Assembly: GCA_050258555.1 (NCBI GenBank) | Contig: JBLMZA010000159.1 | Coordinates: 1,906 to 65,905, forward strand | Origin: Acidobacteriota bacterium | Lineage (GTDB): Bacteria; Bacteroidota; Ignavibacteria; UBA10030; UBA8401 | Length of the DNA stretch: 64,000 nucleotides | Reading direction: 5' to 3' | In this document: piece after piece, positions 1 through 64,000 of the stretch | How positions within the stretch are numbered: the first letter of the stretch is position 1 | Layout of the letters: every line of letters begins with the position of its first letter | Notes under the pieces: model-generated | The model's database searches: none | What the model saw: only the letters and a program-made list of their open reading frames with translations | What the model was told of the DNA's origin: nothing | Made by a program: the position numbers and the translations under genes

Positions 1-30
1 ATGAGGGAGATGATGCCGCCCCGCACGCAT
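1..30 (-). CDS. 5' fragment of a gene directly downstream of the ECF sigma factor (possible anti-sigma factor), truncated by the window edge
   Basis: An ATG begins 1 nt after the sigma-factor stop and the frame stays open to the edge (MRAGRHHLPH). The product is guessed from position only. Confidence 0.3.
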   Translation of the reverse strand, partial: MRAGRHHLPH

Positions 31-31
31 C

Positions 32-583
32 TCAGATGTCGTGAGCGGAGGCTTCCCATAAAGGATGCAGCATCTGTATGAGCGCCTTGCGCGCCTTGAA
101 CAGGCGCGCCTTCACCGATGATACGCTCGACTGCGTGACGGCGGCAATTTCCTCGTATGACATCTGCTCGTAGACGCGCAGCATGATCGCTTCCCGGAAG
201 CAGAGACGGAGTCGGCTGACGGCGTCTTCGACGATTTCATCGCGCTGTTTGATCATCATCAGCTCTTCCGGCGACTTGCCGTCCGATACGATCGAATCGT
301 CGGCTTCATCCATCTTCCTTCTGGCAAGCTCGTTGAACGCCTCGTTTCGGGCGCAGGCAAAGAGCCAGCTCCGCACCGATTGCCCGTTCCTGATTGCCGC
401 GGCCGATGTCAGGAGCTTCACGAAGACATTCTGGACGATATCGTCCGCGCGATCCCGGTCGTTCAGGAGCCTCGTGCCGTAGCGCCGGATGCGCCCGCTG
501 TAGCGCGTGTGGAGCTGCCGAAATCCGCTCTCATCGCCGCAGCGTACGAGCTCGAGCAATTCCATGTCCGATGGCGTTTCCAA
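32..583 (-). CDS. ECF-type RNA polymerase sigma-70 factor
   Basis: Region 2 (ADDIVQNVFVKL; SVRSWLFACARN) and region 4 HTH (MSYEEIAAVTQSSVSSVKARLFKARKAL). Likely TTG start at 583 or ATG at 565; the ORF-track start at 904 is over-extended. Confidence 0.9.
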   Translation of the reverse strand: METPSDMELLELVRCGDESGFRQLHTRYSGRIRRYGTRLLNDRDRADDIVQNVFVKLLTSAAAIRNGQSVRSWLFACARNEAFNELARRKMDEADDSIVSDGKSPEELMMIKQRDEIVEDAVSRLRLCFREAIMLRVYEQMSYEEIAAVTQSSVSSVKARLFKARKALIQMLHPLWEASAHDI

Positions 584-734
584 TCGATGCTCCGTTCGTC
601 TATTGATAGGACAGATGAAACGGCCGAAAGTTTCCGCTACACGAATATACGCAAAGCATGCATGCGTTCCATGCAGATTTTGCGCACTCTGCGGTCCCCA
701 TGCCTTCAACACGTCCATTTGAAGGAGGAAAAAT

Positions 735-764
735 ATGGCACAATACATGATGGAATATTGTTGA
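735..764 (+). other. Putative upstream mini-ORF (MAQYMMEYC*) with strong Shine-Dalgarno
   Basis: AAGGAGG at 722-728, 6 nt spacer, ATG at 735, TGA at 762-764. Confidence 0.35.
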
Positions 765-798
765 AGCGGAACAGGAACCAACAACAAAGGAGAGAAGC

Positions 799-1623
799 AT
801 GATGAAGAAACAGAATGTATTATCGCTGTGCGCGGCTGCGGCGTTCGGCATCGCCGCCATGGTTTCAGGATGCTCGAAAAGCGATTCGCCCTCCGGTGCG
901 CCAAACGGACTGCAGTCGGTCAACATGAACATTTCATTCTCGAAGTCGCTCTCGTCGGGGCTGTCGAAAGCCTATGGCACCGAGGCGGCCGATTCGATAC
1001 GCATCGACAGCGCGGTGGTGGTGCTGGCGCGTATCAAGTTCGAGTCGCACATCGATTCGGTGAGGATTGACGACGACGGCATGGGCGGCATGGGCGGCGG
1101 CATGATGGGACATGACAACGATTCGGATTATTCATTCAAGGGTCCCTTCGTGATTCATGTGCGCGACACGATCGGCATCAATTTCGCGAACTCCGATCTT
1201 CCTCCCGGCACATACGACGGAATCAAGTTCAAGATCCATCGGCTGATGAGCGGCGAATACCGCGAGGACAGCGACATGCGCCATCACAGGAATATGTTCT
1301 GGAACGACTCTTCGGTGGCGGGATCGAGCGTGACGGTGTGGGGATCGATTCTGAAGAACGGCACATGGACCCCGTTCAAATATGATTTCAATGGCGAAGT
1401 GGAATTCAAGATCAAAGGCAACTTTGTCGTGACGGAAGCGGGAAGCCCGGTCACGATCGCGTTGAACTTCAACATCGCGCGCTTCTTCGTCAGCTCGACC
1501 GGTGCGCTGCTCGATCCGACCGACACATCGGTGCAGAACCGCGAGCAGATCCGCAAGGCGATCTATGCCGCCTTCGGCGCGGGACGCTGCGGCTATGACC
1601 GGGGAGACGGACGCCCGAGATAA
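799..1623 (+). CDS. Lipoprotein of unknown function (possibly DUF4382-like), with a Met/Gly/His-rich loop
   Basis: Signal peptide with lipobox VSGC, SD AAGGAGAG upstream, beta-rich body, GMGGMGGGMMGHD segment. Confidence 0.7.
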   Translation: MMKKQNVLSLCAAAAFGIAAMVSGCSKSDSPSGAPNGLQSVNMNISFSKSLSSGLSKAYGTEAADSIRIDSAVVVLARIKFESHIDSVRIDDDGMGGMGGGMMGHDNDSDYSFKGPFVIHVRDTIGINFANSDLPPGTYDGIKFKIHRLMSGEYREDSDMRHHRNMFWNDSSVAGSSVTVWGSILKNGTWTPFKYDFNGEVEFKIKGNFVVTEAGSPVTIALNFNIARFFVSSTGALLDPTDTSVQNREQIRKAIYAAFGAGRCGYDRGDGRPR

Positions 1624-1645
1624 AAAGCAGGCCAGTGTATTCAAG

Positions 1646-1687
1646 AAAAAAAGCGGAAGCATCCGATATGATGTTTCCGCTTTTTTT
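1646..1687 (+). terminator. Intrinsic terminator (bidirectional-type)
   Basis: A7-GCGGAAGCATC-loop-GATGTTTCCGC-T7 just after the lipoprotein stop. Confidence 0.85.
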
Positions 1688-1720
1688 ATTATGTTCACAA
1701 AAACATTCTCCGGAATTTCC

Positions 1721-2371
1721 ATGACTCCACGCATCAAGATCTGCTGCATTGCATCGCGCGATGAGGCGCGGCTCGCCGTATCCTTCGGCGCATCGGCCCT
1801 CGGCCTCGTAGGCCGCATGCCGAGCGGTCCGGGCCCCATTGCCGATGAGCTCATTTGCGGGATCGCCCGGTCCGTACCGCCGCCGATTGCCACATTCCTT
1901 CTGACATGCGAAACCGAGCCCGGCGCGATCATTGCCCATCATGAACGGACGCAGACGAATACCATACAGCTTGTCGATGCGCAGCGCGAAGAGACCTATG
2001 CCGAGCTCAGGCGCGGGATGCCGTCGGTGAAGCTCGTGCAGGTGATCCATGTGCGCTCTGAAGCTTCGGTCGAGGAGGCAGTGCGGATATCGGAGCATGT
2101 AGATGCGCTGCTGCTCGACAGCGGCAATCCGCTTCTGAAGGTGAAGGAGCTCGGAGGAACAGGACGCGTGCACGACTGGTCGCTGAGCCGTGCCATTGTG
2201 GAGCAATCACGCGTGCCGGTATTTCTTGCGGGCGGACTTCATGCAGAGAATGTGAGGGAGGCGATCGACCGCGTTCAGCCCTTCGGCGTCGATCTCTGCA
2301 GCGGCATCAGGACCGCCGGCGCGCTCGATCCGGAAAAGCTCGAGCGCTTCGTGAATGCGGTTATGCGATGA
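1721..2371 (+). CDS. trpF: Phosphoribosylanthranilate isomerase (stand-alone)
   Basis: KICCIAS N-terminus, IQLVD, ALLLDSG, GGTGRVHDW, VFLAGGL, GVDLCSG motifs of the TrpF TIM barrel. Confidence 0.85.
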   Translation: MTPRIKICCIASRDEARLAVSFGASALGLVGRMPSGPGPIADELICGIARSVPPPIATFLLTCETEPGAIIAHHERTQTNTIQLVDAQREETYAELRRGMPSVKLVQVIHVRSEASVEEAVRISEHVDALLLDSGNPLLKVKELGGTGRVHDWSLSRAIVEQSRVPVFLAGGLHAENVREAIDRVQPFGVDLCSGIRTAGALDPEKLERFVNAVMR

Positions 2372-3482
2372 CCCGATCGATGACGGCGCCTCCGACCATG
2401 TCGTCGCCTTCATAAAAGACGACGGACTGTCCCGGCGTGATCGACCGCTTTGCGGCGGTGAATTCGATGCGGACCGTGCCCGAGCCGTCGGCCGTACCGT
2501 CCAGCTGCGTCACCAGTGCCTCATCGCCAGGATCCTTGTAGCGGATCTTGACGCTCAGCAGCCTGCCCTCACGCAGGTTGTCGTACTTCTGCAGGTTCAG
2601 CTGCGTCGCCGTGAGCGCCGTCCGGTAGAGATCCTTTTCATATCCCACGTTGATGATATTCTCTTTGTAGTTGATCTCCGTCACATAGAGCGGATCGGGA
2701 TGCGCGACGCCGAGTCCCTTTCGCTGACCGATGGTGTAGAAGGGGAATCCGCGATGGCGGCCGATCTTTTTTCCGTCGAGCATGATGCTGCCGCCGTGCA
2801 CCTTCGTGTCGAGATCGGGCATCTTGTGCTTGAGGAACCGCTCGTAATTGTTGTCCGTGATGAAGCAGATCTCGAAACTTTCGCCCTTCGCCGCCGTCCG
2901 CAATCCGAATCTCTCGGCAATGGCACGGACCTCAGGCTTCGTCAGTTCAGCCAGCGGGAAGAGCGTGCGGCCGAGCGATTCCTGCGATACGTTCCAGAGC
3001 ATGTACGACTGATCCTTGGTATGATCCTTCCCGCGTGAAATGACATGACGGCCCGTCGACTCGTCCGTGCGAAGCCGGGCATAGTGGCCCATGGCCACGT
3101 AATCGGCGCCGAGCTGACGGCCCTTGCGCAGCAGTTCCTCCCATTTGATCTTCCGGTTGCAGATGACGCACGGATTCGGCGTGCGTCCGTGCATGTACTC
3201 GTCGATGAAATTGTCGATGACGCTGCGGCCGAAGACGTCGGAGAAATCGAGGACGTAATGCGGAAAACCGAGCTGGGATGCGATGATGCGCGCATCGTTG
3301 ATGCCGTCGAGCGAGCAGCAGCTCTTGTCGCCTTCGATCGTTCCGCCGACGTCGTCGTAATTGAATGTCTTGATCGTGATGCCGATGACGTTCCAGCCCT
3401 GCTCGACCAGCAGCGCCGCCGCGACGGACGAATCGACGCCGCCGCTCATGCCCACCACGACTGTTTTTTTCTGTGTGCTCAT
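2361..3482 (-). CDS. mnmA: tRNA 2-thiouridine(34) synthase
   Basis: GMSGGVDSS PP-loop, TPNPCVICN, KDQSY, ESFEICF, TPGQSVVFY. Confidence 0.97.
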   Translation of the reverse strand: MSTQKKTVVVGMSGGVDSSVAAALLVEQGWNVIGITIKTFNYDDVGGTIEGDKSCCSLDGINDARIIASQLGFPHYVLDFSDVFGRSVIDNFIDEYMHGRTPNPCVICNRKIKWEELLRKGRQLGADYVAMGHYARLRTDESTGRHVISRGKDHTKDQSYMLWNVSQESLGRTLFPLAELTKPEVRAIAERFGLRTAAKGESFEICFITDNNYERFLKHKMPDLDTKVHGGSIMLDGKKIGRHRGFPFYTIGQRKGLGVAHPDPLYVTEINYKENIINVGYEKDLYRTALTATQLNLQKYDNLREGRLLSVKIRYKDPGDEALVTQLDGTADGSGTVRIEFTAAKRSITPGQSVVFYEGDDMVGGAVIDRVIA

Positions 3483-3491
3483 CTTAATAAT

Positions 3492-3519
3492 ATAATAAAA
3501 TACCGGATTAAAATGTCAA
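3492..3519 (-). promoter_or_regulatory. Putative sigma70 promoter for mnmA (near-leaderless)
   Basis: On the minus strand TTGACA-N16-TATTAT, ending 9 nt before the mnmA ATG. The -35 lies inside the end of the upstream gene. Confidence 0.45.
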
Positions 3520-5427
3520 ATCCGCCTGGAATGCCACCTCCGGCGCCGTGTTGCCCAATATTTCATCGTCGCCCGAACCCATCGTCTCCACGTTCCATTT
3601 CGACAAAAGTCCGTAGCGCAGCGTGAAGGCCATGCCCGAAACCGGAGCGTAATCGGCCATAACGAACATCCGCACGCCCTTTCCCGATAGCAGCGACGTC
3701 GAAGCCGATCCGCGTATATCCGGCTCGTACACCGACAACGCCGCGTCGGCCGAGCCGGTATCGAAAAAGACCGCGCCCGCGGCAAGCGTCAGGCCCGCCC
3801 CCGAAAAACGCTTCGACACATCCGTCGCGGCAAGCAGGCCTTTTTCCGTCTGCGGAGCGATGGCATACGACACGCGCGTGAACTGGATGCGCTGCGTAAG
3901 CGTGTAGCGCAGCGGACTCGTATAGCGCACCATGAACCGCATTGTGGTCTGCCGTCGATCATCCAGGATGCCGGCCGCCGCGCCCTCCGGCACCACCAGT
4001 TTCGTGCGCGTCTTGTATTTCATCTGCGCGGAATAGGTGAAATTTTTCGCGGCCATGCCATCGGCACGCAGCAGGTATTCCACGCCCCTGCGCGTGAAGA
4101 GTTCGGGATCGGTGATCGAGAAATGATCGACATACGAGAAGAGTCCGACTTCCTTCGCGATATTCCAGTCGAATCCGAAATACATGCCGCGTTCACCGTT
4201 CACGATTCCGCGCTCGCCGAATGCATGGGCGAAGGGATTGTTGTACGTGTCGGCATAGGATCGGAGATGGACCGCAAAGGCGAAGGTGCGCGCGGCGCGG
4301 TAGACCGTGCCGATCACGGCGCTCAGCGACCGAGCCGTGTGTCCGGCGACCTCGCCGAAGACTGAATAGGGCGCACGCGAATACGAGAACGAACATCCCG
4401 CCGCCTTCATCGATCCGCCTTCGAAGGCATAGGGACTCGATGCCGCAAGCGGCCTGTCGTATTTCGCCAACGCCGTGGTGAACGTTACTTCGGCCGATTC
4501 GAAGGGGCGCGCAGCGGCGATGAATCCGGCAGATTGCTCCGTCACGGCGTCGATCTTGCTGATTTCATTTTGCGTGCGGAAAAGACCCGAGGTAAAGAAG
4601 CTCGTGACCGTTCCCGATTCATCCATCGTGGCGGGAAGATTGCGGTGCGAGAGGAATCCGGTGAACGACCAGATGCCGTATGCGGCCGTGGCGGCCGCGC
4701 CGCGGAAGTAATGAAATTCGTCGCGCGAGAGATAGGGCAGCAATTCCGCCCCGTAATGTTTCGTCTGCGAGACGGAGATCGTTCCTTTGGAAAACAGCGA
4801 CGAGCGCGACAGGACGAGTCCTTCGCCGGCATTCACTGAAAACATGCCGGCAACGGCGTCTCTCAGAATGCCGAGATCGCCGGCCGCAACATAGCCCACG
4901 GCATGGCCGTTGCGGAACAGCTCGCCCGTATCGTGCTCGAGCAGGAAGCCCGCCGACACCGGCTGTGCATCGATCCTGAGCCGCTGTATGGAATGAAAGG
5001 GGGACCCCGTCCATTTGTGATCGCGCATGCCGCGGGTTTCGGCGAATGAATTTTCGATCGTGGATCGCAGTGCGACATGCATCGATCTCCACCATGGTCC
5101 ATCCTCCTCGGACGCAAGCGGAAAGGCGATGGACTCCATCGTCGGCGCGGCATCGTCGATGGAATCAGTGCCGATGCGCGCGGCATTTCCGGAAAGCGGA
5201 GAGGCCGAAAGCAGGCGCAGGGGATTCCCGCCGCCGGTGAATCGGCCATCCGCCCGGTGTCCCAGGTAATAGTCCATTTCATCGAGAAAGACCGATGCGC
5301 CGATGCGGTCTTCTCCGGCTTCTTCAAGCATCGATTCGATCATGGGAATGGCCCGCCGTATGGAATCGGGCGGCGTCTGCGCCCATGCGGTCGAGAGGAT
5401 GCACACGAATGCGGCGATCGTTTTCAT
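3508..5427 (-). CDS. Large outer-membrane protein of the FCB 'ComEA/helix-hairpin-helix domain' family, HhH apparently degenerate
   Basis: Signal peptide; family-like segments (KWTGSP, EHDTGE, GEGLVL, NGERGMY, SVYEPD); beta-barrel C-terminus FQADLTF. Confidence 0.6.
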   Translation of the reverse strand: MKTIAAFVCILSTAWAQTPPDSIRRAIPMIESMLEEAGEDRIGASVFLDEMDYYLGHRADGRFTGGGNPLRLLSASPLSGNAARIGTDSIDDAAPTMESIAFPLASEEDGPWWRSMHVALRSTIENSFAETRGMRDHKWTGSPFHSIQRLRIDAQPVSAGFLLEHDTGELFRNGHAVGYVAAGDLGILRDAVAGMFSVNAGEGLVLSRSSLFSKGTISVSQTKHYGAELLPYLSRDEFHYFRGAAATAAYGIWSFTGFLSHRNLPATMDESGTVTSFFTSGLFRTQNEISKIDAVTEQSAGFIAAARPFESAEVTFTTALAKYDRPLAASSPYAFEGGSMKAAGCSFSYSRAPYSVFGEVAGHTARSLSAVIGTVYRAARTFAFAVHLRSYADTYNNPFAHAFGERGIVNGERGMYFGFDWNIAKEVGLFSYVDHFSITDPELFTRRGVEYLLRADGMAAKNFTYSAQMKYKTRTKLVVPEGAAAGILDDRRQTTMRFMVRYTSPLRYTLTQRIQFTRVSYAIAPQTEKGLLAATDVSKRFSGAGLTLAAGAVFFDTGSADAALSVYEPDIRGSASTSLLSGKGVRMFVMADYAPVSGMAFTLRYGLLSKWNVETMGSGDDEILGNTAPEVAFQADLTF

Positions 5428-6243
5428 GGGTCGATTGAAATCCCGAATGTATGTGTGAGGCCGAGTTCCTGATGCGTGACGACGGCATACTGTATTTCGA
5501 ATGCGGAAAGCCGGATCCCGAGTCCGCCATACAATCGCGCCGGTCCTGTCGATGCGCCGGTGCGAAGCAGAAGGAAACTGACCGGCGAGGCTTCCACGCC
5601 GGCATGAACGGATTCGGGATAGCGGACATCCTTGACGATGTCGAGCGCGAAGCGCGCCTGCGTGCCGAAGGCGTACGACATGCCGAGCATGACGATGCGC
5701 GGAAGCTCATCGTTGTTCGAGCCGATGGCCGGATGGTTCACATTGAGAACCGATGCGCCGAGCGTGAGTCCGGTGACGGGTGAAGCCTGGATGCCGAGAT
5801 CGATTCCCGATGCATGCGCCGAGCCGTAGCGCTCGATCGAGAGCGCATTATAGGAATACGAAATGCCGGCGGCGAACGCCTCGTCGAGTTTCACGGCATA
5901 TGTCAGCATGAGCGCATGCTCACGGTAGAGGGAAGATCCGAACCGGGTGGCCGTGCACTGAAGCGTTCCAAAGTGAAAGGGCATGGCGGCAGACATGCCG
6001 ATGCGCGAGAGTTCCGGCAGGCCGAATGGGGAGGGTGAATGAAACAGCGAGAGATGCACCGAAGTGATGCCGGCAGGGGAAGCGGGATTCTTTTGGACGC
6101 AATCGGCGTCGGTTCCGGCGCATCCTGCCAGTGCGCGCCCGGCCAGCGATGCGGGCTGTGCCAGGCGCTCGAAGCTCGCCCATGCACAGTCGGCAGCGGA
6201 GAAGAACGCAAGAGTCACCAGGCAGGCGGAGAAACATCCGAAA
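5424..6243 (-). CDS. Outer-membrane beta-barrel (PorV/FadL-like superfamily); start codon uncertain
   Basis: NPASPA motif, alternating beta-strands, ends LTHTFGISIDP. Its stop overlaps the next gene's start. No clean in-frame ATG near the signal peptide. Confidence 0.6.
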
Positions 6244-6264
6244 TGAAATGCCGGCGTTGCGCTC

Positions 6265-6293
6265 TTGAATGCCGAGGAAGAAGTTTCTATATT
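6265..6293 (+). promoter_or_regulatory. sigma70-type promoter
   Basis: TTGAAT-N17-TATATT, 37 nt before the ATG at 6331. Confidence 0.6.
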
Positions 6294-6330
6294 TCCTGCA
6301 CACTCCACCACATGTTTCGAAAGGATCCGT

Positions 6331-7233
6331 ATGCGATTGGCCGCCGTTTTCATCATTGTTGCCGCCTTTCTCTCCATGACACGGACCGCCTCGGCGCAGA
6401 TCGACTGCCAGGTGACGGTCAACATGGACAAGATACAGGGAACCAACAAAGACCAGCTTCAGAACTTTGCGCAGGACATACAGACGTACATCGCTTCCAA
6501 CAAATGGGCCGCCGACGATTACGACGGCGACAAGATCAAATGCACGATGAACATCTTCTTCCTTTCGCAGCCGAGCGAGAACAGCTACACGGCGCAGGTG
6601 TTCATCGGAAGCCAGCGTCCGATCTACAAGGATCCGCAGGGCAAATCGACGGCCATGCTTCGCATTGTCGACGACCGCTGGGACTTCATCTACGAGAAGG
6701 GGCGTCCCATCTACCGCGACGACCAGCGCTTCGATGCCCTCACCGATTTCATCGATTACTACATGTACCTCATCGTCGGCTTCGACTACGATTCGTACGG
6801 TCCCGGCGACGGCACGAAATATTTCCAGAAATGCTTCAACTTCTGCAATCAGGCGCCGTCCAGTGCGAAAGGCTGGGATCTGCTGCCGTCGGGTTACAGC
6901 CGCCGCGGACTCGTCGAGGACCTGCTCAATCCGAAGTATCAGCCGTTCCGCGAGGGATTTTATCTCTATCATTACAAAGGCCTGGACCTGCTGGCCAGAA
7001 AGCCGGCCGATGCCTACAAGAACATGCTGGCGTTTCTCCGGAGCATCGCCGAGCAGAAGAAGATCGGAAATCCGCGCGCGCTGATCTTCAAGAATTTTTT
7101 CGATGCGAAATACATGGAGCTGGCAGACATCTTCAAGACCTATGAGGATGCCAAGAGCGCATACCAGTTGCTCATACAGGTCGATCAGGCGCATCAGTCG
7201 GCATACGAGGAAGCGGCGCGCAAAACGCGGTGA
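6331..7233 (+). CDS. DUF4835 family protein (T9SS PorD-like)
   Basis: Signal peptide then QIDCQVTVN; AQVFIGSQRPIY; FIDYYMYLIVGFDYDSY; GFYLYHYKGLD, all recognised as DUF4835. Confidence 0.8.
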   Translation: MRLAAVFIIVAAFLSMTRTASAQIDCQVTVNMDKIQGTNKDQLQNFAQDIQTYIASNKWAADDYDGDKIKCTMNIFFLSQPSENSYTAQVFIGSQRPIYKDPQGKSTAMLRIVDDRWDFIYEKGRPIYRDDQRFDALTDFIDYYMYLIVGFDYDSYGPGDGTKYFQKCFNFCNQAPSSAKGWDLLPSGYSRRGLVEDLLNPKYQPFREGFYLYHYKGLDLLARKPADAYKNMLAFLRSIAEQKKIGNPRALIFKNFFDAKYMELADIFKTYEDAKSAYQLLIQVDQAHQSAYEEAARKTR

Positions 7234-7326
7234 GCGGTCCCTCGCGATTCCTGCCTGCGCCTTCGTCTTTTGACGGCAGCGTACGGGAAAAGACGCTGAG
7301 AGGCAAGTTAGAAATTTCTTATGAAG

Positions 7327-7362
7327 AGGCATGGCGTGCACACAGTGCGTCATGCCTTTTTT
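7327..7362 (+). terminator. Intrinsic terminator
   Basis: AGGCATGGCG...CGTCATGCCT stem followed by a T-run. Confidence 0.7.
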
Positions 7363-7467
7363 ATTGTGAATCCGATTGCATTTTTGTGAAATAACTCGGA
7401 CATTTAAAGGATATCCATCATAGGTATACAGCCATCTCCAGAACCTACCTAACCACGAGGAACTACA

Positions 7468-8961
7468 ATGTCGTTGAAATTTATGTCGGCTGAGGAAGCC
7501 GCAAGCCATATCAACCACGGCGATACCGTGGGCTTTTCAGGATTTACTCCCGCCGGTGCGGTGAAAGCCATACCGAAAGCCATCGCAGCGCGCGCCGTTG
7601 CATTCCATGCCGAAGGCAAGCCCTTCAAGATCGGCGTCATGACCGGCGCATCGACAGGCGACTCGCTCGACGGCCAGCTGGCCCGTGCCGAAGCGGTTTC
7701 GTTCCGTACGCCGTACCAGTCGAACGGAGACATGCGCAAGCTCATCAACAGCGGCAAGGCGGAATTTTTTGATATGCATTTGTCGCAGGTGGCGCCCAAC
7801 ATCCGGTTCGGCTTTTTCGGAAAGATCCATTGCGCCATCGTCGAAGCCTGCGACGTGAGCGAAAACGGCGAGATCGTTCTCACCTCGTCGGTGGGCAACA
7901 CGCCCACGTACTGCCGCGTGGCCGACAAGATCTTCATCGAACTCAACCGGAAACATCCCAAGGCATTGCGCGGCATGCACGATGTCTACGAGCCTGCCGA
8001 TCCGCCGTACCGCCGCGAGATACCGGTGTATGCGCCGTCGGACCGCATCGGCACGGAGGTCGTGAAAGTCGATCCGTCGAAGATCATCGGCATCGTCGAA
8101 ACGGATCTGCCGGATGAAAGCGGCAAGTTCGCCGAGAGCGATGAAGTGACGAACCGCATCGGCGAAAACGTCGCCGATTTTCTCGCGCGCGAGCTGAAGG
8201 ACGGACGCATTCCGTCGTCGTTCCTTCCCATCCAGTCCGGCGTGGGCAACATCGCCAACGCCGTGCTCGGCGCGCTGGGAGCGAATCCGCACATTCCGGC
8301 GTTCAATATGTATACGGAAGTGGTGCAGGACGCCGTGATCGAGCTCATGAAGAAGGACCGCGTGAAATTTGCGAGCACCTGCGCGCTCACGGTGAGTCCG
8401 GAAGTGCTGAGCGAGGTCTATTCGAACCTCGATTTCTTTCATTCGCGCGTCCTGCTTCGGCCGCAGGAGATCTCGAACAGCCCGGAAGTGGCGCGCCGCC
8501 TCGGCATCATCTCGATCAATACGGCGCTCGAAGCCGACATCTTCGGCAACGTGAATTCGACGCAGGTGCTGGGAAGCAAGATGATGAACGGCATCGGCGG
8601 ATCGGGTGACTTCACGCGCAACGCCTACATCTCGATCTTCACGTGCCCCTCGGTGGCCAAGGACGGCAAGATCAGCACGATCGTGCCGATGGCCTCGCAC
8701 GTCGACCACAGCGAACATTCGGTGCAGGTCTTGATCACCGAGCACGGCGTGGCCGATCTGCGCAGGAAATCGCCGAGCCAGCGCTTCGAAGCGATCCTGA
8801 ACAACTGCGTGCATCCTGAATACCGCGAGCAGCTGTGTGAATATTACAATCTCGGCGGAGCCGCGCACACGCAGCAGTCGCTGCATGCGGCCTTCGGCAT
8901 GCACGAGCAGTTCATGAAGACCGGGGATATGCGCAACGTGAACTGGGCGGAATACAAGTAA
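7468..8961 (+). CDS. Acetyl-CoA hydrolase/transferase family, succinate CoA-transferase (ScpC/AarC-like)
   Basis: GFSGFTPAG, GASTG, DMHLSQ, IQSGVGN, catalytic Glu in YTEVVQD, MMNGIGGSGDFTRNA, SHVDHSEH. Confidence 0.92.
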   Translation: MSLKFMSAEEAASHINHGDTVGFSGFTPAGAVKAIPKAIAARAVAFHAEGKPFKIGVMTGASTGDSLDGQLARAEAVSFRTPYQSNGDMRKLINSGKAEFFDMHLSQVAPNIRFGFFGKIHCAIVEACDVSENGEIVLTSSVGNTPTYCRVADKIFIELNRKHPKALRGMHDVYEPADPPYRREIPVYAPSDRIGTEVVKVDPSKIIGIVETDLPDESGKFAESDEVTNRIGENVADFLARELKDGRIPSSFLPIQSGVGNIANAVLGALGANPHIPAFNMYTEVVQDAVIELMKKDRVKFASTCALTVSPEVLSEVYSNLDFFHSRVLLRPQEISNSPEVARRLGIISINTALEADIFGNVNSTQVLGSKMMNGIGGSGDFTRNAYISIFTCPSVAKDGKISTIVPMASHVDHSEHSVQVLITEHGVADLRRKSPSQRFEAILNNCVHPEYREQLCEYYNLGGAAHTQQSLHAAFGMHEQFMKTGDMRNVNWAEYK

Positions 8962-8991
8962 GACATCATAGACATCGATACTTCTTCAAGA

Positions 8992-9021
8992 CGCCGGGAG
9001 GACCGTTGGCGCCTCCCGGCG
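8992..9021 (+). terminator. Hairpin / probable terminator
   Basis: CGCCGGGAGG-N10-CCTCCCGGCG after the CoA-transferase stop; weak U-tract. Confidence 0.55.
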
Positions 9022-9066
9022 CATTATTACAATCCATACGATAGATAGCATACCATTTCAAATTCT

Positions 9067-10140
9067 ATGAACGAAATCAATTCCAAGTTGAACCGCATCG
9101 GGGTCTTCTACGACGGCAATTATTTTCTCCATGTCAGCAATTACTATAATTATTTCCATCCGCGCCGGAGCCGGCTGAGCATCGCCGGACTCCATGAATT
9201 CATCGAAGGGCAGGTGGCGAAGGAAGAGGGCACCGAGAAACGCCTCTGCCAGATCGTCGATGCGCATTACTTCCGCGGACGGCTCAACGCGCAGGAGGCG
9301 AGTCAGCGGGGCAACCAGCTCTACAACGACCGCGTCTTCGACGACGTGCTCATGAGCGAGGGCGTGACGACGCATTATCTTCCCCTCAAGAGCCGCTCCG
9401 GCAAGAAGGAGGAGAAGGGCATCGACGTCTGGCTCGCGCTCGAAGCCTACGAGCTCGCGATCTACAAGCGCTTCAACGTGGTCGTGCTCATTACGTCCGA
9501 CGGCGACTATGTCCCCTTGGTGCGCAAGCTCAACACGATCGGGACGCGGGTGATGGTGCTTTCATGGGACTTCGAGTATACGGACGATTCGGGGCAGAAG
9601 ATGGTCACGCGCACGTCGCAGGATCTGCTCGACGAGGTGACGTATCCCGTTCTCATGCACCAGCTGATCGACGACCGTGTGAAGCGCAGCGACATGCTCG
9701 TGAACAATCTCTTCATGCAGACGGACGGCTACAGCGGCTCGCGCGAGTATCGTGCCGCCGAGTCGAAGCCGCAGGTGAACAGAGGAAAGATCCTCAGCAT
9801 CAAAAACGGCTACGGCTTCATTGCGCTCGTGCCCAATAATTTATTTTTCCATTATACGGACGTTGTCGAGGGCGATTTCAACGAGATGCGCGAAGGGGAT
9901 ACCGTCGAGTATACGATCGGGCGGAACACGCGCGGAGAGGATGTCGCAAAGAATGTCCGGTTTGTGGCAGAAGCCTCTCCGGCCGCAACCGACACGGCCG
10001 ACGCCGCGGAAGGCCAGGCGTCCCGGCCGGCGCTGCCTATGCTGAGGGCAAACGGCAGCCAGGAGGCCGGAGCCGTTCCTCCGCAGGACTCGTCCGTGGC
10101 GGAAGGGGAAGCCCCGGCCGAAGAATCGCCGAAAGAGTGA
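9067..10140 (+). CDS. NYN (LabA/DUF88, PIN-like) domain protein with C-terminal cold-shock domain
   Basis: FYDGNY, EKGIDV, ITSDGDYVPL acidic motifs; CSD GKILSIKNGYGFI...LFFHY...GDTVEY...AKNV; disordered tail. Confidence 0.88.
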   Translation: MNEINSKLNRIGVFYDGNYFLHVSNYYNYFHPRRSRLSIAGLHEFIEGQVAKEEGTEKRLCQIVDAHYFRGRLNAQEASQRGNQLYNDRVFDDVLMSEGVTTHYLPLKSRSGKKEEKGIDVWLALEAYELAIYKRFNVVVLITSDGDYVPLVRKLNTIGTRVMVLSWDFEYTDDSGQKMVTRTSQDLLDEVTYPVLMHQLIDDRVKRSDMLVNNLFMQTDGYSGSREYRAAESKPQVNRGKILSIKNGYGFIALVPNNLFFHYTDVVEGDFNEMREGDTVEYTIGRNTRGEDVAKNVRFVAEASPAATDTADAAEGQASRPALPMLRANGSQEAGAVPPQDSSVAEGEAPAEESPKE

Positions 10141-10148
10141 ATTTAGTG

Positions 10149-10177
10149 TTGCACTTCATGGGTTTTTCCCGTATATT
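10149..10177 (+). promoter_or_regulatory. sigma70-type promoter of rpmE
   Basis: TTGCAC-N17-TATATT. Confidence 0.7.
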
Positions 10178-10214
10178 GCCAAGTAGGATTTAATTTGATC
10201 ATTGGAGAGTTGAC

Positions 10215-10439
10215 ATGAAAAACGATATCCATCCGACATACAAACATGCTGTCGTTCAGTGTATCTGCGGAAACACGTTCGAAACCCGCTCCACCGTCGG
10301 CAACATTCACGTCGAAATCTGCTCAAACTGCCACCCGTTCTACACGGGCAAGCAGAAGCTGATCGATTCGGCAGGCCGCGTCGAGCGCTTCAACAAGAAA
10401 TACGGCAAAAAGGCCGCCCCTGCGGAAGCAGCGGTGTAA
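10215..10439 (+). CDS. rpmE: 50S ribosomal protein L31 (Zn-binding type)
   Basis: [35 protein letters not shown]. Confidence 0.97.
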
Positions 10440-10469
10440 ATCGGCATGCGTGCGTGATGCGCGAAAAGC

Positions 10470-10505
10470 AACGGAATGTATCAACGATGCATTCCGTTTT
10501 TTTTC
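10470..10505 (+). terminator. Intrinsic terminator
   Basis: AACGGAATG...CATTCCGTT followed by a T-run. Confidence 0.75.
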
Positions 10506-10558
10506 GTACCTCATGTCCGGCGGCACTTTTCAACTACAGGCAGCGAAAGCACTGATGT

Positions 10559-11917
10559 ATGGACGGATTTGACGACAAGAAGGCGCTGTTTTCCGGCGTA
10601 CGCGGCACAGCGGTCAAAATATTGAACCGGGTCGAGCGGACCGACGCATATCTCGACAAGCTCCTCGATGCGGAACTCCGATCGTCCGACCTGAACGACC
10701 TAGACAAATCGCTTCTCACCGAGATCGTCACCGGCGTGCTCCGCTGGCAGATGAAATTGGACTGGGTGCTGAACGGCTTCTTCCACGGCAACTTTTCGAA
10801 AGCCGAAGTCACCGTGCGCAACGGACTCCGCACGGCGCTCTACCAGATCATGTTTCTGGACAAGATCCCGCATCATGCGGCGGTGAACGAGGCGGTGGAA
10901 TTCATCAAGCGCATACGCGGCGAAAAAGCCGGCAACCTCGTCAACGCCGTGCTCCGCACGATTCTCCGCAACCTCGACGGCATCCACTATCCCGATATCG
11001 CCAACGGTGCCGCCCAGTACCTTTCCGTGATGTACTCGCATCCGCTGTGGATGGTGCGCAGCTGGATGAACCGCTACGGCTACGCTGAAACGGAAAAGCT
11101 CCTGGCGGCGAACAACGCCAAGCCGCAGCTCACGCTCCGCATCAATACCGCCAAGACATCGATCGACCATTTCCTGGAGCTGCTGGCGCAGCAGAACATC
11201 GCCGTCGAGCGTTCGCGCTACATCGACACGTTCGTCAAGACGGCGACGCTGGCCAACCTTTCGCACACCGAACTCTTCCGGCAGGGATACGTTTCGGTGC
11301 AGGATGAAAGCGCCGGCATCGCCGCGTCGCTGCTCGATGCGCGGCCGGGCGAGCGGGTGATCGACCTCTGCGCCGCGCCCGGAGGCAAGACGACATTCAT
11401 CGGCGAGCGCATGCAGAACAAGGGCGTGATCGTGGCGGTCGACAAATACAGCACGCGGCTCGACCTGGTGCAGGAAAGCTGCGCCCGGCTCGGCATCACG
11501 AACGTGAAATGCGTCGCCGCCGACGGCGTCGAATTCGAAACGGAAGCGGCGGACAAGGTGCTGCTCGACGCGCCGTGCTCGGGCCTCGGCGTGCTCACGA
11601 AAAAGCCCGATGTGAAGATCAAGCGCGAGCAGAGCGATATCAGAAAGCTCGTCGAGATACAGCACCAGCTTATCGACCAGGCTTCATCGCTGGTGAAGCC
11701 GGGCGGCATGCTCATCTACAGCACATGCACGATCGAGCCCGACGAGAATTTTTCGGTGGTCCGGTGGTTCCTCCAGCGGCATCCGGAATTCGACATCGAC
11801 CATTCGATGCGGTCGGCGTACCCCGCGCTGATGCATGCAGACGGCTATATCGAAACATTTCCTTCGAAGCACGGCATGGACGGATCGTTTTCCATCAGGC
11901 TCCGAAAATCGTCCTGA
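10559..11917 (+). CDS. rsmB: 16S rRNA m5C967 methyltransferase (NusB + RsmB domains)
   Basis: NusB-like N-terminus (AAVNEAVE), YSHPLW, VQDES, DLCAAPGGKT, DAPCSG, YSTCT. Confidence 0.93.
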   Translation: MDGFDDKKALFSGVRGTAVKILNRVERTDAYLDKLLDAELRSSDLNDLDKSLLTEIVTGVLRWQMKLDWVLNGFFHGNFSKAEVTVRNGLRTALYQIMFLDKIPHHAAVNEAVEFIKRIRGEKAGNLVNAVLRTILRNLDGIHYPDIANGAAQYLSVMYSHPLWMVRSWMNRYGYAETEKLLAANNAKPQLTLRINTAKTSIDHFLELLAQQNIAVERSRYIDTFVKTATLANLSHTELFRQGYVSVQDESAGIAASLLDARPGERVIDLCAAPGGKTTFIGERMQNKGVIVAVDKYSTRLDLVQESCARLGITNVKCVAADGVEFETEAADKVLLDAPCSGLGVLTKKPDVKIKREQSDIRKLVEIQHQLIDQASSLVKPGGMLIYSTCTIEPDENFSVVRWFLQRHPEFDIDHSMRSAYPALMHADGYIETFPSKHGMDGSFSIRLRKSS

Positions 11918-11953
11918 GCGTTACTCACCTCTCCATCTCCTCAAAGGATTCTT

Positions 11954-13168
11954 ATGGACTACATCGAACTCGTACGCAGTGAACTCGGGCGTCTGCGCGA
12001 CGCCAACACATTCAAGATTGAAACTCCTCTTCAGTCGGCACAGTCCGGCGTCGTGACGGTCAAGGGCAAGGACGTCGTCATGATGGCTTCGAACAATTAT
12101 CTCGGCATGGCGAACCATCCCGCCGTGCGCAAGGCGGCGATCGAGGGCATCAGGGAATACGGATACGGCGTGGCCTCAGTGCGCTTCATCTGCGGAACGC
12201 AGGATATCCACCTCGAGCTTGAAAAGAAGATCTCGAAGTTCGTGGGCACCGAGGACACGATCCTCTTCTCGTCGTGCTTTGCGGCGAACGAGGGATTCTT
12301 CGCCTCGCTCACGAACGAGAAGCTCGGCTTCGAATCGTACAAGGACGTGATCTACACCGACCGCCTCAATCATGCCAGCATCATCGACGGCCAGCGCCTG
12401 TGCAAGACGGAAACCACCGACAAAAAGATCTACAATCATGCCGATATGGCCCACCTGCGCAGCCTGCTCGAAGAGGACAGGGAGAAGGACTACCGGCTGA
12501 AGATCATCGCCACCGACGGCGTCTTCAGCATGGAAGGAGACCTTGCGCCGCTCGACGAGCTCGTGGCGCTGGCCAACGAGTTTCAGGCCATCCTGTTCGT
12601 CGACGATTCGCACGCCATCGGCGTCTGCGGAAAGACGGGCAGGGGAACGCCCGAGCATTTCAATGTGCTGAAGAAAGTCGACGTCATCACCGGCACGCTC
12701 GGCAAGGCGATCGGCGGGGCCGCCGGCGGATACATCAGCGGAAAGAAGGAGCTGATCGCGTATCTTCGCCAGAAATCGCGGCCGTATACGTTTTCAAACT
12801 CGCTTCCGCCGGCAATCGTCATGGCCTGCATGGCCGCATTCGATCTGCTTTCGACCGACAAGTCGATCGTGACGCGCCTTCATGAGAACACCGCATATTT
12901 CCGGAAAGAGATCTCCGCGCTCGGCTTCAGGATTCTCGAGGGCACGCATCCGATCACGCCGATCATGCTCGGCGAGGCCTCGCTTGCGCAGGAGATGAGC
13001 ATGCAGCTGCTCAAAGCCGGCGTGTACATCAAGGGGCTCTGGTTCCCCGTGGTGCCGAAAGGCGAAGCCCGTCTGCGCGCGCAGGTATCGGCGTCGCTGT
13101 CGAAGAAGGATCTCGACCGCGCGCTCGACGCGTTCGAGCATGTCGGCAGGAAGCTTCACGTTATCTAA
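11954..13168 (+). CDS. kbl: Glycine C-acetyltransferase (2-amino-3-ketobutyrate CoA ligase)
   Basis: [44 protein letters not shown] (PLP Lys), [23 protein letters not shown]. Confidence 0.9.
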
Positions 13169-13183
13169 TGATGCTCCGTTCGT

Positions 13184-14326
13184 ATGCCAACTGCAAAACA
13201 GCGTTATCTTTTTATTGATCTTCTGCGCTTCACGGCCGTGATCGTGATGCTGCAGGGACACACATTCGATGCCCTGCTTTCGCCCGTCGTAAAGCAGGCA
13301 TCGCTTTTTTATATCCACGATTTCTTTCACGGCTTCGTTGCGCCGATGTTCCTGTTTGCCTCGGGCGTCGCATTCGGCGTCTCGACGATGAAAAAATGGG
13401 ATGTGCATTCCCATATGAGCCGGCCGGTGATGAAGCGCGTCGGACGCTTCATCGGTCTGATCATCATCGGCTACGCGCTCCATCTGCCGTTTTTCTCGCT
13501 GCCGAAGATCCTTTCCAGCGCCACGCCCGAACAGGTTGCATCGATGCTGCAGGTCGATGCGCTGCACTGCATCGCGCTCACGCTTCTGGCAGCGCAGCTG
13601 TCGGTGCTCGTCTGCGGCACTCCCCGGCGCCTTGTGGCCGGCGCCGCGGCGGTGGCGCTGTTCATCGCTTTTTCCGGTCCCGTGATCTGGAATCTTCCCC
13701 TCACGTCGTACATGCCACTGGCCGTCGCGTCGTATCTGAACGCGCAGAATCATTCCTGGTTCCCACTCGTGCCGTACTCGTCCTTCGTGCTCTTCGGCAT
13801 CGTGTATGCGTGGATGTTCCTGCAGGCGAAAGAGAAGCGGAAGACGGTGCTGTTCATGCAGCGCGGCGTCGTGACCGGCATGCTGCTGATCGGACTGGCG
13901 GTGCTGGCGGCGAACCTGCCGCTGACCATCTATGCGCCGCACGATTTCTGGAAGGTGAATCCCATCGTCATTGCGGCGCGGCTCGGATTTCTGCTCATCG
14001 CGGCAAGCAGTCTCTTTTTCGCCGAACAGATTATCCGCGTGCCTCCGAAGCTTCCGGCGATCATGGGGAGCGAATCGCTCTTCATCTACATCGTGCATCT
14101 GCTGATCATCTACGGCTCCGTGCTCAACAACGGCCTCCAGCAGATCTGGGGTCCGACGCTTTCGTTCTGGCAGGCGCTCGGCGTTTTCTTCGTCGTCTTC
14201 CTGGCGATGTCGGCCTTCGCGTACGCCTGGCATATCCTGAAAACGCGGTACAAGGGATGGGCGCTCTTTCTCCGCATCGCGATTGTCTGGCTCCTGGTGT
14301 TTTATTTCATTTCCCGTCCCTATTAA
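13184..14326 (+). CDS. DUF1624 / heparan-alpha-glucosaminide N-acetyltransferase-domain membrane protein (copy 1)
   Basis: RYLFIDLLRFTAVIVMLQGH; VAPMFLFASG; VDALHCI; FPLVPY; SLFIYIVHL; many TM helices. Confidence 0.8.
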   Translation: MPTAKQRYLFIDLLRFTAVIVMLQGHTFDALLSPVVKQASLFYIHDFFHGFVAPMFLFASGVAFGVSTMKKWDVHSHMSRPVMKRVGRFIGLIIIGYALHLPFFSLPKILSSATPEQVASMLQVDALHCIALTLLAAQLSVLVCGTPRRLVAGAAAVALFIAFSGPVIWNLPLTSYMPLAVASYLNAQNHSWFPLVPYSSFVLFGIVYAWMFLQAKEKRKTVLFMQRGVVTGMLLIGLAVLAANLPLTIYAPHDFWKVNPIVIAARLGFLLIAASSLFFAEQIIRVPPKLPAIMGSESLFIYIVHLLIIYGSVLNNGLQQIWGPTLSFWQALGVFFVVFLAMSAFAYAWHILKTRYKGWALFLRIAIVWLLVFYFISRPY

Positions 14327-14353
14327 CTATTTTCATTCTGTCTGCTGCCGTGT

Positions 14354-15496
14354 ATGAACAATAAAAAACCCCGCTACCAGTACATCGATCTGCTCCGCGG
14401 CTGGGCTGTGTTGGTGATGATTGAAGTGCATGTCGTCAATACGTTCCTGCTTCCCGAATCGCGTACAACTCCGTGGTTCACCGTGCTGAATTTCATCAAC
14501 GGCCTTGTGGCGCCGACGTTTCTGTTCGTGACGGGATATGCATTCGTGCTGGTGGCGCAGAGGAAATGGGACGACTATCTTGCCGGAAACCGCGTGCTCT
14601 TCAAACAGGTTGCCCGGATTCTCCAGATCTGGGCGGTGGGCTATGCGCTCCACCTGCCGGTTTTTTCATTCCGGCGGCTCATGAATGAAACGCAGCAGAT
14701 GTGGCTGCCGTTCTGGAAAGTGGATGTGCTGCACTGCATCGCGTTTTCGCTGCTGCTCCTGCTGGCGCTTGTCGTCGTGACGCGCCGGCAGAAGCTCTTC
14801 ATGGCCTGCGTGACCGTGATCGGGCTGGCGGTCATCTTCGTGACGCCGTTCACATGGACGATGAACATCGATGCATGGGCGCCGCTGCCGGCGGCCAATT
14901 ATTTCAATGCGCTGCACGGCTCTCTTTTTCCCGTACTGCCGTGGATGGGCTTTGTCTTCTTCGGCGGAATGGTCTCGTACGCGGTCGTGCATCTGCGACA
15001 AACAGTCGATCCATCGAAGATCTTTCTCGGCATCCTCACAATTGGCGCGGCGATGATCATCGTGAACGGCGTACTTTCGGTCATGCCGTTTGAAGTCTAT
15101 CCGCCGCATCACTACGGCCGCACGAGTCCGCTTTTTGTCTTCATCCGTCTCGGCATCGTGCTCATGCTGCTGTCGGCGATGTATTTCTGGGAGCAGGCCT
15201 CGAAGTCGAAGCCGTCGCTGGTGAGCACCGTCGGCGCGGAATCGCTCGTGGCGTACGCGTTCCATCTGCTGGTGATCTACGGCCTGTTCTTCGACAACAA
15301 GAGCCTGTCGTTCATGATCGGCAAGACGCGCACCGCGGGAGAAGTCGCGATGATGACCGCCGGACTCATCGCGGCCACCGTCGGCGTGTCGTTTGCCTGG
15401 AACCGGATCAAGCACACGAAACTCTTGTATGCGCGCATCGTGCAGTACTCGCTTCTTGCCGGCGTTTTGTATATCTTTTTGACAAAGACACAATGA
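14354..15496 (+). CDS. DUF1624 / heparan-alpha-glucosaminide N-acetyltransferase-domain membrane protein (copy 2)
   Basis: RYQYIDLLRGWAVLVMIEVH; VAPTFLFVTG; VDVLHCI; FPVLPW; SLVAYAFHL. Confidence 0.8.
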   Translation: MNNKKPRYQYIDLLRGWAVLVMIEVHVVNTFLLPESRTTPWFTVLNFINGLVAPTFLFVTGYAFVLVAQRKWDDYLAGNRVLFKQVARILQIWAVGYALHLPVFSFRRLMNETQQMWLPFWKVDVLHCIAFSLLLLLALVVVTRRQKLFMACVTVIGLAVIFVTPFTWTMNIDAWAPLPAANYFNALHGSLFPVLPWMGFVFFGGMVSYAVVHLRQTVDPSKIFLGILTIGAAMIIVNGVLSVMPFEVYPPHHYGRTSPLFVFIRLGIVLMLLSAMYFWEQASKSKPSLVSTVGAESLVAYAFHLLVIYGLFFDNKSLSFMIGKTRTAGEVAMMTAGLIAATVGVSFAWNRIKHTKLLYARIVQYSLLAGVLYIFLTKTQ

Positions 15497-15508
15497 GAAG
15501 GCGGACTG

Positions 15509-16762
15509 GTGATGAATGAATTGGACATGATCCTTTTGGCCGGGGGCGCCGCGCTCGGCGCGTTGATCGGATGGGCGTTTGCGCGCTTCCGCGCCCAGGC
15601 CGAAACGGCCCGGCTCGAGCTGGAGCATCAGAACGCGACGCTTGAGCTGCGCATGTCGCTGGCGAAGGCCGAAGCCGACACGTCGACCGCGTCGCAGACG
15701 CTCGTGCGTCAGAAGGAGGAGTTCGATGAACTGCGGCGCCAGTCGGAGGCGATGTTCAAAAATCTCGCCAACGACATCATGGAGGAAAAAAGCCGTCGCT
15801 TCGCGGAACAGAACAAGGCGAACCTGGCCGAGATCCTCGTGCCGTTCAGCGAGCGCATCAGGGATTTCGAGCGCACGGTGAGCGACGCGCAGCTGGCCGA
15901 CGCCAAGGAGCGCGCATCGCTCGTCGAACAGATCCGCAACCTGCATATGCTCAATCAGCAGATGTCGAAGGAGGCGAATAATCTGACCAATGCGCTCAAG
16001 GGGCAGACGAAGACGCAGGGCAACTGGGGCGAGTTTGTGCTCGAGCAGCTGCTCGAGCGCTCGGGACTGGTGAAGGGCAGGGAATACGCCGCGCAGCAGT
16101 CGTTGACCGACGCCGACGGACGGCGCTATCAGCCCGACATCATCGTGCACCTTCCCGATGCGAAACATCTGGTGATCGATTCGAAAGTGTCGCTCGTGGC
16201 CTACGAGCGCTACTGCAACGCCGATGCGGAAGAGGAAAAAGCGGAAGCGCTCAAGGAACATCTTGCCTCGATACGGCGGCATATGAAGGAGCTGAGCGAG
16301 AAGAATTATCATGCGCTCTACGGACTCCAGTCGCTCGATTTCGTCATCATGTTCGTGCCGGTCGAGCCGGCGTTCATCGAAGCGGTGAACAACGACAGCG
16401 CGCTCTTTTCCGACGCCTACGAACGGAATATCGTGATCGTCGCGCCTTCGCTGCTGCTTGCGACAATGCGGACGATCGCATCGATCTGGCGTCAGGAACG
16501 GCACAACACGCATGCCTCGGAAATCGCCCGGCAGGCCGGAGACCTCTACGACAAGTTCGTCGGCTTCTCGGAGGATCTGGCGCAGGTGGGGCGGCAGATC
16601 GACCAGGCCAAGAACTGCCACACCGAAGCGATGAAAAAACTCACCGAAGGACCAGGAAACATCGTGCGGAGGATAGAGCGCCTGAAGGCGCTCGGGGCGA
16701 AGGCAAACAAATCCATCTCGCGTCCGCTTCTGGACAGCGCGGACGAGGATCTGAACCAATGA
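15509..16762 (+). CDS. rmuC: DNA recombination protein RmuC
   Basis: N-terminal TM and coiled coil; KTQGNWGE, RYQPD, VIDSKVSL, DFVIMFVP. Confidence 0.93.
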   Translation: MMNELDMILLAGGAALGALIGWAFARFRAQAETARLELEHQNATLELRMSLAKAEADTSTASQTLVRQKEEFDELRRQSEAMFKNLANDIMEEKSRRFAEQNKANLAEILVPFSERIRDFERTVSDAQLADAKERASLVEQIRNLHMLNQQMSKEANNLTNALKGQTKTQGNWGEFVLEQLLERSGLVKGREYAAQQSLTDADGRRYQPDIIVHLPDAKHLVIDSKVSLVAYERYCNADAEEEKAEALKEHLASIRRHMKELSEKNYHALYGLQSLDFVIMFVPVEPAFIEAVNNDSALFSDAYERNIVIVAPSLLLATMRTIASIWRQERHNTHASEIARQAGDLYDKFVGFSEDLAQVGRQIDQAKNCHTEAMKKLTEGPGNIVRRIERLKALGAKANKSISRPLLDSADEDLNQ

Positions 16763-17751
16763 CACAGACTGGAAAAAAAATACGCTACGGCATTATCGGA
16801 TTCGGCGGCTTCGCCGAACGGGCGATCCTTCCCGCCATCCGTCTCTCCTGCAACTCGGAACTGGTGGCGATTCAGAAGCGGAGCATCGACGCCGCGCGGC
16901 AGAAGGCCGCCGAGTATCAGATTCCCTTGGCCTTCGACACGCCTGCGAAGCTTGCCGCATCTCCCGATGTCGATGCGGTCTTCATCGTCTCGGCGAATTC
17001 GGCGCATTGTGCCGAAACGCTCGCGGCGGCGGCGGCGAAAAAACATGTGATCGTCGAGAAGCCGATGGCGATGGATTCGGCCGAAGCCCGGCTGATGATC
17101 GACACCTGCCGCAGGGAAGGCGTGGTGTTCGCCGTCGCGCATATGCTCCGTTTCTCTCCGCTGCTCCAGCGCATGAAATCGCTCATCGCCTCGGGAGAGG
17201 TCGGGGAGCCGCGTTCGTTCCGTTCGGAATTCATTTATGACGCGTCGATCAGCAAGCGCTCGTGGCTGTTCGAACGCAAAGCCGCCGGCGGCGGTCCGAC
17301 GTATGACATCGCCGTGCACTGCCTCGACTCGCTGCGCTTCATTCTCGACGACGAAGTGGAAACGACGCACGGCCTGCTGAAGCCGAAGCCGACGGAGGAG
17401 CGGACCGAAGCATCGAGCCTTCTTTCGCTGCAGTTCACGCGCGGCACGATCGGGTCGATCTTCACGTCGTTTGAAACGCCCGTGCGCCGCTCGTTCATCG
17501 AGGTCGTCTGCGGCAAGGCCGTGCTCTCGGCGTATGATTTCACCGTCGGCAATTCTTCTCCGGTGCTGAAGATCGTCTGGGGCGAGGAAGGAAAGCCGAA
17601 GAAGACGGTCGAAGAGCATCTGTATGTCCCAGACTTGTACGAAAAGGAAATCACGCATCTGTCCGATTGCATTCTGAACGGGACGGAGCCGGTGATCGGC
17701 GGCGAGAACGGCCTGAAGAATCAGATCGTGCTCGATGCGGCCATGCATTGA
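16759..17751 (+). CDS. Gfo/Idh/MocA family oxidoreductase
   Basis: GIIGFGGFA Rossmann motif, HVIVEKPMA, GGGPTYDIAVH. Confidence 0.9.
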   Translation: MTQTGKKIRYGIIGFGGFAERAILPAIRLSCNSELVAIQKRSIDAARQKAAEYQIPLAFDTPAKLAASPDVDAVFIVSANSAHCAETLAAAAAKKHVIVEKPMAMDSAEARLMIDTCRREGVVFAVAHMLRFSPLLQRMKSLIASGEVGEPRSFRSEFIYDASISKRSWLFERKAAGGGPTYDIAVHCLDSLRFILDDEVETTHGLLKPKPTEERTEASSLLSLQFTRGTIGSIFTSFETPVRRSFIEVVCGKAVLSAYDFTVGNSSPVLKIVWGEEGKPKKTVEEHLYVPDLYEKEITHLSDCILNGTEPVIGGENGLKNQIVLDAAMH

Positions 17752-17849
17752 AGACGTTCGGCGCGGTCTGCAGCGCGGTGATGCGTTCACGGAATTTGTA
17801 TATTGGTGCAACGCGCAGTTCATTCGACGGACAGGAGAGGAGGAGGGAG

Positions 17850-18956
17850 ATGAAGCTCATCAGCACGATTGTCCTTGTCTGCAGTCTTGCCTTCGTGATG
17901 GCAGCCGAAGAGAAACATCTGCCGCTTGAAAAAATAACGCTTCCGCCGGGATTCAGCATATCGATCTATGCCCATGTGCCGAATGCACGGTCGATGACGC
18001 TCGGCGCGAAAGGAACGGTCTTTGTCGGCACGCGGGGCGACGACCGGGTCTTTGCGGTCGTCGATGCGGACAGGAACGGCAGCGCAGACCGGGTGGTCGA
18101 GATCGCCTCGGACCTCGATGCGCCGAACGGGGTCGCATTCCGGAACGGCGCGCTCTATGTCGCCGAATACAGCCGCATTCTGCGATTCGACCGCATCGAA
18201 GAGAATCTTGCGCATCCGCCGAAGCCGGTGGTGATCAACGATTCCTATCCGAAGGACAAGTCGCACGGATGGAAATTCATCGCCTTCGGTCCCGATGGAA
18301 AGCTGTATGTCCCTGTCGGCGCGCCGTGCAACATCTGCGAGGAGAAAGATCCGATCTATGCTTCGATCACGCGCTTGAATGCCGACGGCAGCGGCAGGGA
18401 GATTTTTGCGCGCGGCATACGCAACACGGTGGGCTTCGACTGGCACCCTCAGACGAAGGAATTGTGGTTCACGGAGAACGGCCGCGACAGGATGGGGGAT
18501 GATGTTCCGGCCGACGAACTGAACCGCGCGCCGAAATCCGGCATGCACTTCGGCTTTCCGTATATCCATCAGGGCGATCTGCCCGATCCGGAATACGGCA
18601 AAGGCAAAAACGCGCGCGACTACACCGCTCCGGCGCAGAAGCTCGGTCCGCATGTGGCCGCACTCGGCATGCGCTTTTACACCGGAACGATGTTTCCGGA
18701 GGAATACCGGAACCAGATATTCATCGCCGAGCACGGTTCGTGGAACCGGAGCACTCCGATCGGCTACCGCGTCATGCTCGTGAAGCTCAAGGGCGGCACG
18801 CCGGTCTCGTACACGCCGTTTGCGGAAGGCTGGCTCGACGGGCGACGCTCCTGGGGACGTCCGGTGGATGTGCTGTTGATGCCGGACGGCGCGCTGCTGG
18901 TTTCGGACGATCAGGCGGGGGTGATCTACCGGATCGCCTATTCAGGGCGGAAGTGA
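17850..18956 (+). CDS. PQQ-dependent glucose/sorbosone dehydrogenase family, secreted
   Basis: Signal peptide; HGWKFIAFGPDGKLY, VGAPCNIC, GIRNTVGFDW, ENGRD, AEHGSWNR, GRPVDV, SDDQAG. Confidence 0.9.
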   Translation: MKLISTIVLVCSLAFVMAAEEKHLPLEKITLPPGFSISIYAHVPNARSMTLGAKGTVFVGTRGDDRVFAVVDADRNGSADRVVEIASDLDAPNGVAFRNGALYVAEYSRILRFDRIEENLAHPPKPVVINDSYPKDKSHGWKFIAFGPDGKLYVPVGAPCNICEEKDPIYASITRLNADGSGREIFARGIRNTVGFDWHPQTKELWFTENGRDRMGDDVPADELNRAPKSGMHFGFPYIHQGDLPDPEYGKGKNARDYTAPAQKLGPHVAALGMRFYTGTMFPEEYRNQIFIAEHGSWNRSTPIGYRVMLVKLKGGTPVSYTPFAEGWLDGRRSWGRPVDVLLMPDGALLVSDDQAGVIYRIAYSGRK

Positions 18957-19004
18957 AGTGTATTTCAAACGAAGTTCAACCAATCACAGAATTCCAACGG
19001 ATCA

Positions 19005-19697
19005 ATGAAAAAACTTGTCATCGGCATTGCAGGCGGAACCGGCTCGGGAAAAACGTCCGTCACCAACCGCATTCTCGAACGGCTGAACGCGCACGATAAT
19101 CATGAAAGCGTCGTCGTGATTCAGCACGATTCCTATTACAGGGACATCTCGCAGTACGGCGGACTGACGGGAGACAAGATCAATTTCGATCATCCCGACT
19201 CGCTCGAGACCGATCTTCTGGTCGAACACATCGGCGCGCTGCTGAAGGGGAAGACCGTGGAACAGCCTCTCTATAATTTCACGACGCATTCGCGCATGGC
19301 CGAGACGCGCCGCGTCGAGCCGAAGACCATCACGATCATCGAAGGGATCCTGATCTTCACGTCGAAAGCGCTGCGCGATCTGATGGACATCAAGATCTTC
19401 ATCGACACCGACGCCGACGAGCGGCTTCTGCGCAGGCTGAAGCGTGATCTGATCGAGCGCGGCCGGTCGATCGAATCGGTGATGAATCAGTACGTGAACA
19501 CCGTCAAGCCGATGCATCTGGAGTTCGTCGAGCCGAGCAAGACATTCGCCGATATCATCATTCCGCGCGGCAGCGAGAACGAGGTGGCGATCGACATGGT
19601 GGCCGTCAAGATCGAGCAGATGCTGCAGAGCAAGTCGAAGTCCGAGAAGGCCGAAATGTCCGTTCTCGGCGTCACGACGCCGCTGGCCGCGGAATAA
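19005..19697 (+). CDS. udk: Uridine kinase
   Basis: IAGGTGSGKT, QHDSYY, NFDHPD, IEGIL, FVEPSK. Confidence 0.95.
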   Translation: MKKLVIGIAGGTGSGKTSVTNRILERLNAHDNHESVVVIQHDSYYRDISQYGGLTGDKINFDHPDSLETDLLVEHIGALLKGKTVEQPLYNFTTHSRMAETRRVEPKTITIIEGILIFTSKALRDLMDIKIFIDTDADERLLRRLKRDLIERGRSIESVMNQYVNTVKPMHLEFVEPSKTFADIIIPRGSENEVAIDMVAVKIEQMLQSKSKSEKAEMSVLGVTTPLAAE

Positions 19698-19709
19698 ATA
19701 TTATTGTGT

Positions 19710-19738
19710 TTGTGATTTAATTGAAAAAGAGATATATT
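19710..19738 (+). promoter_or_regulatory. sigma70-type promoter
   Basis: TTGTGA-N17-TATATT in an AT-rich spacer before the M16 peptidase. Confidence 0.5.
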
Positions 19739-19769
19739 TTCCAGTCAAAAATATTGTATACAATTTCGC

Positions 19770-21065
19770 ATGCCAGAAGCCAAACACACGCTCGCGTCGC
19801 ACGAAGTCCTGTCCTCTTACGCAAAGACCGTTTTATCGAACGGCGTACGCGTGATCAGTGAAGAGCTCCCATTCGTCAAATCGGTTTCGATCGGCATCTG
19901 GATCGACACCGGCTCACGCAACGAGACCTCCGACAACAACGGCATTTCCCATTTCATCGAGCATATGGTCTTCAAGGGCACGGAGAGACGCTCCGTGCGG
20001 AAGATCGCCAACAGCCTCGAGTCGGTCGGCGGCTACATGAATGCGTTTACGGGCAAGGAGCATACGTGCTACTATGCCCGCGTGCTCGATGAATACGTGG
20101 AGAATGCCGTCGACGTCCTGACCGATCTCGTCCAGAACGCCACGTTCCCGGAGAAGGAAATCGAGAAGGAGCGTCTGGTCGTGCTGGAAGAAATCCGGAA
20201 TGTGGAAGACGATCCGGACGATCAGATCGAGGATTATTTTGAAGCGATGCTGTTCCCGCGCGATCCGCTCGGACTTCCCGTGCTGGGAACGCCCGAGACC
20301 GTCGCATCGTTTTCGCAGTCGCAGCTGTTCGCCTACCGCGACGAATTTTACAGCGGAGCGAACATCATCGTGGCCGCCGCGGGCAATGTGACGCATGCGC
20401 GACTGGTCGAGCTCGTCGGCAAATACCTTACCCTCAAAGCCGGTGCACCTCCCCGGCCGAAGTCGAAGAAATCGTTCCGTCCGCACCCTCAGCGCAAGGA
20501 ATACAAAAAGACGATTCAGCAGGCGCATCTCACCACCGGCACCGTGGCCTTCTCGGTGCACAGTCCTCACCGGTATCCGTCGATGGTGCTCAACACGCTG
20601 CTCGGCGACGGCATGAGCTCGAGGCTGTTCCAGAACATCCGGGAGAAGTACGGATTCGCCTACACGGTCTATTCGTTTCTCACGCTGATGGAGGAGACCG
20701 GGCTGTTCGGCATCTATGCGGCGACGGACCTGAAGCATGTGGAAAAGACGCTCGAGCTCGTGAACCGTGAACTCGCGCTGCTCATGAAGAAGCCGCTCAC
20801 GAAGACCGAGCTTCAGCGCTCGAAGGCGCAGCTGAAAGGCAACATTCTGCTCGGACTCGAAAGCACGTCGCACCGCATGATGCGTCTGGGCAGCGGAGAA
20901 CTGTACTTCAATGAATTCGTTTCGCTCGAGTCGATCGTGAAAAACATCGACGCCGTGAGCGCCGACGATGTGCTCGAGGCGGCGGGCCTCGTGTCGGATA
21001 CCGGAACGTTCACCACCGTGGTGTTCGCGCCCGAAGGAGGAACTTCCGCAAAAACCAAAGAATGA
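19770..21065 (+). CDS. M16 family (pitrilysin/MPP-like) zinc peptidase
   Basis: Inverted zincin HFIEHMVFKG, NAFTGKEHTCYY, SSRLFQNIREKYG. Confidence 0.93.
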   Translation: MPEAKHTLASHEVLSSYAKTVLSNGVRVISEELPFVKSVSIGIWIDTGSRNETSDNNGISHFIEHMVFKGTERRSVRKIANSLESVGGYMNAFTGKEHTCYYARVLDEYVENAVDVLTDLVQNATFPEKEIEKERLVVLEEIRNVEDDPDDQIEDYFEAMLFPRDPLGLPVLGTPETVASFSQSQLFAYRDEFYSGANIIVAAAGNVTHARLVELVGKYLTLKAGAPPRPKSKKSFRPHPQRKEYKKTIQQAHLTTGTVAFSVHSPHRYPSMVLNTLLGDGMSSRLFQNIREKYGFAYTVYSFLTLMEETGLFGIYAATDLKHVEKTLELVNRELALLMKKPLTKTELQRSKAQLKGNILLGLESTSHRMMRLGSGELYFNEFVSLESIVKNIDAVSADDVLEAAGLVSDTGTFTTVVFAPEGGTSAKTKE

Positions 21066-21168
21066 ACCTGTTACACCCTGAACAGAAAAAACGCAAGTGC
21101 ACGGCGAATGAGCGTGCGGCTGTATCCAGTTAATTCACTCATCCCATCACTATTCCCAGAGATACGTC

Positions 21169-22281
21169 ATGATTATCGGAATTCCAAAAGAAATCAAATC
21201 AAACGAAAACCGCGTCGGCATGGTGCCCGTGGGCGTTCAGACACTCCGTTCGTTCGGACATACGGTCCTTGTTGAAACCAAAGCCGGCATGGGCTCGGGC
21301 TTCGACGATGCCGCCTATGTGAAGGCGGGTGCGAAGATCGTGAAGACCGCAAAGGAAGTCTATGCCAAAGCGGACATGATCATCAAAGTGAAAGAGCCGG
21401 TGAAGCCGGAATATGCACTGATCCGCCGCGACCAGATCCTCTTCACATACTTCCATTTCGCCGCGTCGAAAGAGCTCACGCAGGCGATGATGAAGGCGCA
21501 GGCGGTGTGTATCGCCTATGAGACCGTCCAGAAGGCGGATCGCTCGCTGCCGCTGCTCATCCCGATGTCCGAAGTCGCCGGCCGCATGGCTCCCCAGGAA
21601 GGCGCAAAATACCTCGAGCATGCCATGGGCGGACGCGGCATCCTGCTCGGCGGCGTGCCGGGAACGGAACCCGCCAGCGTCGTCGTGCTCGGCGGCGGCA
21701 TCGTGGGCACGAACGCGGCGAAGATCGCGGCCGGTTTCGGCGCACAGGTGTCGATTCTCGACAACAACCTCTACCGTCTGCGCCAGCTGGACGACATCAT
21801 GCCGAAGAACGTCGTGACGATCGCATCGAATCCCTACAACGTGTACAAGGCGGTCACGAAGGCCGACCTCGTGATCGGCAGCGTGCTCATTCCGGGCGCG
21901 AAGGCTCCGAAGCTCGTGACGCGTGAAATGCTGAAGGACATGAAGCGCGGTGCGGTGCTCGTCGACGTCGCCGTCGACCAGGGCGGATGCTTCGAGACCA
22001 CGAAGGCCACCACGCACGACAACCCGACGTATGTGATCGACGGCGTCATCCACTACTGCGTGGCCAACATGCCGGGCGCGGTGCCGATGACCTCCACGAT
22101 CGCTCTCACGAACGCGACGCTGCCCTACGCGGTCGAAATCGCGAACAAGGGATGGGAGAAGGCGGTCCAGACGAGCGAGGAGCTGAAGCTCGGCCTCAAC
22201 ATGGTCGACGGCCTCATCACCTACAAAGGCGTGGCCGATGCATTCGGCTACAAGCACACGCCGGTCGAGACAGTGGTCTGA
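21169..22281 (+). CDS. ald: Alanine dehydrogenase
   Basis: IPKEIKSNENRV, KVKEP, FTYFHFA, MSEVAGR, GGGIVG, DVAVDQGGC, HYCVANMPG. Confidence 0.97.
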   Translation: MIIGIPKEIKSNENRVGMVPVGVQTLRSFGHTVLVETKAGMGSGFDDAAYVKAGAKIVKTAKEVYAKADMIIKVKEPVKPEYALIRRDQILFTYFHFAASKELTQAMMKAQAVCIAYETVQKADRSLPLLIPMSEVAGRMAPQEGAKYLEHAMGGRGILLGGVPGTEPASVVVLGGGIVGTNAAKIAAGFGAQVSILDNNLYRLRQLDDIMPKNVVTIASNPYNVYKAVTKADLVIGSVLIPGAKAPKLVTREMLKDMKRGAVLVDVAVDQGGCFETTKATTHDNPTYVIDGVIHYCVANMPGAVPMTSTIALTNATLPYAVEIANKGWEKAVQTSEELKLGLNMVDGLITYKGVADAFGYKHTPVETVV

Positions 22282-22321
22282 TGCCGGGTGCCGGAGGCTG
22301 AAGGCGGTCAGAACCATCATG

Positions 22322-22360
22322 AAGACTTTCCGGGCGGACAGCCCGGAAAGTCTTTTTTTT
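22322..22360 (+). terminator. Strong intrinsic terminator
   Basis: AAGACTTTCCGGGC-ggaca-GCCCGGAAAGTCTT plus T6. Confidence 0.9.
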
Positions 22361-22448
22361 ATCCGCACCTACTTTTATCACAACAATATTTTTTCTACAT
22401 TACGATGAACTGTACGTTATCATCTTCATATTATTAGCGATGTGATAC

Positions 22449-24107
22449 ATGCCGAACGTCACCCTTACCATCAACGGGAAACAGGTAGAAACCGACAGCA
22501 AACAGACGATCATACAGGCCGCTCGACAACAGGGAATTGCGATTCCGCATTTCTGCTGGCACGATAAATTGTCACCCGCCGGAAACTGCCGCATCTGTTT
22601 AGTGGAAGTTGAAAAAATGCCCAAGCTCGCCATCGCCTGCATGACGAATGTGGCCGAAGGCATGGTCGTGCAGACGGCCAGCGAGAAGGTCGTCAATGCG
22701 CGCAAGGCGGTGATGGAGTTCCTTCTGATCAACCATCCGCTGGATTGTCCCATCTGCGATGAAGCCGGCGAGTGCAAACTCCAGGACTATTCATACAAGT
22801 TCAGCCAGGGCTACAGCCGGTTCGCAGAGCAGAAGAACCACAAGGACAAGCGCGTCGAGATCGGTCCGCGCGTCATGTTCGACGCCGAGCGCTGCATCTC
22901 GTGCTCGCGCTGCATCCGGTTCTGCGACGAGGTCGCCGGCGTGCATCAGCTGCAGTTCGTCAACCGCGGCGACCGCACGACGATCGACACGTTCCCGGGC
23001 CAGACGCTCGACAACCCGTATTCCATGAACGTCGTCGATATCTGTCCGGTCGGCGCGCTCACCAACAAGGATTTCCGCTTCAAGGCGCGCGTGTGGGAAA
23101 TGTCGTTCACCGAAAGCGTCTGCAACGGATGCGCGCGCGGATGCAACATCGACATCGGCGTGCGCAACAACGAGATTCTGCGCCTCACGCCCCGGAAAAA
23201 CGATGCGGTCAACAGCAACTGGATGTGCGATCACGGCCGGCTCGATACATGGAAGCACATCAATGCCGACAACCGGATCACCGGTCCCATGGTCCGCAAG
23301 GACGGACAGCTCGTCGATGTGGGATGGGACGAGGCGCTTGCCAAGGTGGCCGGAGAGCTGAAGCTTTTCAGCAAGCATGAAATCGCGTTCATCGGATCGG
23401 CCTATGCCTCCAACGAGGACAATTACGTCTTCGCGCGCTTCGCCCGTGAAGTCATCGGCTCGAAGCACATCGACCGCATGCGCCATGTCGTGGAAGGGGA
23501 CGAGGATGCGATCCTGATCCGCGCCGACAAAACGCCGAACGATACCGGCGCGGCGCTCTGCGGCATCGTGCCGGGAGAAGGCGGACTCGATTTCAACGGC
23601 ATCCTGCAGGCCATTCGGGAGAAGAAGATCAAGGCCGTCTACGCGCTCGAGGACGATCTGGCAAAGGATCCGGAGATCGAAAAGGTCCTGAACAAGCTTG
23701 AATTCTTCGCCGTGCACGCCTCGAACGAGAACAAGAGCACGCGCATCGCCGATGTCGTGCTTCCCAGCTCGACGTACGCCGAGCGCAACGGTACCGTCAC
23801 GAATTTCCAGAAGCACGTCCAGCGCCTGCGGCCCGCTGTGGCCACGCTCGAGCGCGAACGCGCGGTCGACAATCTGGCCATGAGCCGGTGGGACCGGTTC
23901 TCGGCGCACAACGATACGTGGGGCAAGGGACCCAAGCGCGATTCGCGCGCCTCATGGCGCATCGTGGCGGCGATCGGCAACATCATGGGCGGGAAATTCA
24001 AATATGCGACGGCCGAGGAGGTCTTCAACGAGATCGCGCATACGGTCGAGGCCTTCAAGGGGCTGACGTATCTGAAGATCGGAACCAAGGGCGCGGCGCT
24101 TCGCTGA
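22449..24107 (+). CDS. nuoG: NADH-quinone oxidoreductase subunit G (short form)
   Basis: N1b (FCWH...GNCRIC), N5 (HPLDCPICDEAGEC), N4 (CISCSRC...CPVGAL) and N7-like (CNGCARGC...WMCDHG) cluster motifs. Confidence 0.88.
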   Translation: MPNVTLTINGKQVETDSKQTIIQAARQQGIAIPHFCWHDKLSPAGNCRICLVEVEKMPKLAIACMTNVAEGMVVQTASEKVVNARKAVMEFLLINHPLDCPICDEAGECKLQDYSYKFSQGYSRFAEQKNHKDKRVEIGPRVMFDAERCISCSRCIRFCDEVAGVHQLQFVNRGDRTTIDTFPGQTLDNPYSMNVVDICPVGALTNKDFRFKARVWEMSFTESVCNGCARGCNIDIGVRNNEILRLTPRKNDAVNSNWMCDHGRLDTWKHINADNRITGPMVRKDGQLVDVGWDEALAKVAGELKLFSKHEIAFIGSAYASNEDNYVFARFAREVIGSKHIDRMRHVVEGDEDAILIRADKTPNDTGAALCGIVPGEGGLDFNGILQAIREKKIKAVYALEDDLAKDPEIEKVLNKLEFFAVHASNENKSTRIADVVLPSSTYAERNGTVTNFQKHVQRLRPAVATLERERAVDNLAMSRWDRFSAHNDTWGKGPKRDSRASWRIVAAIGNIMGGKFKYATAEEVFNEIAHTVEAFKGLTYLKIGTKGAALR

Positions 24108-24163
24108 GATCGGCGTTTCCCGAACGACACAGTCAACACATTATCCTCATTCCTGAAACCGAT

Positions 24164-25204
24164 ATGAACGTAGAATTTTTCGTTGAAGCGCTCGTTAAAA
24201 TCGCGCTCGTCATGCTCATCAACCTGACGATCGTCGCCTATCTTGTGCTTGTGGAAAGAAAGGTCAGCGCATTCATCCAGATGCGCGTCGGTCCGAACCG
24301 CGTGGGTCCGTGGGGACTTCTGCAGCCGGTGGCCGATGTGGCAAAGCTGTTCTTCAAGGAGGACATCGTTCCGGCGGCGGCGAACAAGTTCGTGCATACG
24401 CTCGCCCCGCTCATTTCACTGACGGTCGCGATGTCGACATTCGCCGTGATTCCGTTCGGCAACACGCTCGCGCTGAACGGGCACGAATACAAGCTGATGA
24501 TCGGCGACGTCAATATCGGCATCCTGTACATTCTGGCGATGACCTCGCTCGGCGTCTACGGCATCACGCTCAGCGGCTGGTCTTCGAACAACAAGTATTC
24601 GCTGCTCGGCGGCCTGAGAGCGTCGGCACAGATGATCAGCTACGAGCTCTCGATGGGCCTGTCGGTGATCGGCGTCGTCATGATCGCCGGCTCGCTGCAG
24701 CTGGACCGCGTCGTGCTGAAGCAGGGGGAATACCTCTGGGGCATCATCCCTGCATGGAACATCGTGCTGCAGCCCATCGGCTTCATCACGTTTCTGGTCG
24801 CCTCGTTCGCCGAGACGAACCGCCTTCCGTTCGATCTTCCCGAAGCCGAACCGGAGCTCGTCGGCGGCTATCACACGGAATATTCGGGCATGAAGTTCGG
24901 ATTGTTCTTCCTGGCGGAGTATGCGAACATGATCACTGCATCGGCGGTCATCACGACGCTTTATCTGGGAGGATGGCAGTTCCCGTTCGTCGAACGCTTC
25001 GGATTGTCGCCGCTGGCGGTCACGCTGCTGCAGATGGGCGCGTTCGCCGTGAAAGTGGCCTTCATGCTCCTGTTCTTCATCGTCATCCGTTGGACGCTTC
25101 CGCGCTTCCGCTATGACCAGCTCATGAACATCGGCTGGAAAGTCATGATGCCGCTGGCGCTCCTGAATATTCTTGTCACGGGATTATTTCTGCTGTTCCG
25201 CTGA
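24164..25204 (+). CDS. nuoH: NADH-quinone oxidoreductase subunit H
   Basis: ERKVSAFIQMRVGPNRVGPWG, GGLRASAQMISYE, ETNRLPFDLPEAEPELVGGYHTEYSG, RFRYDQLM. Confidence 0.96.
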   Translation: MNVEFFVEALVKIALVMLINLTIVAYLVLVERKVSAFIQMRVGPNRVGPWGLLQPVADVAKLFFKEDIVPAAANKFVHTLAPLISLTVAMSTFAVIPFGNTLALNGHEYKLMIGDVNIGILYILAMTSLGVYGITLSGWSSNNKYSLLGGLRASAQMISYELSMGLSVIGVVMIAGSLQLDRVVLKQGEYLWGIIPAWNIVLQPIGFITFLVASFAETNRLPFDLPEAEPELVGGYHTEYSGMKFGLFFLAEYANMITASAVITTLYLGGWQFPFVERFGLSPLAVTLLQMGAFAVKVAFMLLFFIVIRWTLPRFRYDQLMNIGWKVMMPLALLNILVTGLFLLFR

Positions 25205-25249
25205 CGCGGCCGGCTTCGCCCATTGTCGAACTTTTGCAACGATAAACGC

Positions 25250-25759
25250 ATGGATAACTATTTAGAAAAAAGTGTACCGGTCAGGAAGAAGGATCTCACC
25301 ATCTGGCAGAAGATGTACATCCCGTCCATCCTGCAGGGACTGAAGATCACGATGACGCAATTCTTCAAGCCGAACGTCACCATCCAGTATCCCGAAGAGC
25401 GCGTCGTGCTGCCCGCTTCGTTCAGGGGCCGCCCGGTGCTGGTGCAGGAAAACGGCACGGAGCGGTGCGTCGCCTGCGGGCTCTGCGCCCGCGTGTGTCC
25501 CGCGCTGGCCATACAGGTGCAGGCCGCCGAAACGGAGCTCGGCAAGGAGCGCTATCCCGAAACGTTCGAGATCAACATGGTGCGCTGCATCTTCTGCGGA
25601 TTCTGTGAAGAGGTGTGTCCGGAAGAGGCGATCATCATGAGCAGGGAATACGAGCTCGTCTTCACGAGCCAGAAGGAGGCGCTCTTCGGAAAGGACAAGC
25701 TCCTGAAGCCGATCGAGGAAGTGCAGACGCGCCTTGACTTCCTGCGCGCCCACCGGTAA
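25250..25759 (+). CDS. nuoI: NADH-quinone oxidoreductase subunit I
   Basis: TIQYPEE; CVACGLCARVCP and CIFCGFCEEVCP 2x[4Fe-4S] motifs. Confidence 0.95.
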   Translation: MDNYLEKSVPVRKKDLTIWQKMYIPSILQGLKITMTQFFKPNVTIQYPEERVVLPASFRGRPVLVQENGTERCVACGLCARVCPALAIQVQAAETELGKERYPETFEINMVRCIFCGFCEEVCPEEAIIMSREYELVFTSQKEALFGKDKLLKPIEEVQTRLDFLRAHR

Positions 25760-25772
25760 ATTACACGGGGGA

Positions 25773-25798
25773 GGGGCGAAGCAGCGCTTCGCCCCACA
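25773..25798. repeat. REP-like palindrome, copy 1
   Basis: GGGGCGAAGC-AGC-GCTTCGCCCC-ACA, identical to the copies at 58595 and 58647. Confidence 0.8.
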
Positions 25799-25837
25799 AG
25801 CATGCCGGCAACCGACCATCATCCCAGGGGAGGGATC

Positions 25838-27376
25838 ATGCTCACCGTCGTTCTCAGCGCCGCCACCTGCGGCATCAACGCCTGCCTCATCGAGATCGAA
25901 ACCAATATCGAGAACACGCTTCCGAACTTCATGATGGTGGGGCTCCCCGACAGCGCCGTGCGCGAATCGCGCGGACGCGTCGTCACCGCGATCACCAATT
26001 CCTCGTTCGTCTACCCCAATAAGCGCATCACGATCAATCTCGCTCCGGCCGACGTCAAGAAGGAAGGTTCGTCGTACGATCTTCCGCTGGCCGTCGGCAT
26101 GCTCGCTTCGAGCGGACAGATCGCATCGGAGCATCTGCGTGAGTTCGTGGTGCTCGGCGAGCTCGCGCTCGACGGCACGCTGCGCCCGGTGCACGGCGTG
26201 CTGCCCATTGCGATGGAAGTCAGAAACAGGAAGATCCGCGGCCTCGTACTTCCGAAAGACAATGCGCGCGAAGCGGCAATGGTCGAAGGGATCGACGTCT
26301 ACGGCGTCTCGTCGCTGCGCGAGGCGGTCCGCATCCTCAACGGCTGCAGCGACGCCGCTCCCGTGCGCATCGACTCGGGCGCCGTGTTCTCGGACGATCC
26401 TTCCTACGGCATCGATTTTTCGGATGTGAAGGGGCAGGAGAATGTGAAGCGCGCGCTCGAAGTGGCCGCCGCGGGCGGACACAACATCATCATGATCGGT
26501 CCGCCGGGTTCCGGCAAGACGATGCTGGCCAGACGCCTGCCGACGATTCTTCCGCCGCTCACGTTCGAGGAAAGCATCGAGACCACGAAGATCCATTCGG
26601 TGGCCGGGCTCATTCCCCCGGGAACGGCGCTGGTGGGAACGCGCCCGTTCCGCTCGCCGCATCACACGATTTCCGATTCGGCGCTGGTCGGAGGAGGCTC
26701 GGTGCCGCGTCCCGGAGAAATCTCGCTATCGCATCACGGCGTCCTCTTTCTCGATGAGCTGCCGGAATTCGCGCGCAATGTGCTGGAGGTGATGCGGCAG
26801 CCGCTCGAGGACGGGAAGGTCACGATCAGCCGCGCAAAGATGTCGGTGGAATTTCCCGCCGCCTTCATGCTCGTCTGCGCGATGAATCCGTGCCCCTGCG
26901 GCAACAACGGCAATCCGAATCATGAATGCACATGCTCGCCCGTGCAGATTCAGCATTACATGTCGAAGATTTCCGGGCCGCTCATGGACCGGATCGACAT
27001 ACACATCGAAGTGCCCGCGGTGAAGGTCGAGGAACTGGCGCGCCGGCAGCCGGGGGAACGCTCGAGCGAGATACGAAAACGCGTGGTGCGTGCCCGCGCG
27101 CTGCAGACAGAGCGGTTCCGGGGAAGGAACGCCCTCTTTTCGAATGCCGGCATGCAGACGAAGGAAATCCGCGAATACTGCCGGCTCGATGCGATGGGGG
27201 AGGAAATTCTGAAGACGGCGATGACGCGCCTCGGCTTCACGGCGCGCGCCTATGACCGCATCCTGAAAGTGGCGCGAACGATCGCCGATCTCGACGATCA
27301 AGAGACGATCGGCATCGAGCATGTGAGCGAAGCCATCCAGTACCGGTCGCTCGACAGAAATCTTTGGATGCAATAG
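25838..27376 (+). CDS. comM: YifB/ComM family Mg-chelatase-like AAA+ ATPase
   Basis: Lon-like N-domain (VGLPDSAVRES, INLAPAD), GPPGSGKT, FRSPHHT, LFLDELPEF, AMNPCPCG, RAYDRILKVARTIADL. Confidence 0.92.
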   Translation: MLTVVLSAATCGINACLIEIETNIENTLPNFMMVGLPDSAVRESRGRVVTAITNSSFVYPNKRITINLAPADVKKEGSSYDLPLAVGMLASSGQIASEHLREFVVLGELALDGTLRPVHGVLPIAMEVRNRKIRGLVLPKDNAREAAMVEGIDVYGVSSLREAVRILNGCSDAAPVRIDSGAVFSDDPSYGIDFSDVKGQENVKRALEVAAAGGHNIIMIGPPGSGKTMLARRLPTILPPLTFEESIETTKIHSVAGLIPPGTALVGTRPFRSPHHTISDSALVGGGSVPRPGEISLSHHGVLFLDELPEFARNVLEVMRQPLEDGKVTISRAKMSVEFPAAFMLVCAMNPCPCGNNGNPNHECTCSPVQIQHYMSKISGPLMDRIDIHIEVPAVKVEELARRQPGERSSEIRKRVVRARALQTERFRGRNALFSNAGMQTKEIREYCRLDAMGEEILKTAMTRLGFTARAYDRILKVARTIADLDDQETIGIEHVSEAIQYRSLDRNLWMQ

Positions 27377-27399
27377 GGGCGCAGGGCGCCGTTTCGCTC

Positions 27400-27428
27400 T
27401 TGCATTCCAAGGCGATTCTTGTTACTTT
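27400..27428 (+). promoter_or_regulatory. sigma70-type promoter of the TonB-receptor locus
   Basis: TTGCAT-N17-TACTTT with an extended-10 TG. Confidence 0.55.
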
Positions 27429-27496
27429 CCAATGATCATTCAACGCTGACCTTGGTTTATTTTCCATTCTCCATTTTTTTGGAAAGGATATCAATA

Positions 27497-28900
27497 ATGA
27501 AACGTTTGGCTACCCTTGTTCTGATGCTGTGCGCGGCTGCGACTCTTCAGGCGCAGGAAGCATGGAACTACACAAAAGACATCCTTTTTCCGCCCGCCGA
27601 TTCCTCCTGGGCGCGTCCGTATCTGATGACGGTCGATGCCTCGGGCAATCTCTGGGTCATCACGACGAGCTCATCCGATACCTCGACGCATAACGCGGTC
27701 TTCAAAGCCGCTCCCGGCGCGTCGGTCTTCACGAAGGTGTACGACTTCACGGCGAACAACGAGCCTGAATCGAAGATGGGACTCATCGGCCTCACGTCGA
27801 TCGGCACCGATATCGTCATTTCGTCGCGCATCGACAACATGCTCGGCAACTTCTATTACCTGCCGCAGGGCGATGCGGCCAACAAGAAGGTCTTCAAGAG
27901 CGGCGGATACGGCACGCATATGTACGGCATCGCCGCCACGCGCGACTCGTTCATTTACTCCGGCATTTCGGCCTGGGGCGTCTCGATCCGCGTCTTCAAT
28001 TATTCGAAGGGCGATGCCGCATCTTCGGCATACAGCCAGTGGGTGGCCTTCTCGACCACCGACGGATCGACCGCACCGAAGGAGCCGGGCGGACCGACGT
28101 TGGACGGTTCGGCACTGATCCGCGATCTCGCGCTCAATCCGAAGGCGAACTACGACGATCCGAAGCAGTATTTCTTCTCGACCCGCAACTCCGAAAAGGG
28201 CATGACCAATGGCGGCATCGCCGTGTGGAAAGGCGGCACGCAGCGCAAGAGTCCCATCAATCCCGAGAAATACGTCGCAAAGCGCGTGAACGATTTCTTC
28301 GGCGATCTGTCGTGGGGAACGAACGCTCCCTACGGCATCACGAGCGATTCGCTCGGACGCCTCTGGGCATGCGGCACCGATTCGGCCAAGCGCTGGGTCC
28401 GCGTGTATGACGTCGACACCAGTGGCACGACGGCGTTCGCCACGATGAGCTTCGAGCTGCCGAGCAAGAACAGCGCCAATGCCGATGCGAAGGGCGCCAA
28501 CATGCTGGCTCCGGCCGATGTGGCGTTGAACAAGCAGACGGCCTACGTGTCCGATCTTCTCGCCAAGCGCGTCTTCGTGTTCCAGAAGCAGGGATCGACC
28601 GCCGTCACGATGCCGCAGGCGAACATGCCGCGGCAGTACGAACTGGGACAGAATTACCCGAATCCGTTCAACCCGGCCACGGTCATCACCTATGCGCTTC
28701 CGAAGTCCGGCATGGTGTCGCTGCAGGTCTTCAACCTGATCGGTCAGAAAGTCGCGACGCTGGTCGACGGCTATCAGAATGCAGGACGCCACTCGGTGAC
28801 GTTCAATGCTGCATCCCGCAATCTTCCCTCGGGCATGTACTTCTACCGCCTCAGCACGGACGGCATCTCGTTCACCAAAAAGATGCTGTTGAGCAAATAA
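27497..28900 (+). CDS. Secreted protein with T9SS type-A-like C-terminal sorting domain; beta-propeller-like body
   Basis: Signal peptide; C-terminal YELGQNYPNPFNPATVITY...VFNLIGQKV...LPSGMYFYRL...TKKMLLSK. Confidence 0.82.
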   Translation: MKRLATLVLMLCAAATLQAQEAWNYTKDILFPPADSSWARPYLMTVDASGNLWVITTSSSDTSTHNAVFKAAPGASVFTKVYDFTANNEPESKMGLIGLTSIGTDIVISSRIDNMLGNFYYLPQGDAANKKVFKSGGYGTHMYGIAATRDSFIYSGISAWGVSIRVFNYSKGDAASSAYSQWVAFSTTDGSTAPKEPGGPTLDGSALIRDLALNPKANYDDPKQYFFSTRNSEKGMTNGGIAVWKGGTQRKSPINPEKYVAKRVNDFFGDLSWGTNAPYGITSDSLGRLWACGTDSAKRWVRVYDVDTSGTTAFATMSFELPSKNSANADAKGANMLAPADVALNKQTAYVSDLLAKRVFVFQKQGSTAVTMPQANMPRQYELGQNYPNPFNPATVITYALPKSGMVSLQVFNLIGQKVATLVDGYQNAGRHSVTFNAASRNLPSGMYFYRLSTDGISFTKKMLLSK

Positions 28901-28952
28901 CAGTCGCCCTCCGCACGACACTACGGTACGGCTTCAATGGTGTGCATGCGCC

Positions 28953-28982
28953 CGCGCCCTGGACCCCAAGGTCCCGGGCGCG
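28953..28982 (+). other. Intergenic GC-rich hairpin without U-tract
   Basis: CGCGCCCTGGACC-CCAA-GGTCCCGGGCGCG, 12 of 13 pairs. Confidence 0.55.
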
Positions 28983-29030
28983 AGTGCGATGTGTGGCATT
29001 CAGAGCATTTTTATGACAACAGGATGTAGG

Positions 29031-32000
29031 ATGAAACACCACTTTCTCTTGAAACCCCTCATGCGATCCCTCGTCGTGCTACTCTGCGGCGTGTCGCTCG
29101 CGTTTGCCCAGCGCGGCAAAATTTCCGGAACCGTGATCGACGGCGAATCGAAAGAGCCGCTGACCGGCGTCAACATCGTGCTGAAAGGCACGACGCAGGG
29201 CGGAGCGACGGACGTCGACGGAAAATACGCCATTCTCAATGTCACGCCCGGCACCTATACGCTTGTGGCGAGCATGGTGGGATACAACCAGGTGCAGATC
29301 ACGAACGTGCGCGTGAACATCGACCGCACGACGACGATCGACATCACCATGCAGTCATCGGCCGTGCAGCTCGGAGCGGTGGTGATCGAGGCCAAGCAGC
29401 CGCCGGTCACGAAGGACAAGACCGCCACGGCATCGACCGTCGAAGGACGCGATATCGAGAAGGCGCCGGTGGAAGGCCTGCGCGAAGTGATGGAGCTCAA
29501 TGCCGGCATGCAGAAGAATCCGAACGGCACGTTCAGCCTTCGCGGCTCGGGCAGCTACGACATCAACGTGATGGTCAACGGCGTCGAACAGATGACTTCC
29601 AGCACGAGCGTGCCGGGGTTCGGCGCGCTGGGCGACAAGGCGAACAACTCGTGGAAGTACGACTTCAATCCGCTCGGCGTTCAGCAGATGGAAATCATCT
29701 CGGGCGGATTCTCGGCCGAGTACGGCAACGCCCAGGCGGGCGTCGTGAAGGTCGTGACGCGCGAAGGCGGTCCGAAGCTTCAGGGACAGATCCGCTACGA
29801 ATTCCGTCCGCCCGGACAGTATCACTGGGGCGACTACATCTACAACACGAACTCCATCGAGTGGAAGAAGTGGGGAACGATCGAAGGATGGCGGAACAAT
29901 CCCGGCATGGATTCGACATCGATCGTCAACACATATCTGAACGATCCGAAGACCGGCAAGGTCATCGATTCGCTCAACGGCCATCCGATCACGGTCGAAG
30001 AGTGGCGGCAGCTCATGCTGGCGCGCTGGATACAGAATCACACGCCGGGAGAGGATAATCAGCTCGGCGTCTACGATTACCGGAAGAACATGTATCAGCG
30101 CCTGCTCTTCAGCGTCGGCGGTCCCCTGGGCGCCGATGCGAACCTGCTGCGCTTCTTCTTTGCGGGCGAGTACCGCTACGCGCCCACGCGCATCCCGACG
30201 GCGGAGCAGGTGCAGAAGTATCAGAACTATACGCTCACGACGATCTATCAGCCGACCGCCGTGCACAAGATCCGGCTTACGGGCATTTATCAGAGCTACC
30301 GGGGCGGCATTTATTCCGGCTCGGAAGACATCCGCTGGGCCGGATACAACGGCGACTACAAGTATTATCTCGTGACCGATTCGCCGCGCGATGAATACAC
30401 CACGACGCAGAGCCTGAACTGGACGTATACGCTCAGTCCGAAATCGTTCCTCGATGTGATGGCGACGCATCAGTTCGAGAAATACATTCTGCTCGAGCAG
30501 CCCGTGCCGCAGCGCGCGGCCAACTGGCGCAACAACGTGTACAACGACCAGTGGTACATCACCGCCGGTCCGTGGGATGAGGGCTACCGCACGATCTATT
30601 CGTTCACCACATTCAACCAGCAGGACCTTCGGACGCACCAGTACAATCTGACTGCCGACTTCACCAATCAGTTCACGGCCTCGCACGATGTGAAGATGGG
30701 CTTCCGCGCCACCTACTGGGACATGCACAACAGCGCCGTGTATTCGAGCTTCGCCTCGAACGCCTTCATCTCGCGCACGGGCTATGCGGAATACTACAAG
30801 GCCTATCCGCGCTACATCGCCGGCTATGTGCAGGACAAGATGGAATTCGAGGGCCTCGTGGCGAACGTCGGCGTCCGTGTGGACGCCTACAACATGAATT
30901 CGCCGATGCCTGTCGACCGGTTCGACCCGTTCTACATCGCCGTTGGATCCGAAGCGATCGGAAATCCCGAGACCACAACGCCCGAAACATGGGTGCGCGT
31001 GTCGCCTCGTCTCGGACTCTCGTTTCCGATCGGGGAGATGACGGCCTTCCGCCTGCAGTACGGTCACTTCTCGTCGATGCCGATCTTCAGCAATGCCTAT
31101 ACGCGCACGAACGAGCTGGGCTGGGCGGCCTTCGGCAATCCGAACCTCGCGCCAAAGCGCACGATCAATTACGAGATCGGCGTGCAGCATTCGTTCGGAG
31201 GCACGCACCGTCTGGACGTGGTGGCGTATTACAACGACCGCGTGAGCCAGATCGGCGGCATCAAGATTTATTCGCCGAGCGCCGGCATCCGCCGCAACAA
31301 GCTGTATTCGAGCTACGACAACAACCAGTTCGGCGCCTCGCGCGGCATCGAAGCGACGTTCGAGAAAGTGAGCCGGGGACGCTGGACGTACCGCATCACG
31401 TATTCGCTCTCGCGCACGACATACGGCAACTACGGACCGACGAAGCTCTACTCCGACGATCCGAACGATCCGCGCAACTTCCAGGATGCGTTCGCGCCGA
31501 CCGATTATCTTTCGTATGACGACCGCACGCACACGCTGCGCACGATGCTCACATACAACGTGGAAGCGAACGAAGGCATCGAGATCTTCGGCGTGCATCC
31601 GTTCGAGCGTCTCTCGGCCAGCCTCATCTACACGGCGCAGAGCGGCTCTCCCTACACGTACGTGCCGTCGTACGACGAACTCTACAAGGCGTATACGAAC
31701 GACCAGGTCACAAACAACCGCCGCTACCCGCTTGAGGCGAAGACCGATCTCAACATCACGAAGAATCTGAACCTGTTCGGATTCGAAGCGATTCTCGGCG
31801 TGCGCATCATGAATCTGTTCGACAACCAGTGGCTCACGCCGCTTGATTACAAGACGGATCAGATGCGCAACTGGGTCGAGTACGGCATCACGATGGACCG
31901 TCCGATCACGATCAATAATTTCGATGCGAACAAGAATCCGGTCGTGGATTATTCGCAGCAGATCTACAAACTCAATTTCTTCCGCGCATACCGCAACATG

Positions 32001-32039
32001 CCGCGGCAGGTCTTCTTCACGCTGGGATTCAACTTCTAA
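29031..32039 (+). CDS. TonB-dependent receptor with N-terminal carboxypeptidase-like regulatory domain
   Basis: GKISGTVID...GTYTLVASMVGY; plug LRG...GGFSAEYGNAQAGVV; C-terminal PRQVFFTLGFNF. Confidence 0.93.
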   Translation: MKHHFLLKPLMRSLVVLLCGVSLAFAQRGKISGTVIDGESKEPLTGVNIVLKGTTQGGATDVDGKYAILNVTPGTYTLVASMVGYNQVQITNVRVNIDRTTTIDITMQSSAVQLGAVVIEAKQPPVTKDKTATASTVEGRDIEKAPVEGLREVMELNAGMQKNPNGTFSLRGSGSYDINVMVNGVEQMTSSTSVPGFGALGDKANNSWKYDFNPLGVQQMEIISGGFSAEYGNAQAGVVKVVTREGGPKLQGQIRYEFRPPGQYHWGDYIYNTNSIEWKKWGTIEGWRNNPGMDSTSIVNTYLNDPKTGKVIDSLNGHPITVEEWRQLMLARWIQNHTPGEDNQLGVYDYRKNMYQRLLFSVGGPLGADANLLRFFFAGEYRYAPTRIPTAEQVQKYQNYTLTTIYQPTAVHKIRLTGIYQSYRGGIYSGSEDIRWAGYNGDYKYYLVTDSPRDEYTTTQSLNWTYTLSPKSFLDVMATHQFEKYILLEQPVPQRAANWRNNVYNDQWYITAGPWDEGYRTIYSFTTFNQQDLRTHQYNLTADFTNQFTASHDVKMGFRATYWDMHNSAVYSSFASNAFISRTGYAEYYKAYPRYIAGYVQDKMEFEGLVANVGVRVDAYNMNSPMPVDRFDPFYIAVGSEAIGNPETTTPETWVRVSPRLGLSFPIGEMTAFRLQYGHFSSMPIFSNAYTRTNELGWAAFGNPNLAPKRTINYEIGVQHSFGGTHRLDVVAYYNDRVSQIGGIKIYSPSAGIRRNKLYSSYDNNQFGASRGIEATFEKVSRGRWTYRITYSLSRTTYGNYGPTKLYSDDPNDPRNFQDAFAPTDYLSYDDRTHTLRTMLTYNVEANEGIEIFGVHPFERLSASLIYTAQSGSPYTYVPSYDELYKAYTNDQVTNNRRYPLEAKTDLNITKNLNLFGFEAILGVRIMNLFDNQWLTPLDYKTDQMRNWVEYGITMDRPITINNFDANKNPVVDYSQQIYKLNFFRAYRNMPRQVFFTLGFNF

Positions 32040-32052
32040 TATCATCATACAC

Positions 32053-34116
32053 ATGGCGACACGAAACGACAACATGGAACACATGCGGCTTCTGCGCAGG
32101 ATCGCCCTGCGTGCAGCGCTTGCGCTGACGGCGCTGATGGTCTGCGGCGAGATCGCACCGGCACAGGTCGACGGACCGCTCATCAGCCTGCGCCGCGGCA
32201 TGCTCTGGAATTCCTATTATTACGGAAAGGAGGCCGCGCCGTTTTCGAACTGGTCGCGCCTCAACTACGGCCTCGACTGGCCGGGATTCGATCCGGAATG
32301 GATCGGCGCCAATATCGGAGGCGCAAACAGCTACATGACCTCCGGCGGCATGTGGGTGGGCGCGAAGGACGACTCCGGGAAGATCATCGCGATCGAAGAC
32401 TGGGCGATGTATGCCGGAACGGTGACCGTTGAGAACTCGGCGAAGTACAAGGTGAAAAAGCACATGCGCCGATGGAAAAACGGAGAGAACTTCTGGAACC
32501 AGGCCGATCCGGCCGAAGCGCAGGACGTGATCGATACGGAATGGGAAATGAATCCGAGTTATGTGCCGACGTATGTGGGCGACCGGCAGCTTCCGCTGAA
32601 CGTGAAGCGCACCGTGCGCCAGAACGCCGGCTCGAAGGACGACGAGAACTACATCACGACCGAATACGTGCTGCGCAACGTGAGCGACACGCTTGCGATC
32701 AAAGAGATGTACCTGATGATCACGTACGCGCTCGGCGCCAACTCGCGCGGCTGGAACACGCTCTTTGCGAACTTCAACCAGGGACCGCGCAACAACCGCT
32801 TCGTCTACAATCCGAGCGAGAAAAGCATCGTCGGCTACGCCGAGGATTATCCCGAGACGCCGAGCGTGAACGAGAAGTACGATTATTATCCCGTCGGCGG
32901 TCCGACAGGCAAGGGCGAGTTTCTCGCTCCGGGCTATGTCGGCTTCCGGCTGCTTTACAGCTCTCCCGATTCGACCGGCACCGCGACGCGCGTCTCGAAC
33001 TACGCCTGGAGCGCCGTTCCCGATCAGCAGGATCTCTACGGTCCGTTCGGCTCGGCCAGCATGGGAACGGAAGCCCGGTATGAAGTGATCAAGGATCCGA
33101 TGAAGGCCACCGAAGCATTCAAATCGCCGACCGATACGCGCATGACACGCCGCCGCGTCTGGTCGATGATGACGCTCGGACCGTTCCGCCTGAAGAAGGG
33201 CGACTCGGTGCGCGTGGTGGTGGGAGAATACGTGGCCGGCGGTCCCTATGCCGTGGCGGTGAATCCGACTTCGACAGCCGGCGTCATCGGAACGGAGGCG
33301 ACGAAGGCCCTGACGGCCATCGGCAAGCGCATCAAGATCGCCGCCGACAACAAATTCCGGGTTCCTCGTCCGCCTGCATCGCCCGAGTTCACGCTGCAGC
33401 TCGGCGCCGATCCGAAGCAGGTGTCGAATATCCTGAAGTGGAAGACCGATGTCGAAGCGCTTCCCGATCCCGATTATACGGGCAGCGAGCGCTTCGATCT
33501 TGCCGGCTACCGCATCTACCGGTCGGGATATCTTCCGCTCGGACCGTGGATGCTCGTTGCCGAGATTAAAAAGGGAGACGGCCGCTATCTGACCGGAGGT
33601 CAGTACACGTATGTCGATACGTCCGTGGCGATCGGCACGTCGTACTATTATGCGATCACATCGTACGACTCGGCGCATGCCGTCTGGCCGGTGAATCCGG
33701 CGGCGTTTCCCGGAGGCGTGCCGTCCCAGGAATCGTCCATCTACGCATCGCTCTATGCGAAGAGCTCGCTCAATCAGAACCTCGTCGTGTCGCCGTTCAA
33801 GACGACCATCCCCGCGGCGCAGGATTATTCGAACATTCTCGTCGTGCCGAATCCGTTCGTGCTCCAGTCGGGTTCCGTGATGCCGAGCGACAAAAGCTAT
33901 ATCCAGTTCATCAATGTTCCGAGTCCCTGCACGATCCGCATCTATACGATGCGCGGCGATCTGGTCAAGACCATTCCTCACGACGACGGATCCGGCATTG
34001 CGCTGTGGAACCAGCAGACCGATTACGGCCAGTTCGTCGGAAGCGGCGTCTACATCTACCACATCGAGTCGCCGGGCGGCAAAACAAAAACGGGTAAACT
34101 CGCCATCGTGCGCTGA
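32053..34116 (+). CDS. Secreted protein of unknown function with Fn3-like domain and atypical C-terminal sorting-like domain
   Basis: Signal peptide; DLAGYRIYRS...YYYAITSYD Fn3-like segment; C-terminal VVPNPF...CTIRIYTMRGDLVK...GSGVYIYHI...GKLAIVR. Confidence 0.75.
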   Translation: MATRNDNMEHMRLLRRIALRAALALTALMVCGEIAPAQVDGPLISLRRGMLWNSYYYGKEAAPFSNWSRLNYGLDWPGFDPEWIGANIGGANSYMTSGGMWVGAKDDSGKIIAIEDWAMYAGTVTVENSAKYKVKKHMRRWKNGENFWNQADPAEAQDVIDTEWEMNPSYVPTYVGDRQLPLNVKRTVRQNAGSKDDENYITTEYVLRNVSDTLAIKEMYLMITYALGANSRGWNTLFANFNQGPRNNRFVYNPSEKSIVGYAEDYPETPSVNEKYDYYPVGGPTGKGEFLAPGYVGFRLLYSSPDSTGTATRVSNYAWSAVPDQQDLYGPFGSASMGTEARYEVIKDPMKATEAFKSPTDTRMTRRRVWSMMTLGPFRLKKGDSVRVVVGEYVAGGPYAVAVNPTSTAGVIGTEATKALTAIGKRIKIAADNKFRVPRPPASPEFTLQLGADPKQVSNILKWKTDVEALPDPDYTGSERFDLAGYRIYRSGYLPLGPWMLVAEIKKGDGRYLTGGQYTYVDTSVAIGTSYYYAITSYDSAHAVWPVNPAAFPGGVPSQESSIYASLYAKSSLNQNLVVSPFKTTIPAAQDYSNILVVPNPFVLQSGSVMPSDKSYIQFINVPSPCTIRIYTMRGDLVKTIPHDDGSGIALWNQQTDYGQFVGSGVYIYHIESPGGKTKTGKLAIVR

Positions 34117-34137
34117 GAGAGGCAACAATCGACCACT

Positions 34138-35085
34138 ATGAAAACTGAAAAATTCATTCTACTGCTGATCTGCCTGATGTGCTGCGCGAATGCATCATGG
34201 GGACAGAATAATTTCAAGAAGATCGGAACAGCGGGGTATGTGTTCCTGGAAATTCCCGTGACGGCCCGCGGTGCGGCCATGGGCGAAGCCACGCTCACGA
34301 CGCTGCAGGGCGCGCTGAGCGTCTTCGACAACCCCGCGGCAACGGGACTGAACACCGACCGCCATTCATTCGGCGCCTCGTTCGCGGACTGGTTTGCCGA
34401 GACGCAGCACAAGGCCGCCGCGTATTCCTATAACGGCGCCGATCTCGGCGTCTTCACCGTCTCGGCGGTGCAGCTCGACTACGGCACCATGCAGGGCACG
34501 ATCAGCCCGAGCGCCGACGCGACAGGTTCGTACATCATCACCGACGATTTCTCGGCGGACGGTCTTGCGCTCGGCGTGTCGTATGCGCGGCAGATGACGG
34601 ACAAATTTTCGTTCGGCGCGACGGTCAAGTATGTGCGCGAGAAGATTTCGGTTTACAAGTCGGACAACATGCTTTTCGATGCCGGCATCTACTACAGCAC
34701 AGGATATCATTCGCTCCGCATCGGCGGCGCGCTGAAAAATTTCGGCGTCGATGCGAAGTATCTGCAGGGCCTCTTCAAAATGCCGACGGAATTCCGGCTC
34801 GGGGCGTCGATGGATGCATTCGGCAGCGAGGCGAGCGATCATCGCCTGACCCTGGCGGTCGAAGCCACGCATCCGAGCGACAACGACGAACGGTTCAACG
34901 TCGGCGGCGAATACTGGTTCCAGAATTTCGTCGCCCTCAGGGGCGGATACAAATTCAATTACGACGAAGAGAAATGGACCGCCGGCGCCGGAGTCCGGTG
35001 GTCGGGACTCACGCTCGATGCGGCCTACGCCTCCTATGGACGGCTCGGCACGGTCGTCCGGTTTTCGCTCTCGGCGGGCATCTGA
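34138..35085 (+). CDS. PorV/PorQ family outer-membrane protein
   Basis: GTAGYVFLEIPVTARGAAMGEA, SVFDNPAA, YARQMTDKFSFG, ALRGGY, ends FSLSAGI. Confidence 0.88.
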   Translation: MKTEKFILLLICLMCCANASWGQNNFKKIGTAGYVFLEIPVTARGAAMGEATLTTLQGALSVFDNPAATGLNTDRHSFGASFADWFAETQHKAAAYSYNGADLGVFTVSAVQLDYGTMQGTISPSADATGSYIITDDFSADGLALGVSYARQMTDKFSFGATVKYVREKISVYKSDNMLFDAGIYYSTGYHSLRIGGALKNFGVDAKYLQGLFKMPTEFRLGASMDAFGSEASDHRLTLAVEATHPSDNDERFNVGGEYWFQNFVALRGGYKFNYDEEKWTAGAGVRWSGLTLDAAYASYGRLGTVVRFSLSAGI

Positions 35086-35117
35086 TGCCAATCACTCAAC
35101 TGATATCACTCTTACGT

Positions 35118-35978
35118 ATGAAAACTCGCGTTTTGATCTTGACACTCCTGTGCGCTGCAGCCGTGACGGCGGCATCGGCACAGGAACAGCAGAAAATGTT
35201 TTCACTGAAGACGCTCACGGCAACCGGACAGGCGCTGTTTGGCGTCAGTCCCCGCTCGACGTTCCAATCGGGCAGCACGGGCATCGGCGGGGGAGCCGAA
35301 GCTCGTCTCCATCTGACAGGACCGATATCGCTCAGCCTTGAAGGCGGCTATCAGGACTATACGATCAAGCAGAAGAGTCCGGTCACCAACTGGAACTGGG
35401 TTTACTGGCAGAAATATTACCGCAGCTACATCAACACCGACTGGCTGGGTTCCTATTCCTATTTCAACGGCACGCGCGTGAGGACTTCGACGCTCACCGA
35501 CGACCAGATCGTTTCGGGCACGCCGATCGTCCGCGAAGACAGCATCTATCAGGCCACGTTCAAGGCCGTGCAGACGATGAGCGTCATTCCGCTCGGCATC
35601 TCGGTCAATGCCGAAATTCCGGTCAACGCATGGCTCGTCCCGTTTGTGGGAGCCGGCGCGAGCGTCTATCTGTACGAGCGCACCATGTATCTTGACGAGC
35701 ACTGGACAAAGCGCGCCAGGCCCGATGCCGGCATCGACAGCGGCCGCGTCTACCCGTTTGAATATGATTTCCGGAATTTTGCGACGCCGATCAGGGGAGA
35801 GGTCTATGCCGTCTCGGCAAAAGCAGGAGCCGATCTGCTCGTCTCGCGTCTGATCGGGTTCCGTTTCACGGCGCAGTATCAGGGCATCATCGATGCCGCA
35901 GGCGGCGCCTCTGCCGCCAGGAATTTCCCGTTCCGCGGCACCTTTGCCGCCACACTGGGACTCGTCATACGCTACTGA
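35118..35978 (+). CDS. Outer-membrane beta-barrel protein with a long inserted loop (start may be 35085)
   Basis: Signal peptide, amphipathic strands (VPFVGAGASVY), C-terminal GLVIRY. Confidence 0.7.
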   Translation: MKTRVLILTLLCAAAVTAASAQEQQKMFSLKTLTATGQALFGVSPRSTFQSGSTGIGGGAEARLHLTGPISLSLEGGYQDYTIKQKSPVTNWNWVYWQKYYRSYINTDWLGSYSYFNGTRVRTSTLTDDQIVSGTPIVREDSIYQATFKAVQTMSVIPLGISVNAEIPVNAWLVPFVGAGASVYLYERTMYLDEHWTKRARPDAGIDSGRVYPFEYDFRNFATPIRGEVYAVSAKAGADLLVSRLIGFRFTAQYQGIIDAAGGASAARNFPFRGTFAATLGLVIRY

Positions 35979-36049
35979 GAGTTGTTATTCTGCGGGGCCA
36001 AGCGCGCAGCTTCGCCCTCGACACTGTGCACACATAAATTCTGATTGCC

Positions 36050-36682
36050 ATGAATAAACGATTGTTCATCATCCTTTTCCTGCTTTGTTCCTTCACCTCC
36101 GCGCATGCGCAGACCGCAGGCAGTTATTACGTCGCGGCGCGCGGCATGTATTCCGCGCCCATCGGTTCGCTTGGCGACTGGTTCAAGCCCGCCACAGGCG
36201 TGCAGATCGCCTTCGGCACGCGCAGCGAATCGGATCTCACATGGGAATTCAACGCCGAAATGATGACCTATTCGAAGCCGAATACGGGCAAATTGTATTA
36301 TCCCGATCTCGATCTGAAGCTCGAGCTGTTCGGCCTTGGCGCCCAGGTCGATTACGCGATCACCACTCAGTCCATGGTGACGCCCTACGTCACGGCAGGC
36401 GCGGCGTTCTACCGATGGCTGGGCACGCGCGGTCGGCATGCGCTCGACTCGGCGCAGACGCAGATCGTATGGGAATTGAAGCAGAACGACTGGAGCGCGG
36501 GATTCAATGCCGGTATCGGCGTCAATGTCGCCGTCACATCGGCGCTCTCAATCGACGCATCGGCACGCTATCACATCGTCAACGGCGAACTCTGGCCGGC
36601 GCTTGCTCTTCGGCTCGAGAATGTCAGCGGATTCCAGTCGCTTCGGACCTCCGTCGGCCTCAAATACGAATTCGAATTCTGA
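36050..36682 (+). CDS. Outer-membrane beta-barrel protein (OmpA-TM-like)
   Basis: Signal peptide, TPYVTAGAAFY, GFNAGIGV, C-terminal GLKYEFEF. Confidence 0.75.
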   Translation: MNKRLFIILFLLCSFTSAHAQTAGSYYVAARGMYSAPIGSLGDWFKPATGVQIAFGTRSESDLTWEFNAEMMTYSKPNTGKLYYPDLDLKLELFGLGAQVDYAITTQSMVTPYVTAGAAFYRWLGTRGRHALDSAQTQIVWELKQNDWSAGFNAGIGVNVAVTSALSIDASARYHIVNGELWPALALRLENVSGFQSLRTSVGLKYEFEF

Positions 36683-36743
36683 TCCGGCATCCGGACCTCG
36701 GCGCAGCAAGAGGCGCCGTCGGGCTCAGTTGGAGAAGATGCAT

Positions 36744-36780
36744 AACGGCTTCCTGAAAGAGAAGAAGGGAAGCCGTTTTT
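36744..36780 (+). terminator. Intrinsic terminator closing the TonB-receptor locus
   Basis: AACGGCTTCC-N14-GGAAGCCGTT-TTT. Confidence 0.7.
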
Positions 36781-36869
36781 CATGTACATTTTTTCTCTAT
36801 GAAGTCTCGCCCGTATTTCGTATTTTTTAAAAAGATTATCAAACATCATAGAACGGACTTTGATCATTC

Positions 36870-38015
36870 ATGCTCACACCCATCGTAGAACCGGAGCAAA
36901 GTGCCATTCTGATTGTCGATGACGAAGACGCCAATGCGGGTGCCATCAGCGCCATTTTGTGTCATGAAGGATTCAAAACCTTTTCAGCCGGCACCGGCAT
37001 GGAGGCGCTTGCGATCCTTGCCGGCGAACAGGTGGATCTGGTGCTGCTCGATATCGTACTGCCGGATATCGACGGATTCGAGGTGCTGGCGCGCCTGAGA
37101 GCGGTTCCGCGGACGAAAGAAACTGCGGTCATCTTCCTGAGCGGAAACATGCGCGATCCTGCATCGATCGAGAAGGGATTCAGTCTCGGCGTCAACGAGT
37201 ATCTGGTGAAACCCATCGAGCCGGCGGAACTTCTGGTCCGTGTCCGGTCACTGCTGCGCCTGCGGTACGCCGAAAAGCGATGGCGCCAGCTCAACGCCGA
37301 TTTCATATCGATGCTTGTGCACGATCTGAGAGGTCCGCTGACCGCCGTGCATGCCTTCACGCGGCTGATGAACGAGGATGCCGAACTGACCGAGGCCGCG
37401 CGCAGCGAAATGCTCCGTCTGATGGACAGTTCATGCAACCACATGCTGGACATCATCAACGACATTCTGGACCTGTCGAAGCTTGAAGCGGATTACGTGC
37501 GGCTCAACACCACCGACATCGATCTGCGGAAAATCGTAAACGAGACCATCGGCCGCATGAAGCCGCTCGCGCTGAAAAAGTCGATACATGTTTCCACCGA
37601 ATACATCGATGCGGCGCGCCTTGTGAAAGCCGATCCGAAGAAACTCGAGCAGGTGATGGAGAACCTGATCGGCAACGCCATAAAATTCACCGCAAGCGAA
37701 GGAAGCATCGCCATTACCGTCCGGTTTGCGGCCGGCCCGGAGGATCTGCCCGATACGCCCGTGACGTTTTTCCCGTCGATGGTGGTTTCTGTCGCCGACA
37801 CCGGAGCGGGCATACCGGACGAGGACCAGCATCTGCTCTTCGACAAGTACCGGCAGGTGAAGACGGACAAATTGCGGACGGAAAAGGGAACCGGCCTCGG
37901 ACTGGCAATCTGCAAAAAGATCATCGAAGCTCATGACGGCCAGATCTGGCTCAGAAGCAAAGTCGATGTGGGAACCACCATCTTCTTTGCGCTGCCGATC
38001 GGCGACGGTCAATAG
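36870..38015 (+). CDS. Hybrid response regulator-histidine kinase (REC-HisKA-HATPase)
   Basis: LIVDD, LLDIVLPDIDG, YLVKP; H-box LVHDLRGPL; N-box LIGNAIKF; DTGAGI; GTGLGLAIC. Confidence 0.92.
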   Translation: MLTPIVEPEQSAILIVDDEDANAGAISAILCHEGFKTFSAGTGMEALAILAGEQVDLVLLDIVLPDIDGFEVLARLRAVPRTKETAVIFLSGNMRDPASIEKGFSLGVNEYLVKPIEPAELLVRVRSLLRLRYAEKRWRQLNADFISMLVHDLRGPLTAVHAFTRLMNEDAELTEAARSEMLRLMDSSCNHMLDIINDILDLSKLEADYVRLNTTDIDLRKIVNETIGRMKPLALKKSIHVSTEYIDAARLVKADPKKLEQVMENLIGNAIKFTASEGSIAITVRFAAGPEDLPDTPVTFFPSMVVSVADTGAGIPDEDQHLLFDKYRQVKTDKLRTEKGTGLGLAICKKIIEAHDGQIWLRSKVDVGTTIFFALPIGDGQ

Positions 38016-38092
38016 CATGCCGTTCAACCTTTGCAATGCGATGCCGGCCGATACGGCGCCGGCGCACACTCATCACTCTTCAATTATCAATT

Positions 38093-39004
38093 ATGATTTC
38101 GTTTATTGTTCATGGCGGTGCATGGGATATCCCCGATAACCTGCTGGAAGCGCATCGCAGCGGCGTTTCGCGCGCACTGCAGATCGGATGGGAACTGTTG
38201 TCGGGCGGAGCAAGCGCCGTCGATGCCGTCGAAAAGGCCATCAATTATCTTGAAGACGATCCGACGTTCGATGCGGGACGCGGATCGTTCGTGAACGCCG
38301 CGGGTGAAATCGAGCTCGATGCGAGCATCATGAACGGTTCCACATACCGCTGCGGCGCCGTGGCATCCGTCCAGAATATCCGCTATCCCATTTCTCTCGC
38401 CCGTCTGGTGATGGACCGGAGCGAGCATGTGCTTCTTTCAGGGAAAGGGGCCGTGCAGTTCGGAGCGGAAAACGGCATCGCGCAATGCTCGAGCGACGAC
38501 CTGCTGGTGGGGCGCGAGCTCGAGCGGTGGAAAGAACTGCTGAAGCAGAAAAACTATTCGACGAAAGATTCGTTCCGGAAAAGAACGGACCTGCCGTCCG
38601 ACACCGTCGGCTGCATCGCCATCGATGCGAACGGCGTGCTTGCAGCCGGCACATCGACCGGCGGCACGCCGAACAAATATCCGGGCCGCGTGGGCGATTC
38701 GCCTCTGATCGGATGCGGCACCTATGCAGACAGCGCCATCGGCGGCGTCTCGTGCACGGGCTGGGGCGAGGCGATCATCAAGGTCGTGCTTGCCAAGACC
38801 ATTGTGGGACTGCTTGAAGTCAACGGCGGCAATGTCCAGGCTGCGGCCGACGAGGGCATCGCCCGGCTCGAGAAGAAGGCGGAAGGCTTCGGCGGCGTGA
38901 TCGTGCTCAACAGCAAGGGAGAACCCGCCTTTTCCTATAACACGCCGCGAATGGCGCGCGCCTACCGGACGGCATCGATGAGCGATGCGTATGCGGAAGT
39001 GTAA
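38093..39004 (+). CDS. Isoaspartyl peptidase/L-asparaginase (Ntn hydrolase)
   Basis: VHGGAW, LEDDPTFDAG, ELDASIM, nucleophile in DTVGCIA, GRVGDSP, TGWGE. Confidence 0.92.
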   Translation: MISFIVHGGAWDIPDNLLEAHRSGVSRALQIGWELLSGGASAVDAVEKAINYLEDDPTFDAGRGSFVNAAGEIELDASIMNGSTYRCGAVASVQNIRYPISLARLVMDRSEHVLLSGKGAVQFGAENGIAQCSSDDLLVGRELERWKELLKQKNYSTKDSFRKRTDLPSDTVGCIAIDANGVLAAGTSTGGTPNKYPGRVGDSPLIGCGTYADSAIGGVSCTGWGEAIIKVVLAKTIVGLLEVNGGNVQAAADEGIARLEKKAEGFGGVIVLNSKGEPAFSYNTPRMARAYRTASMSDAYAEV

Positions 39005-39025
39005 GAAGAGGGGACCGGACAACGC

Positions 39026-40348
39026 GTGAAACTTTCTTCGCTGATAGGACATGCAATCGAGGCTGCGCTCGGCATCGAACACGAGCAGCGGCCCGCTGAT
39101 TCACTGATCGATTCATTTTTTCGTTCACGAAAATACCTCGGATCGCATGACCGCCGCTTCATCGCGGAAACGGTCTACGGCATGCTGAGATGGAAGCTCA
39201 CCCTCGATGCGATCGTCGAGCGCGCCGTTCCGGCCGAAGCGCGCATGGGGCGCGATCTTTTTTCGTCGAATCTCATCACGTACCGCTGCGCGGCGTATCT
39301 TCTGCGTTCGGTGCGGCATGATGCCGCCGAGCTCGCACAGGAGTTCCCGGAATCCGCGCGCGCATCTGTCATGGAAATCGCAGCCCACGCGGACGATGCA
39401 GTCGCCGTCGACGATCCCGTTCAGGGACTTTCGTATGCGGAATCGTTTCCCGAATGGATGGCGGCGCAATGGATCGGCCGCTACGGCCGGGAAGAAGCGG
39501 TGAAGCTCTGCCATGCGCTGAACGAAAATGCGCCGGTCACGCTGCGTGTGAACACCATCAAGGCCACGGTTGAAGAATGCCGCGCCGCGCTCAGCCGCGA
39601 AGGCGTGGAATCGGAACCGACGAAGCTGTCTCCGTTCGGATTGAACCTCCGGCGGCGCATCAATGTGTTCCAGCTCGCCGCATTCAAGGAGGGACTCTTC
39701 GAAGTGCAGGATGAGGGAAGCCAGCTCCTGGCTCTCCTTGTCGATCCGAAACCTTCGGCGAAGGTCGTGGATGCCTGCGCCGGCGCCGGCGGCAAGACGC
39801 TTGCGCTCGGAGCGGTGATGAAGAACCGCGGCGTGATCTATTCGATGGATGTGCACACCGGCAGGCTCGAAGAGCTGCGGAAGCGCCTCCGACGCAGCGG
39901 CGCCGATACGGTGCGCGTTCGCGTGGTGGACGGAGAGACGCTGCCGGATGATCTCGCCGGCATCGCCGATAATGTGCTGGTGGACGCGCCATGCTCGGGA
40001 CTCGGCACCATCCGCCGGAATCCCGGCATGAAGTGGAGCGTCACGCCCCAGGTTGTTGAAGAGATCAGCATGAAGCAGCATCGGATCCTCGATCTGTATT
40101 CGAAAGCCGTCAAACCCTGCGGCATTCTCGTCTATGCCACATGCACGACGATGAAGGCGGAAAATGAGGATGTGGTCGAAGCGTTTCTCGCAGCGCATCC
40201 CGAATTCACGCTCGAGGATCCGGCGAAGCGCCTCGCGCGCTACGGTCTCGAGACGCTCGTCGACAGTCACTATTTCCAGCTGCTTCCTCACCGGCATGAC
40301 ACGGATGGATTCTTTGCAGCCGTCATGAAAAAAACAGGAACCGTATGA
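39026..40348 (+). CDS. RsmB/NOP family RNA m5C methyltransferase (second paralog)
   Basis: YLGSHDRR N-terminus, EVQDEGSQ, DACAGAGGKT, DAPCSG, YATCT; GTG start. Confidence 0.9.
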   Translation: MKLSSLIGHAIEAALGIEHEQRPADSLIDSFFRSRKYLGSHDRRFIAETVYGMLRWKLTLDAIVERAVPAEARMGRDLFSSNLITYRCAAYLLRSVRHDAAELAQEFPESARASVMEIAAHADDAVAVDDPVQGLSYAESFPEWMAAQWIGRYGREEAVKLCHALNENAPVTLRVNTIKATVEECRAALSREGVESEPTKLSPFGLNLRRRINVFQLAAFKEGLFEVQDEGSQLLALLVDPKPSAKVVDACAGAGGKTLALGAVMKNRGVIYSMDVHTGRLEELRKRLRRSGADTVRVRVVDGETLPDDLAGIADNVLVDAPCSGLGTIRRNPGMKWSVTPQVVEEISMKQHRILDLYSKAVKPCGILVYATCTTMKAENEDVVEAFLAAHPEFTLEDPAKRLARYGLETLVDSHYFQLLPHRHDTDGFFAAVMKKTGTV

Positions 40349-40863
40349 AAACATTCTCGATCGCTCTTGTCATCGCATTGTTCGCGCTTTCCGGCTGCTC
40401 GAAAGAATCGGAACAGTCGCTGTGGAAAAAAGTCGAAGCCTCGCGCGCCGGCAACAATTCCGATTCCACCATCCAGGTCTGCCGGCAGATCATCGCAGAC
40501 TATCCCTCGGGTAAGTTCGCTCCCGGCGCGCTCTATATGATCGCCGAGACGTACTACCGCGGCAAGCACGATCCGCGAACCGCAACGGGCTACTACCGGG
40601 ATTTCATCGCGAAATATCCCGATCTCGTGCAGACGCCGGTCGCGATGTTCCTGATCGGATTCATCTACAACAACGACCTCGGCAATCCCGACAGCGCGAA
40701 GATCGGCTATGAGCAGTTTCTGCAAAAGTATCCGAACCATGAACTGGCGAAATCGGCGCAGTTCGAACTCGAGAATCTCGGCAAGACGGCCGATGAGATT
40801 CTGAAAGACAAACAGCCTTCGGCGAAAGCGGGCGGACGCAGCGAGGGCGTCAGGCGAAAATAA
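40345..40863 (+). CDS. TPR lipoprotein (BamD/CpoB-like)
   Basis: Lipobox LSGC, TPR repeats (DYPSGKFAPGALY; KYPDL; KYPNHELA). Confidence 0.75.
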   Translation: MKTFSIALVIALFALSGCSKESEQSLWKKVEASRAGNNSDSTIQVCRQIIADYPSGKFAPGALYMIAETYYRGKHDPRTATGYYRDFIAKYPDLVQTPVAMFLIGFIYNNDLGNPDSAKIGYEQFLQKYPNHELAKSAQFELENLGKTADEILKDKQPSAKAGGRSEGVRRK

Positions 40864-40879
40864 CAGCGGGGAGAATGGT

Positions 40880-41797
40880 GTGGCCGAACAAGCGCTGACA
40901 TATCTGCAGCCCGGCGTCGTCTCGAAGCTCTCAAATATGGAGCTGCGTGCGCGCATGGTGGTGGAAGGCTTCATCACCGGTCTTCACAAGAGTCCGTACC
41001 ATGGATTCTCGGTGGAGTTTGCCGAACACCGGCAGTACATGCCGGGGGACGAGATCAGGCGCATCGACTGGAAGGTCTACGGAAAGACGGACCGCTATTA
41101 CATCAAGCAGTACGAGGAGGAGACGAATCTCAAGTCGTACATCGTGCTCGACGCCAGCAAATCGATGTCGTTCTCCTCGGCCAGGCATGGGTCTTCCGAT
41201 GTGCCGATCACGAAAAGCGCATACGCCTCGTACATCGCCGCATCCCTTGCCTACCTGATGATCCAGCAGCGCGATGCCGTCGGACTGATGACGTACGACG
41301 ATGCGATCCGCTCCATCATTCCCCCGCATGCCACAAAAGGCCATCTGCGACGCATCCTGATCGAACTCGAGCAGCTCGAGACCTCGAACCGGACGAAGAC
41401 GGGGTTTGCGCTCCACCGGCTTGCCGAACGCATGACGCGGCGCGGACTGGTGATCGTGCTGAGCGATCTGTTTGACGATCCGGCTCAGGTGCTCGCCGCG
41501 CTGAAGCATTTCCGGCACAATCACCATGATGTGCTCGTCATGCAGATCCTCGATCCGCTCGAGCAGAGCTTCGCCTTCGGCAGCGATGCGCTCTTCCGGG
41601 ATGTGGAGACGGGGGACCAGCTGGCCACGCAGCCGTATCAGATACAGCGCGCGTATCAGAGAGAGATGAAGGAATTCCTCGACCGCTACAAGCGGGAATG
41701 CCGCGAGAACAACATCGACTACGTCCTGCTCGACACGTCGACCCCGTTCGACATGGCGCTTGTCAACTACCTGAACAAGAGGAAGCGCATTGGTTGA
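40880..41797 (+). CDS. DUF58 domain protein
   Basis: GLHKSPYHGFSVEFAEHRQYMPGDEIRRIDWKV, YEEETN, DASKSM, VIVLSD. Confidence 0.92.
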   Translation: MAEQALTYLQPGVVSKLSNMELRARMVVEGFITGLHKSPYHGFSVEFAEHRQYMPGDEIRRIDWKVYGKTDRYYIKQYEEETNLKSYIVLDASKSMSFSSARHGSSDVPITKSAYASYIAASLAYLMIQQRDAVGLMTYDDAIRSIIPPHATKGHLRRILIELEQLETSNRTKTGFALHRLAERMTRRGLVIVLSDLFDDPAQVLAALKHFRHNHHDVLVMQILDPLEQSFAFGSDALFRDVETGDQLATQPYQIQRAYQREMKEFLDRYKRECRENNIDYVLLDTSTPFDMALVNYLNKRKRIG

Positions 41798-42341
41798 ATT
41801 CAAAGATGAGTACCGCATACTCGATGTCGGCTGCGGGATGAGAAAGAGGGAAGGAGCAGTGGGCATCGATGTCAATCCGAGATCGGATGCCGACGTCGTC
41901 CACGATTTGAACATCACGCCGTATCCCTTCGTCTCGAATCACTTCGACGAAATCTGGTGCGACAATGTGCTCGAGCATCTGGACAACGTCGTGAAAGTGA
42001 TGGCGGAGCTTCACCGCATCGCAAAACCTTCGGCCAGACTCACCATCATCGTTCCGTTCTATCCTCACCGTCAGGCGAACACCGATCCGACGCATCTGCA
42101 TTGGTTCGGTTTCCATTCGTTCGATTACTTCACCTCCGGCAATTCCTATGCCGACTTCCGGTATTCCGGAGTCCGCTACGATCTGCTGTCGGCCGAATAC
42201 GAACGCGGACGTACGCCGCAGCACTGGCTCGACCGGATGATCAAGCGCTTCGCGAACCGGCATCCGGATCTCTACGAGAACCGCTTCGCCAATCTGTTTC
42301 CGCTGCGTTCTCTTACATTCGTCCTCAAAGCCGTGAAGTAG
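41790..42341 (+). CDS. Class I SAM-dependent methyltransferase (type 11)
   Basis: ILDVGCG, NVLEHL, HRIAKP, DPTH; TTG start overlapping the DUF58 stop. Confidence 0.8.
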   Translation: MVEFKDEYRILDVGCGMRKREGAVGIDVNPRSDADVVHDLNITPYPFVSNHFDEIWCDNVLEHLDNVVKVMAELHRIAKPSARLTIIVPFYPHRQANTDPTHLHWFGFHSFDYFTSGNSYADFRYSGVRYDLLSAEYERGRTPQHWLDRMIKRFANRHPDLYENRFANLFPLRSLTFVLKAVK

Positions 42342-42446
42342 CACGCCCTTGCGCGCAGCGGGGGAAGCCGCGTGCAAGGACAAAAAAAAACGGCGAGCGC
42401 AGCATGGAGTCTGCGCGCGCCGGGCATCAATCGTTCGGGAAGGATC

Positions 42447-42860
42447 TTACTTTTTCTCTTTGGGGCTTTTCGATTCCTTCGTGTCCTTCATTTCCTTCAT
42501 GTCCTTGGTGTCCTTCTTCGTCTTCAGTCCCTCGAGGTAGGACGCCAGTTCCTTCAGATCGGTTTCGGAGCCGCTGAATTTCATTCCATGCTTCTTGCCG
42601 TGCAGGTCCGTTTCCTTCTTCAGATATTTTTCGATATCATCGGCCTTCATGTCAGCGCCCACGGCGGAGAGGTCGGGGGGACCGGCTTTCGTGACGGCGC
42701 CTTTTTTGGCGATGCCATCCGACTGGATGGAATGGCATTGGTTGCATTTCTTGTCAAGGAATACCTGCTTTCCCTTCGGCGTGTCTTTCGACGAAGAATC
42801 TTCCGCCCAGGCCGTGCCGATGACGAAAAGGCTGACGAGCAACGCAAGTGTGAGTTTCAT
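42447..42860 (-). CDS. Periplasmic monoheme cytochrome c with Lys-rich repetitive tail
   Basis: Signal peptide, CNQCH heme motif, GPPDL, HGKKHGMKF candidate distal ligand. Confidence 0.85.
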   Translation of the reverse strand: MKLTLALLVSLFVIGTAWAEDSSSKDTPKGKQVFLDKKCNQCHSIQSDGIAKKGAVTKAGPPDLSAVGADMKADDIEKYLKKETDLHGKKHGMKFSGSETDLKELASYLEGLKTKKDTKDMKEMKDTKESKSPKEKK

Positions 42861-43051
42861 GTGTCTTTCCTCCTTAGATTGTGTGAATGGTCTCTTCCGG
42901 TCCGTGACGCAATGGAACCCGGCGTTGATGGAGCCTGTGCGATCCAATGATAGTGGAATATACAATGACGGAGACTGACAAGCAAAGGAATAATTAAGAG
43001 AAAATTGTCCGACATGAACGATTCAGGCGGCCGCCGGGCGTCGGGGCGGAC

Positions 43052-43095
43052 TTGACTATAAAATATCGAAAGTTTAATATTTATCGAATTTATAG
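43052..43095 (+). promoter_or_regulatory. sigma70-type promoter overlapped by an imperfect inverted repeat (putative operator)
   Basis: TTGACT-N17-TAATAT (43052-43080); CTATAAAATATCGA...TCGAATTTATAG. Confidence 0.55.
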
Positions 43096-43107
43096 AAAGA
43101 TCAGGCA

Positions 43108-43167
43108 ATGGCATCCATACTCTCCTCCTCCCAGAAACAATTCATCGAAGAGATGGGCAATCTCTAA
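43108..43167 (+). pseudogene. Possible N-terminal remnant of a GbsR/MarR-type regulator (or a leader peptide): MASILSSSQKQFIEEMGNL*
   Basis: First ATG after the promoter; QFIEEMG resembles the first helix of GbsR-family regulators; stops after 19 codons. Confidence 0.3.
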
Positions 43168-43277
43168 GGCGGCAGGAGGCAGGAACGCGGGAACGTCGAA
43201 CGAAGTTGTCATAGAAGGTGCGGAATGTGTTCCGTCCAAGGAAAAAATTCCGAAATCAACAAAAATACGGTCCTTTT

Positions 43278-44270
43278 ATGAAACGATATGCGCGCATTAC
43301 GGCAACGGGACGATACATACCCGAGAAGATCGTCACGAATGCCGACCTGGATGAAATGCTGGGAGAGAATGTCGGGGACTGGCTTGTCGAGAATGTCGGC
43401 ATTCAGGAACGGCATGTGATGGCCCCGGAACAGACCACATCGGACATGGTCGTGGCTGCGGCGCATCAGGCGCTTCAGCGCGCCGGACTGCTTCCCGAAG
43501 AGCTCGATCTGATCATCGTTGCCACGGACACGCCCGATTATATCAGTCCGGCCACAGCTTCTGCGGTGCAGGCCAAGCTCAGCGCGAAGAACGCTGGCAC
43601 GTTCGACATCAACTGCGCCTGCGCCGGATGGGTGACGGCGCTCGACATGGCCGCACGCTATATTGCCACAGACACGGTCTACAAGCACATTCTTGTGGCC
43701 GGCGGATACGGCATGACGAAGTTCATCGATTGGAAGGATAAATACACCTGCACGCTCTTTGCCGACGGCGCAGCATGCGCCATCGTGAGTCAGAGCGACA
43801 CGCCGGGACATCTGGCCGGAAAGCTGAGCGCCGAGGGATCCTATCATGACGCCATGGGAATCTATACCGGCGGCACATACCGGCCCGCGACGCCGCAAGC
43901 GGTAAAGAAGACAGGGAAGCCGCGCGTCGAATTCGTCCGCAAGCTTCCCGCGACATTCAACAGCGACAACTGGCCCGAACTGATCCGCGCGGTCGTGGCG
44001 AAGGCCGGCATCTCGGTGGATGATGTGGGGCTCTTCCTCTTCACGCAGCTCAATCTCCGCACGATCGAGTTCGTGATGGAGAACCTGAAGCAGCCGATGT
44101 CGAAGACGCACTGGATCATGGACAAGTGGGGATACATCGGATCGGCATGCATACCCGCGGCGCTCGACGACGTGATCGAAAACGGCCGCGATCCGAAGCC
44201 GGGCGAATATATCGTCTTCTGCGCCACTGGCGGCGGCATGGCAATGGCATGCTCATTATGGAAATGGTGA
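43278..44270 (+). CDS. FabH/KAS III-like protein with non-canonical catalytic residues
   Basis: FabH scaffold (GIQERH, ATDTPD, FDINCACAG, LFADGA, GGG) but FTQLN and GYIGSAC replace PHQAN and GNTSAAS. Confidence 0.88.
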   Translation: MKRYARITATGRYIPEKIVTNADLDEMLGENVGDWLVENVGIQERHVMAPEQTTSDMVVAAAHQALQRAGLLPEELDLIIVATDTPDYISPATASAVQAKLSAKNAGTFDINCACAGWVTALDMAARYIATDTVYKHILVAGGYGMTKFIDWKDKYTCTLFADGAACAIVSQSDTPGHLAGKLSAEGSYHDAMGIYTGGTYRPATPQAVKKTGKPRVEFVRKLPATFNSDNWPELIRAVVAKAGISVDDVGLFLFTQLNLRTIEFVMENLKQPMSKTHWIMDKWGYIGSACIPAALDDVIENGRDPKPGEYIVFCATGGGMAMACSLWKW

Positions 44271-44312
44271 CGGCACACGACTCTCTCTTTCTCTGGAAAG
44301 GACAATAACACA

Positions 44313-45593
44313 ATGACCACACGAAAACTCGGACGGGGCGTTGCACTCGTGGGAGCCGGCATGAGCCGGTTCGGGGCGTTTCCCGGCAAGAGCACGCGCG
44401 ATCTGCTTGCGGAAGCCTATCGCGACATGATACAGACGGTGGACCGCGGATTCGATCCGAATGCGGTTCAGGCGCTCTACATCGGCAATTTTTCAAGCGA
44501 GCTGTTTGAAGGGCAGGGACACACCGCGCCGATCATGGCCGACTGGCTGGGACTGTCGAATCGTCCCGCAACGCGCGTGGAGAATGCGTGCGCAAGCGGC
44601 GGCTCGGCGCTTCGCGAGGCGGTGCTGGCAATCGCCTCGGGCATCTACGATGTCGTGCTCGTGGGCGGCATCGAAAAGATGACGGATCTGCCGATCGAAC
44701 GTGTCACCGACGCGCTTGCCACCGCCGGAGACACGCTCTTCGAAATCCCGTCGGGATTCACATTCCCCGCATTTTATGCGACGATGGCGGCGGCCTATCT
44801 CGCGCGTTATGAAGCCGCGAAAGGGAAATCGGGCGCCGATGCGCTGCTGGCCGTGGGCATGAAGAATCATGCGAACGGCAGGCTCAATCCCAAGGCGCAT
44901 ATCGGCATGAGCATCTGCGACGTGATGGAAGGGAAGAAAGCCGCTGCGGTGAAGAAGGGCAAGCCTGTTCCCGAATGGAATACGGAGATGGAATTTCTGC
45001 TCGATGAGCGCGCCAATCCGATGATCGCATGGCCGCTACGTCTTTTCGACTGCTCCCCGGTATCGGATGGAGCGGCGAGTCTCCTGTTGGTGAGCGAGGA
45101 ACTGGCCTCGTCGTTTTCCGAGACGCCGCTGCACATCATCGGCACGGGACAAGCCAGCGACAGTCCGCTGCACAGCCGGCCCGATATCACGACGCTCCGC
45201 TCGGCGCGTCTTGCAGCGAATCAGGCATACGATCTTGCACAGGTGACGCCGGCCGATATCAGCGTGGCCGAAGTGCACGACTGCTTTACGATTGCCGAAG
45301 TGATCGCAACCGAAGACCTCGGATTCTTCGGGCCCGGCCAGGGTGGCGTTGCGGCGATCGAAGGCGTGACCGCGTTGCGCGGAGCGCGTCCTGTCAACAC
45401 ATCGGGAGGATTGAAATCGAAAGGCCATCCGGTCGGCGCTTCGGGCGTGGCGCAGGCGGTGGAGATGTGGAAGCAGCTCCGGGGGGAAGCCGGCATGCGC
45501 CAGGCTCCCGGCGACATCCGTCTCGGTCTCACGCATAACGTGGGCGGAACGGGACAGACAACCGTCGTGCATATTTTTGAAAGGAGAAAGTAA
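44313..45593 (+). CDS. Thiolase family protein (archaeal / SCP2-type, HDCF)
   Basis: ENACASG, GIEKMTD, DCSPVSDGAA, EVHDCFT, NTSGGLKSKGHPVGASG, HNVGG. Confidence 0.92.
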   Translation: MTTRKLGRGVALVGAGMSRFGAFPGKSTRDLLAEAYRDMIQTVDRGFDPNAVQALYIGNFSSELFEGQGHTAPIMADWLGLSNRPATRVENACASGGSALREAVLAIASGIYDVVLVGGIEKMTDLPIERVTDALATAGDTLFEIPSGFTFPAFYATMAAAYLARYEAAKGKSGADALLAVGMKNHANGRLNPKAHIGMSICDVMEGKKAAAVKKGKPVPEWNTEMEFLLDERANPMIAWPLRLFDCSPVSDGAASLLLVSEELASSFSETPLHIIGTGQASDSPLHSRPDITTLRSARLAANQAYDLAQVTPADISVAEVHDCFTIAEVIATEDLGFFGPGQGGVAAIEGVTALRGARPVNTSGGLKSKGHPVGASGVAQAVEMWKQLRGEAGMRQAPGDIRLGLTHNVGGTGQTTVVHIFERRK

Positions 45594-45594
45594 G

Positions 45595-46011
45595 ATGGCG
45601 GCATCGATGATCACGACAGAAACCACCATACAGGACCGTGCAGCGCAGAGGTTGACCGGAAGCCGTTCAGCCGACGGAAAAACGATCTTCGTTCCGGCGC
45701 GTCCAATCGATCCCGCCGATCCGCTGGCGGAACTCGAAACGGTTGAACTCAGCGGCAGGGGAACGCTTGTCTCGTTTTCCGTCGTCCCCGTTGCCTCTTC
45801 AGAGATGATCGCGGCCGGATACGGCAGGGACAATCCCCATGCGGTCGGCATCGTCCGGCTCGAAGAGGGGCCGTGCATCAGCGCGCAGATCATCGGCATC
45901 GACATGAAGCATCCGGACACGGTGGCGCCCGGATTGGCAATGAAGGCGGAATTCATCGAGCGCACCGCCGGCGCAACGAAAAAAATCGTTCTCGCATTCC
46001 GTCCCGCATAA
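45595..46011 (+). CDS. DUF35 / ChsH2-like OB-fold protein lacking the Zn-ribbon cysteines
   Basis: ELSGRGTLVSFSVV, PHAVGIVRLEEGP OB-fold; the knuckle positions read RSADG and IDPAD. SD AAGGAG upstream. Confidence 0.82.
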   Translation: MAASMITTETTIQDRAAQRLTGSRSADGKTIFVPARPIDPADPLAELETVELSGRGTLVSFSVVPVASSEMIAAGYGRDNPHAVGIVRLEEGPCISAQIIGIDMKHPDTVAPGLAMKAEFIERTAGATKKIVLAFRPA

Positions 46012-46032
46012 CATCGATCGGAAAGAAAAAAC

Positions 46033-48060
46033 ATGACCCGGATGATCCTGCTTTGTACCGCTTTCCTGCTTTTGCAATCCACCCTTCCTGCCGAATGGAA
46101 ACAGATCGACGGTCCGTATGGCGGACCTGTCAACGCAATGACGATGGTCGGCAGCGTCATTCTTGCGGGAACGAATGGGGCGGGAGTTTTCCGGTCTACA
46201 GATCTGGGCGCCTCATGGTCGCAAACCGACCTGAATAACGTTTCCGTACTTTCTTTGACCAGGCAGAGCGATCGTGTCTTGGCCGGTACGGACAAAGGAA
46301 TATTTGTATCGGGCGACGGCGGGATCCATTGGTCACCGATTACTCCTGAAGGTTCGCCGATGTATGCCGCGGCCATCGCGTGCGTCGGGACCCATCTTTA
46401 TGCCGGCCTATTCGGAGGAATGCTTCGCTCATCCGACGATGGCGCCACATGGAATCCGGTCGATGGCGTGCCGTCCTCGGTGTGGATCAACGCTATCACG
46501 TCACTGGGCGGGACGATCTTCGTCGGCACGAATGGAAGCGGCGTGTACCGGTCGACGGACAGCGGGAAGACGTGGACCAGCGTGCGGACCGGCCTGACAA
46601 ACCTCACGGTCGGTGCGATCGCCGCGGCTGGAAACACGATCCTTGCCGGAACGGGCCACGGCGTATTCCGTTCGACGGATAACGGGACGACATGGAAACC
46701 GACAGAGTTTCCGAATGAAGAAGTCCGCGCCGTGGCATTTTCCGGGACAAAAGTCTATGCGGCTTCTTCACGAAGCGTCTATCAATCTGCAGACGACGGC
46801 GCGACATGGCTGTCGATGAACTTCCCGAGTCAGTATAACCCCCACATCCAGGCGATCGCCGTCTACGGATCGAAAATCTTTACCGGCACGAACGTGGGAG
46901 TGATCATGACGTCCACCGGCGGCATCAGCTGGACGCAAGCCAACACCGGTCTGAACAATCTTCCCATCGGCAGTCTTGCCGTCGCCGGATCGGTTACCTA
47001 TGCCGGTTCCGATTATCAATCCTATTCCTCATCCGATCAGCGGAAGCACTGGGTTCCGATGGGGCTCACCGGGTCTGTCAGAGGATTCGTACCGATCGGT
47101 GATACGCTCTTTGCCGGGATATCGGGAGGCGGAGTGATGCGTCACCCGGACATCTGGATGTTCTGGGAACAGGCCATCAATGGCATGACCAACATCGATG
47201 TGTCGTGTCTTCTGTCGCATCGCGGCAGGCTGATTGCCGGCACAGCCGGAGGCATTTTCATTTCTTCCGATAAGGGAGCATCGTGGACAGCCTCCAATTC
47301 GGGACTTGCCAATGTCATGGTGAATGCCGTCGTCGTCAACGATACGGAGATGTATGCGGGAACCAATGGCGGCGTCTATCGATCGTCCGATGGCGGAACG
47401 ACGTGGGGCTCGGCAGGCACCGGCGTTGCCGGCCGGAAGATCAACTCGCTTGCGATTGCCGGACGCGATGTGTACGCCGGAACAGAGCATGGCGTCTATC
47501 ATTCGGCAGACCGGGGGAGCAGCTGGGAGCAGTCCGGAAACTCGGTGCTGACGATGCCGGTGCTCTGTCTTGTTGAAAGCGGATCGCTGATCTTTGCCGG
47601 AACACTGCGGAAGGGCGTCTATATGTCCGCCGACCACGGAACGACCTGGACGTCATGCGGAATGGCTGACATGACCATCAACTGCATGGCGTTCGACGGC
47701 AGCGATCTTCTTGCCGGCACACAAGGAAGAGGCGTGTGGTCCCGCTCTCTGTCTGAGATGGTCACGCATGCGGACGCTGTGGCCGCATCCGTACCCGATC
47801 GAATGCTGCTGTATCAGAATTATCCGAATCCATTCAATCCTCAGACGACCATCGCTTTTACCCTCGCCGATCGTACGCAGGTCTTGCTGCATATCGTGAA
47901 TGCGCTCGGCGAGGAAATCGCCACACTTGAGTCGGGAGATTTGTCGCGTGGGACCTACACGCGTGTATGGAATGCCGCCGGATTACCGAGCGGCGTGTAT
48001 TTCTGCCGTCTGCGTGCGGGCACTGCTTCGGTCACGCGAAAGCTGATGTTTCTTCAATGA
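46033..48060 (+). CDS. Secreted BNR/Asp-box beta-propeller protein with T9SS-type C-terminal domain
   Basis: Signal peptide; repeated AGTxxGVYRSxDxGxTW; C-terminal QNYPNPFNPQT...LPSGVYFCRL. Confidence 0.85.
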   Translation: MTRMILLCTAFLLLQSTLPAEWKQIDGPYGGPVNAMTMVGSVILAGTNGAGVFRSTDLGASWSQTDLNNVSVLSLTRQSDRVLAGTDKGIFVSGDGGIHWSPITPEGSPMYAAAIACVGTHLYAGLFGGMLRSSDDGATWNPVDGVPSSVWINAITSLGGTIFVGTNGSGVYRSTDSGKTWTSVRTGLTNLTVGAIAAAGNTILAGTGHGVFRSTDNGTTWKPTEFPNEEVRAVAFSGTKVYAASSRSVYQSADDGATWLSMNFPSQYNPHIQAIAVYGSKIFTGTNVGVIMTSTGGISWTQANTGLNNLPIGSLAVAGSVTYAGSDYQSYSSSDQRKHWVPMGLTGSVRGFVPIGDTLFAGISGGGVMRHPDIWMFWEQAINGMTNIDVSCLLSHRGRLIAGTAGGIFISSDKGASWTASNSGLANVMVNAVVVNDTEMYAGTNGGVYRSSDGGTTWGSAGTGVAGRKINSLAIAGRDVYAGTEHGVYHSADRGSSWEQSGNSVLTMPVLCLVESGSLIFAGTLRKGVYMSADHGTTWTSCGMADMTINCMAFDGSDLLAGTQGRGVWSRSLSEMVTHADAVAASVPDRMLLYQNYPNPFNPQTTIAFTLADRTQVLLHIVNALGEEIATLESGDLSRGTYTRVWNAAGLPSGVYFCRLRAGTASVTRKLMFLQ

Positions 48061-48090
48061 CCGCGTGCGCGATCGAAGCGTGTGCGCTGC

Positions 48091-48119
48091 TTGCTATTCT
48101 CTTCCAAATCCGGTACTAT
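48091..48119 (+). promoter_or_regulatory. sigma70-type promoter
   Basis: TTGCTA-N17-TACTAT, 35 nt before the ATG at 48155. Confidence 0.5.
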
Positions 48120-48154
48120 TCGTTGTCGACTCGAACATGACCTGGGAGGGGACC

Positions 48155-50695
48155 ATGACTTCGCGTGTCAGAACCATCCTTCTGGCGGCATGCCTCTGTG
48201 TTTCAACCGCCGCTCGCTCGTTCCAGCAATTCGATCCTGCCGTCTACCGGCAGTTTCTCACCACGCATCAGAACATGACGCCGGAACAGCTGCTCCGGTT
48301 CCGGCCGGCAGGCGCATTTTTGAAGACCGCGCCGACGCCATTCAGCACCGCGCTCTATTCCGATTCCATACAGGCAAAATATCCGCTCACGGCGTACGAA
48401 CGCTCGCTCATCGAAAGGAACGGGTTCGTGGTCACGGAGCGCATCGCTCCGCAGTCGTTCGGCGCCGCATTCGACGAGATCTGGCACAAGGATCTGCCCG
48501 TGTTCATCTCGACCGACGCCATTCTCCATGCGATACACATGTCGTACGATGCGATGCTGAAGAGCACCGAAGAACAGATTCTGATCGAACGGCTCGATAC
48601 GCTCCTGACACGTGTGCATCGGCGGCTTCCAACGCTCGCTTCGGCGTATGCCGGCACAAGCGGCATGACGCAGCCGCTGAGGGACGTCGATCTCTATTGC
48701 ACGATTCCGCTTCGGCTGCTGCGAGGAAACGCCGTGGCGACAGCCTTTCCGGAAACCAGCCCGGCCGCGGATGCGCTCATGAAGCTGATCGCTTCGGAAC
48801 AGCCGCACTCCTATGCGCTCTTTTCTTCCGTTCCCAGGACGATCGATTTCAGCCAGTTCAAGGTCAGGGGGCATTACACGCAGTCGCCGGCGCTAGGCCG
48901 CTACTTCCAATCGATGATCTGGCTCGGTCGGACGGAACTGTATCTCATCGCACCGGTCAACTCGATTCCGCCGCAGACGAATGCCGACATACAGCGTCAG
49001 GCAGTCGATGCCGTGCTTGTTTCAGAAGCGGTGAAGGGCGCATCGGCCGACAGCGTGCTTGAAGAGATCGACGGCATGATCCGCTTCTTCGCCGGAGAGT
49101 CGGACAACGTGACGCTTCGGAATCTGCGCACGCTCATCGATGCGGTGCATCTGTCGAATGCCGCCGACCTGCTCGACTCCGCGCGATGGGCGGCGTTTCA
49201 GGAGACGCTCAAGAAGCAGTCCTTCGCCGATCAGCGGATCCTCTCTCAGATCATCATTTCCGATCCGTCGGATCCCGATCAGATTCGTCCGGCCTCGGCG
49301 TTCCTTCTTCTGGGGCAGCGGTTCGTCATCGACTCGTATGTAACCGGCAGCGTGGTCTTCGACAAGATCCTCTTCGAGAACAGGAAGATTTGGCGGCCGC
49401 TTCCGTCGAATCTCGATGTGCTCTTCACGCTGGGCAACGACGCCGCGGCGCAGCTGCTGGGTCCGGAGCTTTCGAAATATCATTATGCGACGAACCTCGC
49501 GTCGCTCCGGTATCTCGTCGATGCGTATGAACAGGAATTCTGGGAAAGCACGCTCTACAACAACTGGCTTCATTCGATCCGCGCGCTGAGTCCGCCGGCC
49601 GACCGGAGCATGCTGCCGGCCTTCATGCGCACGGCGGCCTGGTGGCAGGAGAAGATGAATACCCAGCTCGCCTCATGGGCGCAGCTCAGGCATGACAATC
49701 TGCTCTATGCGAAGCAGTCGTACACGGGCGGAACGATCTGCTCGTTTCCCGAAGGGTATGTCGAACCCATTCCGGAATTCTATGCGCGCATCAGACAGTT
49801 CGCTTCCATCGCGGCTTCCCGTTTTAAAACCGGGTTCGCTGCGCGGCTCGGCTTCGACTCGTACTGGGAACATGTGAGGGATGTCGCCGACACGCTCGGC
49901 TCGATTGCGCAGAAGGAACTATCGAAGACGCCGCTCACCGACGACGAGAAAGGCTTTCTCCGCCGCATGCTCTTCGTGTATCAGATCTGCGGCGGAGGAT
50001 ATTCCGGGTGGTATTACCGCATGTTCTATACGGGAGCGGAAGGTTTCCGCAGGGACGACCGCATCGTGGCCGACATCCACACATGTCCCACCGATGAAGC
50101 AGGCAACATGGTGGGATGGGTGATGCATGCGGGAACGGGTCCGGTGAACATGGCCGTCGTCACAACGGAACTGCCGGACAATCGGCTCGTCTCGTTCATC
50201 GGTCCCGTGATGAGTTACTATGAGCATGTCAGCGTGAACTTCAAGCGCCTCAGCGATGAAGAGTGGAAGACCGCCTATGCGATGGCTCCGACATTCAGGC
50301 CCGACTTCGTCAATCTGTATCTGGCCGATCAGGAAGGGAAAGCGCGCGCGCAGGGGCCATCGCTTCTGACCGGCGTGGACGATCCGGGCGGGGAGGTGCT
50401 CGTGCCGGCTTCGATCGTCCTCGGCAGAAATTATCCCAATCCGTTCAACGGCACGACGATCATCACATTCACGATTCCGGACCGGTTCACGTCTGCCTAC
50501 ATCGATCTCTCCGTGTACGATGTGCAGGGAAGGAAGGTCAGGACGCTCGTGAACCGGACGATGCCTTCCGGCAAATTTGCCGTGAGCTGGGACGGCTCGA
50601 ACGAACACGGCATGCCGGTTTCAAGCGGCATATATTTCTACCATCTCTCGACGGGGGGCACGCGCCTGATCGGAAAGATGACCCTTGTCAGATAG
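48155..50695 (+). CDS. DUF3160 domain protein with T9SS/FlgD-Ig C-terminal domain
   Basis: PVFISTDAILHAIH, DFSQFKVRGHYT, YFQSMIWLGR, LASWAQLRHDNLLYAKQS, GYVEP, VADIHT, GPVMSYYE; NYPNPFN C-terminus. Confidence 0.85.
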   Translation: MTSRVRTILLAACLCVSTAARSFQQFDPAVYRQFLTTHQNMTPEQLLRFRPAGAFLKTAPTPFSTALYSDSIQAKYPLTAYERSLIERNGFVVTERIAPQSFGAAFDEIWHKDLPVFISTDAILHAIHMSYDAMLKSTEEQILIERLDTLLTRVHRRLPTLASAYAGTSGMTQPLRDVDLYCTIPLRLLRGNAVATAFPETSPAADALMKLIASEQPHSYALFSSVPRTIDFSQFKVRGHYTQSPALGRYFQSMIWLGRTELYLIAPVNSIPPQTNADIQRQAVDAVLVSEAVKGASADSVLEEIDGMIRFFAGESDNVTLRNLRTLIDAVHLSNAADLLDSARWAAFQETLKKQSFADQRILSQIIISDPSDPDQIRPASAFLLLGQRFVIDSYVTGSVVFDKILFENRKIWRPLPSNLDVLFTLGNDAAAQLLGPELSKYHYATNLASLRYLVDAYEQEFWESTLYNNWLHSIRALSPPADRSMLPAFMRTAAWWQEKMNTQLASWAQLRHDNLLYAKQSYTGGTICSFPEGYVEPIPEFYARIRQFASIAASRFKTGFAARLGFDSYWEHVRDVADTLGSIAQKELSKTPLTDDEKGFLRRMLFVYQICGGGYSGWYYRMFYTGAEGFRRDDRIVADIHTCPTDEAGNMVGWVMHAGTGPVNMAVVTTELPDNRLVSFIGPVMSYYEHVSVNFKRLSDEEWKTAYAMAPTFRPDFVNLYLADQEGKARAQGPSLLTGVDDPGGEVLVPASIVLGRNYPNPFNGTTIITFTIPDRFTSAYIDLSVYDVQGRKVRTLVNRTMPSGKFAVSWDGSNEHGMPVSSGIYFYHLSTGGTRLIGKMTLVR

Positions 50696-50703
50696 CGCGT
50701 CGG

Positions 50704-50736
50704 CGGCCCCGGGGGCACGCATCCGCGCCGGGGCCG
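50704..50736 (+). terminator. Hairpin after the DUF3160 gene
   Basis: CGGCCCCGG-N15-CCGGGGCCG; no clear U-tract. Confidence 0.4.
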
Positions 50737-50767
50737 ATTGCGGCGTGCTCTTTACACACTTCGTCTC

Positions 50768-50796
50768 TTGCATTTCCCGCCGTCATTGAATATCTT
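50768..50796 (+). promoter_or_regulatory. sigma70-type promoter of uvrA
   Basis: TTGCAT-N17-TATCTT. Confidence 0.55.
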
Positions 50797-50878
50797 TTAT
50801 GTATGCGTTGTACCGGACCGGATGTGATGCCGACTTTGACAGACGATCAAAAATCTTCTCTTTTTCGAAAAAATTCAC

Positions 50879-53764
50879 TTGGCAGATACGAATAAAGCAA
50901 TCAGTTCCGCGGAAAACCTGCTTGTCATCAAGGGGGCGCGCGAACATAATCTGAAAAACATCGACGTCGATATCCCGCGCGACAAACTGGTGGTCATCAC
51001 CGGGTTGTCGGGATCGGGGAAATCGAGCCTTGCCTTCGACACGATTTACGCGGAAGGGCAGCGCCGATACGTCGAAACGCTGTCGGCCTACGCCCGCCAG
51101 TTTCTCGGCATCATGGAACGGCCGGACCTCGATTATATCGAGGGACTGAGTCCCGCCATTTCCATCGAACAGAAAACCGTCAGCCACAATCCGCGTTCCA
51201 CCGTCGGCACCGTGACGGAGATCTACGATTTCCTGCGCCTGCTTTATGCGCGCGCGGGCACGCAGTTCTGCGTGCAGTGCGGCGGCCGTGTCCAGAAACA
51301 GAGCGTCGACCAGATCATCGATGCCGTCATGGCGCTGCCGCAGAACTCGAAGATTCAGGTGCTCGCTCCGGTCGTGAAGGGACGCAAGGGACATTACCGC
51401 GAGCTCTTCGAGCAGATCGTCAAGGATGGATTCCTTCGCGTCCGCGTCGACGGCGAAGTGAAGGAAATCACGAAGGGGATGAAGGCCGACCGCTACAAGA
51501 TCCACAATATCGAGATTGTGGTCGACCGGCTCATCATTTCGCCGACCATCCGCTCGCGCGTGGCCGATTCGGTCGAAATGGCGCTGCAGTTCGGCGAGGG
51601 CGTGCTCATCATCAACGACGGGAAGACCGACACGCTCTACAGCAAGCATTATTCCTGCCCCGTCTGCAACATCAGCTACGAAGAACCGGCTCCGAACTCG
51701 TTCTCGTTCAATACGCCGTTCGGCGCATGTCCGACCTGTCAGGGACTCGGCGAGATGCACGCCTTCGACATGTCGCTCATCATCCCCGACGATTCGCTCT
51801 CGATACAGGAGGAAGGCATCGCTCCGCTGGGAAAGCCGCGCTCGACGTGGTTCTTCAGCCAGGTGACTGCGGTGCTGCACAAGTACGGGTATGACTTCAC
51901 GACGCCGATCAGGGAGATGAGCAAGGAAGCGTTCAGCGTGCTCATGAACGGTACGGGCCGCGAAAAAATCGAGATCGTCTACACCTATGCCGGCGGGCGG
52001 ACGGCGGTCTACAAGCACCGCTACGACGGCGTGATGGGCATGCTCGAGCGCTATTACGAGAATACCGCATCGCCGAAGATCCGCGAATGGGTCGAAGGCT
52101 TCATGAGCACGAAGCCCTGCAGCGAATGCAAGGGGGGCAGACTCAAGAAGGAATCGCTTGCCGTGCGTCTCGAGCGGACCGATTCGGATGAGCGAAATTC
52201 CATCGCGGACATCGTGCAGCTCTCGCTCACCGAAGCCGAAGAACTCTTCCGGACCATTACGCTTTCGGAGCGGAAGATGGAAATCGCCCGCCCGATCCTG
52301 AAAGAAATCAATCAGCGCCTGAAATTCCTTGTCGATGTCGGACTGGGCTATCTGTCGCTCGACCGCACCAGCCGCACTCTTTCGGGTGGCGAGGCGCAGC
52401 GCATCCGGCTCGCCACGCAAATCGGCTCCCAGCTCGTCGGCGTGCTCTACATTCTGGACGAGCCGTCGATCGGTCTCCATCAGCGCGACAACGACAAGCT
52501 CATTGCCTCACTCAAGCAGCTGCGCGATCTTGGCAACAGCGTGATCGTCGTCGAGCACGACAAGGAAATGATGGAGCAATCCGATTATGTCGTCGATCTG
52601 GGACCCGGAGCGGGCGAGCACGGTGGAGTGGTTGTGGCCGCAGGGCCGCCGGCGAAGCTGAAGTCCATGAAGGGATCGAACGGCGCATCGGCGACGACCG
52701 ATTATCTGAGCGGACGGAAGGCGATCGAGATCCCCGGTGCGCGGCGCGCCGCATCGGACCGCTTTCTTGTTCTGTCGGGCGCCGAAGGCAATAACCTCAA
52801 GAGTCTCACATTGAAGATTCCCCTCGGGCTCTTCGTCTGCATCACCGGCGTGAGCGGCTCGGGCAAGTCGTCGCTCATCAACGAGACATTGTATCCGATC
52901 CTCGCGAAAAAATTCTACAAGGCGAAGCTTCCCACGCTTCCCTACAAATCGTTCAAGGGCATCGACGAGATCGACAAGGTGATCGAGATCGACCAGTCTC
53001 CCATCGGCCGCACGCCGCGCTCGAATCCGGCCACGTACACCGGCATGTTCACCATGATCCGCGATCTCTTCACGCAGCTGCCCGAATCGAAGATCCGCGG
53101 CTACAAGCCCGGTCGCTTCAGCTTCAATGTGAAGGGAGGGCGGTGCGAAGCCTGCGAAGGAGACGGCGTGAAGAAGATCGAGATGAATTTCCTGCCGGAC
53201 GTGTATGTGGAATGCGACGTCTGCCGCGGTGCGCGCTACAACCGCGAGACGCTCGAAGTGCATTACAAGGGCAAATCGATCGCCGATGTGCTCGAGATGA
53301 CGGTCGAAGAGGCGCTCGAATTCTTCAGCGAGCTGCCGACGATACAGCGCAAACTGCAGACGCTCTACGACGTCGGTCTCGGCTACATCCACCTGGGCCA
53401 GCAGGCAACCACGCTCTCCGGCGGCGAGGCGCAGCGCGTGAAGCTCTCGACGGAGCTTTCGAAGATCGGCACGGGCAACACGCTCTACATCCTCGACGAG
53501 CCCACAACAGGACTCCATTTTGACGACGTGAAGATGCTCTTGTCCGTCCTCAACAAGCTCACGGACAAGGGCAATACAGTGATCGTGATCGAGCACAATC
53601 TCGATGTGATCAAGACCGCCGACTGGATCATCGATCTCGGTCCCGAAGGCGGGAAAGCCGGAGGCACGATCGTCGCCGAAGGCACGCCGGAATCGGTCGC
53701 AGCGGTCAAGGAATCGCACACCGGCCGGTATCTGAAGAAGGAATTGCATCCGGCACACAATTGA
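50879..53764 (+). CDS. uvrA: Excinuclease ABC subunit A
   Basis: GAREHNLKN, GLSGSGKSS, AEGQRRY, LSGGEAQRI, GVSGSGKSS, RTPRSNPATY, LDEPTTGLH; TTG start. Confidence 0.98.
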   Translation: MADTNKAISSAENLLVIKGAREHNLKNIDVDIPRDKLVVITGLSGSGKSSLAFDTIYAEGQRRYVETLSAYARQFLGIMERPDLDYIEGLSPAISIEQKTVSHNPRSTVGTVTEIYDFLRLLYARAGTQFCVQCGGRVQKQSVDQIIDAVMALPQNSKIQVLAPVVKGRKGHYRELFEQIVKDGFLRVRVDGEVKEITKGMKADRYKIHNIEIVVDRLIISPTIRSRVADSVEMALQFGEGVLIINDGKTDTLYSKHYSCPVCNISYEEPAPNSFSFNTPFGACPTCQGLGEMHAFDMSLIIPDDSLSIQEEGIAPLGKPRSTWFFSQVTAVLHKYGYDFTTPIREMSKEAFSVLMNGTGREKIEIVYTYAGGRTAVYKHRYDGVMGMLERYYENTASPKIREWVEGFMSTKPCSECKGGRLKKESLAVRLERTDSDERNSIADIVQLSLTEAEELFRTITLSERKMEIARPILKEINQRLKFLVDVGLGYLSLDRTSRTLSGGEAQRIRLATQIGSQLVGVLYILDEPSIGLHQRDNDKLIASLKQLRDLGNSVIVVEHDKEMMEQSDYVVDLGPGAGEHGGVVVAAGPPAKLKSMKGSNGASATTDYLSGRKAIEIPGARRAASDRFLVLSGAEGNNLKSLTLKIPLGLFVCITGVSGSGKSSLINETLYPILAKKFYKAKLPTLPYKSFKGIDEIDKVIEIDQSPIGRTPRSNPATYTGMFTMIRDLFTQLPESKIRGYKPGRFSFNVKGGRCEACEGDGVKKIEMNFLPDVYVECDVCRGARYNRETLEVHYKGKSIADVLEMTVEEALEFFSELPTIQRKLQTLYDVGLGYIHLGQQATTLSGGEAQRVKLSTELSKIGTGNTLYILDEPTTGLHFDDVKMLLSVLNKLTDKGNTVIVIEHNLDVIKTADWIIDLGPEGGKAGGTIVAEGTPESVAAVKESHTGRYLKKELHPAHN

Positions 53765-53807
53765 AAACAGGAATCTCACACACATCCATGGAAGGAATTG
53801 CAGCACG

Positions 53808-54458
53808 ATGGACACAAGGCCGATCATCGTTTCATCCCGCACTCGTTGTACATGCATCGACGCATTGAGCGAACGATATTTTTATGACACACCCATGCCT
53901 GCCTCGCTCATGATGGCCGATGGAACGCAGGCGCCGCAGGCGATTTCAACGGATTTCAGGATCGACTATACGGATGAAGGGCTGATCGTGCTGTTCAGGG
54001 GCAAGTTCGAGCGGCTTCGCTGCGCCGAAGGCCTTGATGTGGAAGAAGGGACAGGAAAGTCGCACGGGCTGTGGATGCACAGCGACGTGTATGAGATCTT
54101 CATCGGCCCGAACGCGCGAGGCACGGGACTCTACAAGGAGTTTCAGGTGTCGCCCGATGGCCGGTTCATCGATATCAGCGTCAACCGCGCTGAGGGCAAG
54201 TCGGACACGAGCTGGAGATCGGGGATGAAGTGCCGGTCGTTCGTCAATGACGCGAAAAAAACATGGTGCGCCGCCATGGAGCTGCCCTGGAACTGTTTCG
54301 ATACGGATTATCGTTCAGATTGTGAATGGAATGCGAATGTGTATCGCGCAACGGGAAACTATCATGGCGATGAACTGCTTGCATGGTCTGCAACGGGATG
54401 CGGAGACGGTGCCTTTCACCGGTATGAACAATTCGGAAGAATCATTTTTGAAAAATAA
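53808..54458 (+). CDS. Carbohydrate-binding family 9-like / DOMON-like domain protein
   Basis: DVYEIFI, YKEFQVSPDG, WCAAMELPW, WNANVYR, LAWS...FHRYEQFG. Confidence 0.7.
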   Translation: MDTRPIIVSSRTRCTCIDALSERYFYDTPMPASLMMADGTQAPQAISTDFRIDYTDEGLIVLFRGKFERLRCAEGLDVEEGTGKSHGLWMHSDVYEIFIGPNARGTGLYKEFQVSPDGRFIDISVNRAEGKSDTSWRSGMKCRSFVNDAKKTWCAAMELPWNCFDTDYRSDCEWNANVYRATGNYHGDELLAWSATGCGDGAFHRYEQFGRIIFEK

Positions 54459-55188
54459 GCCGTCCATACAAGCCCTCGGACCGATACGTACGGCGAGGGC
54501 TTTATTCTATGCGCTTCTGCTCGTGCTCTCGGCACAGAGTGCGCATGCGGAAGCGCCGGCAGGACTGCGCATTTCCGGGGCGCAGCCTGATTCTTCGGCG
54601 CATGAAGCGTCCCTCGCGCCCGATGCGGACGAAGCCGATACGACAGAGTATGAATCAATCCGGTCCACGCCGTATGAGCAGGCCGCACTCATCGGAGCGA
54701 ATGCGATTCTCCTTCCGATCGCGGTCGGCGCCGCCGCCGTGAGCGTCTTTCCGCCGAATCTCGGCATGGTGATCGATGACGGCATTGCGTATGCGGCCGT
54801 CGGATTTGAAACCGGCGTGGGCATCGGCACAAAGCAGCCGACGGGAAAGTTTGCCGATGCGCGGATCATGCTGAACTACACGCATGTCTACAACCGTCAC
54901 CGGCACGATCTCTGGCGCATCGAGGCGGTCAAGGATCAGAATCTGTTCTTTATCGACAGGCGGAATATTTTCGCCTTCGGCGTGAGTCCCATGCTCGGCC
55001 TGTACACGGACGGTCCCAAGCGCGGATATTCGGTCGGATCATCGCTTCGGCTCATGCTGCCCAGTCTGCCGTATTTCGGCATGTTCCCGCTTCACACCAT
55101 CGGCATCACCTATCGCTACAACCAACGCTTCGGCGGCGGCAGTTTCCATACGCTGAGCCTCGGCGTATCCGCCGCCGTCACGTTTTGA
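54448..55188 (+). CDS. Hypothetical outer-membrane protein (TTG start inferred)
   Basis: Signal-peptide-like LFYALLLVLSAQSAHA, amphipathic strands, ends LGVSAAVTF. Confidence 0.55.
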   Translation: MKNKPSIQALGPIRTARALFYALLLVLSAQSAHAEAPAGLRISGAQPDSSAHEASLAPDADEADTTEYESIRSTPYEQAALIGANAILLPIAVGAAAVSVFPPNLGMVIDDGIAYAAVGFETGVGIGTKQPTGKFADARIMLNYTHVYNRHRHDLWRIEAVKDQNLFFIDRRNIFAFGVSPMLGLYTDGPKRGYSVGSSLRLMLPSLPYFGMFPLHTIGITYRYNQRFGGGSFHTLSLGVSAAVTF

Positions 55189-55197
55189 TTCCGCTTT

Positions 55198-56574
55198 CTA
55201 GATGAAGCGCTTCAGCGAAGCGACCAGTCCATCCACATCCGCCTGCGTGGTCGCGTAATTGATGATGCATGTCCGGAGCACATTTCCATAGTGCGGCACG
55301 GTGACCGATGAGATCCACGCCGATCCTTCGGCATAGATGCGCTGCAGCACATCATTCACCGCCACGGCTCCGTTTTGTAGAGACGCGTGCGTGAAACATA
55401 TCACCGGAAGAGGCGTCTCGTTCACGATCGTCCATCCGGATTTTTCCAGCTCGCCGCGCATATAACGTCCGAGCGCGATCTCTTCATCCACCATCTGCGC
55501 CAAGCCTTCCGCACCGCGCTCGGCCAGCGTCATGAACACCTTCAATCCGATGAAACGCCTGGACCACTGCAGAGACATGGCATAATTGTCCGCGGTATCC
55601 TGCACATGCTCCGGCATGTATGACGCCGTGATGCGGAAGGCGTCGCCGACCGCGTGACGGTGCCGGCAGAAGAACATGCCCGCGCTCATCGAGACGGAAA
55701 GCCACTTATGCGCATCGCAGGCGATCGAGTCGGCCTGGTCGATGCCGCGAAGATGCTGTGCGGCGCGCGGCGAGATGATTGCCGCGCCGCCCCAGGCGCC
55801 GTCGGCATGAAACCACAGGCCGTACTGCCGGCAGATGCGGGAGATCTCCTCGAGCGGATCGATGACGCCCGCAGGCGTCGTGCCCACGGTGCCGGCCGTC
55901 ATGAAGGGGATGAAGCCTTCTGCGATATCCGACTGAATCTGCCGCTCGAGTGTCGCGCAGTCCATCTGAAGCGCCTCATTCACCGGAATGGTCCGCACGG
56001 CCGCGCGGCCGAGTCCCGTGCTGTGGGCGGCCTTCTGAAACGAATGGTGCGCCTGCTCCGAGACATAGAAGACCGGCTGAGCGGGGAGCGAGCGCACTCC
56101 CTCGTTGCCGTATGCGGGAAACCGGTGGGTGAGCGCGGTGATGAGCGCCGTATGATTGGCCTCAGCGCCGCCCGAGGTGAAATGCGCCGCGCTTTCTGCC
56201 GGATCGAATCCGAACTGCCGGAGGAAGAACTGCAGCGTATGGCGTTCGATCTCGTTGGCTGCCGGAGCATGCGACCATGTGGCCAGCTGCGGATTGTAGA
56301 GCGCCGCAAGCGTATCGGCCGCGATCGCCGCCTCTGTCACGTTCGGATTGAACAGTCCGAAGTAGCGGGGATGTGTCGTATGAAGGCTCCAGTCATGCAT
56401 CATCTGCACGACCTCGGCGATGACCGACTCGAGCGGCTGTGGATGTGAAAATGGAAAATGGTCCGCGATGTGGGCGCGGATGAGGTCAGGGGAAACCGGA
56501 GCGGCGACAGGCTGCTGGGCAATTGTCGCCCGGAATTGTTCGATTTCGGGAAGAAGTGAGGATAAGGAATTCAT
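55198..56574 (-). CDS. Group II PLP-dependent amino-acid decarboxylase
   Basis: HPRYFGLF, FTSGGAEAN, AHHSFQK, GTVGTTPAGVIDP, WFHADGAWG, DAHKW (PLP Lys), QWSRRF. Confidence 0.9.
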   Translation of the reverse strand: MNSLSSLLPEIEQFRATIAQQPVAAPVSPDLIRAHIADHFPFSHPQPLESVIAEVVQMMHDWSLHTTHPRYFGLFNPNVTEAAIAADTLAALYNPQLATWSHAPAANEIERHTLQFFLRQFGFDPAESAAHFTSGGAEANHTALITALTHRFPAYGNEGVRSLPAQPVFYVSEQAHHSFQKAAHSTGLGRAAVRTIPVNEALQMDCATLERQIQSDIAEGFIPFMTAGTVGTTPAGVIDPLEEISRICRQYGLWFHADGAWGGAAIISPRAAQHLRGIDQADSIACDAHKWLSVSMSAGMFFCRHRHAVGDAFRITASYMPEHVQDTADNYAMSLQWSRRFIGLKVFMTLAERGAEGLAQMVDEEIALGRYMRGELEKSGWTIVNETPLPVICFTHASLQNGAVAVNDVLQRIYAEGSAWISSVTVPHYGNVLRTCIINYATTQADVDGLVASLKRFI

Positions 56575-56665
56575 CGTTGTCGGCCATTGTATGGGAATCA
56601 GTGTGCTGTTTTCGCAACAGATTCAATAATACAAAAATATTCCCAAGAATGCTTCGTCGTTCGTC

Positions 56666-56694
56666 TTGAGAGTCGTGCGGCGTTTTCCTATTTT
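56666..56694 (+). promoter_or_regulatory. sigma70-type promoter of dnaG
   Basis: TTGAGA-N17-TATTTT, ending 9 nt before the ATG at 56704. Confidence 0.45.
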
Positions 56695-56703
56695 GGTATC
56701 CAT

Positions 56704-58590
56704 ATGATACCTGAAAACAAAATTGAAGAAGTCCGGAATGCGACCGACATCGTCGACTATATCGGCCGCTATGTGAAGCTGAAGAAGCGGGGGAAGAGCT
56801 ATCTCGGCGTCTGTCCGTTCCATAACGAGAAGACGCCGTCGTTCAACGTGAGCATGGAAAAGCAGATGTACTACTGCTTCGGATGCCACAGAGGCGGCGA
56901 TGTGATCAAGTTCGCGATGGAATGGGACAAGATTTCGTACCCCGAAGCCATCGAGATGCTGGCCGAGCGCGCAGGCATCGCCCTGCCGTCGACCGAGCGC
57001 GAGACGGCCGCGGTCAATGAAGCCGAGCAGTTTTACCATGCATGCCGGTTTGCCGGACGCTATTTCTACAACAACCTTCAGACACCCGAGGGCAAGTTCG
57101 CCCTCGAATATTTCCGCTCGCGCGGCTTTTCGGACAAGACCATCATTACGTTCGGGCTCGGTTATTCGATGCGGGGATGGGACTCGCTGATGAACCGTGC
57201 GAAGGAGGAAGGCATTGCGGCCGACACGCTCGTGAGAGTGGGCCTGCTCCGCACGCGCGACGACGGCACGCACTACGATGCGTTCCGAGGCCGGGCGATG
57301 TTCCCGATCTTCAGCGCCACGGGAAAAGTGATCGCATTCGGCGCGCGCAAGATACACGAAGACGATACGGTGCCCGGCAAATACATCAATTCGCCCGAGA
57401 CGTCGATCTACAAGAAGAGCCGCGTGCTCTACGGGCTCTCGCAGTCGAAAGAGGCGATCCGCGAAGCCGACGCGGTGATCCTTGTGGAAGGCTACGCCGA
57501 TCTCATTTCCGTCTTCCAGGCCGGCGTGAAGAATATCGTCGCATCGAGCGGCACGGCGCTGACCGACGAGCAGATCAAGCTCCTGTCGCGCTATACGAAA
57601 AATGTCATTTTTGTGTACGATGCGGATTCGGCAGGCGCCAATGCGATGGTGCGCGGCATCGACATGATTCTGGAACAGAACATGGATGTGCGCATCGTGC
57701 CGCTTCCTGCCGGAGACGATCCGGACTCGTTCGTCAGGGCCAACGGCGGAGAGGAGTTCCGGAAGCTCATCGCGCGGGCGCAGTCGTTCATCGATTTCAA
57801 GGCGTCGACATACGAAAAGGCCGGCAAATTTCAGACGCCGGAAGGACGGGCTGAAGCGGTGCGCGCGCTCGTGCAGACGATCGCCAAAGTGCCGGACCAG
57901 CTCAAGCAGTCGTTCTTCATCCGCGACCTGGCGGAAAAATACAAGCTCTACGAATCGTCGCTCTACACCGAACTCGACAAGTACGTGAAGCGCGATCCGG
58001 CGCAGACGCGCGCCGAGGCCGCGCCGGTGCAGCATGCGCCGGCGAAGCCGGTCCATTCGGCGCCGGGACCGTCAGTCGCGCCCGATGACGATGAGGACGG
58101 GATCTGCACGGAGGAGAAGGAGCTGCTGAACGCGCTCTTTGAAAATCCCGATGAGATGGTGCCGTTCGTCTTCGGCTCCATCACGATCGAAGAATTCGAA
58201 TCGAAGCGTGCGAAGGAGATCGCGCTGCTCATCGTCGAGCATTTCGAACACGAGGGAAAAGTCGACGCCCGCGCCATGCATGAATCGACGCAGGACGAAC
58301 GCACGAAGATGCTCATCGCCGCCTGTTCGTTCGAGCGGTATCAGCTGAGCTCGAAATGGGACTCGATCGGCCACCGTTCCAGCGCCACGCGCCTGTACGA
58401 GCAGTCGCTCGGCGCGATCAAGGGACTGAAGCGGAGGAACGTCGAAAAGGCGATCGCCGAAAACAGAAGGAGGATGAGGGATGCCCAGCTGCAGGGGGGA
58501 GACGTGCTCGAGATGCTGAAGATTGAAAAGGAATTGTATGCGCAGAAGCAGCTGATTGAAGAGATGAAACTGGTGATAGAGAAGCAATAA
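56704..58590 (+). CDS. dnaG: DNA primase
   Basis: CPFHNEKTPSF...CFGC Zn finger, FGARK, KYINSPET, TOPRIM VEGYAD / YDADSAG. Confidence 0.97.
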   Translation: MIPENKIEEVRNATDIVDYIGRYVKLKKRGKSYLGVCPFHNEKTPSFNVSMEKQMYYCFGCHRGGDVIKFAMEWDKISYPEAIEMLAERAGIALPSTERETAAVNEAEQFYHACRFAGRYFYNNLQTPEGKFALEYFRSRGFSDKTIITFGLGYSMRGWDSLMNRAKEEGIAADTLVRVGLLRTRDDGTHYDAFRGRAMFPIFSATGKVIAFGARKIHEDDTVPGKYINSPETSIYKKSRVLYGLSQSKEAIREADAVILVEGYADLISVFQAGVKNIVASSGTALTDEQIKLLSRYTKNVIFVYDADSAGANAMVRGIDMILEQNMDVRIVPLPAGDDPDSFVRANGGEEFRKLIARAQSFIDFKASTYEKAGKFQTPEGRAEAVRALVQTIAKVPDQLKQSFFIRDLAEKYKLYESSLYTELDKYVKRDPAQTRAEAAPVQHAPAKPVHSAPGPSVAPDDDEDGICTEEKELLNALFENPDEMVPFVFGSITIEEFESKRAKEIALLIVEHFEHEGKVDARAMHESTQDERTKMLIAACSFERYQLSSKWDSIGHRSSATRLYEQSLGAIKGLKRRNVEKAIAENRRRMRDAQLQGGDVLEMLKIEKELYAQKQLIEEMKLVIEKQ

Positions 58591-58594
58591 AAAA

Positions 58595-58675
58595 GGGGCG
58601 AAGCAGCGCTTCGCCCCACATGAAAGACAAAAGAAAGATGGAGCAGGGGGCGAAGCAGCGCTTCGCCCCACATGA
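58595..58675. repeat. Two direct copies of the REP-like palindrome (starts 58595 and 58647)
   Basis: GGGGCGAAGCAGCGCTTCGCCCCACATGA twice, 23 nt apart, between convergent dnaG and icd. Confidence 0.85.
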
Positions 58676-58684
58676 CGAGAACGT

Positions 58685-59938
58685 TTACATGTGTGCGACG
58701 ATTGCGTCTCCGAAGGCGGAGCAGGAAATTTCTTGTGCTCCCTCCATGAGCCGCGCAAAATCGTACGTCACGGTCTTCGATCCGATCGCGCCGTTGATGC
58801 CCTTGAGCACCAGATCGGCCGCTTCGGTCCATCCCATATACCGGAACATCATTTCGCCGCTCAGAATCACAGAGCCCGGATTCACCTTGTCCTGCCCCGC
58901 GTACTTCGGCGCCGTTCCATGCGTCGCTTCAAACACCGCATAGCCGTTTTCATAGTTGATGTTGCCGCCCGGCGCGATGCCGATGCCGCCGACCTGCGCC
59001 GCAAGCGCATCCGAAATGTAGTCTCCGTTCAGGTTCAGCGTGGCGATGACGTCGTATTCAGCGGGACGCGTGAGGATCTGCTGGAGGAACGCGTCGGCGA
59101 TGACATCCTTCATGAGGATCTTGCCTTCCGGAACCGTTCCGCCGCACTCGTCCCACGACACGACCTGTCCGGCGAACTCCTTTTTCGCCAGCGCATAGCC
59201 CCATTCGCGGAATCCGCCTTCGGTGAATTTCATGATGTTGCCCTTGTGCACGAGCGTCACGGACTTCCGTTTGTTGTCGATCGCATAGCGGATTGCCGCG
59301 CGCACGAGCCGCTCGGTGCCCTCGATCGAGACCGGCTTGATGCCGATGCTGGAGCTTTCGGGGAAGCGGATCTTTTTCACGCCCATTTCCTTCTGCAGGA
59401 AGCCGATCACCTTCTGCACCTCGGGCGTTCCGGCCTTCCATTCGATGCCGGCATAAATGTCTTCCGTGTTCTCGCGGAAGATCACCATGTCGATGAGCTC
59501 GGGATGCTTCACCGGCGAGGGCACGCCCGTGAAATACTGCACCGGGCGGAGGCACACATACAGGTCGAGTTCCTGACGCAGCGCGACATTGATCGAGCGG
59601 ATTCCGCCGCCGATGGGCGTCGTGAGCGGTCCCTTGATCGCGACAACATACTCTCTGATGGCCGCAAGCGTATCGTCGGGCAGCCAGATCTGTTCGCCGT
59701 AGACGCGTGTCGCTTTTTCGCCGGCGAAGACTTCGAACCATTCGATTCTCCGCCTGCCGCCATAGGCGCGGTCGACCGCCGCATCGAGCACTTTCTTCGA
59801 GGCCTTCCAGATGTCCGGTCCCGTGCCGTCTCCCTCAATGAACGGAATGATGGGCGTGTCGGGCACGCGGATCGTTCCGTGTGCGGCCGTGATGCGTTCT
59901 CCTGCGGCAGGAGGCGTCAGTTTCTGATAGTGAGCCAT
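58685..59938 (-). CDS. icd: NADP-dependent isocitrate dehydrogenase (E. coli-type)
   Basis: [60 protein letters not shown]. Confidence 0.97.
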
Positions 59939-59951
59939 TCCAATGGATCCT

Positions 59952-60377
59952 TTACACGTGTGATGATTGAATGTGAGCGCGAATCCGCTCGGCGGCCTCG
60001 CGCATTTTGCCTTCTTCGTATCGTTTCAGTTTCAGCGTGAATATCACCTCATCGTCCGGAAAGCGGGGCGTGATGTGCATGTGGAAATGGAAGACCGATT
60101 GACCGGCGATCACGCCGTTGTTCGAAAAGAAATTGAAGCCCTGGAGCTTGTACGCATCCACCAGCGCCCGCGTCACGACATGCGCCGCATGCATAATGCC
60201 GCCGAGTTCCGATTCGGGAAGATCGAGGAAGTCCCGGTAATGATGTTTCGGTATGATCAGGGCATGGCCGTAATGAATGGGATTGACATCGAGGATTGCG
60301 ATGACGTTGTCGTCTTCATAGAGGATTTCAGCCGGGACACGACGATTGATAATGTCGCAGAATATACAGGAAGTCAT
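59952..60377 (-). CDS. HIT family hydrolase
   Basis: [29 protein letters not shown]. Confidence 0.92.
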
Positions 60378-60428
60378 TGAACAGGCCCGTGTTGATTCGA
60401 TGCTGGAACAACGATTGATTGCAAGCGA

Positions 60429-60461
60429 CGTCCTGCGCGCGCGTGATGCGTGCGCAGGACG
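60429..60461. terminator. Long GC hairpin between the citrate synthase and HIT genes
   Basis: CGTCCTGCGCGCGC-gtgat-GCGTGCGCAGGACG; no clear U-tract. Confidence 0.5.
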
Positions 60462-60478
60462 CTGTCGGTGGGCACCTG

Positions 60479-61624
60479 TTACATGCGTTCGCTGATCGGC
60501 GTATATTTCATCGATGTCTTCCCGATATAATGCGATGCCGGGCGGATCAGGCGGTTGTTCTGATACTGTTCGATGATGTGCGCGGTCCAGCCCGCAACCC
60601 GGCTCATGGCAAAGATGCACGTGTACATGTCGACCGGAATGCCCAGTGCATAATACACAGACGCCGAATATAAATCAACATTTGGATAAATGGATTTTTC
60701 GGATTGTACGATATCCTGTATCCGGCGCGTCATCGCCGCCCATTTTTCCATATGCTTCTTCTCGCCGAGCTGATAGGCGAACGTCCTGAGAAACTGCGCC
60801 CGTGGGTCCTCCAATTTGTAGACGCGGTGGCCGAAGCCCGGGATCTTTTTCCTGTTGGTGAATTGGTTGCGGACGTACGACTCGACGTTCTCGATCTCGC
60901 CGATATGCAGCAGCATGTTCATCACGTCCTGGTTTGCGCCGCCATGCAGGGGTCCCTTGAGCGTGCCGACCGCCGAGGTGATCGCCGAATAATAGTCGGA
61001 GAGCGTTCCCACCGTCACACGCGCGGCGAAGGTCGAAGCGTTGAATTCATGGTCGGCATGCACGATGAGCGCGGCGTCCATGATCTTCGCCTCGTCCTCG
61101 TCCGGAGCCGTGCCGCGCAGAAGATACAGCAGATTGGCCGCATGCGACAGATCGTTCCGCGGATGGAAGGGCGTTTTGCCATTGCGCAGATTGTTGAACG
61201 CTCCCACGATCGTCGGCATGCGCGATGTGACGAAGATCGCCTTGTCGAGGATCGCGTCGCGTGCCGTGGCGTCGGGCCTCAGGTCGAAGGACGAAAGCAT
61301 CGAGACCGCCGTGCGGAGCACTTCCATGGGCAGGGCGGATTTCGGGAGGGAATAGAGCATCTGCATCACTTCGTGGGGGAGTTCTCGGGCGGCCTGCAGC
61401 TTTGCCGTGAAGCGGCTCAATTCCGTGACGGTGGGCAGATGCCCGGTCCAAAGAAGAAACATCGTTTCTTCGAATGTGGAATTGGCCACGAGATCATGAA
61501 TGTCATACCCGCGATAGAGGAGCCGGCCTTCGCGGCCGTCGATGAAGCATACCTCCGATTCGCCGGCGATGACATCCTCGAGTCCCGGTTTTTGTGCGAC
61601 GAGCGGTTCTGGCTGTTCTACCAT
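60479..61624 (-). CDS. gltA: Citrate synthase (short dimeric type II / methylcitrate synthase-like family)
   Basis: GLEDV, LLYRGYDI, HADHEFNAST, GPLHGGAN, GFGHRVYK, YPNVD, SRVAGW, RLIRP. Confidence 0.92.
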   Translation of the reverse strand: MVEQPEPLVAQKPGLEDVIAGESEVCFIDGREGRLLYRGYDIHDLVANSTFEETMFLLWTGHLPTVTELSRFTAKLQAARELPHEVMQMLYSLPKSALPMEVLRTAVSMLSSFDLRPDATARDAILDKAIFVTSRMPTIVGAFNNLRNGKTPFHPRNDLSHAANLLYLLRGTAPDEDEAKIMDAALIVHADHEFNASTFAARVTVGTLSDYYSAITSAVGTLKGPLHGGANQDVMNMLLHIGEIENVESYVRNQFTNRKKIPGFGHRVYKLEDPRAQFLRTFAYQLGEKKHMEKWAAMTRRIQDIVQSEKSIYPNVDLYSASVYYALGIPVDMYTCIFAMSRVAGWTAHIIEQYQNNRLIRPASHYIGKTSMKYTPISERM

Positions 61625-61752
61625 GGATGCCTCCGGATGATAGGGTGAAATCGAGGGAAACAGGCGGTTTTGATCCGTCCTGCATGAGATGTGCACACCA
61701 ATCCCATAACAAGAAAGGGAGGTCCGAAGGTTTCCGCACGCTCGGTTTTGCA

Positions 61753-61781
61753 TTGACTCTCTTGACAAATCTTCCTATATT
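61753..61781 (+). promoter_or_regulatory. sigma70-type promoter
   Basis: TTGACT-N17-TATATT. Confidence 0.7.
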
Positions 61782-61844
61782 TTAAATCATTACTCAACGA
61801 TTCCGCGTTATTTCTAACCATTTCACAATTAAAAGGATTCAAGA

Positions 61845-63296
61845 ATGAAAGCGATCGTCACCTGGGGCTTGCTGGCTGTTGCCGCGGTCGGATTGCTGAC
61901 CACCGGTTTCCAGTGTTCATCGGCAGAACTGACAAGCGCGCGCCTCTACATCCAGCGCAAGGATTTCCAGAATGCAGAAGCTCAGTTAAAGAAAGAAGTC
62001 GAAAAAAATCCCAAGAGCGAAGAAGGATACTTTCTTCTCGGTCAGGTCCGCTATGAGCTGAAGGATTATAAGGGAATGAAAGACGCATTCGAGAATGCGT
62101 CGAAAGTCGGCCAGGCCCACAAGAAGGAAATCGACAACCTGACGCTCAGCGCGTGGGGACGTCTCTTTAACCAGGGCGTGGAAGAGATCAACAAGGCGGA
62201 AAACGCCGAAGGATTCGACAAGGCAATCCAGACGTTCACGATGGCTTCGTACCTCGAACCGGACAGCATGATCAATCAGCGCAACCTCGGTCTTGCATTC
62301 TACCGCAAGTCGCAGTACGAGAAGAGCGCCCTCGAGCAGAGCATCGCGCCGTTGACCGAATCGTTTGAAAAAGGCAAGGACGTTCTCTCGGCCCGCATTC
62401 TCGGTTCGATCTACCTGAACAAGGCAGGCGAAGAGAAGGCGAAGTTCACCGAAGCCAACCGCGAAATGATCGAAGGCATGAAAAAGATCGAGAACATCCG
62501 CGAGAAGATGAAGGCCGCCGACGTGAAGTATTATCTCGGACAGCCGACGACGGTCAACAAGCCGGCCGCACCGGCAGCGGCGAAGAAGGGCAAGAAGCCC
62601 GCAGCCGCTTCGCAGAAGGAAGAATGGGTGTACGATCAGTATAAATTGACCGTGGGAGTCGACGGCGACGTCGTCACATCGGTAAAATTTGCGGAGCCCT
62701 ACAAGCCGACGATCGATTCGACCATGCACCGCCAGGCGATCGCGGATTTCAGCAAGGCCGTCGAAGTGTACAAGAAGGCCCAGGCCATGTTCCCGGATGA
62801 TCAGGAAATCTCCGAAAACCTGATGAACGCCTACATCGGCGCCGAACGCAACAACGAAGCCCGCACGCTGCTCAACGAGCGCGTCCAGAAGTATCCCAAC
62901 AGCAAATACGACCATTACAACCTGGGCGTGTTCCTGCTGAAGGACGGAGAATTTGAAGGCGCCGTGCAGCAGTTCCAGGCCGCCTATTCGCTCGATACCA
63001 CGATGACTTCAGCGCTCTACAACCTGGCAGCCAGCTACGTGAACTGGGGCGTTTCCATCGCCGAGAACCTCAAGAAGGAAAACGAAGGAAAGCCCGAGAA
63101 GGAGCAGAAGGTCAGCGATGCGCCGAAGGAAAAGTTCCGCGCAGCGGTGCCGTATCTTGAAAAAGTCGTGGCCGAAAAGACCGACGACGTTCAGATGCTC
63201 GAACTTCTTGCGCAGGTGTATGCGAACCTCGGCCAGCCCGACAAGGCCAAAGCATACTATGAAAAGGCGGATGCAGCGCGCCAGGGGAAAAAGTAA
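61845..63296 (+). CDS. TPR-repeat lipoprotein
   Basis: Lipobox-like GFQC, several TPR repeats, internal alpha/beta insertion. Confidence 0.85.
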   Translation: MKAIVTWGLLAVAAVGLLTTGFQCSSAELTSARLYIQRKDFQNAEAQLKKEVEKNPKSEEGYFLLGQVRYELKDYKGMKDAFENASKVGQAHKKEIDNLTLSAWGRLFNQGVEEINKAENAEGFDKAIQTFTMASYLEPDSMINQRNLGLAFYRKSQYEKSALEQSIAPLTESFEKGKDVLSARILGSIYLNKAGEEKAKFTEANREMIEGMKKIENIREKMKAADVKYYLGQPTTVNKPAAPAAAKKGKKPAAASQKEEWVYDQYKLTVGVDGDVVTSVKFAEPYKPTIDSTMHRQAIADFSKAVEVYKKAQAMFPDDQEISENLMNAYIGAERNNEARTLLNERVQKYPNSKYDHYNLGVFLLKDGEFEGAVQQFQAAYSLDTTMTSALYNLAASYVNWGVSIAENLKKENEGKPEKEQKVSDAPKEKFRAAVPYLEKVVAEKTDDVQMLELLAQVYANLGQPDKAKAYYEKADAARQGKK

Positions 63297-63314
63297 TTTT
63301 CTCTGAATCAATGT

Positions 63315-63364
63315 AAGGTGTATGCGCGCGGTCAGCTGATCGGCTGCGCATACACCTTTTTTTT
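63315..63364 (+). terminator. Intrinsic terminator
   Basis: AAGGTGTATGCGC...GCGCATACACCTT plus a T-run. Confidence 0.8.
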
Positions 63365-63383
63365 CAGAAAGGACCATATATCC

Positions 63384-63716
63384 ATGTCAAAGCCGCAGCC
63401 GGAACAGCCGCAGCAGATCAATATCGAGCTGGGTGAGAAGGAAGCCGAGGGGATTTATTCGAATCTTGCGATCATTACGCACTCTCCGGCGGAATTCGTC
63501 ATCGATTTCACGCGCATCCTTCCCGGGGTGCCCAAGGCGCGCGTGCATGCGCGCATCGTCATGACGCCCCAGCATGCGAAGCTACTGAAGAACGCCCTCG
63601 AGGACAACCTCAGAAAATACGAGGAAAAATTCGGGGAGATTACGATCGCCGGCGAAGAAATGAGCGCGCCGCCGTTCGGATTCCAGATTCCCAAGAAGGA
63701 CGAAAAGATCAACTGA
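63384..63716 (+). CDS. DUF3467 domain protein
   Basis: INIELGEKEAEGIYSNLAIITHSPAEFVIDF...RIVMTPQHAK...YEEKFGEI. Confidence 0.88.
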   Translation: MSKPQPEQPQQINIELGEKEAEGIYSNLAIITHSPAEFVIDFTRILPGVPKARVHARIVMTPQHAKLLKNALEDNLRKYEEKFGEITIAGEEMSAPPFGFQIPKKDEKIN

Positions 63717-63792
63717 CCGTGCGGCCGCCTGAATGCAAAGGCGACCGCTCCCGCAATATATACCGACATCCTGCTTAAGTTTTCGTGAAAGG

Positions 63793-63831
63793 AGCCGATG
63801 ATTTTCGATACATGAGATCATCGGCTTTTTT
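63793..63831 (+). terminator. Intrinsic terminator
   Basis: AGCCGATGAT-N14-ATCATCGGCT plus a T-run. Confidence 0.75.
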
Positions 63832-63858
63832 ATTTTCAGCAACAAACGAAAAACAAGT

Positions 63859-64000
63859 ATGGATTACAGAAAGACCTTCGCTGGCCTTCGCAGTTCAGCA
63901 ACGAAACATGCGCTCCTGTTCTTCTCCGTTCTCATCCTCATGCTGATTTCGTTCCGGTGCATCAAGGCGCCGGCAGAACCTGAAATGCCCACATGGCAGA
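63859..64000 (+). CDS. 5' fragment of a probable lipoprotein, truncated by the window edge
   Basis: MDYRKTF...LLFFSVLILMLISFRC then hydrophilic; open to the edge. Confidence 0.55.
   Translation, partial: MDYRKTFAGLRSSATKHALLFFSVLILMLISFRCIKAPAEPEMPTWQ

Follow-up and report, generated by a model that had tools for sequence, protein, structure and literature searches.

To our knowledge, TonB-dependent glycan uptake is understood almost entirely from the SusC/SusD systems of Bacteroidia, in which surface lipoproteins do the capturing. Multidomain beta-sandwich surface proteins such as SusE/SusF and SGBP-B are also tied to a TonB-dependent transporter; binders of the SusE/SusF type are lipid-anchored, variable and dispensable. 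The sister phyla of this group abound in soils and sediments, in the ocean and in hot springs, and few of their members have been cultured. In the PorZ-PorQ and PorU-PorV pairs of the Porphyromonas gingivalis T9SS attachment complex, a T9SS-exported protein keeps its C-terminal domain on a PorV-family barrel; PorZ retains its tail, to which PorQ binds, and tails may be shielded from cleavage by cognate PorV-like barrels (PMC10202324). A special class of T9SS cargo carries a type B C-terminal domain and is co-encoded with a PorP/SprF-like barrel, as with SprB/SprF of Flavobacterium (PMC10202324).

The locus compared here with these systems lies in a 64-kb stretch of DNA (hereafter the window) and comprises six same-strand ORFs, A to F (27497-36682, + strand), all predicted to be exported and confirmed at the positions given in the initial annotation of this DNA. 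The features are:

27497..28900, + strand: A, 467-aa T9SS cargo with a propeller-like N-domain and a type A C-terminal sorting domain
28944..28992, + strand: hairpin in the A-B spacer, a stable RNA hairpin without a U tract
29031..32039, + strand: B, 1002-aa TonB-dependent receptor with a CarboxypepD_reg-like N-terminal extension
32053..34116 (alternative start 32074), + strand: C, 687-aa (or 680-aa) secreted all-beta protein
34138..35085, + strand: D, 315-aa PorV/PorQ-family barrel
35118..35978, + strand: E, 286-aa small outer-membrane barrel whose family is uncharacterised
36050..36682, + strand: F, 210-aa small outer-membrane barrel
36744..36786, + strand: terminator-like hairpin with an 11-bp stem and a 12-nt loop, then UUUUU

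By sequence inspection, the N-termini of all six products look like signal-peptidase-I signals (6/6, ending in A or G with Q after the cut), in agreement with the earlier claim that every product is exported, and a clear lipobox is absent from all six. The same annotation had recognised no SusD, glycoside hydrolase, peptidase or regulator in the unit, and profile searches bore this out (zero matches in the six products at E <= 0.01). Its view of the genes as one promoter-to-terminator unit was borne out at one end. A terminator-like hairpin (dG -19.5, z -2.7) stands where the unit was said to finish, and was overlooked by our consensus scan because its loop is long. The consensus promoter and terminator scan of the locus returned no convincing promoter, and A is possibly separate: the A-B spacer hairpin is very stable (dG -35.6 kcal/mol, z -6.4; equalled by 0/200 shuffles), and expression of A may therefore differ from that of B-F. 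Two environmental metatranscriptomes contained contigs with pieces of all six genes (identity >= 99%), with greater depth over A than over B-F, although the contig pieces behind this signal are of low depth and may derive in part from DNA. A REC-HisKA-HATPase gene (36870-38015) starts 187 nt past F. We rejected it as a regulator of the locus, since it lies beyond the terminator, is not kept beside the block in relatives and is covered by no pieces in the two metatranscriptomes.

Like SusC/SusD (RagA/RagB), the locus places a TonB-dependent barrel of ~1000 aa, with a CarboxypepD_reg-type extension, directly before a putative surface partner. B is a generic TonB-dependent receptor by its Plug (PF07715, 44.0 bits vs a cut-off of 23.9) and OMP_b-brl_3 (PF14905, 47.2 vs 27) matches, and its extension matches CarbopepD_reg_2 (PF13715, 83.2 bits). 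It fails, however, the SusC/RagA model TIGR04056 (76.6 bits, under the cut-off of 368.25), and the aligned part spans model positions 2-216 of 981. Judged from these alignments, B is not a true SusC, the match being confined to the N-terminal part, and a PDB sequence search with B matched nothing but a SusC homologue, in its N-terminal extension. Immediately ahead of the plug lies LGAVVIEA, which by eye looks like known TonB boxes.

D scored far above the cut-off of the PorV/PorQ family model (NF033709, 198.3 bits vs 90), and the best Foldseek matches of its model were to F. johnsoniae PorV (8gl6_F and 6h3i_F; TMt 0.66-0.70), followed by FadL, TodX and CymD. The identification of D as a PorV-family barrel is thus upheld. 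To call it the locus's "own PorV", as the initial annotation did, is too strong: D falls below the equivalog cut-offs of both PorQ (NF033711, 118.8 vs 220) and PorV (NF033710, 80.9 vs 250), and also scores under that of PorV2 (40.5 bits vs 325). On these scores D is a PorV/PorQ-family paralog that is neither PorV nor PorQ proper. In a model of a read-through C-D fusion, it is predicted to form a 14-strand FadL-like barrel with an N-terminal hatch-like segment.

The C-terminal domain of C (residues ~595-687, window 33835-34113) is PorZ-like. The PorZ tail was its best match, with 5m11 found both by PDB sequence search, where it was the only match of use for C, and by Foldseek. Like PorZ-PorQ, then, C resembles PorZ best in its tail and D scores higher against PorQ than against PorV. 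Against the PorZ equivalog itself (NF052228), C reached 24.7 bits with a cut-off of 260, just the last ~93 model positions being aligned. Models of sorting tails barely recognised this domain (TIGR04183, 23.7 bits with a cut-off of 23) or matched none of the C family (PF18962, 0/30 members), and C gave no match to CHU_C. As with SprB/SprF, the gene of a putative T9SS cargo adjoins that of its proposed cognate PorV-like barrel; unlike SprB/SprF, C has a tail closer to the type A and PorZ tails than to those of type B, and the barrel belongs to the PorV/PorQ and not the PorP/SprF family. The tail is also the most conserved domain of C (mean pairwise identity of 61.5% vs 43% for the N-domain), while the ordinary type A tail of A displays no such excess (48% vs 45%).

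Three observations lend indirect support to the pairing of C with D: the conserved tail, its best match to PorZ, and frequent stop/start overlaps, the C stop and D start overlapping by 4 nt in 21/71 loci, with most other gaps < 40 nt. The fusion model (pLDDT 90.2, pTM 0.76, compared with ~0.64 estimated for two unplaced bodies) is suggestive of docking between the two proteins. Together with the PorZ-PorQ precedent, the sequences suggest that D probably holds C on the cell surface.

Ahead of its tail, C consists of a beta-super-sandwich (~38-435), a long helix (409-432) and an FN3 domain (~445-545). The AF2 model is all-beta, with a pLDDT of 82.9 alone and 90.2 within the C-D fusion. Pfam had no match for C, and its family was likewise unmatched (30/30) save for two weak FlgD_ig hits. 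Foldseek aligned the N-domain weakly with the N-terminal sandwiches of GH94, GH15 and GH116 (TMq ~0.27, rmsd ~11 A), so glycan binding by C remains putative; FN3 and, in the tail regions, PorZ/PorU were matched as well. Unlike SusD, C is no lipoprotein and is not helical or TPR-like; the model predicts an all-beta protein without a SusD fold, and it is a T9SS-type tail and then a PorV-family barrel that follow. In this model C would have more in common with surface glycan binders of the SusE/F type than with SusD and its helical cap. That neither cargo should prove a known enzyme or a SusD fold holds for C, for which AF2 and Foldseek revealed no known enzyme fold, and is less secure for A, whose propeller matches are weak and which may be an enzyme in its own right.

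All 54 close homologues of C are annotated 'hypothetical'; the family counts 354 representatives at E <= 1e-30, and the superfamily ~4000 at E <= 1e-10. Distant members of the superfamily keep the helix, FN3 and tail and have the N-terminal domain swapped; a receptor and a PorV-like barrel are still encoded next to them, and the enzymes nearby are different ones (e.g. GH98 and NPCBM in locus L088). Conservation of gene order had been named beforehand as a test, and it holds: across 80 loci the order B-C-D-E-F is almost invariant on the same strand. Counting loci whose contig leaves room for the neighbour, B was present in 67/67 and D followed C in 72/73, while E occurred in 56/65 and F in 53/60. 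These loci are labelled Ignavibacteria (43), Kryptonia (5), Marinimicrobia (5) and Calditrichota (3), as well as Delongbacteria and WOR-3, and order and strand are preserved at 34-60% identity over several lineages of phylum rank. The module can occur twice in a genome: a single MAG has both L010 and L042, and a single contig both L038 and L075.

Like SusC/SusD, the invariant B-C core sits next to variable secreted glycosidases, GHL10 in close relatives and those of L088 further away. GHL10 glycosidases adjoin the block in 43/55 related loci with room, and some relatives also encode an inner-membrane transporter and amino-sugar genes (NanE, ROK) beside it. Neither GHL10 nor any other recurrent neighbour was found within the 64-kb window, and the surroundings of the module there lack hydrolase, catabolic and inner-membrane transporter genes. 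Carbohydrate-active enzymes beside the transporter, the mark of a PUL in the broad sense, are thus found in relatives and are missing from the window. The description of the locus as "hydrolase-less" is accurate for this copy and does not extend to the family. The window copy is the bare outer-membrane part, a minimal form of the module.

We propose, at roughly even odds, that B-C-D-E-F is a copy of a conserved module for outer-membrane uptake in which C, delivered by the T9SS and seated on its cognate barrel D, serves B. B would be the TonB-powered import channel. C would cross the inner membrane by Sec and leave the periplasm by the T9SS through its C-terminal Ig-like domain, which would stay uncleaved and dock on D as PorZ does on PorQ, fixing C beside B. 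The super-sandwich of C, with its conserved aromatics, may capture a polymer, most likely a glycan, and hand it to B. Candidate substrates are peptidoglycan glycan strands and amino-sugar polymers, to which the GHL10 relatives Cwp19 and DigH and the NanE/ROK neighbours point; alpha-glucans are a further candidate. E and F would act as accessory barrels; A would be a propeller protein secreted on its own, which either binds or is an enzyme of unrecognised type. The majority of relatives encode GHL10 glycosidases, taken to be T9SS-secreted, alongside the module. By analogy, the arrangement resembles PorZ-PorQ joined to a SusC/SusD-like task, and the C-D pair would be linked to import, unlike SprB/SprF, where the cargo is a gliding adhesin. 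Of the initial annotation's alternative uptake machine, the conserved order, the non-SusD partner and the PorV-family barrel survive. The role of C as a "lid" is not supported, C being a beta-sandwich unlike the helical SusD cap.

Alternatively, C on D may do no more than bind at the surface as SusE/F and SGBP-B do, an accessory that concentrates polymer while B needs no cap or direct partner. The all-beta, multidomain build of C with its FN3 domain fits such binders better than helical SusD, yet we regard this explanation as unlikely: C is invariant beside B (67/67 loci with room) and probably anchored by a barrel, while accessory binders in Bacteroidota vary. The trio of receptor, partner and barrel is also kept in distant loci whose enzymes differ, and looks like a core.

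It is less probable again that the genes are co-transcribed outer-membrane proteins without a common machine, their adjacency reflecting shared regulation or the inheritance of an envelope block. No role can be assigned to E or F, and in the window the block sits amid housekeeping genes (nuo, yifB, rsmB, uvrA and dnaG), as such an account would have it. Against this, order and strand are kept across phylum-level lineages despite the sequence divergence noted above, C and D overlap translationally, and the block travels with varying hydrolases.

C and D could also be the lineage's general T9SS attachment pair, its PorZ/PorQ for all cargo, with an incidental link to the receptor. It speaks in favour that C matches the PorZ tail best and D matches PorQ best, but both proteins fall far short of the equivalog cut-offs, C aligning by its tail only, and the body of C is a super-sandwich with FN3 in place of PorZ's two propellers. 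Unlike PorZ-PorQ, C and D are encoded in the operon of a TonB receptor, may be present twice in a genome, and belong to a very diverse superfamily whose thousands of variants with differing N-domains are unlike a housekeeping part. We consider this account very improbable. Just as remote is the idea that D works as a channel of the FadL type, the module importing a hydrophobic or amphipathic compound with C as its extracellular carrier, for although FadL, TodX and CymD follow PorV among the structural neighbours of D and its model has a hatch-like N-terminal segment, D lies far over the PorV/PorQ family cut-off and its relatives' neighbours are glycosidases and sugar genes and not lipid or aromatic catabolism.

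Returning to the uptake module served by C, a broader reading is that the non-Bacteroidia FCB lineages (Ignavibacteria, Kryptonia, Calditrichota, Marinimicrobia and neighbours) have independently evolved a general equivalent of the SusC/SusD utilisome. Its partner would be a T9SS-exported non-lipoprotein whose C-terminal domain is retained in a dedicated PorV-family barrel, and which combines a constant helix-FN3-tail part with interchangeable N-terminal substrate-binding domains. We put this forward tentatively, as possible but on balance doubtful. We found no description of such a module in the literature on PorV/PorQ-like barrels, TonB-dependent and SusD systems, the T9SS, Ignavibacteria or the FCB phyla. 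If the reading is true, PUL predictors keyed on SusD would miss polymer-degrading loci of the sister phyla, and the PorV family would gain a second role past secretion, that of a permanent surface anchor. Many 'hypothetical' proteins of 650-1300 aa in the C superfamily (~4000 representatives) would also receive a testable function. The window copy would be useful here as a minimal form comprising the outer-membrane part alone.

Outside the B-C-D core, A is a frequent companion of the B-C-D-E-F module, lying upstream of B in about 38/80 loci. Its C-terminal tail is readily recognised (PF18962, 34.5 bits vs 27; TIGR04183, 42.9 vs 23), and its orthologues carry a Por_Secre_tail in 34/34 cases and weak SGL propeller matches in 9. 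A profile of A gave weak WD40/NHL matches in the PDB. Among the small barrels, F matched PF13505 (OMP_b-brl, 43.7 bits) and E did so weakly; the two are distant paralogues (hhalign 93.5%, E 2e-7), and a PDB sequence search gave no relative for either. An Asparaginase_2 gene downstream was weighed for a functional link to the module because in L066 it directly trails F (75% identity); the candidate was dropped, its product having no signal peptide and the link occurring in 1/80 loci. In indirect support of a T9SS-dependent system, two proteins of the window besides A also bear tails, the products of 46033-48060 and 48155-50695.

The six genes A to F lie on one strand with short spacers between them, bracketed by housekeeping genes unrelated to the module:

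27497-36682, plus strand: the six-gene unit A-F
28944-28992: GC-rich hairpin without a U tract in the A-B spacer (dG -35.6 kcal/mol, z -6.4)
35118-35978, plus strand: E, small barrel of 286 aa
36050-36682, plus strand: F, small barrel of 210 aa
36744-36786: terminator-like hairpin and U tract, 3' of F
Upstream neighbours: nuoG/H/I and a YifB-type ATPase
Downstream neighbours: a REC-HisKA-HATPase protein, a cytoplasmic Asparaginase_2 and RsmB

The signal peptides of all six products end in A/G|Q, and in none of the six inspected was a clear lipobox seen. Pieces of all six genes (at least 99% identity) occur in contigs of a sediment and a soil metatranscriptome, giving low-depth support for expression of A-F, short of proving a single transcript. 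Contig depth was highest over A, above B-F; therefore the A-B hairpin, much stronger than the terminator-like hairpin, may be a processing element, a stabilising element or a partial stop. No piece in these contigs covers the REC-HisKA-HATPase kinase gene (36870-38015), which sits just past the module terminator and encodes its receiver domain first, without a membrane or sensor domain; its adjacency to the module is not kept in relatives.

The best-supported reading is that B would act as importer, while C would be exported by the T9SS and held on D by a retained tail, which would place it to serve B. The B-C-D trio would work like SusC/SusD, or SusC with a surface binder, yet outside that family, and C-D would borrow the anchoring principle of PorZ-PorQ without being PorZ or PorQ themselves. 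B (1002 aa) carries CarbopepD_reg_2 (83 bits), Plug (44 bits) and OMP_b-brl_3 (47 bits) domains and, by eye, a TonB-box-like LGAVVIEA ahead of the plug; against the SusC/RagA model it scored 76.6 bits (cut-off 368), with the N-terminus alone aligning. Our literature search turned up no TonB receptor whose partner is described as anchored by a PorV-family protein. The presence of a T9SS in Ignavibacteriota and phyla close to them is only suspected (PMC11285876).

C is 687 aa long from the start at 32053, or 680 aa from that at 32074, and has no Pfam match. Modelled alone (pLDDT 82.9, pTM 0.81), it forms a beta-super-sandwich (about residues 38-435), after which come a long helix, FN3 and a tail of Ig-like fold. 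Foldseek matched the N-domain weakly (TMq about 0.27) to non-catalytic N-terminal sandwiches of GH-family enzymes (GH94 phosphorylases, a GH15 dextran dextrinase, GH116), and also matched FN3 domains and PorZ/PorU, so that C, as modelled, lacks a SusD fold and cannot be recognised as an enzyme. The initial annotation had cast C as a lid replacing SusD; this label is not justified, since C is not SusD-like in the model. With such a fold, C could instead be an accessory surface binder only, the likeliest of the alternatives, though at a rather low probability.

Close full-length homologues of C number 54 (39-63% identity), all annotated 'hypothetical' and mostly from Ignavibacteria MAGs. A locus survey with one genome per species found 161 relatives, from which 80 loci were kept (43 labelled Ignavibacteria, 5 Kryptonia, 5 Marinimicrobia, 3 Calditrichota, 1 Delongbacteria, 1 WOR-3 and the remainder vaguely labelled), and for synteny they were searched by tblastn with the proteins of the window and their ORFs were clustered all against all. 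In virtually all of them the genes B-C-D-E-F follow in this order on a single strand, and A lies upstream of B in about 38/80. The gene order on which the earlier reading had been staked is thus clearly conserved: where the contig has room, B is present in 67/67 loci, D in 72/73, E in 56/65 and F in 53/60. That A-F share no common machine is, beside this order, unlikely. Kryptonia-type loci (L004-L009, L067) keep A-B-C-D and have E and F swapped for other genes, here three conserved ORFs (clusters c17, c28, c29). In L066, from a Bacteroidetes-labelled MAG, an Asparaginase_2 gene (14502-15404) directly follows F and is 75% identical to the window's, whereas its B-F genes are 24-46% identical; this comparison suggests a far quicker divergence of the outer-membrane genes than of this neighbour.

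The C tail is marginal on TIGR04183 (23.7, cut-off 23); C has a local match to the PorZ tail, and the tail's best matches are PorZ proteins (including PDB 5m11). Mean pairwise identity among C proteins is 61.5% in the C-terminal domain, 49% in FN3 and 43% in the N-domain, while the ordinary tail of A has no such advantage over its body (48% vs 45%). A tail that stays bound to a structural partner fits this pattern better than one used as a throw-away signal. PorZ is the known example of tail retention in a T9SS protein, with PorQ holding it, and cognate PorV-like barrels have been proposed in a review to protect retained T9SS tails (PMC10202324).

D (315 aa) belongs to the PorV/PorQ family (198 bits, cut-off 90) and falls below the equivalog cut-offs for PorQ (119 vs 220) and PorV (81 vs 250). 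The C stop and D start overlap by 4 nt in 21/71 loci, the remaining gaps being mostly under 40 nt and all under 240 nt except in L021, an Ignavibacterium-labelled MAG locus with a 1062-nt stop-rich insert (5039-6102), perhaps a mobile element or an assembly artefact. Because D is in frame with C in the window (gap 21 nt), a fusion was made by read-through translation across C's TGA and aligned with 14 in-frame fusions of other loci, 50 C-only and 50 D-only rows. Its model (pLDDT 90.2, pTM 0.76) is disordered only in the linker and D's signal peptide; as we estimate a pTM of about 0.64 for two well-folded, mutually unplaced bodies of these sizes, it hints at a defined C-D arrangement. A C-D pair serving merely for housekeeping attachment is improbable. 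The D portion has 14 strands and an N-terminal hatch, and its nearest structural neighbours by Foldseek are F. johnsoniae PorV (8gl6_F, E 1e-14; 6h3i_F, TMt 0.70), followed by FadL and TodX; that D is a FadL-type channel is the least probable reading of all.

Clustering of flanking ORFs in the relative loci gave these recurrent neighbours:

GHL10 glycosidases, often with Golvesin_C and a T9SS tail: 99 copies, 49 loci
495-aa polytopic membrane protein: 20 loci
Hydantoinase_A-type protein: 15 loci
PF12831 FAD oxidoreductase, full-length ORF cluster: 9 loci
PF12831 FAD oxidoreductase, short ORF cluster: 9 loci
NanE: 8 loci
ROK: 6 loci
DUF5009: 5 loci

None of them lies within the 64-kb window. 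The locus had been called hydrolase-less, which holds for the window as regards GHL10 and fails as a general trait, since 43/55 relatives, corrected for contig room, have GHL10 beside the module. The window copy is a minority, bare outer-membrane form without hydrolase, similar to L066, L068 and L078. In four loci, including L001, L002 and L018 (e.g. L018 9185-11962), a 925-aa conserved protein without Pfam match (cluster c20) follows F, and after it come the FAD oxidoreductase and the membrane protein of the list above. Against the PDB, a representative GHL10 has Cwp19 of Clostridioides difficile as its sole relative, and E. coli DigH belongs to the same Pfam family as the GHL10 neighbours. 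Cwp19 cleaves peptidoglycan (PMC5765458, PMC6016235), DigH acts on denuded peptidoglycan strands (PMC12288456), and another characterised GHL10 member has starch as substrate (PMC9967864). Given the kinship to Cwp19 and DigH, a peptidoglycan-glycan or amino-sugar polymer would be a reasonable candidate for the class of substrate that the typical locus takes up.

A search of 1.84 billion representative proteins with the C profile gave 354 matches at E <= 1e-30, rising to 3995 at E <= 1e-10 and to 10791 at E <= 1e-3. Many distant members (650-1260 aa) align solely from about profile position 366 on, sharing the helix, FN3 and tail and differing in their N-terminal domains. In 4/5 spot checks a same-strand gene occupies the receptor position directly 5' of the partner; L085, the remaining one, is too short a contig to be informative:

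L088 (4054-16383): LacI regulator, receptor, 1025-aa partner, PorV-like barrel, NPCBM protein, GH98
L087 (2983-9733): sigma-54 two-component system, receptor, PorV-like barrel, 910-aa partner (partner and barrel swapped)
L084: 958-aa large unannotated gene upstream of the partner; contig ends before the barrel position
L086: 851-aa large unannotated gene upstream of the partner; contig ends before the barrel position

The large genes in L084 and L086 are presumably receptors. The shared and differing domains and these loci suggest that one invariable docking half is combined with N-terminal domains that can be exchanged, within a trio of receptor, partner and barrel whose accompanying enzymes vary, much as SusC/SusD form a constant pair with varying enzymes within PULs.

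Of the remaining products, A (467 aa) clearly carries a T9SS sorting domain of type A (PF18962, 34.5 bits; TIGR04183, 42.9 bits). Its orthologues keep the tail in 34/34 and match SGL propellers weakly in 9/34, and its profile finds in the PDB weak WD40/NHL repeats and nothing else; as these matches are weak, a propeller-like A is no more than plausible. E and F are mutually distant paralogues (hhalign 93.5%, E 2e-7), neither having a PDB relative by sequence, and their barrel family has no Pfam family of its own. Two adjoining further T9SS-tail proteins of the window (46033-48060 and 48155-50695), have no link to the module; one is a propeller protein of the Sortilin/BNR (Asp-box) kind, the other a DUF3160 protein (532 bits) whose tail resembles FlgD_ig.

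Follow-up and report, generated by a model that had tools for sequence, protein, structure and literature searches.

A thiolase-DUF35 pair beside a FabH-like enzyme with a rewired active site: a possible minimal core of a Chloroflexota acyl-CoA cluster

Thiolase-DUF35 cores are known with several third enzymes, namely HMGS, PhlA and MucA (PMC12960953), and three adjoining genes in a 64,000-nucleotide stretch of DNA (the window) raise the question of whether a FabH-derived enzyme may also work on such a scaffold, and of what it would do to simple CoA thioesters. The genes are called F, T and D below, and the features of the locus are as follows.

42966-43277, no strand: intergenic region between a divergent cytochrome c gene and F, the probable promoter region of the trio
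43278-44270, plus strand: F, 330 aa, KAS III (FabH)-fold protein of the Asp84-Cys115-Thr256-Tyr286-Cys291 clade
44271-44312, plus strand: spacer between F and T, 42 nt, apparent deletion scar at the place where relatives have a 1.57-kb acyl-CoA ligase gene
44313-45593, plus strand: T, 426 aa, archaeal/SCP2-type beta-ketoacyl-CoA thiolase
45595-46011, plus strand: D, 138 aa, putative DUF35 scaffold protein, zinc-ribbon cysteines replaced

The ORF calls place 42 nt between F and T and 1 nt between T and D, in agreement with the tight linkage described in an earlier, sequence-only reading of this DNA. The same F-T-D order is present in a second assembly (locus L083, Logan), and a contig from a soil DNA run covers 44169-44363, and with it the F-T junction, without a single mismatch. 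Sigma-70-like matches were located upstream of F at 42965-42994 and 43052-43081, and the promoter of F-T-D probably lies within 42966-43277; an Rfam scan of 42300-46500 returned zero matches, so no known regulatory RNA is present upstream. Annotation with Pfam and NCBIfam revealed genes unrelated to the trio on both sides: a cytochrome c gene (minus strand), a DUF58 gene and an RsmB-like gene 5' of it, and T9SS cargo genes 3' of it. The earlier statement that no mevalonate or PhlD-type PKS genes are adjacent was thereby upheld, and domain annotation of the neighbours likewise revealed no adjoining NRPS genes.

F consists of an ACP_syn_III and an ACP_syn_III_C domain (Pfam), and it scores marginally above the cut-off of PRK09352 (252.3 bits against 249), below that of the TIGR00747 fabH model (231.1 bits against 292.1), and far below that of the HMGS HMMs (55.8 against 244). 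The top PDB sequence match is Aquifex FabH (2ebd, 1e-53), compared with 2e-12 for OleA in the same search, and the AF2 model of F (pLDDT 89.9) has FabHs as its top structural matches, at TM 0.89-0.92; structures of HMGS or PhlA were absent from the best 60 of 71 sequence matches and from the best 50 structure matches. Compared with FabH/KAS III enzymes from E. coli (1hn9), Aquifex (2ebd) and N. meningitidis (4ryb), to which it is 30-35% identical with a TM of ~0.9, F retains the Cys nucleophile (Cys115) and a Gly-rich oxyanion loop; however, FabH His244 is replaced by Thr256 (HQAN to TQLN) and Asn274 by Tyr286 (GNTSAAS to GYIGSAC), just as the first gene had been described, as FabH-like with the Cys kept and the His and Asn lost. 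The His/Asn pair of the FabH Cys-His-Asn triad drives malonyl-ACP decarboxylation, and because this pair is missing, F should be unable to act as a FabH. F further differs from FabH in having a new Asp, Asp84, which aligns with the catalytic Glu of the HMGS motif GSESHPY at a position where FabH has Ile, Ser, Ala or Val, and in lying outside any FAS II context, its usual partner being an acyl-CoA ligase and not ACP. The placement of Asp84 lends weight to a condensing reaction without decarboxylation, and F is predicted to be an acyl-Cys enzyme without decarboxylation machinery.

The Cys-Thr-Tyr triad was found in 83 of 84 relatives of F. When representatives at 50% identity were compared, all full-length matches at or above 224.8 bits carried the Cys and the Tyr, and all but one (Asn) carried the Thr; the first Cys-His-Asn FabH in the same library appeared at 216.6 bits. 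The clade extends down to ~33% identity and comprises at least 20 clusters at 50% identity. Ten clade-specific residues, including D84, N228, W232 and C291, are each conserved in at least 94% of clade representatives, seven of them being strictly invariant, and F of the window has D84, C115, N228, W232, T256, Y286 and C291. Judged by this pattern of conservation, F is a member of an old, conserved clade with a rewired active site rather than a decayed FabH, and unexplored thiolase-superfamily chemistry is suggested by its conserved replacement residues, among them a carboxylate where HMGS has its base. The clade, in which F has more than 6,000 database matches, is routinely named 'ketoacyl-ACP synthase III'; since proteins of this name would be unable to carry out the FabH reaction, inferences on fatty-acid synthesis in Chloroflexota and other phyla are likely contaminated. 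No characterised member of the F clade was encountered in the literature searched (DUF35 with FabH, DUF35 with Anaerolineae, non-decarboxylative KAS III). The general class has already been catalogued, as 1,001 orphan loci with PF08541, PF00108 and PF01796 and without secondary-metabolism partners (Liao et al. 2026, PMC12960953).

T (Thiolase_N and Thiolase_C_1 domains, Pfam) had been called catalytically complete, and all of the motifs were indeed found: C93 (CxS), H322-D-C324-F (HDxF) and H372 (GHx). Its score is 421 bits with PRK06064 (cut-off 420) and 395 bits with NF053570, the model for archaeal-type acetoacetyl-CoA thiolases (cut-off 600). It shares 47% identity with an HMGS-linked thiolase, and an insert of 27 aa, at approximately residues 199-225, sets it apart from the archaeal-type thiolases linked to HMGS. 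The sole domain of D is PF01796 (OB_ChsH2_C). D reads RSADG...PARPIDPAD, compared with RCxxCG...PPRxxCPxC in relatives; all four zinc-ribbon Cys are replaced (by Ser, Asp, Asp and Asp) with the spacing unchanged and the OB fold intact, which matches the earlier observation that the Zn cysteines are missing. The structures closest to the AF2 model of D (pLDDT 88) are the DUF35 subunits of Ltp2-ChsH2, the archaeal thiolase/HMGS complex, MucABC, PhlABC and BbsAB, and the full-length model superposes on 6esq_E/F with an rmsd of 1.8 Å.

A kinship of the trio to the archaeal thiolase/HMGS/DUF35 complex had been suggested, and T and D are in fact nearest to subunits of that complex from Methanothermococcus thermolithotrophicus, with 6esq_A as the top PDB match of T (1e-77, compared with 2e-27 for PhlC) and 6esq_E as the top PDB sequence match of D (1e-6). 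The likeness extends to the CxS, HDxF and GHx motifs of the thiolase, to the translational coupling of thiolase and DUF35, and to a third gene for a thiolase-superfamily Cys enzyme with a carboxylate as putative base. In contrast to the archaeal complex, the third protein of the window is FabH-derived (Asp-Cys-Thr-Tyr rather than the Glu-Cys-His-Asn of HMGS), a mevalonate context is missing, D has no zinc site, and T carries the insert.

The trio had also been regarded as a variant of a three-gene machine, and conservation of such a unit was not sustained by the relatives. Of 72 related loci, most of them from Chloroflexota, 67 have an acyl-CoA ligase gene directly downstream of F, and in locus L084 a CoA-transferase takes its place as the partner of F; T, however, is within 8 kb of F in 13 of the 36 loci with full flanks and absent in 23, and in a more distant F subclade 15 of 16 loci have no T within that distance. 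Given these 23 loci, F works in many genomes without an adjacent thiolase, and no other locus among the relatives surveyed has F and T abutting, an arrangement seen only in this lineage. The clusters of the relatives contain a Liv-type importer, two ligases, a FabG-like SDR reductase, alpha/beta hydrolases, hydratases, a MaoC dehydratase and, often, T-D.

The origin of the compact arrangement is suggested by the closest relative, an Ignavibacteriae MAG (L003; amino-acid identities of 80% for F, 80% for T and 63% for D), in which the gene order is F, ligase, T, D within a cluster of nine genes. The end of F and the start of T align between the window and L003, and the intervening ligase is cleanly missing in the window, where the 42-nt gap, and not a gene for a CoA-activating enzyme, directly follows F. 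The ligase is kept in both Ignavibacteriota relatives, and this comparison of loci indicates that the tight trio arose through loss of the ligase gene. Homologues of the cluster ligase, SDR and hydrolase were found nowhere in the 64-kb window, the part of the genome that the search covered. Given the ligase loss and the extra genes of the relatives, the shortage of further partners appears to be a peculiarity of this genome; and since F, T and D match the 3' part of the L003 cluster, their arrangement would be more than chance. With its three genes, and without the ligase, reductase, hydrolases and transporter found elsewhere, the window is the simplest natural test bed for this chemistry.

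In the thiolase tree, T of the window falls into a clade of 38 sequences (SH-aLRT 97), of which 29 come from F-linked loci, 2 from unlinked loci and 7 from loci with too little flank to tell, and the HMGS-linked thiolases form a separate clade. An unbiased, thiolase-centred sample gave approximately 7-8 F-linked loci versus 2 unlinked ones. The tree thus marks T-D as a dedicated lineage, almost exclusive to F-containing clusters. The survey of co-occurrence proposed in the sequence-only reading therefore had a divided outcome, in that the T-D lineage occurs almost only in F clusters but the compact trio is not conserved.

Exact or near-exact matches to F, T and D were found among metatranscriptome contigs, and a soil RNA contig (44182-44351) crosses the F-T junction and its spacer without mismatch, although DNA carry-over into such contigs is possible. 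The dN/dS values relative to L003 were 0.14 for F, 0.08 for T and 0.21 for D, with dS near saturation and the branch after the ligase loss not isolated; read in this way, the values indicate that all three genes are under purifying selection. In the F tree, 75 of the 79 taxonomically assigned sequences are from Chloroflexota, and 2 Ignavibacteriota sequences form a group with F of the window (SH-aLRT 95). Because the F tree is mostly Chloroflexota and the DnaG gene of the window is of the Bacteroidota/Ignavibacteriales type, horizontal acquisition of the trio by a bacterium of the Ignavibacteria type is suggested.

The explanation given the most weight, and held with moderate confidence, is that the trio is the transcribed, horizontally acquired minimal core of a widespread Chloroflexota acyl-CoA cluster, with non-decarboxylative C-C chemistry on CoA thioesters; as part of the same explanation, and with no greater confidence, F, T and D form a genuine operon, transcribed and still in use. 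T with D would be a working beta-ketoacyl-CoA thiolase, carrying out either thiolysis or the reverse Claisen joining of two CoA thioesters, with D as the structural scaffold for T. F would most likely take an acyl group from acyl-CoA onto Cys115, with Asp84 acting as a general base and Thr256 and Tyr286 as hydrogen-bond donors. Its reaction would be non-decarboxylative, that is, an aldol or Claisen addition, the reverse of one, or hydrolysis of the acyl-enzyme, and its substrate may be the beta-ketoacyl-CoA made or consumed by T-D. What F does chemically, the action of F and T-D on consecutive intermediates, and any docking of F on the T-D core are inferences, whereas the genes, residues, folds, clade distribution, neighbourhoods, ligase loss, junction contig and purifying selection are observations. 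Speaking against this explanation, the constant partner of F across its family is a CoA-activating enzyme, not T-D.

Among known systems, the orphan loci that include P. fluorescens PfACAT/HMGS-DUF35 resemble the trio in that the ACAT keeps HDxF and the third unit has no E-C-H-N tetrad, and the characterised P. fluorescens complex performs acetoacetyl-CoA thiolysis only (PMC12960953). The third unit of that complex resembles HMGS, is fused to DUF35 and is considered catalytically dead, whereas F is a separate protein of a FabH clade, and the strictly conserved alternative residue set of F, in contrast to that unit, argues for activity. The clusters of the relatives, with their FabG-like SDR and MaoC dehydratase, are also reminiscent of Sulfolobus acidocaldarius, in which the ketothiolase/DUF35 core recruits a ketoreductase and a MaoC dehydratase (Schmerling et al. 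2024, bioRxiv 10.1101/2024.07.05.601840); the Sulfolobus complex, however, has no KAS III-like component, and the window has neither SDR nor dehydratase.

A complex of F, T and D like thiolase/HMGS/DUF35 may plausibly form. That the three proteins form one stable assembly of the archaeal or PhlACB/MucABC build, with F dimers in the position of HMGS or PhlA and beta-ketoacyl-CoA channelled between T and F, is nevertheless a tentative proposal, and one that is rather doubted. T and D are the nearest sequence and structure relatives of subunits of solved complexes, F has the thiolase-superfamily dimer fold of HMGS and PhlA with an acidic residue where HMGS has its Glu, the reduction of the cluster left exactly F, T and D together and co-transcribed, and F clusters have a T-D lineage of their own; however, F belongs to a FabH clade and not to that of HMGS and PhlA, T-D is not near most F genes, no F-DUF35 or F-thiolase fusions were found among the over-long representatives (P0135, P0150, P0204 and others), and D of the window, without its zinc ribbon, is a scaffold partly unlike the D subunits of the solved complexes. 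It is similarly speculative, if conceivable, that the Asp-Cys-Thr-Tyr(-Cys) KAS III enzymes are a new catalytic class of the thiolase superfamily, making or breaking C-C bonds of CoA thioesters without decarboxylation by means of an HMGS-like carboxylate base, and that F docks on the thiolase-DUF35 core; if true, this would be a third thiolase/DUF35 architecture, next to those built with HMGS and with PhlA or MucA. An unlikely explanation is that F and T-D are independent, accidental neighbours joined by the ligase deletion, F being a decaying orphan and T-D an ordinary acetoacetyl-CoA thiolase. The usual ligase partner of F is gone and absent elsewhere in the window, no other lineage has F directly adjoining T, and T closely resembles plain archaeal-type acetoacetyl-CoA thiolases (NF053570, 395 bits, cut-off 600); but F is intact, with all clade-invariant residues, a low dN/dS and exact RNA-contig matches, the genes F, ligase, T and D already adjoin in the same order in L003, and the lineage of T-D goes with F clusters.

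Two further explanations are given very little credence. Were F a replacement for HMG-CoA synthase and the trio an entry to the mevalonate pathway, the gene order, which is like that of archaeal HMGS-thiolase-DUF35 (L150), the retained Cys and the Asp at the Glu position would fit; however, F has neither the His nor the Asn of the E-C-H-N tetrad, and replacement of the whole tetrad abolishes HMG-CoA formation in archaeal HMGS (PMC12960953). The HMGS HMM score is also far too low, the family usually sits among importer, ligase and hydrolase genes rather than genes for the mevalonate pathway, and none of the latter is near the trio. A Friedel-Crafts C-acyltransferase of the PhlACB (P. protegens, 5m3k) or MucABC (S. 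macacae, 9vbo/9vbt) type, with a small aromatic compound or a tetramic acid as its acceptor, would likewise be very surprising. Those systems share the three components (thiolase-like protein, DUF35 and KAS III C-domain) and domain families with the trio, and the PhlC, PhlB and MucC chains are detectable relatives; but their thiolase-like subunits, PhlC and MucB, have no HDxF (PMC12960953), acylate small acceptors and belong to PKS/NRPS clusters, whereas T keeps HDxF, is of the true thiolase type, is nearer to the archaeal thiolase than to PhlC, and has no PKS or NRPS genes adjoining it.

With regard to the larger cluster of the relatives, an Ole-type olefin/beta-lactone pathway was considered and rejected. 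The SDR resembles FabG and not OleD, the ligases are of the ordinary acyl-CoA type, the clusters carry importers, and both cluster KAS III proteins are far nearer to FabH than to OleA; within the window, no OleA with Cys-His-Asn and Glu, OleB, OleC or OleD (3-beta-HSD type) was found as a partner. One F/hydrolase chimera was observed among the over-long representatives and looks like a frameshift artefact. The cluster hydrolases weakly resemble PHB depolymerases, and PHB or 3-hydroxyalkanoate oligomers can be guessed as a substrate of the larger cluster. Hydroxycinnamates are another guess; in the PDB the cluster ligase is best matched, at ~1e-108, by 8weu and by the feruloyl-CoA synthetase 8wev.

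Three tightly linked genes, as described in the sequence-only reading, were recovered as open reading frames separated by gaps of 42 nt (F-T) and 1 nt (T-D):

43278-44270, + strand: F, 330 aa, with both KAS III Pfam domains
44313-45593, + strand: T, 426 aa, PRK06064 "thiolase domain-containing protein"
45595-46011, + strand: D, 138 aa, with the OB half of DUF35 only

F narrowly passed NCBIfam PRK09352 (252 bits; cut-off 249) and fell below the cut-off of TIGR00747 (231 bits; cut-off 292), and T scored 421 bits against PRK06064 (cut-off 420). By sequence match, the closest solved structure to F is a genuine FabH (Aquifex 2ebd, 1e-53), and those closest to T and D are the thiolase (6esq_A, 1e-77) and DUF35 subunit (6esq_E, 1e-6) of the archaeal thiolase/HMG-CoA synthase (HMGS)/DUF35 complex. 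The F-T-D arrangement is also present in an independent Logan assembly (L083), and the F-T junction is covered by a soil DNA run with 0 mismatches. The flanking genes are unrelated: those upstream encode a cytochrome c (divergently oriented), a DUF58 protein and an RsmB-like protein, and those downstream encode two secreted proteins with T9SS tails.

The active site of F was examined by HMMER alignment to FabH, in which the catalytic Cys is unchanged, HQAN reads TQLN and GNTSAAS reads GYIGSAC; the loss of His and Asn noted earlier was therefore borne out. Cys-Thr-Tyr is found in 83 of 84 F relatives on genome contigs. When 1.8 billion representatives at 50% identity were searched, all full-length matches of at least 224.8 bits carried Cys and Tyr, and Thr as well except for a single match with Asn. 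The clade spans at least 20 clusters and extends down to about 33% identity, and Cys-His-Asn FabHs first appeared at 216.6 bits, at 38% identity or less. Ten residues (D84, N112, G194, P224, N228, W232, T256, Y286, G288 and C291) are conserved in at least 94% of clade representatives and set the clade apart from the canonical FabH group; seven were strictly invariant in this first comparison, and nine, all except N112, when 26 sequences were aligned anew. When the clade and canonical FabHs were aligned with ten archaeal-type HMGS from thiolase-linked loci, D84 shared a column with the HMGS catalytic Glu ("GSESHPY"); FabH has Ile, Ser, Ala or Val there. The AF2 model of F (pLDDT 89.9, pTM 0.90) best matched FabHs (TM 0.89-0.92), and its top 50 structural matches included no HMGS or PhlA structure. 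Together, these data indicate a FabH fold from which the decarboxylation dyad has disappeared, with a new carboxylate at the position of the HMGS base; F is a rewired enzyme and not a broken one. The Glu of HMGS serves as an enolising and hydrolytic base. From this residue set and the established mechanisms of the thiolase superfamily, F is predicted to form an acyl-Cys first and to perform non-decarboxylative chemistry next. No description of this Asp-Cys-Thr-Tyr clade was found in the literature searched.

T is catalytically complete, as had been proposed, with C93 in CxS, H322-D-C324-F, and H372 in GHx. Compared with one HMGS-linked archaeal-type thiolase, T carries a 27-residue insert (CDVMEGKKAAAVKKGKPVPEWNTEMEF; window 44907-44987, T residues ~199-225), and F-linked thiolases are about 420 aa long versus about 390 aa for HMGS-linked ones. 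The absence of zinc cysteines from D was likewise confirmed: D reads RSADG...PARPIDPAD where its relatives have RCxxCG...PPRxxCPxC. Among 62 D relatives, the Cys4 ribbon is present in 48; 6 others have lost half of it and another 6 all of it, the last being the window, its twin L083, the closest relative L003 (an Ignavibacteriae MAG), and loci L102, L088 and L030. In every one of these last 6, Asp replaces the third Cys. The AF2 model of D is confident over the former ribbon (pLDDT 84-90) and can be superposed on the DUF35 subunit of 6esq (rmsd 1.8 A) and on those of Ltp2-ChsH2, MucABC, PhlABC and BbsAB. Because the ribbon is lost in several relatives and the confident model superposes on DUF35 subunits, zinc-free D is a recurrent variant and not a window-specific defect. 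In L003, L030, L088, L102 and the window (45661-45720), the first Cys is replaced by Ser or Asn and the third by Asp, giving the signature "PRPIDP" or "PRPLDP"; the six half-lost ribbons, in other D relatives, retain two Cys only.

Close relatives of F were found on ~200 genome contigs, nearly all from Chloroflexota (Anaerolineae, Caldilineales, Ardenticatenaceae), and the two nearest are in Ignavibacteriae MAGs. An acyl-CoA ligase lies directly 3' of F in 67 of 72 sufficiently flanked loci, and a distant version of the cluster (L084) has a CoA-transferase in its place. The other members of the larger cluster are:

a FabG-like SDR
one further ligase
two or three alpha/beta hydrolases
a second KAS III, family PRK06840
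a Liv-type binding protein and ABC transporter
occasionally, a MaoC dehydratase, crotonase and BTAD/TPR regulator

Among the 36 full-flank loci, 13 have T no more than 8 kb away from F (12/20 in the closer F subclade, 1/16 in the farther), and no surveyed F locus other than the window's arrangement has F directly abutting T. The trio is thus not the conserved machine that had been envisaged. The second KAS III (L003 3415-4458 and counterparts elsewhere; 420 bits) keeps Cys, carries His in place of the FabH Asn and lacks His at the HQAN position; the cluster's two KAS III paralogues are therefore both non-canonical. The best solved relatives of the ligase after F (L003 8972-10561) are 8weu ("fatty-acyl-CoA synthase") and 8wev (feruloyl-CoA synthetase), at ~1e-108, which hints at aromatic or hydroxycinnamate-type acids as family substrates.

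In 80 metagenome loci retrieved with T as query, T and D were paired in every case. A maximum-likelihood tree built from 96 thiolases places all 29 F-linked thiolases in a single 38-member clade (SH-aLRT 97), together with only two adequately flanked members without F (~7-8 F-linked versus 2 unlinked among the thiolase-centred, unbiased loci of this clade), and HMGS-linked archaeal-type thiolases form a separate clade. Accordingly, one lineage of T-D is dedicated to F clusters, even though many such clusters lack T-D. This tie supports one pathway in common and says nothing of one complex. The earlier interpretation of an acyl-CoA channelling complex therefore survives in part: the three genes fit one CoA-thioester pathway and the T-D lineage is tied to F clusters, but the trio is not a conserved unit. 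We slightly favor a single CoA-thioester pathway, in which T-D would supply the thiolase and F would be a non-decarboxylative acyl-Cys enzyme; a stable tripartite F-T-D complex is a possible but less likely prediction, and no F-DUF35 or F-thiolase gene fusions were found. The trio is of value as a minimal natural system for experimental work.

In L003, the gene order is hydrolase, KAS III-2, SDR, ligase, hydrolase, F, ligase, T, D. The 3' end of F and the 5' end of T in the window align to the L003 F end and T start, with 42 nt in place of a 1.57-kb ligase gene. No homologues of the cluster ligases, SDR, hydrolases or second KAS III occur within the 64-kb window. In the F tree, which includes 75 Chloroflexota sequences, the window groups with the two from Ignavibacteriota (SH-aLRT 95), and the window DnaG is of the Bacteroidota/Ignavibacteriales type. 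We therefore read these sequence data as a probable single transfer of the whole cluster from Chloroflexota to the window's lineage, after which the cluster was reduced in the genome that carries the window; the tight trio represents a reduction specific to one lineage.

The trio is still functional. Between the window and L003, dN/dS was 0.14 for F, 0.08 for T and 0.21 for D, rough values with dS near saturation. Contigs matching F, T and D exactly or nearly were found in two metatranscriptomes (soil and sediment), RNA libraries that may contain carried-over DNA. One (44182-44351, 0 mismatches) runs from F through the spacer into T, and one from sediment (45839-46093) runs from inside D past its stop (46011) into the next gene, with DNA carry-over possible for both. 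That next gene starts at 46033 and encodes a BNR/sortilin-like protein with a T9SS tail; the operon may be read through into this unrelated secreted-protein gene.

The three Pfam domains found in the trio (PF08541, PF00108, PF01796) are the mining probes of Liao et al. 2026, who reported 1,030 bacterial loci, 1,001 without secondary-metabolism partners (PMC12960953). Their P. fluorescens example, an HMGS-like unit without the tetrad plus an HDxF thiolase, performs acetoacetyl-CoA thiolysis only, and the Friedel-Crafts enzymes PhlC and MucB lack HDxF (PMC12960953). T, in contrast, retains HDxF, and a Friedel-Crafts acyltransferase is therefore unlikely. Schmerling et al. (2024 preprint, bioRxiv 10.1101/2024.07.05.601840) show a thiolase-DUF35 core from Sulfolobus that is joined by a ketoreductase and a MaoC dehydratase, kinds of enzyme also found in relatives of the trio's cluster. 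At locus L093 (9860-10846), a distant HMGS-like gene with 30% identity to archaeal HMGS follows, and does not precede, a thiolase-DUF35 pair; this locus probably belongs to the orphan HMGS/ACAT/DUF35 set of Liao et al., ACAT being their thiolase unit.

Elsewhere in the window, a 961-aa plus-strand ORF is overlapped by two long ORFs of the minus strand (565 and 449 aa; 50783-53857), neither of which has an NCBIfam match. Two RsmB-like 16S rRNA m5C967 methyltransferase paralogues are encoded at 10559-11917 (+; 471 bits) and 39026-40348 (+; 317 bits, just below the cut-off of 319). A butyryl-CoA:acetate / succinate CoA-transferase (7468-8961, +; NF053666, 843 bits, cut-off 740) lies 35 kb from the trio and belongs to the same broad CoA-transferase superfamily as the enzyme that stands in for the ligase after F in L084.

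Follow-up and report, generated by a model that had tools for sequence, protein, structure and literature searches.

Does a protein that databases call ketoacyl-ACP synthase III (KAS III, FabH) carry out the FabH reaction when two of the three catalytic residues of FabH are replaced? This question is raised by a gene in a 64,000-nucleotide stretch of DNA (the window) from a genome of the Ignavibacteria (GenBank assembly GCA_050258555.1, contig JBLMZA010000159.1). Previously, a sequence-only reading pointed out that the encoded KAS-like protein retains the nucleophilic cysteine and has threonine and tyrosine in place of the catalytic histidine and asparagine. It proposed a non-decarboxylating acyltransferase or condensing enzyme that would be mis-annotated as FabH. 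The features of the locus are collected in Table 1.

A FabH-derived clade and its database name

The KAS-like protein, with residues numbered from the ATG at 43278, matches the Pfam families ACP_syn_III (PF08545) and ACP_syn_III_C (PF08541). An alignment including E. coli FabH, whose landmarks W32, R36, F87, C112, H244, and N274 were confirmed in place, paired C115 with C112, T256 with H244, and Y286 with N274. The positions given in the sequence-only reading are exact, and the 30-residue spacing between T256 and Y286 equals that between H244 and N274. Against Aquifex FabH (2ebd), phmmer returned an E value of 1e-53 and aligned 'FTQLNLR' with 'HQANVRI' and 'KWGYIGSA' with 'KYGNTSAA'. The AlphaFold2 model (pLDDT 93.2, pTM 0.92) superposed on FabH structures with TM scores of 0.90-0.92 and an rmsd of ~2 Å at 28-34% identity. 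Therefore, the sequence register is reliable. The protein shares with FabH/KAS III (E. coli 1hn9, Aquifex 2ebd, N. meningitidis 4ryb) the fold, the Cys, the oxyanion-hole glycines, and the Gln/Asn pantetheine motif (Gln257/Asn259). In contrast to FabH, the clade has Thr for His244, Tyr for Asn274, Asp for Thr81, and Ser for Phe87, and one helix face is remodelled (V212P, A216N, L220W).

Cys and Thr are invariant in 80/80 genome homologues, and Tyr is present in all but one alignment row. Further out, 17 clusters at 50% identity show the same Cys-Thr-Tyr pattern, and 98 neighbouring clusters carry Cys-His-Asn; the pattern is far beyond chance. Furthermore, Asp84 occurs in 38/38 clade sequences versus 0/99 Cys-His-Asn FabHs. 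Asp84, Thr256, Tyr286, Gly288, Cys291, Asn228, and Trp232 are each present in at least 97% of these 38 clade sequences and in no more than 8% of the 99 FabHs, and the window protein carries all seven together with Cys115. Ser90, Tyr144, and Pro224 further define the clade, and Asn228, as judged by sequence position only, is invariant and clade-specific. Even clade members at only ~35-45% identity keep Asp84, Cys115, Thr256, Tyr286, and the glycine loop unchanged. No compensating histidine is conserved across the clade, be it in the deeper clusters or in the 38-sequence alignment. Thus, the earlier assignment of the altered triad is not overturned by another histidine taking over.

In the tree, the clade branches inside the FabH radiation, and with its sister clade PRK06840 ('KAS2') it has a joint SH-aLRT of 98. 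The PRK06840 proteins, named '3-oxoacyl-ACP synthase', occur in the same clusters, keep the Cys, and have an acidic residue, Glu, at the position equivalent to 84. Unlike the present clade, they fill the His site with Leu or His, and a His occupies the Asn site. Relatives of the window protein occur in at least 203 species-level genomes, and clade members were found in Archaea as well (Thermofilum adornatum and T. pendens). A search of the available literature library for any characterised clade member found none. The clade is deep, FabH-derived, and uncharacterised, and its Asp-Cys-Thr-Tyr definition is made here.

The KAS-like protein scores 231 bits against TIGR00747, under the cut-off of 292, and 252.3 bits against the looser PRK09352 model, just over the threshold of 249. 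Since the PRK09352 threshold is passed, pipelines name the protein 'ketoacyl-ACP synthase III'; every named protein among the top matches and deeper clusters carries this name at NCBI/JGI. An ordinary FabH paralogue, still condensing acyl-CoA with malonyl-ACP, would account for the fold, the PRK09352 score, the Cys, the Gln257/Asn259 motif, and Arg261, which in the window copy occupies the ACP-docking position of E. coli Arg249. However, the Cys-His-Asn triad is missing clade-wide, the TIGR00747 score is below the cut-off, and the association with ACP or fab genes is absent as well. Specifically, a canonical Cys-His-Asn FabH (400 bits) lies beside acpP in the fab cluster of the window genome (contig C167), no ACP gene was found in any of 86 related loci, and the clade reaches into Archaea. 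Retention of the FabH reaction is thus extremely improbable. Apart from the two family scores, which fall on either side of their cut-offs, every comparative test agrees with the earlier expectation of a mis-annotated FabH. Because the Cys is kept, both residues of FabH chemistry are replaced, and an acidic residue falls on the base position of HMG-CoA synthase (HMGS), the protein almost certainly carries out an acyl-CoA reaction other than that of FabH under a wrong database name.

Table 1. Features of the KAS-like locus in the window
Feature	Position	Strand	Basis
KAS III (FabH)-fold protein, 330 aa, Asp-Cys-Thr-Tyr clade	43278..44270	+	Pfam, AlphaFold2, clade comparison
Asp84 codon GAC; clade-specific acidic residue, equivalent to E. 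coli FabH Thr81	43527..43529	+	alignments
Cys115 codon TGC; nucleophile kept, equivalent to E. coli Cys112	43620..43622	+	alignments
Thr256 codon ACG; replaces catalytic His244	44043..44045	+	alignments
Tyr286 codon TAC; replaces catalytic Asn274	44133..44135	+	alignments
Promoter-like site TTGACT-17 nt-TAATAT	43052..43080	+	consensus scan; aligned to G003 upstream of marR-like gene
MarR-like regulator stump, 19 codons + stop	43108..43167	+	alignment with intact G003 gene
42-nt spacer, scar of clean AMP2 deletion	44271..44312	+	comparison with sister locus L007
SCP2/archaeal-type thiolase, 426 aa	44313..45593	+	PDB match, NCBIfam, motifs
DUF35 OB-fold protein, ~138 aa from ATG 45595	45595..46011	+	Pfam OB_ChsH2_C; best PDB match 6esq_E DUF35

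Neighbours in relatives and the reduced operon of the window

Targeted tblastn maps of 80 loci provided the neighbour counts. An acyl-CoA ligase gene ('AMP2') lies immediately downstream of the KAS-like gene in 72 of these loci. The other usual neighbours encode a FabG-like reductase, alpha/beta hydrolases, transporters, and often a thiolase and DUF35 pair; MaoC and crotonase genes are also frequent. The smallest module, comprising a FabG-like SDR, the KAS-like protein, and the ligase, belongs to an Ardenticatenaceae locus (L072), and its order is repeated in five other loci. As invariant partners, the FabG-like ketoreductase and the CoA ligases point to 3-oxoacyl-CoA chemistry. The transporters and the regulator gave no clue to the substrate, their NCBIfam matches being generic only. 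The alpha/beta hydrolases are not PHA synthases, as their nucleophile elbow has Ser instead of Cys. An obligate heterodimer with KAS2 is unlikely, since KAS2 is present in 18/80 loci only and absent from the window genome.

Of the 13-gene operon of the sister genome, two deletions have left only three genes in the window, KAS-like, thiolase, and DUF35, which remain under the old promoter. The left edge of the ~9.7 kb deletion is the MarR-like stump, which aligns with its intact 162-aa counterpart in the sister genome G003 (L104:11635-12123) for ~20 codons only; the promoter-like site is conserved with the operon promoter of the sister genome. AMP2, which lies between the KAS-like and thiolase genes in relatives, was removed by a clean deletion, and the adjacency of these two genes in the window arose in this way. 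Homology to the sister locus L007 is lost at 44272 and is back at 44286, in the last ~27 nt of AMP2. Altogether, the window genome has lost 10 of the 13 operon genes, among them the regulator gene and the ligase gene that nearly always accompanies the KAS-like gene, and no orthologues of the lost genes were found elsewhere in this 100%-complete genome. The remaining thiolase has acetoacetyl-CoA thiolase 6esq as its best PDB match (E 1e-77), scores 421 bits against NCBIfam PRK06064, and keeps its motifs CAS (Cys93), HDCF (322-325), and GHP (371-373) intact. The DUF35 protein has lost all four zinc-ribbon Cys, as its alignment with relatives indicates.

Such losses might mean that the three genes no longer function and are remnants of an accessory operon in decay, intact only because the deletions are recent. 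The absence of 10 of 13 genes from a complete genome, the presence of the KAS-like gene in only 3/24 genomes of the same family, and a DUF35 branch whose length in the window exceeds that in the sister genome are consistent with this explanation. However, all three reading frames are intact, and their dN/dS values versus the sister genome range from 0.08 to 0.21 (KAS-like 0.14, thiolase 0.08). For the KAS-like and thiolase proteins, the window branches do not exceed those of the sister that has the whole operon, both proteins being less changed in the window lineage. Furthermore, the ligase deletion is in-frame-clean, leaving the short spacer before the thiolase start, and the original promoter is kept. 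The KAS-like and thiolase genes are still under purifying constraint, and we consider decay without function a rather unlikely explanation.

The Friedel-Crafts C-acetyltransferases PhlACB and SmaATase have a similar three-gene layout, in which a thiolase and a DUF35 protein accompany a protein with the KAS III C domain. Published mining with exactly these Pfam domains has yielded ~1,000 uncharacterised orphan bacterial 'HMGS-ACAT-DUF35' loci (PMC6392133, PMC12960953). In contrast to the window proteins, PhlA and MucA belong to the HMGS lineage and lack the Cys, and PhlC and MucB lack HDxF; the KAS-like subunit of such C-acetyltransferases is characterised by the absence of the catalytic Cys or Glu. 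A Friedel-Crafts acylase of the PhlACB type is thus ruled out by the motifs, as Cys115 and HDCF are both present in the window. Could the KAS-like protein instead be a non-catalytic scaffold like PhlA or PqsB, merely organising the thiolase/DUF35 pair? Its gene holds the HMGS/PhlA place in the KAS-like-thiolase-DUF35 operon, the thiolase-like subunit alone is catalytic in PhlACB, and bacterial HMGS-like subunits without the E-C-H-N tetrad have been reported to be inactive. However, the known scaffold subunits have no Cys, whereas the present clade keeps Cys115 throughout, together with Asp84, Thr256, Tyr286, and the glycine loop, and thiolase/DUF35 genes are missing within 6 kb in ~58 of the 80 loci. 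A purely structural role is therefore very unlikely.

Asp84 and a possible decarboxylation-free chemistry

The key feature missed by the sequence-only reading is Asp84. In a profile-profile comparison with HMGS (hhalign, probability 90%), D84 pairs with the catalytic Glu in GTESxxDSSK, and Cys115 pairs with the Cys of HMGS. The FabH equivalent, Thr81, is part of an active-site network with Cys112 and Gly305/306 (PMC9040583, PMC8457745), and Asp84 would likewise adjoin Cys115 in the active site. Because of its place at the HMGS base position, Asp84 speaks, as far as alignment can tell, for a condensing enzyme more than for simple acyl transfer.

Several features are shared with the archaeal HMGS/thiolase/DUF35 complex (6esq). 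Both aligned catalytic positions hold an acidic residue and Cys, and the same-strand order of condensing-like subunit, SCP2-type thiolase, and DUF35 recurs in the window, where it is known from the genes and any physical complex would be putative. The window thiolase keeps CxS, HDxF, and GHx, and the 6esq thiolase is its closest solved relative. In contrast to the archaeal complex, the first subunit in the window is of FabH descent and carries Asp-Cys-Thr-Tyr instead of Glu-Cys-His-Asn, and the window DUF35 has no zinc ribbon. The complete window genome has no match to HMG-CoA reductase (PF00368) or HMGS, which rules out a FabH-derived HMGS substitute in a mevalonate pathway.

OleA and pyrone-forming KAS III-like enzymes provide a precedent for a carboxylate base (Glu) that deprotonates a Cys-bound acyl chain in a non-decarboxylative head-to-head condensation. 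OleA retains His and Asn, and its Glu base is supplied by the partner subunit from another position. The relatives' clusters resemble OleA systems in containing an AMP-ligase-family protein, an alpha/beta hydrolase, and an SDR. However, the ligases of the clade loci resemble acyl-CoA synthetases, the SDR is of the FabG type, and the residues of OleA are missing; an OleABCD or beta-lactone cluster was thus rejected for the KAS2-SDR-ligase-hydrolase block of the relatives.

We tentatively propose that the KAS-like protein uses an Asp/Cys pair to make or break C-C bonds in a CoA-dependent reaction without decarboxylation, and we give this proposal slightly less than an even chance. Its substrates would be CoA thioesters, not ACP thioesters, in keeping with the lack of ACP genes in the 86 related loci, and the malonyl decarboxylation driven by His and Asn in FabH would not be possible; the residues thus point to non-decarboxylating chemistry. 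Cys115 would first be acylated by acyl-CoA, served by the oxyanion-hole glycines and the Gln257/Asn259 motif. Asp84 would then act as the base that takes the alpha-proton from the acyl group on Cys115. Hydrogen bonds to the enolate or carbonyl would come from the Thr256 and Tyr286 hydroxyls, standing in for His and Asn. The outcome would be a non-decarboxylative Claisen- or aldol-type C-C bond or, in reverse, the cleavage of a 3-oxoacyl-CoA. We infer the roles of the three residues, the reaction type, and the substrate from these comparisons. To our knowledge, no known condensing enzyme has Thr/Tyr for His/Asn. With respect to side-chain length, Asp is one carbon shorter than the Glu of HMGS, which counts against reading Asp84 as the base.

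In relatives, the enzyme would belong to an accessory operon for the uptake and CoA activation of organic acids, comprising regulator, transporter, ligases, alpha/beta hydrolases, FabG-like reductase, and thiolase/DUF35. Because two deletions left three genes in the window genome, the intact acetoacetyl-CoA-type thiolase would be the only nearby source or sink of 3-oxoacyl-CoA. With the ligase partner and most of the operon gone, the enzyme may therefore lack its normal substrate supply here. A second thiolase-like activity looks redundant, as the clusters already include a true thiolase.

Alternatively, the protein could be a KAS III-fold acyltransferase that passes an acyl group from acyl-CoA via Cys115 to a hydroxyl, amine, or carbon acceptor, with Asp84 as the acceptor base. 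Acyltransferases of the KAS III-like kind are well established (PMC9573744), and the retention of the Cys and the oxyanion-hole glycines with the loss of His and Asn would suit such an enzyme. The gene layout is that of the Friedel-Crafts acylases PhlACB and SmaATase (PMC6392133, PMC12960953), and ester chemistry would suit the alpha/beta hydrolases and transporters of the relatives' clusters. The sequence-only reading had cited CerJ and ChlB6 as altered-triad analogues. Proteins of the CerJ, ChlB3/ChlB6, and DpsC type indeed have the KAS III fold, an atypical triad, and a function other than that of FabH. However, they keep a His (Cys-His-Asp or Ser-His-His) and reside in antibiotic clusters. 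CerJ and ChlB3 are poor analogues of a clade without conserved His because both retain the Cys-activating His in a Cys-His-Asp triad (PMC9573744). Furthermore, the catalytic subunit of PhlACB/SmaATase is thiolase-like without HDxF, unlike the window thiolase, and no PKS, NRPS, or glycosyl genes were found near the KAS-like gene of the window. The ketoreductase and CoA ligase partners also argue for 3-oxoacyl-CoA chemistry instead of acyl transfer, which we regard as unlikely.

Implications for the family

Taken further, the proposed condensing or cleaving enzyme may represent a new mechanistic class, although we hold this broader idea with clear reservation, at appreciably below an even chance. 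In such a class, a FabH scaffold would have converged on HMGS- or thiolase-like, decarboxylation-free C-C chemistry on CoA thioesters by means of a carboxylate base and Thr/Tyr hydroxyls. Bacteria and Archaea would use it in organic-acid utilisation or CoA-based chain extension, and in the window genome it would perhaps form a third kind of condensing-enzyme/thiolase/DUF35 machine.

The co-varying Asp84, Thr256, and Tyr286 constitute a precise and testable hypothesis for the conversion of a decarboxylating condensing enzyme into a decarboxylation-free one. Such a conversion would be relevant to malonyl-CoA-independent building of carbon chains, of the reverse beta-oxidation type. Moreover, the natural reduction from 13 genes to three in the window genome provides a minimal system for testing the cooperation of KAS-like protein, thiolase, and DUF35. 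If the clade is without FabH chemistry, the label 'ketoacyl-ACP synthase III' distorts the reconstruction of lipid metabolism in Chloroflexota, in Ignavibacteria, and even in Archaea that have no ACP.

A KAS III fold with an altered catalytic set

The sequence-only reading held that the KAS-like protein combines a KAS III fold with a Cys-Thr-Tyr set and would be mis-annotated as FabH. All details of that set are correct, from the codons (see the table) to the alignments. The top phmmer match among solved FabH structures was Aquifex 2ebd (E 1e-53), with FTQLNLR opposite HQANVRI and KWGYIGSA opposite KYGNTSAA. In an alignment including E. coli FabH, whose landmark residues were checked, Cys115, Thr256, and Tyr286 correspond to Cys112, His244, and Asn274. 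Structural comparison agrees: a confident AlphaFold2 model (pLDDT 93.2, pTM 0.92, from a 32-sequence alignment) overlays FabH structures at TM 0.90-0.92, the rmsd being about 2 Å.

The expected mis-annotation was borne out as well. The protein scores 231 bits against TIGR00747, under the cut-off of 292, and barely passes the looser PRK09352 model (252 versus 249 bits), which accounts for the label given to its homologues, "ketoacyl-ACP synthase III". A canonical Cys-His-Asn (C-H-N) FabH (400 bits) adjoins fabG and acpP on another contig of this 100% complete genome, and an ACP gene was found in none of the 86 related loci. Furthermore, the protein's clade, defined by Asp84, Cys115, Thr256, and Tyr286 (D-C-T-Y), has archaeal members in Thermofilum adornatum, T. 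pendens, and Infirmifilum, and Archaea are known to lack the ACP-dependent pathway (see also bioRxiv 10.1101/2024.07.05.601840). That the protein is a true FabH is therefore hardly credible.

Features of the reduced operon in the window
Feature	Position	Strand	Remarks
Operon promoter, kept	43052-80	+	comparison with the sister genome G003
marR stump, first 19 codons	43108-67	+	intact gene in G003 encodes 162 aa (L104:11635-12123)
KAS-like ORF	43278-44270	+	330 aa; both KAS III Pfam domains
Cys115 codon TGC	43620	+	counted from ATG 43278
Thr256 codon ACG	44043	+	counted from ATG 43278
Tyr286 codon TAC	44133	+	counted from ATG 43278
Thiolase	44313-45593	+	426 aa; 42 nt 3' of the KAS-like gene
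DUF35 gene	45595-46011	+	top PDB match, DUF35 of the 6esq complex

Clade-wide conservation and the origin of Asp84

A pattern scan of species-representative genomes gave 203 relatives, and the best 80 (58-80% identity) were analyzed. Chloroflexota (Anaerolineae, Caldilineales, Ardenticatenaceae) predominate among these 80, alongside a few Ignavibacteria, a single Actinomycetota, and a single Myxococcales; Cys and Thr are kept in 80/80, and Tyr in all alignment rows except one. A deeper search, covering 1.8 billion representatives clustered at 50% identity, added 17 C-T-Y clusters (36-58% identity) beside 98 ordinary C-H-N clusters. Comparison of 38 clade members with 99 C-H-N FabHs defined 12 clade-specific positions (clade/E. 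coli FabH: Asp84/Thr81, Ser90/Phe87, Tyr144/Asp140, Gly194/Thr190, Pro224/Val212, Asn228/Ala216, Trp232/Leu220, Thr256/His244, Met281/Leu269, Tyr286/Asn274, Gly288/Ser276, and Cys291/Ser279). Asn228 is invariant in the clade, and Asp84 occurs in 38/38 clade members versus 0/99 FabHs. The sequence-only reading had allowed that another His might occupy the site; the alignments contain no clade-wide conserved His; His278 is kept in close relatives only.

The Glu of the HMG-CoA synthase (HMGS) motif GTESxxDSSK is the catalytic general base of that enzyme. In a profile-profile alignment of the clade with bacterial HMG-CoA synthases (probability 90%), Asp84 lies opposite this Glu and Cys115 opposite the HMGS Cys. 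The residue at this position in FabH, Thr81, belongs to an active-site network with Cys112 and Gly305/306 (PMC9040583, PMC8457745). KAS2, a second KAS III-like family (PRK06840) that relatives encode within the same gene clusters, has Glu at position 84 and keeps the Cys, with Leu or His at the FabH His site and His at the Asn site. Its gene lies at L007:1415-2455 and at 17 other loci of relatives, all outside the window; the family name, 3-oxoacyl-ACP synthase, is likely also wrong. Maximum-likelihood analysis joined the D-C-T-Y clade with KAS2 (SH-aLRT 98) and placed the pair within the FabH radiation, far from HMGS. Such nesting indicates that the acidic residue arose on a FabH background, in convergence with HMGS. 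Altered triads are already known among KAS III-like enzymes; the D-C-T-Y set, in which the acid resembles that of HMGS, is an uncharacterised variant, and a literature search for papers on this set found none.

Thiolase and DUF35 partners and the proposed chemistry

Among solved structures, the thiolase is closest to the acetoacetyl-CoA thiolase from the archaeal thiolase/HMGS/DUF35 complex (6esq, E 1e-77), and it retains the CAS, HDCF, and GHP motifs. It exceeds the archaeal enzyme in length by about 35 residues, and the phmmer match is split into two stretches around residues 168-233, which points to an insertion; cluster thiolases of relatives (about 420 aa) are likewise longer. The DUF35 protein of the window has lost all four zinc-ribbon Cys. 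Across this copy and those of relatives (L007-L054), the Cys4 ribbon is intact in most Chloroflexota copies and partly lost in some; in both Ignavibacteria-type copies it is wholly replaced (Ser/Asp). The three-gene layout thus resembles an HMGS/ACAT/DUF35 machine that is FabH-based. A supply of mevalonate synthesis was rejected, since neither HMG-CoA reductase nor HMGS is present in the genome. In PhlACB/SmaATase, the KAS-like subunit lacks the Cys and the thiolase-like subunit lacks HDxF (PMC6392133, PMC12960953), whereas both are kept in the window. Mining of bacterial "HMGS-ACAT-DUF35" loci with the same Pfam domains left about 1,000 loci unexplained (PMC12960953).

With the Cys, the Gly318-320 loop, and the Gln257/Asn259 motif all retained, an acyl-Cys could form from acyl-CoA. 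In FabH, His and Asn are the groups driving malonyl decarboxylation, and their loss would remove this drive. The co-varying Asp84, sitting where HMGS has its base, could then enolise the Cys-bound acyl group for a decarboxylation-free Claisen or aldol step, aided by the two hydroxyl donors that replace His and Asn; the reverse direction, cleavage of a 3-oxoacyl-CoA, would fit equally well. We regard such a condensing or cleaving enzyme as plausible but tentative, and its C-C chemistry would match the constant ketoreductase, CoA ligases, thiolase, and hydratases nearby. A ketothiolase/DUF35 pair is also at the centre of comparable CoA-based, ACP-free chain chemistry reconstituted in Sulfolobus (bioRxiv 10.1101/2024.07.05.601840). 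The initial suggestion of an acyltransferase or a condensing enzyme survives mainly in its second half; an acyltransferase is unlikely, as CerJ and ChlB3 keep their His (PMC9573744). A role as a pure scaffold is very improbable, because the Cys is invariant and most clade members occur without thiolase/DUF35.

Operon reduction and gene context

Synteny with the window extends over both flanks in G003, a genome of the same genus whose KAS-like protein is 80% identical. The G003 operon comprises a promoter and genes for a MarR-like regulator, a sodium:solute symporter, an unknown protein, an outer-membrane channel-like protein, a hydrolase, KAS2, a FabG-like reductase (SDR), a ligase, a hydrolase, the KAS-like protein, the acyl-CoA synthetase AMP2, thiolase, and DUF35; the same nine-gene core recurs in a genome (G009) from another genus of the family. 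In the window, about 9.7 kb has been deleted relative to G003, so that the KAS-like gene directly follows the marR stump, and the surviving trio therefore lacks the operon's presumed repressor. AMP2 is cleanly gone: G003 homology stops at 44272 and restarts at 44286, at a point inside the AMP2 3' end. Elsewhere in the genome, the lost genes have no orthologues. The KAS-like, thiolase, and DUF35 genes are all intact, with dN/dS values against G003 of 0.14, 0.08, and 0.21, respectively. With five different outgroups, window and sister branch lengths were 0.09-0.11 and 0.13-0.14 for the KAS-like protein and 0.09-0.11 and 0.12-0.14 for the thiolase; only DUF35 was faster in the window. The trio being intact, constrained, and, DUF35 apart, not accelerated, either it is useful alone or the deletions are recent; that it is a relic in this genome is rather improbable.

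Relative to G003, the window also carries two insertions, a TonB receptor/PorV locus (27370-36869) and, between the DUF35 gene and conserved downstream genes, a pair of T9SS-tailed proteins (46012-50753; BNR/sortilin-like, 46033-48060, and DUF3160, 48065-50695). A small divergent cytochrome c gene (42447-42965, minus strand) upstream of the promoter is conserved at the equivalent position of the sister genome (L104:11042-11509).

In 72 of the 80 loci, the KAS-like gene is immediately followed by AMP2, whose product best matches fatty-acyl/feruloyl-CoA synthetases in the PDB. Thiolase occurs in only 22, every time 3' of the ligase; therefore, thiolase/DUF35 is not an obligate partner of the clade. 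The smallest module, SDR, KAS-like, and ligase, was seen in one Ardenticatenaceae locus (L072), and this order recurs in five others. Further recurrent neighbours are FabG-like SDR, alpha/beta hydrolases with a Ser nucleophile, a second ligase, KAS2, MaoC dehydratase, crotonase, Liv-type ABC transporters, and large regulators. In T. adornatum, the KAS-like gene lies within a Liv-type transporter operon beside a ligase, two hydrolases, a thiolase, and an SDR. There (L105; CP006646, 1720911-1739927) it sits between permease and binding-protein genes, the hydrolases are of the alpha/beta type, and the ligase is an acyl-CoA ligase. A Caldisericia-type member shows the same hydrolase/SDR/ABC context. 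Within the host family, the gene occurs in 3/24 other genomes, a patchy distribution consistent with an accessory cluster that moves horizontally. Therefore, considering the recurrent ligases, transporters, and hydrolases, the clade belongs to an accessory system for the uptake of an organic acid and its processing at the CoA level.
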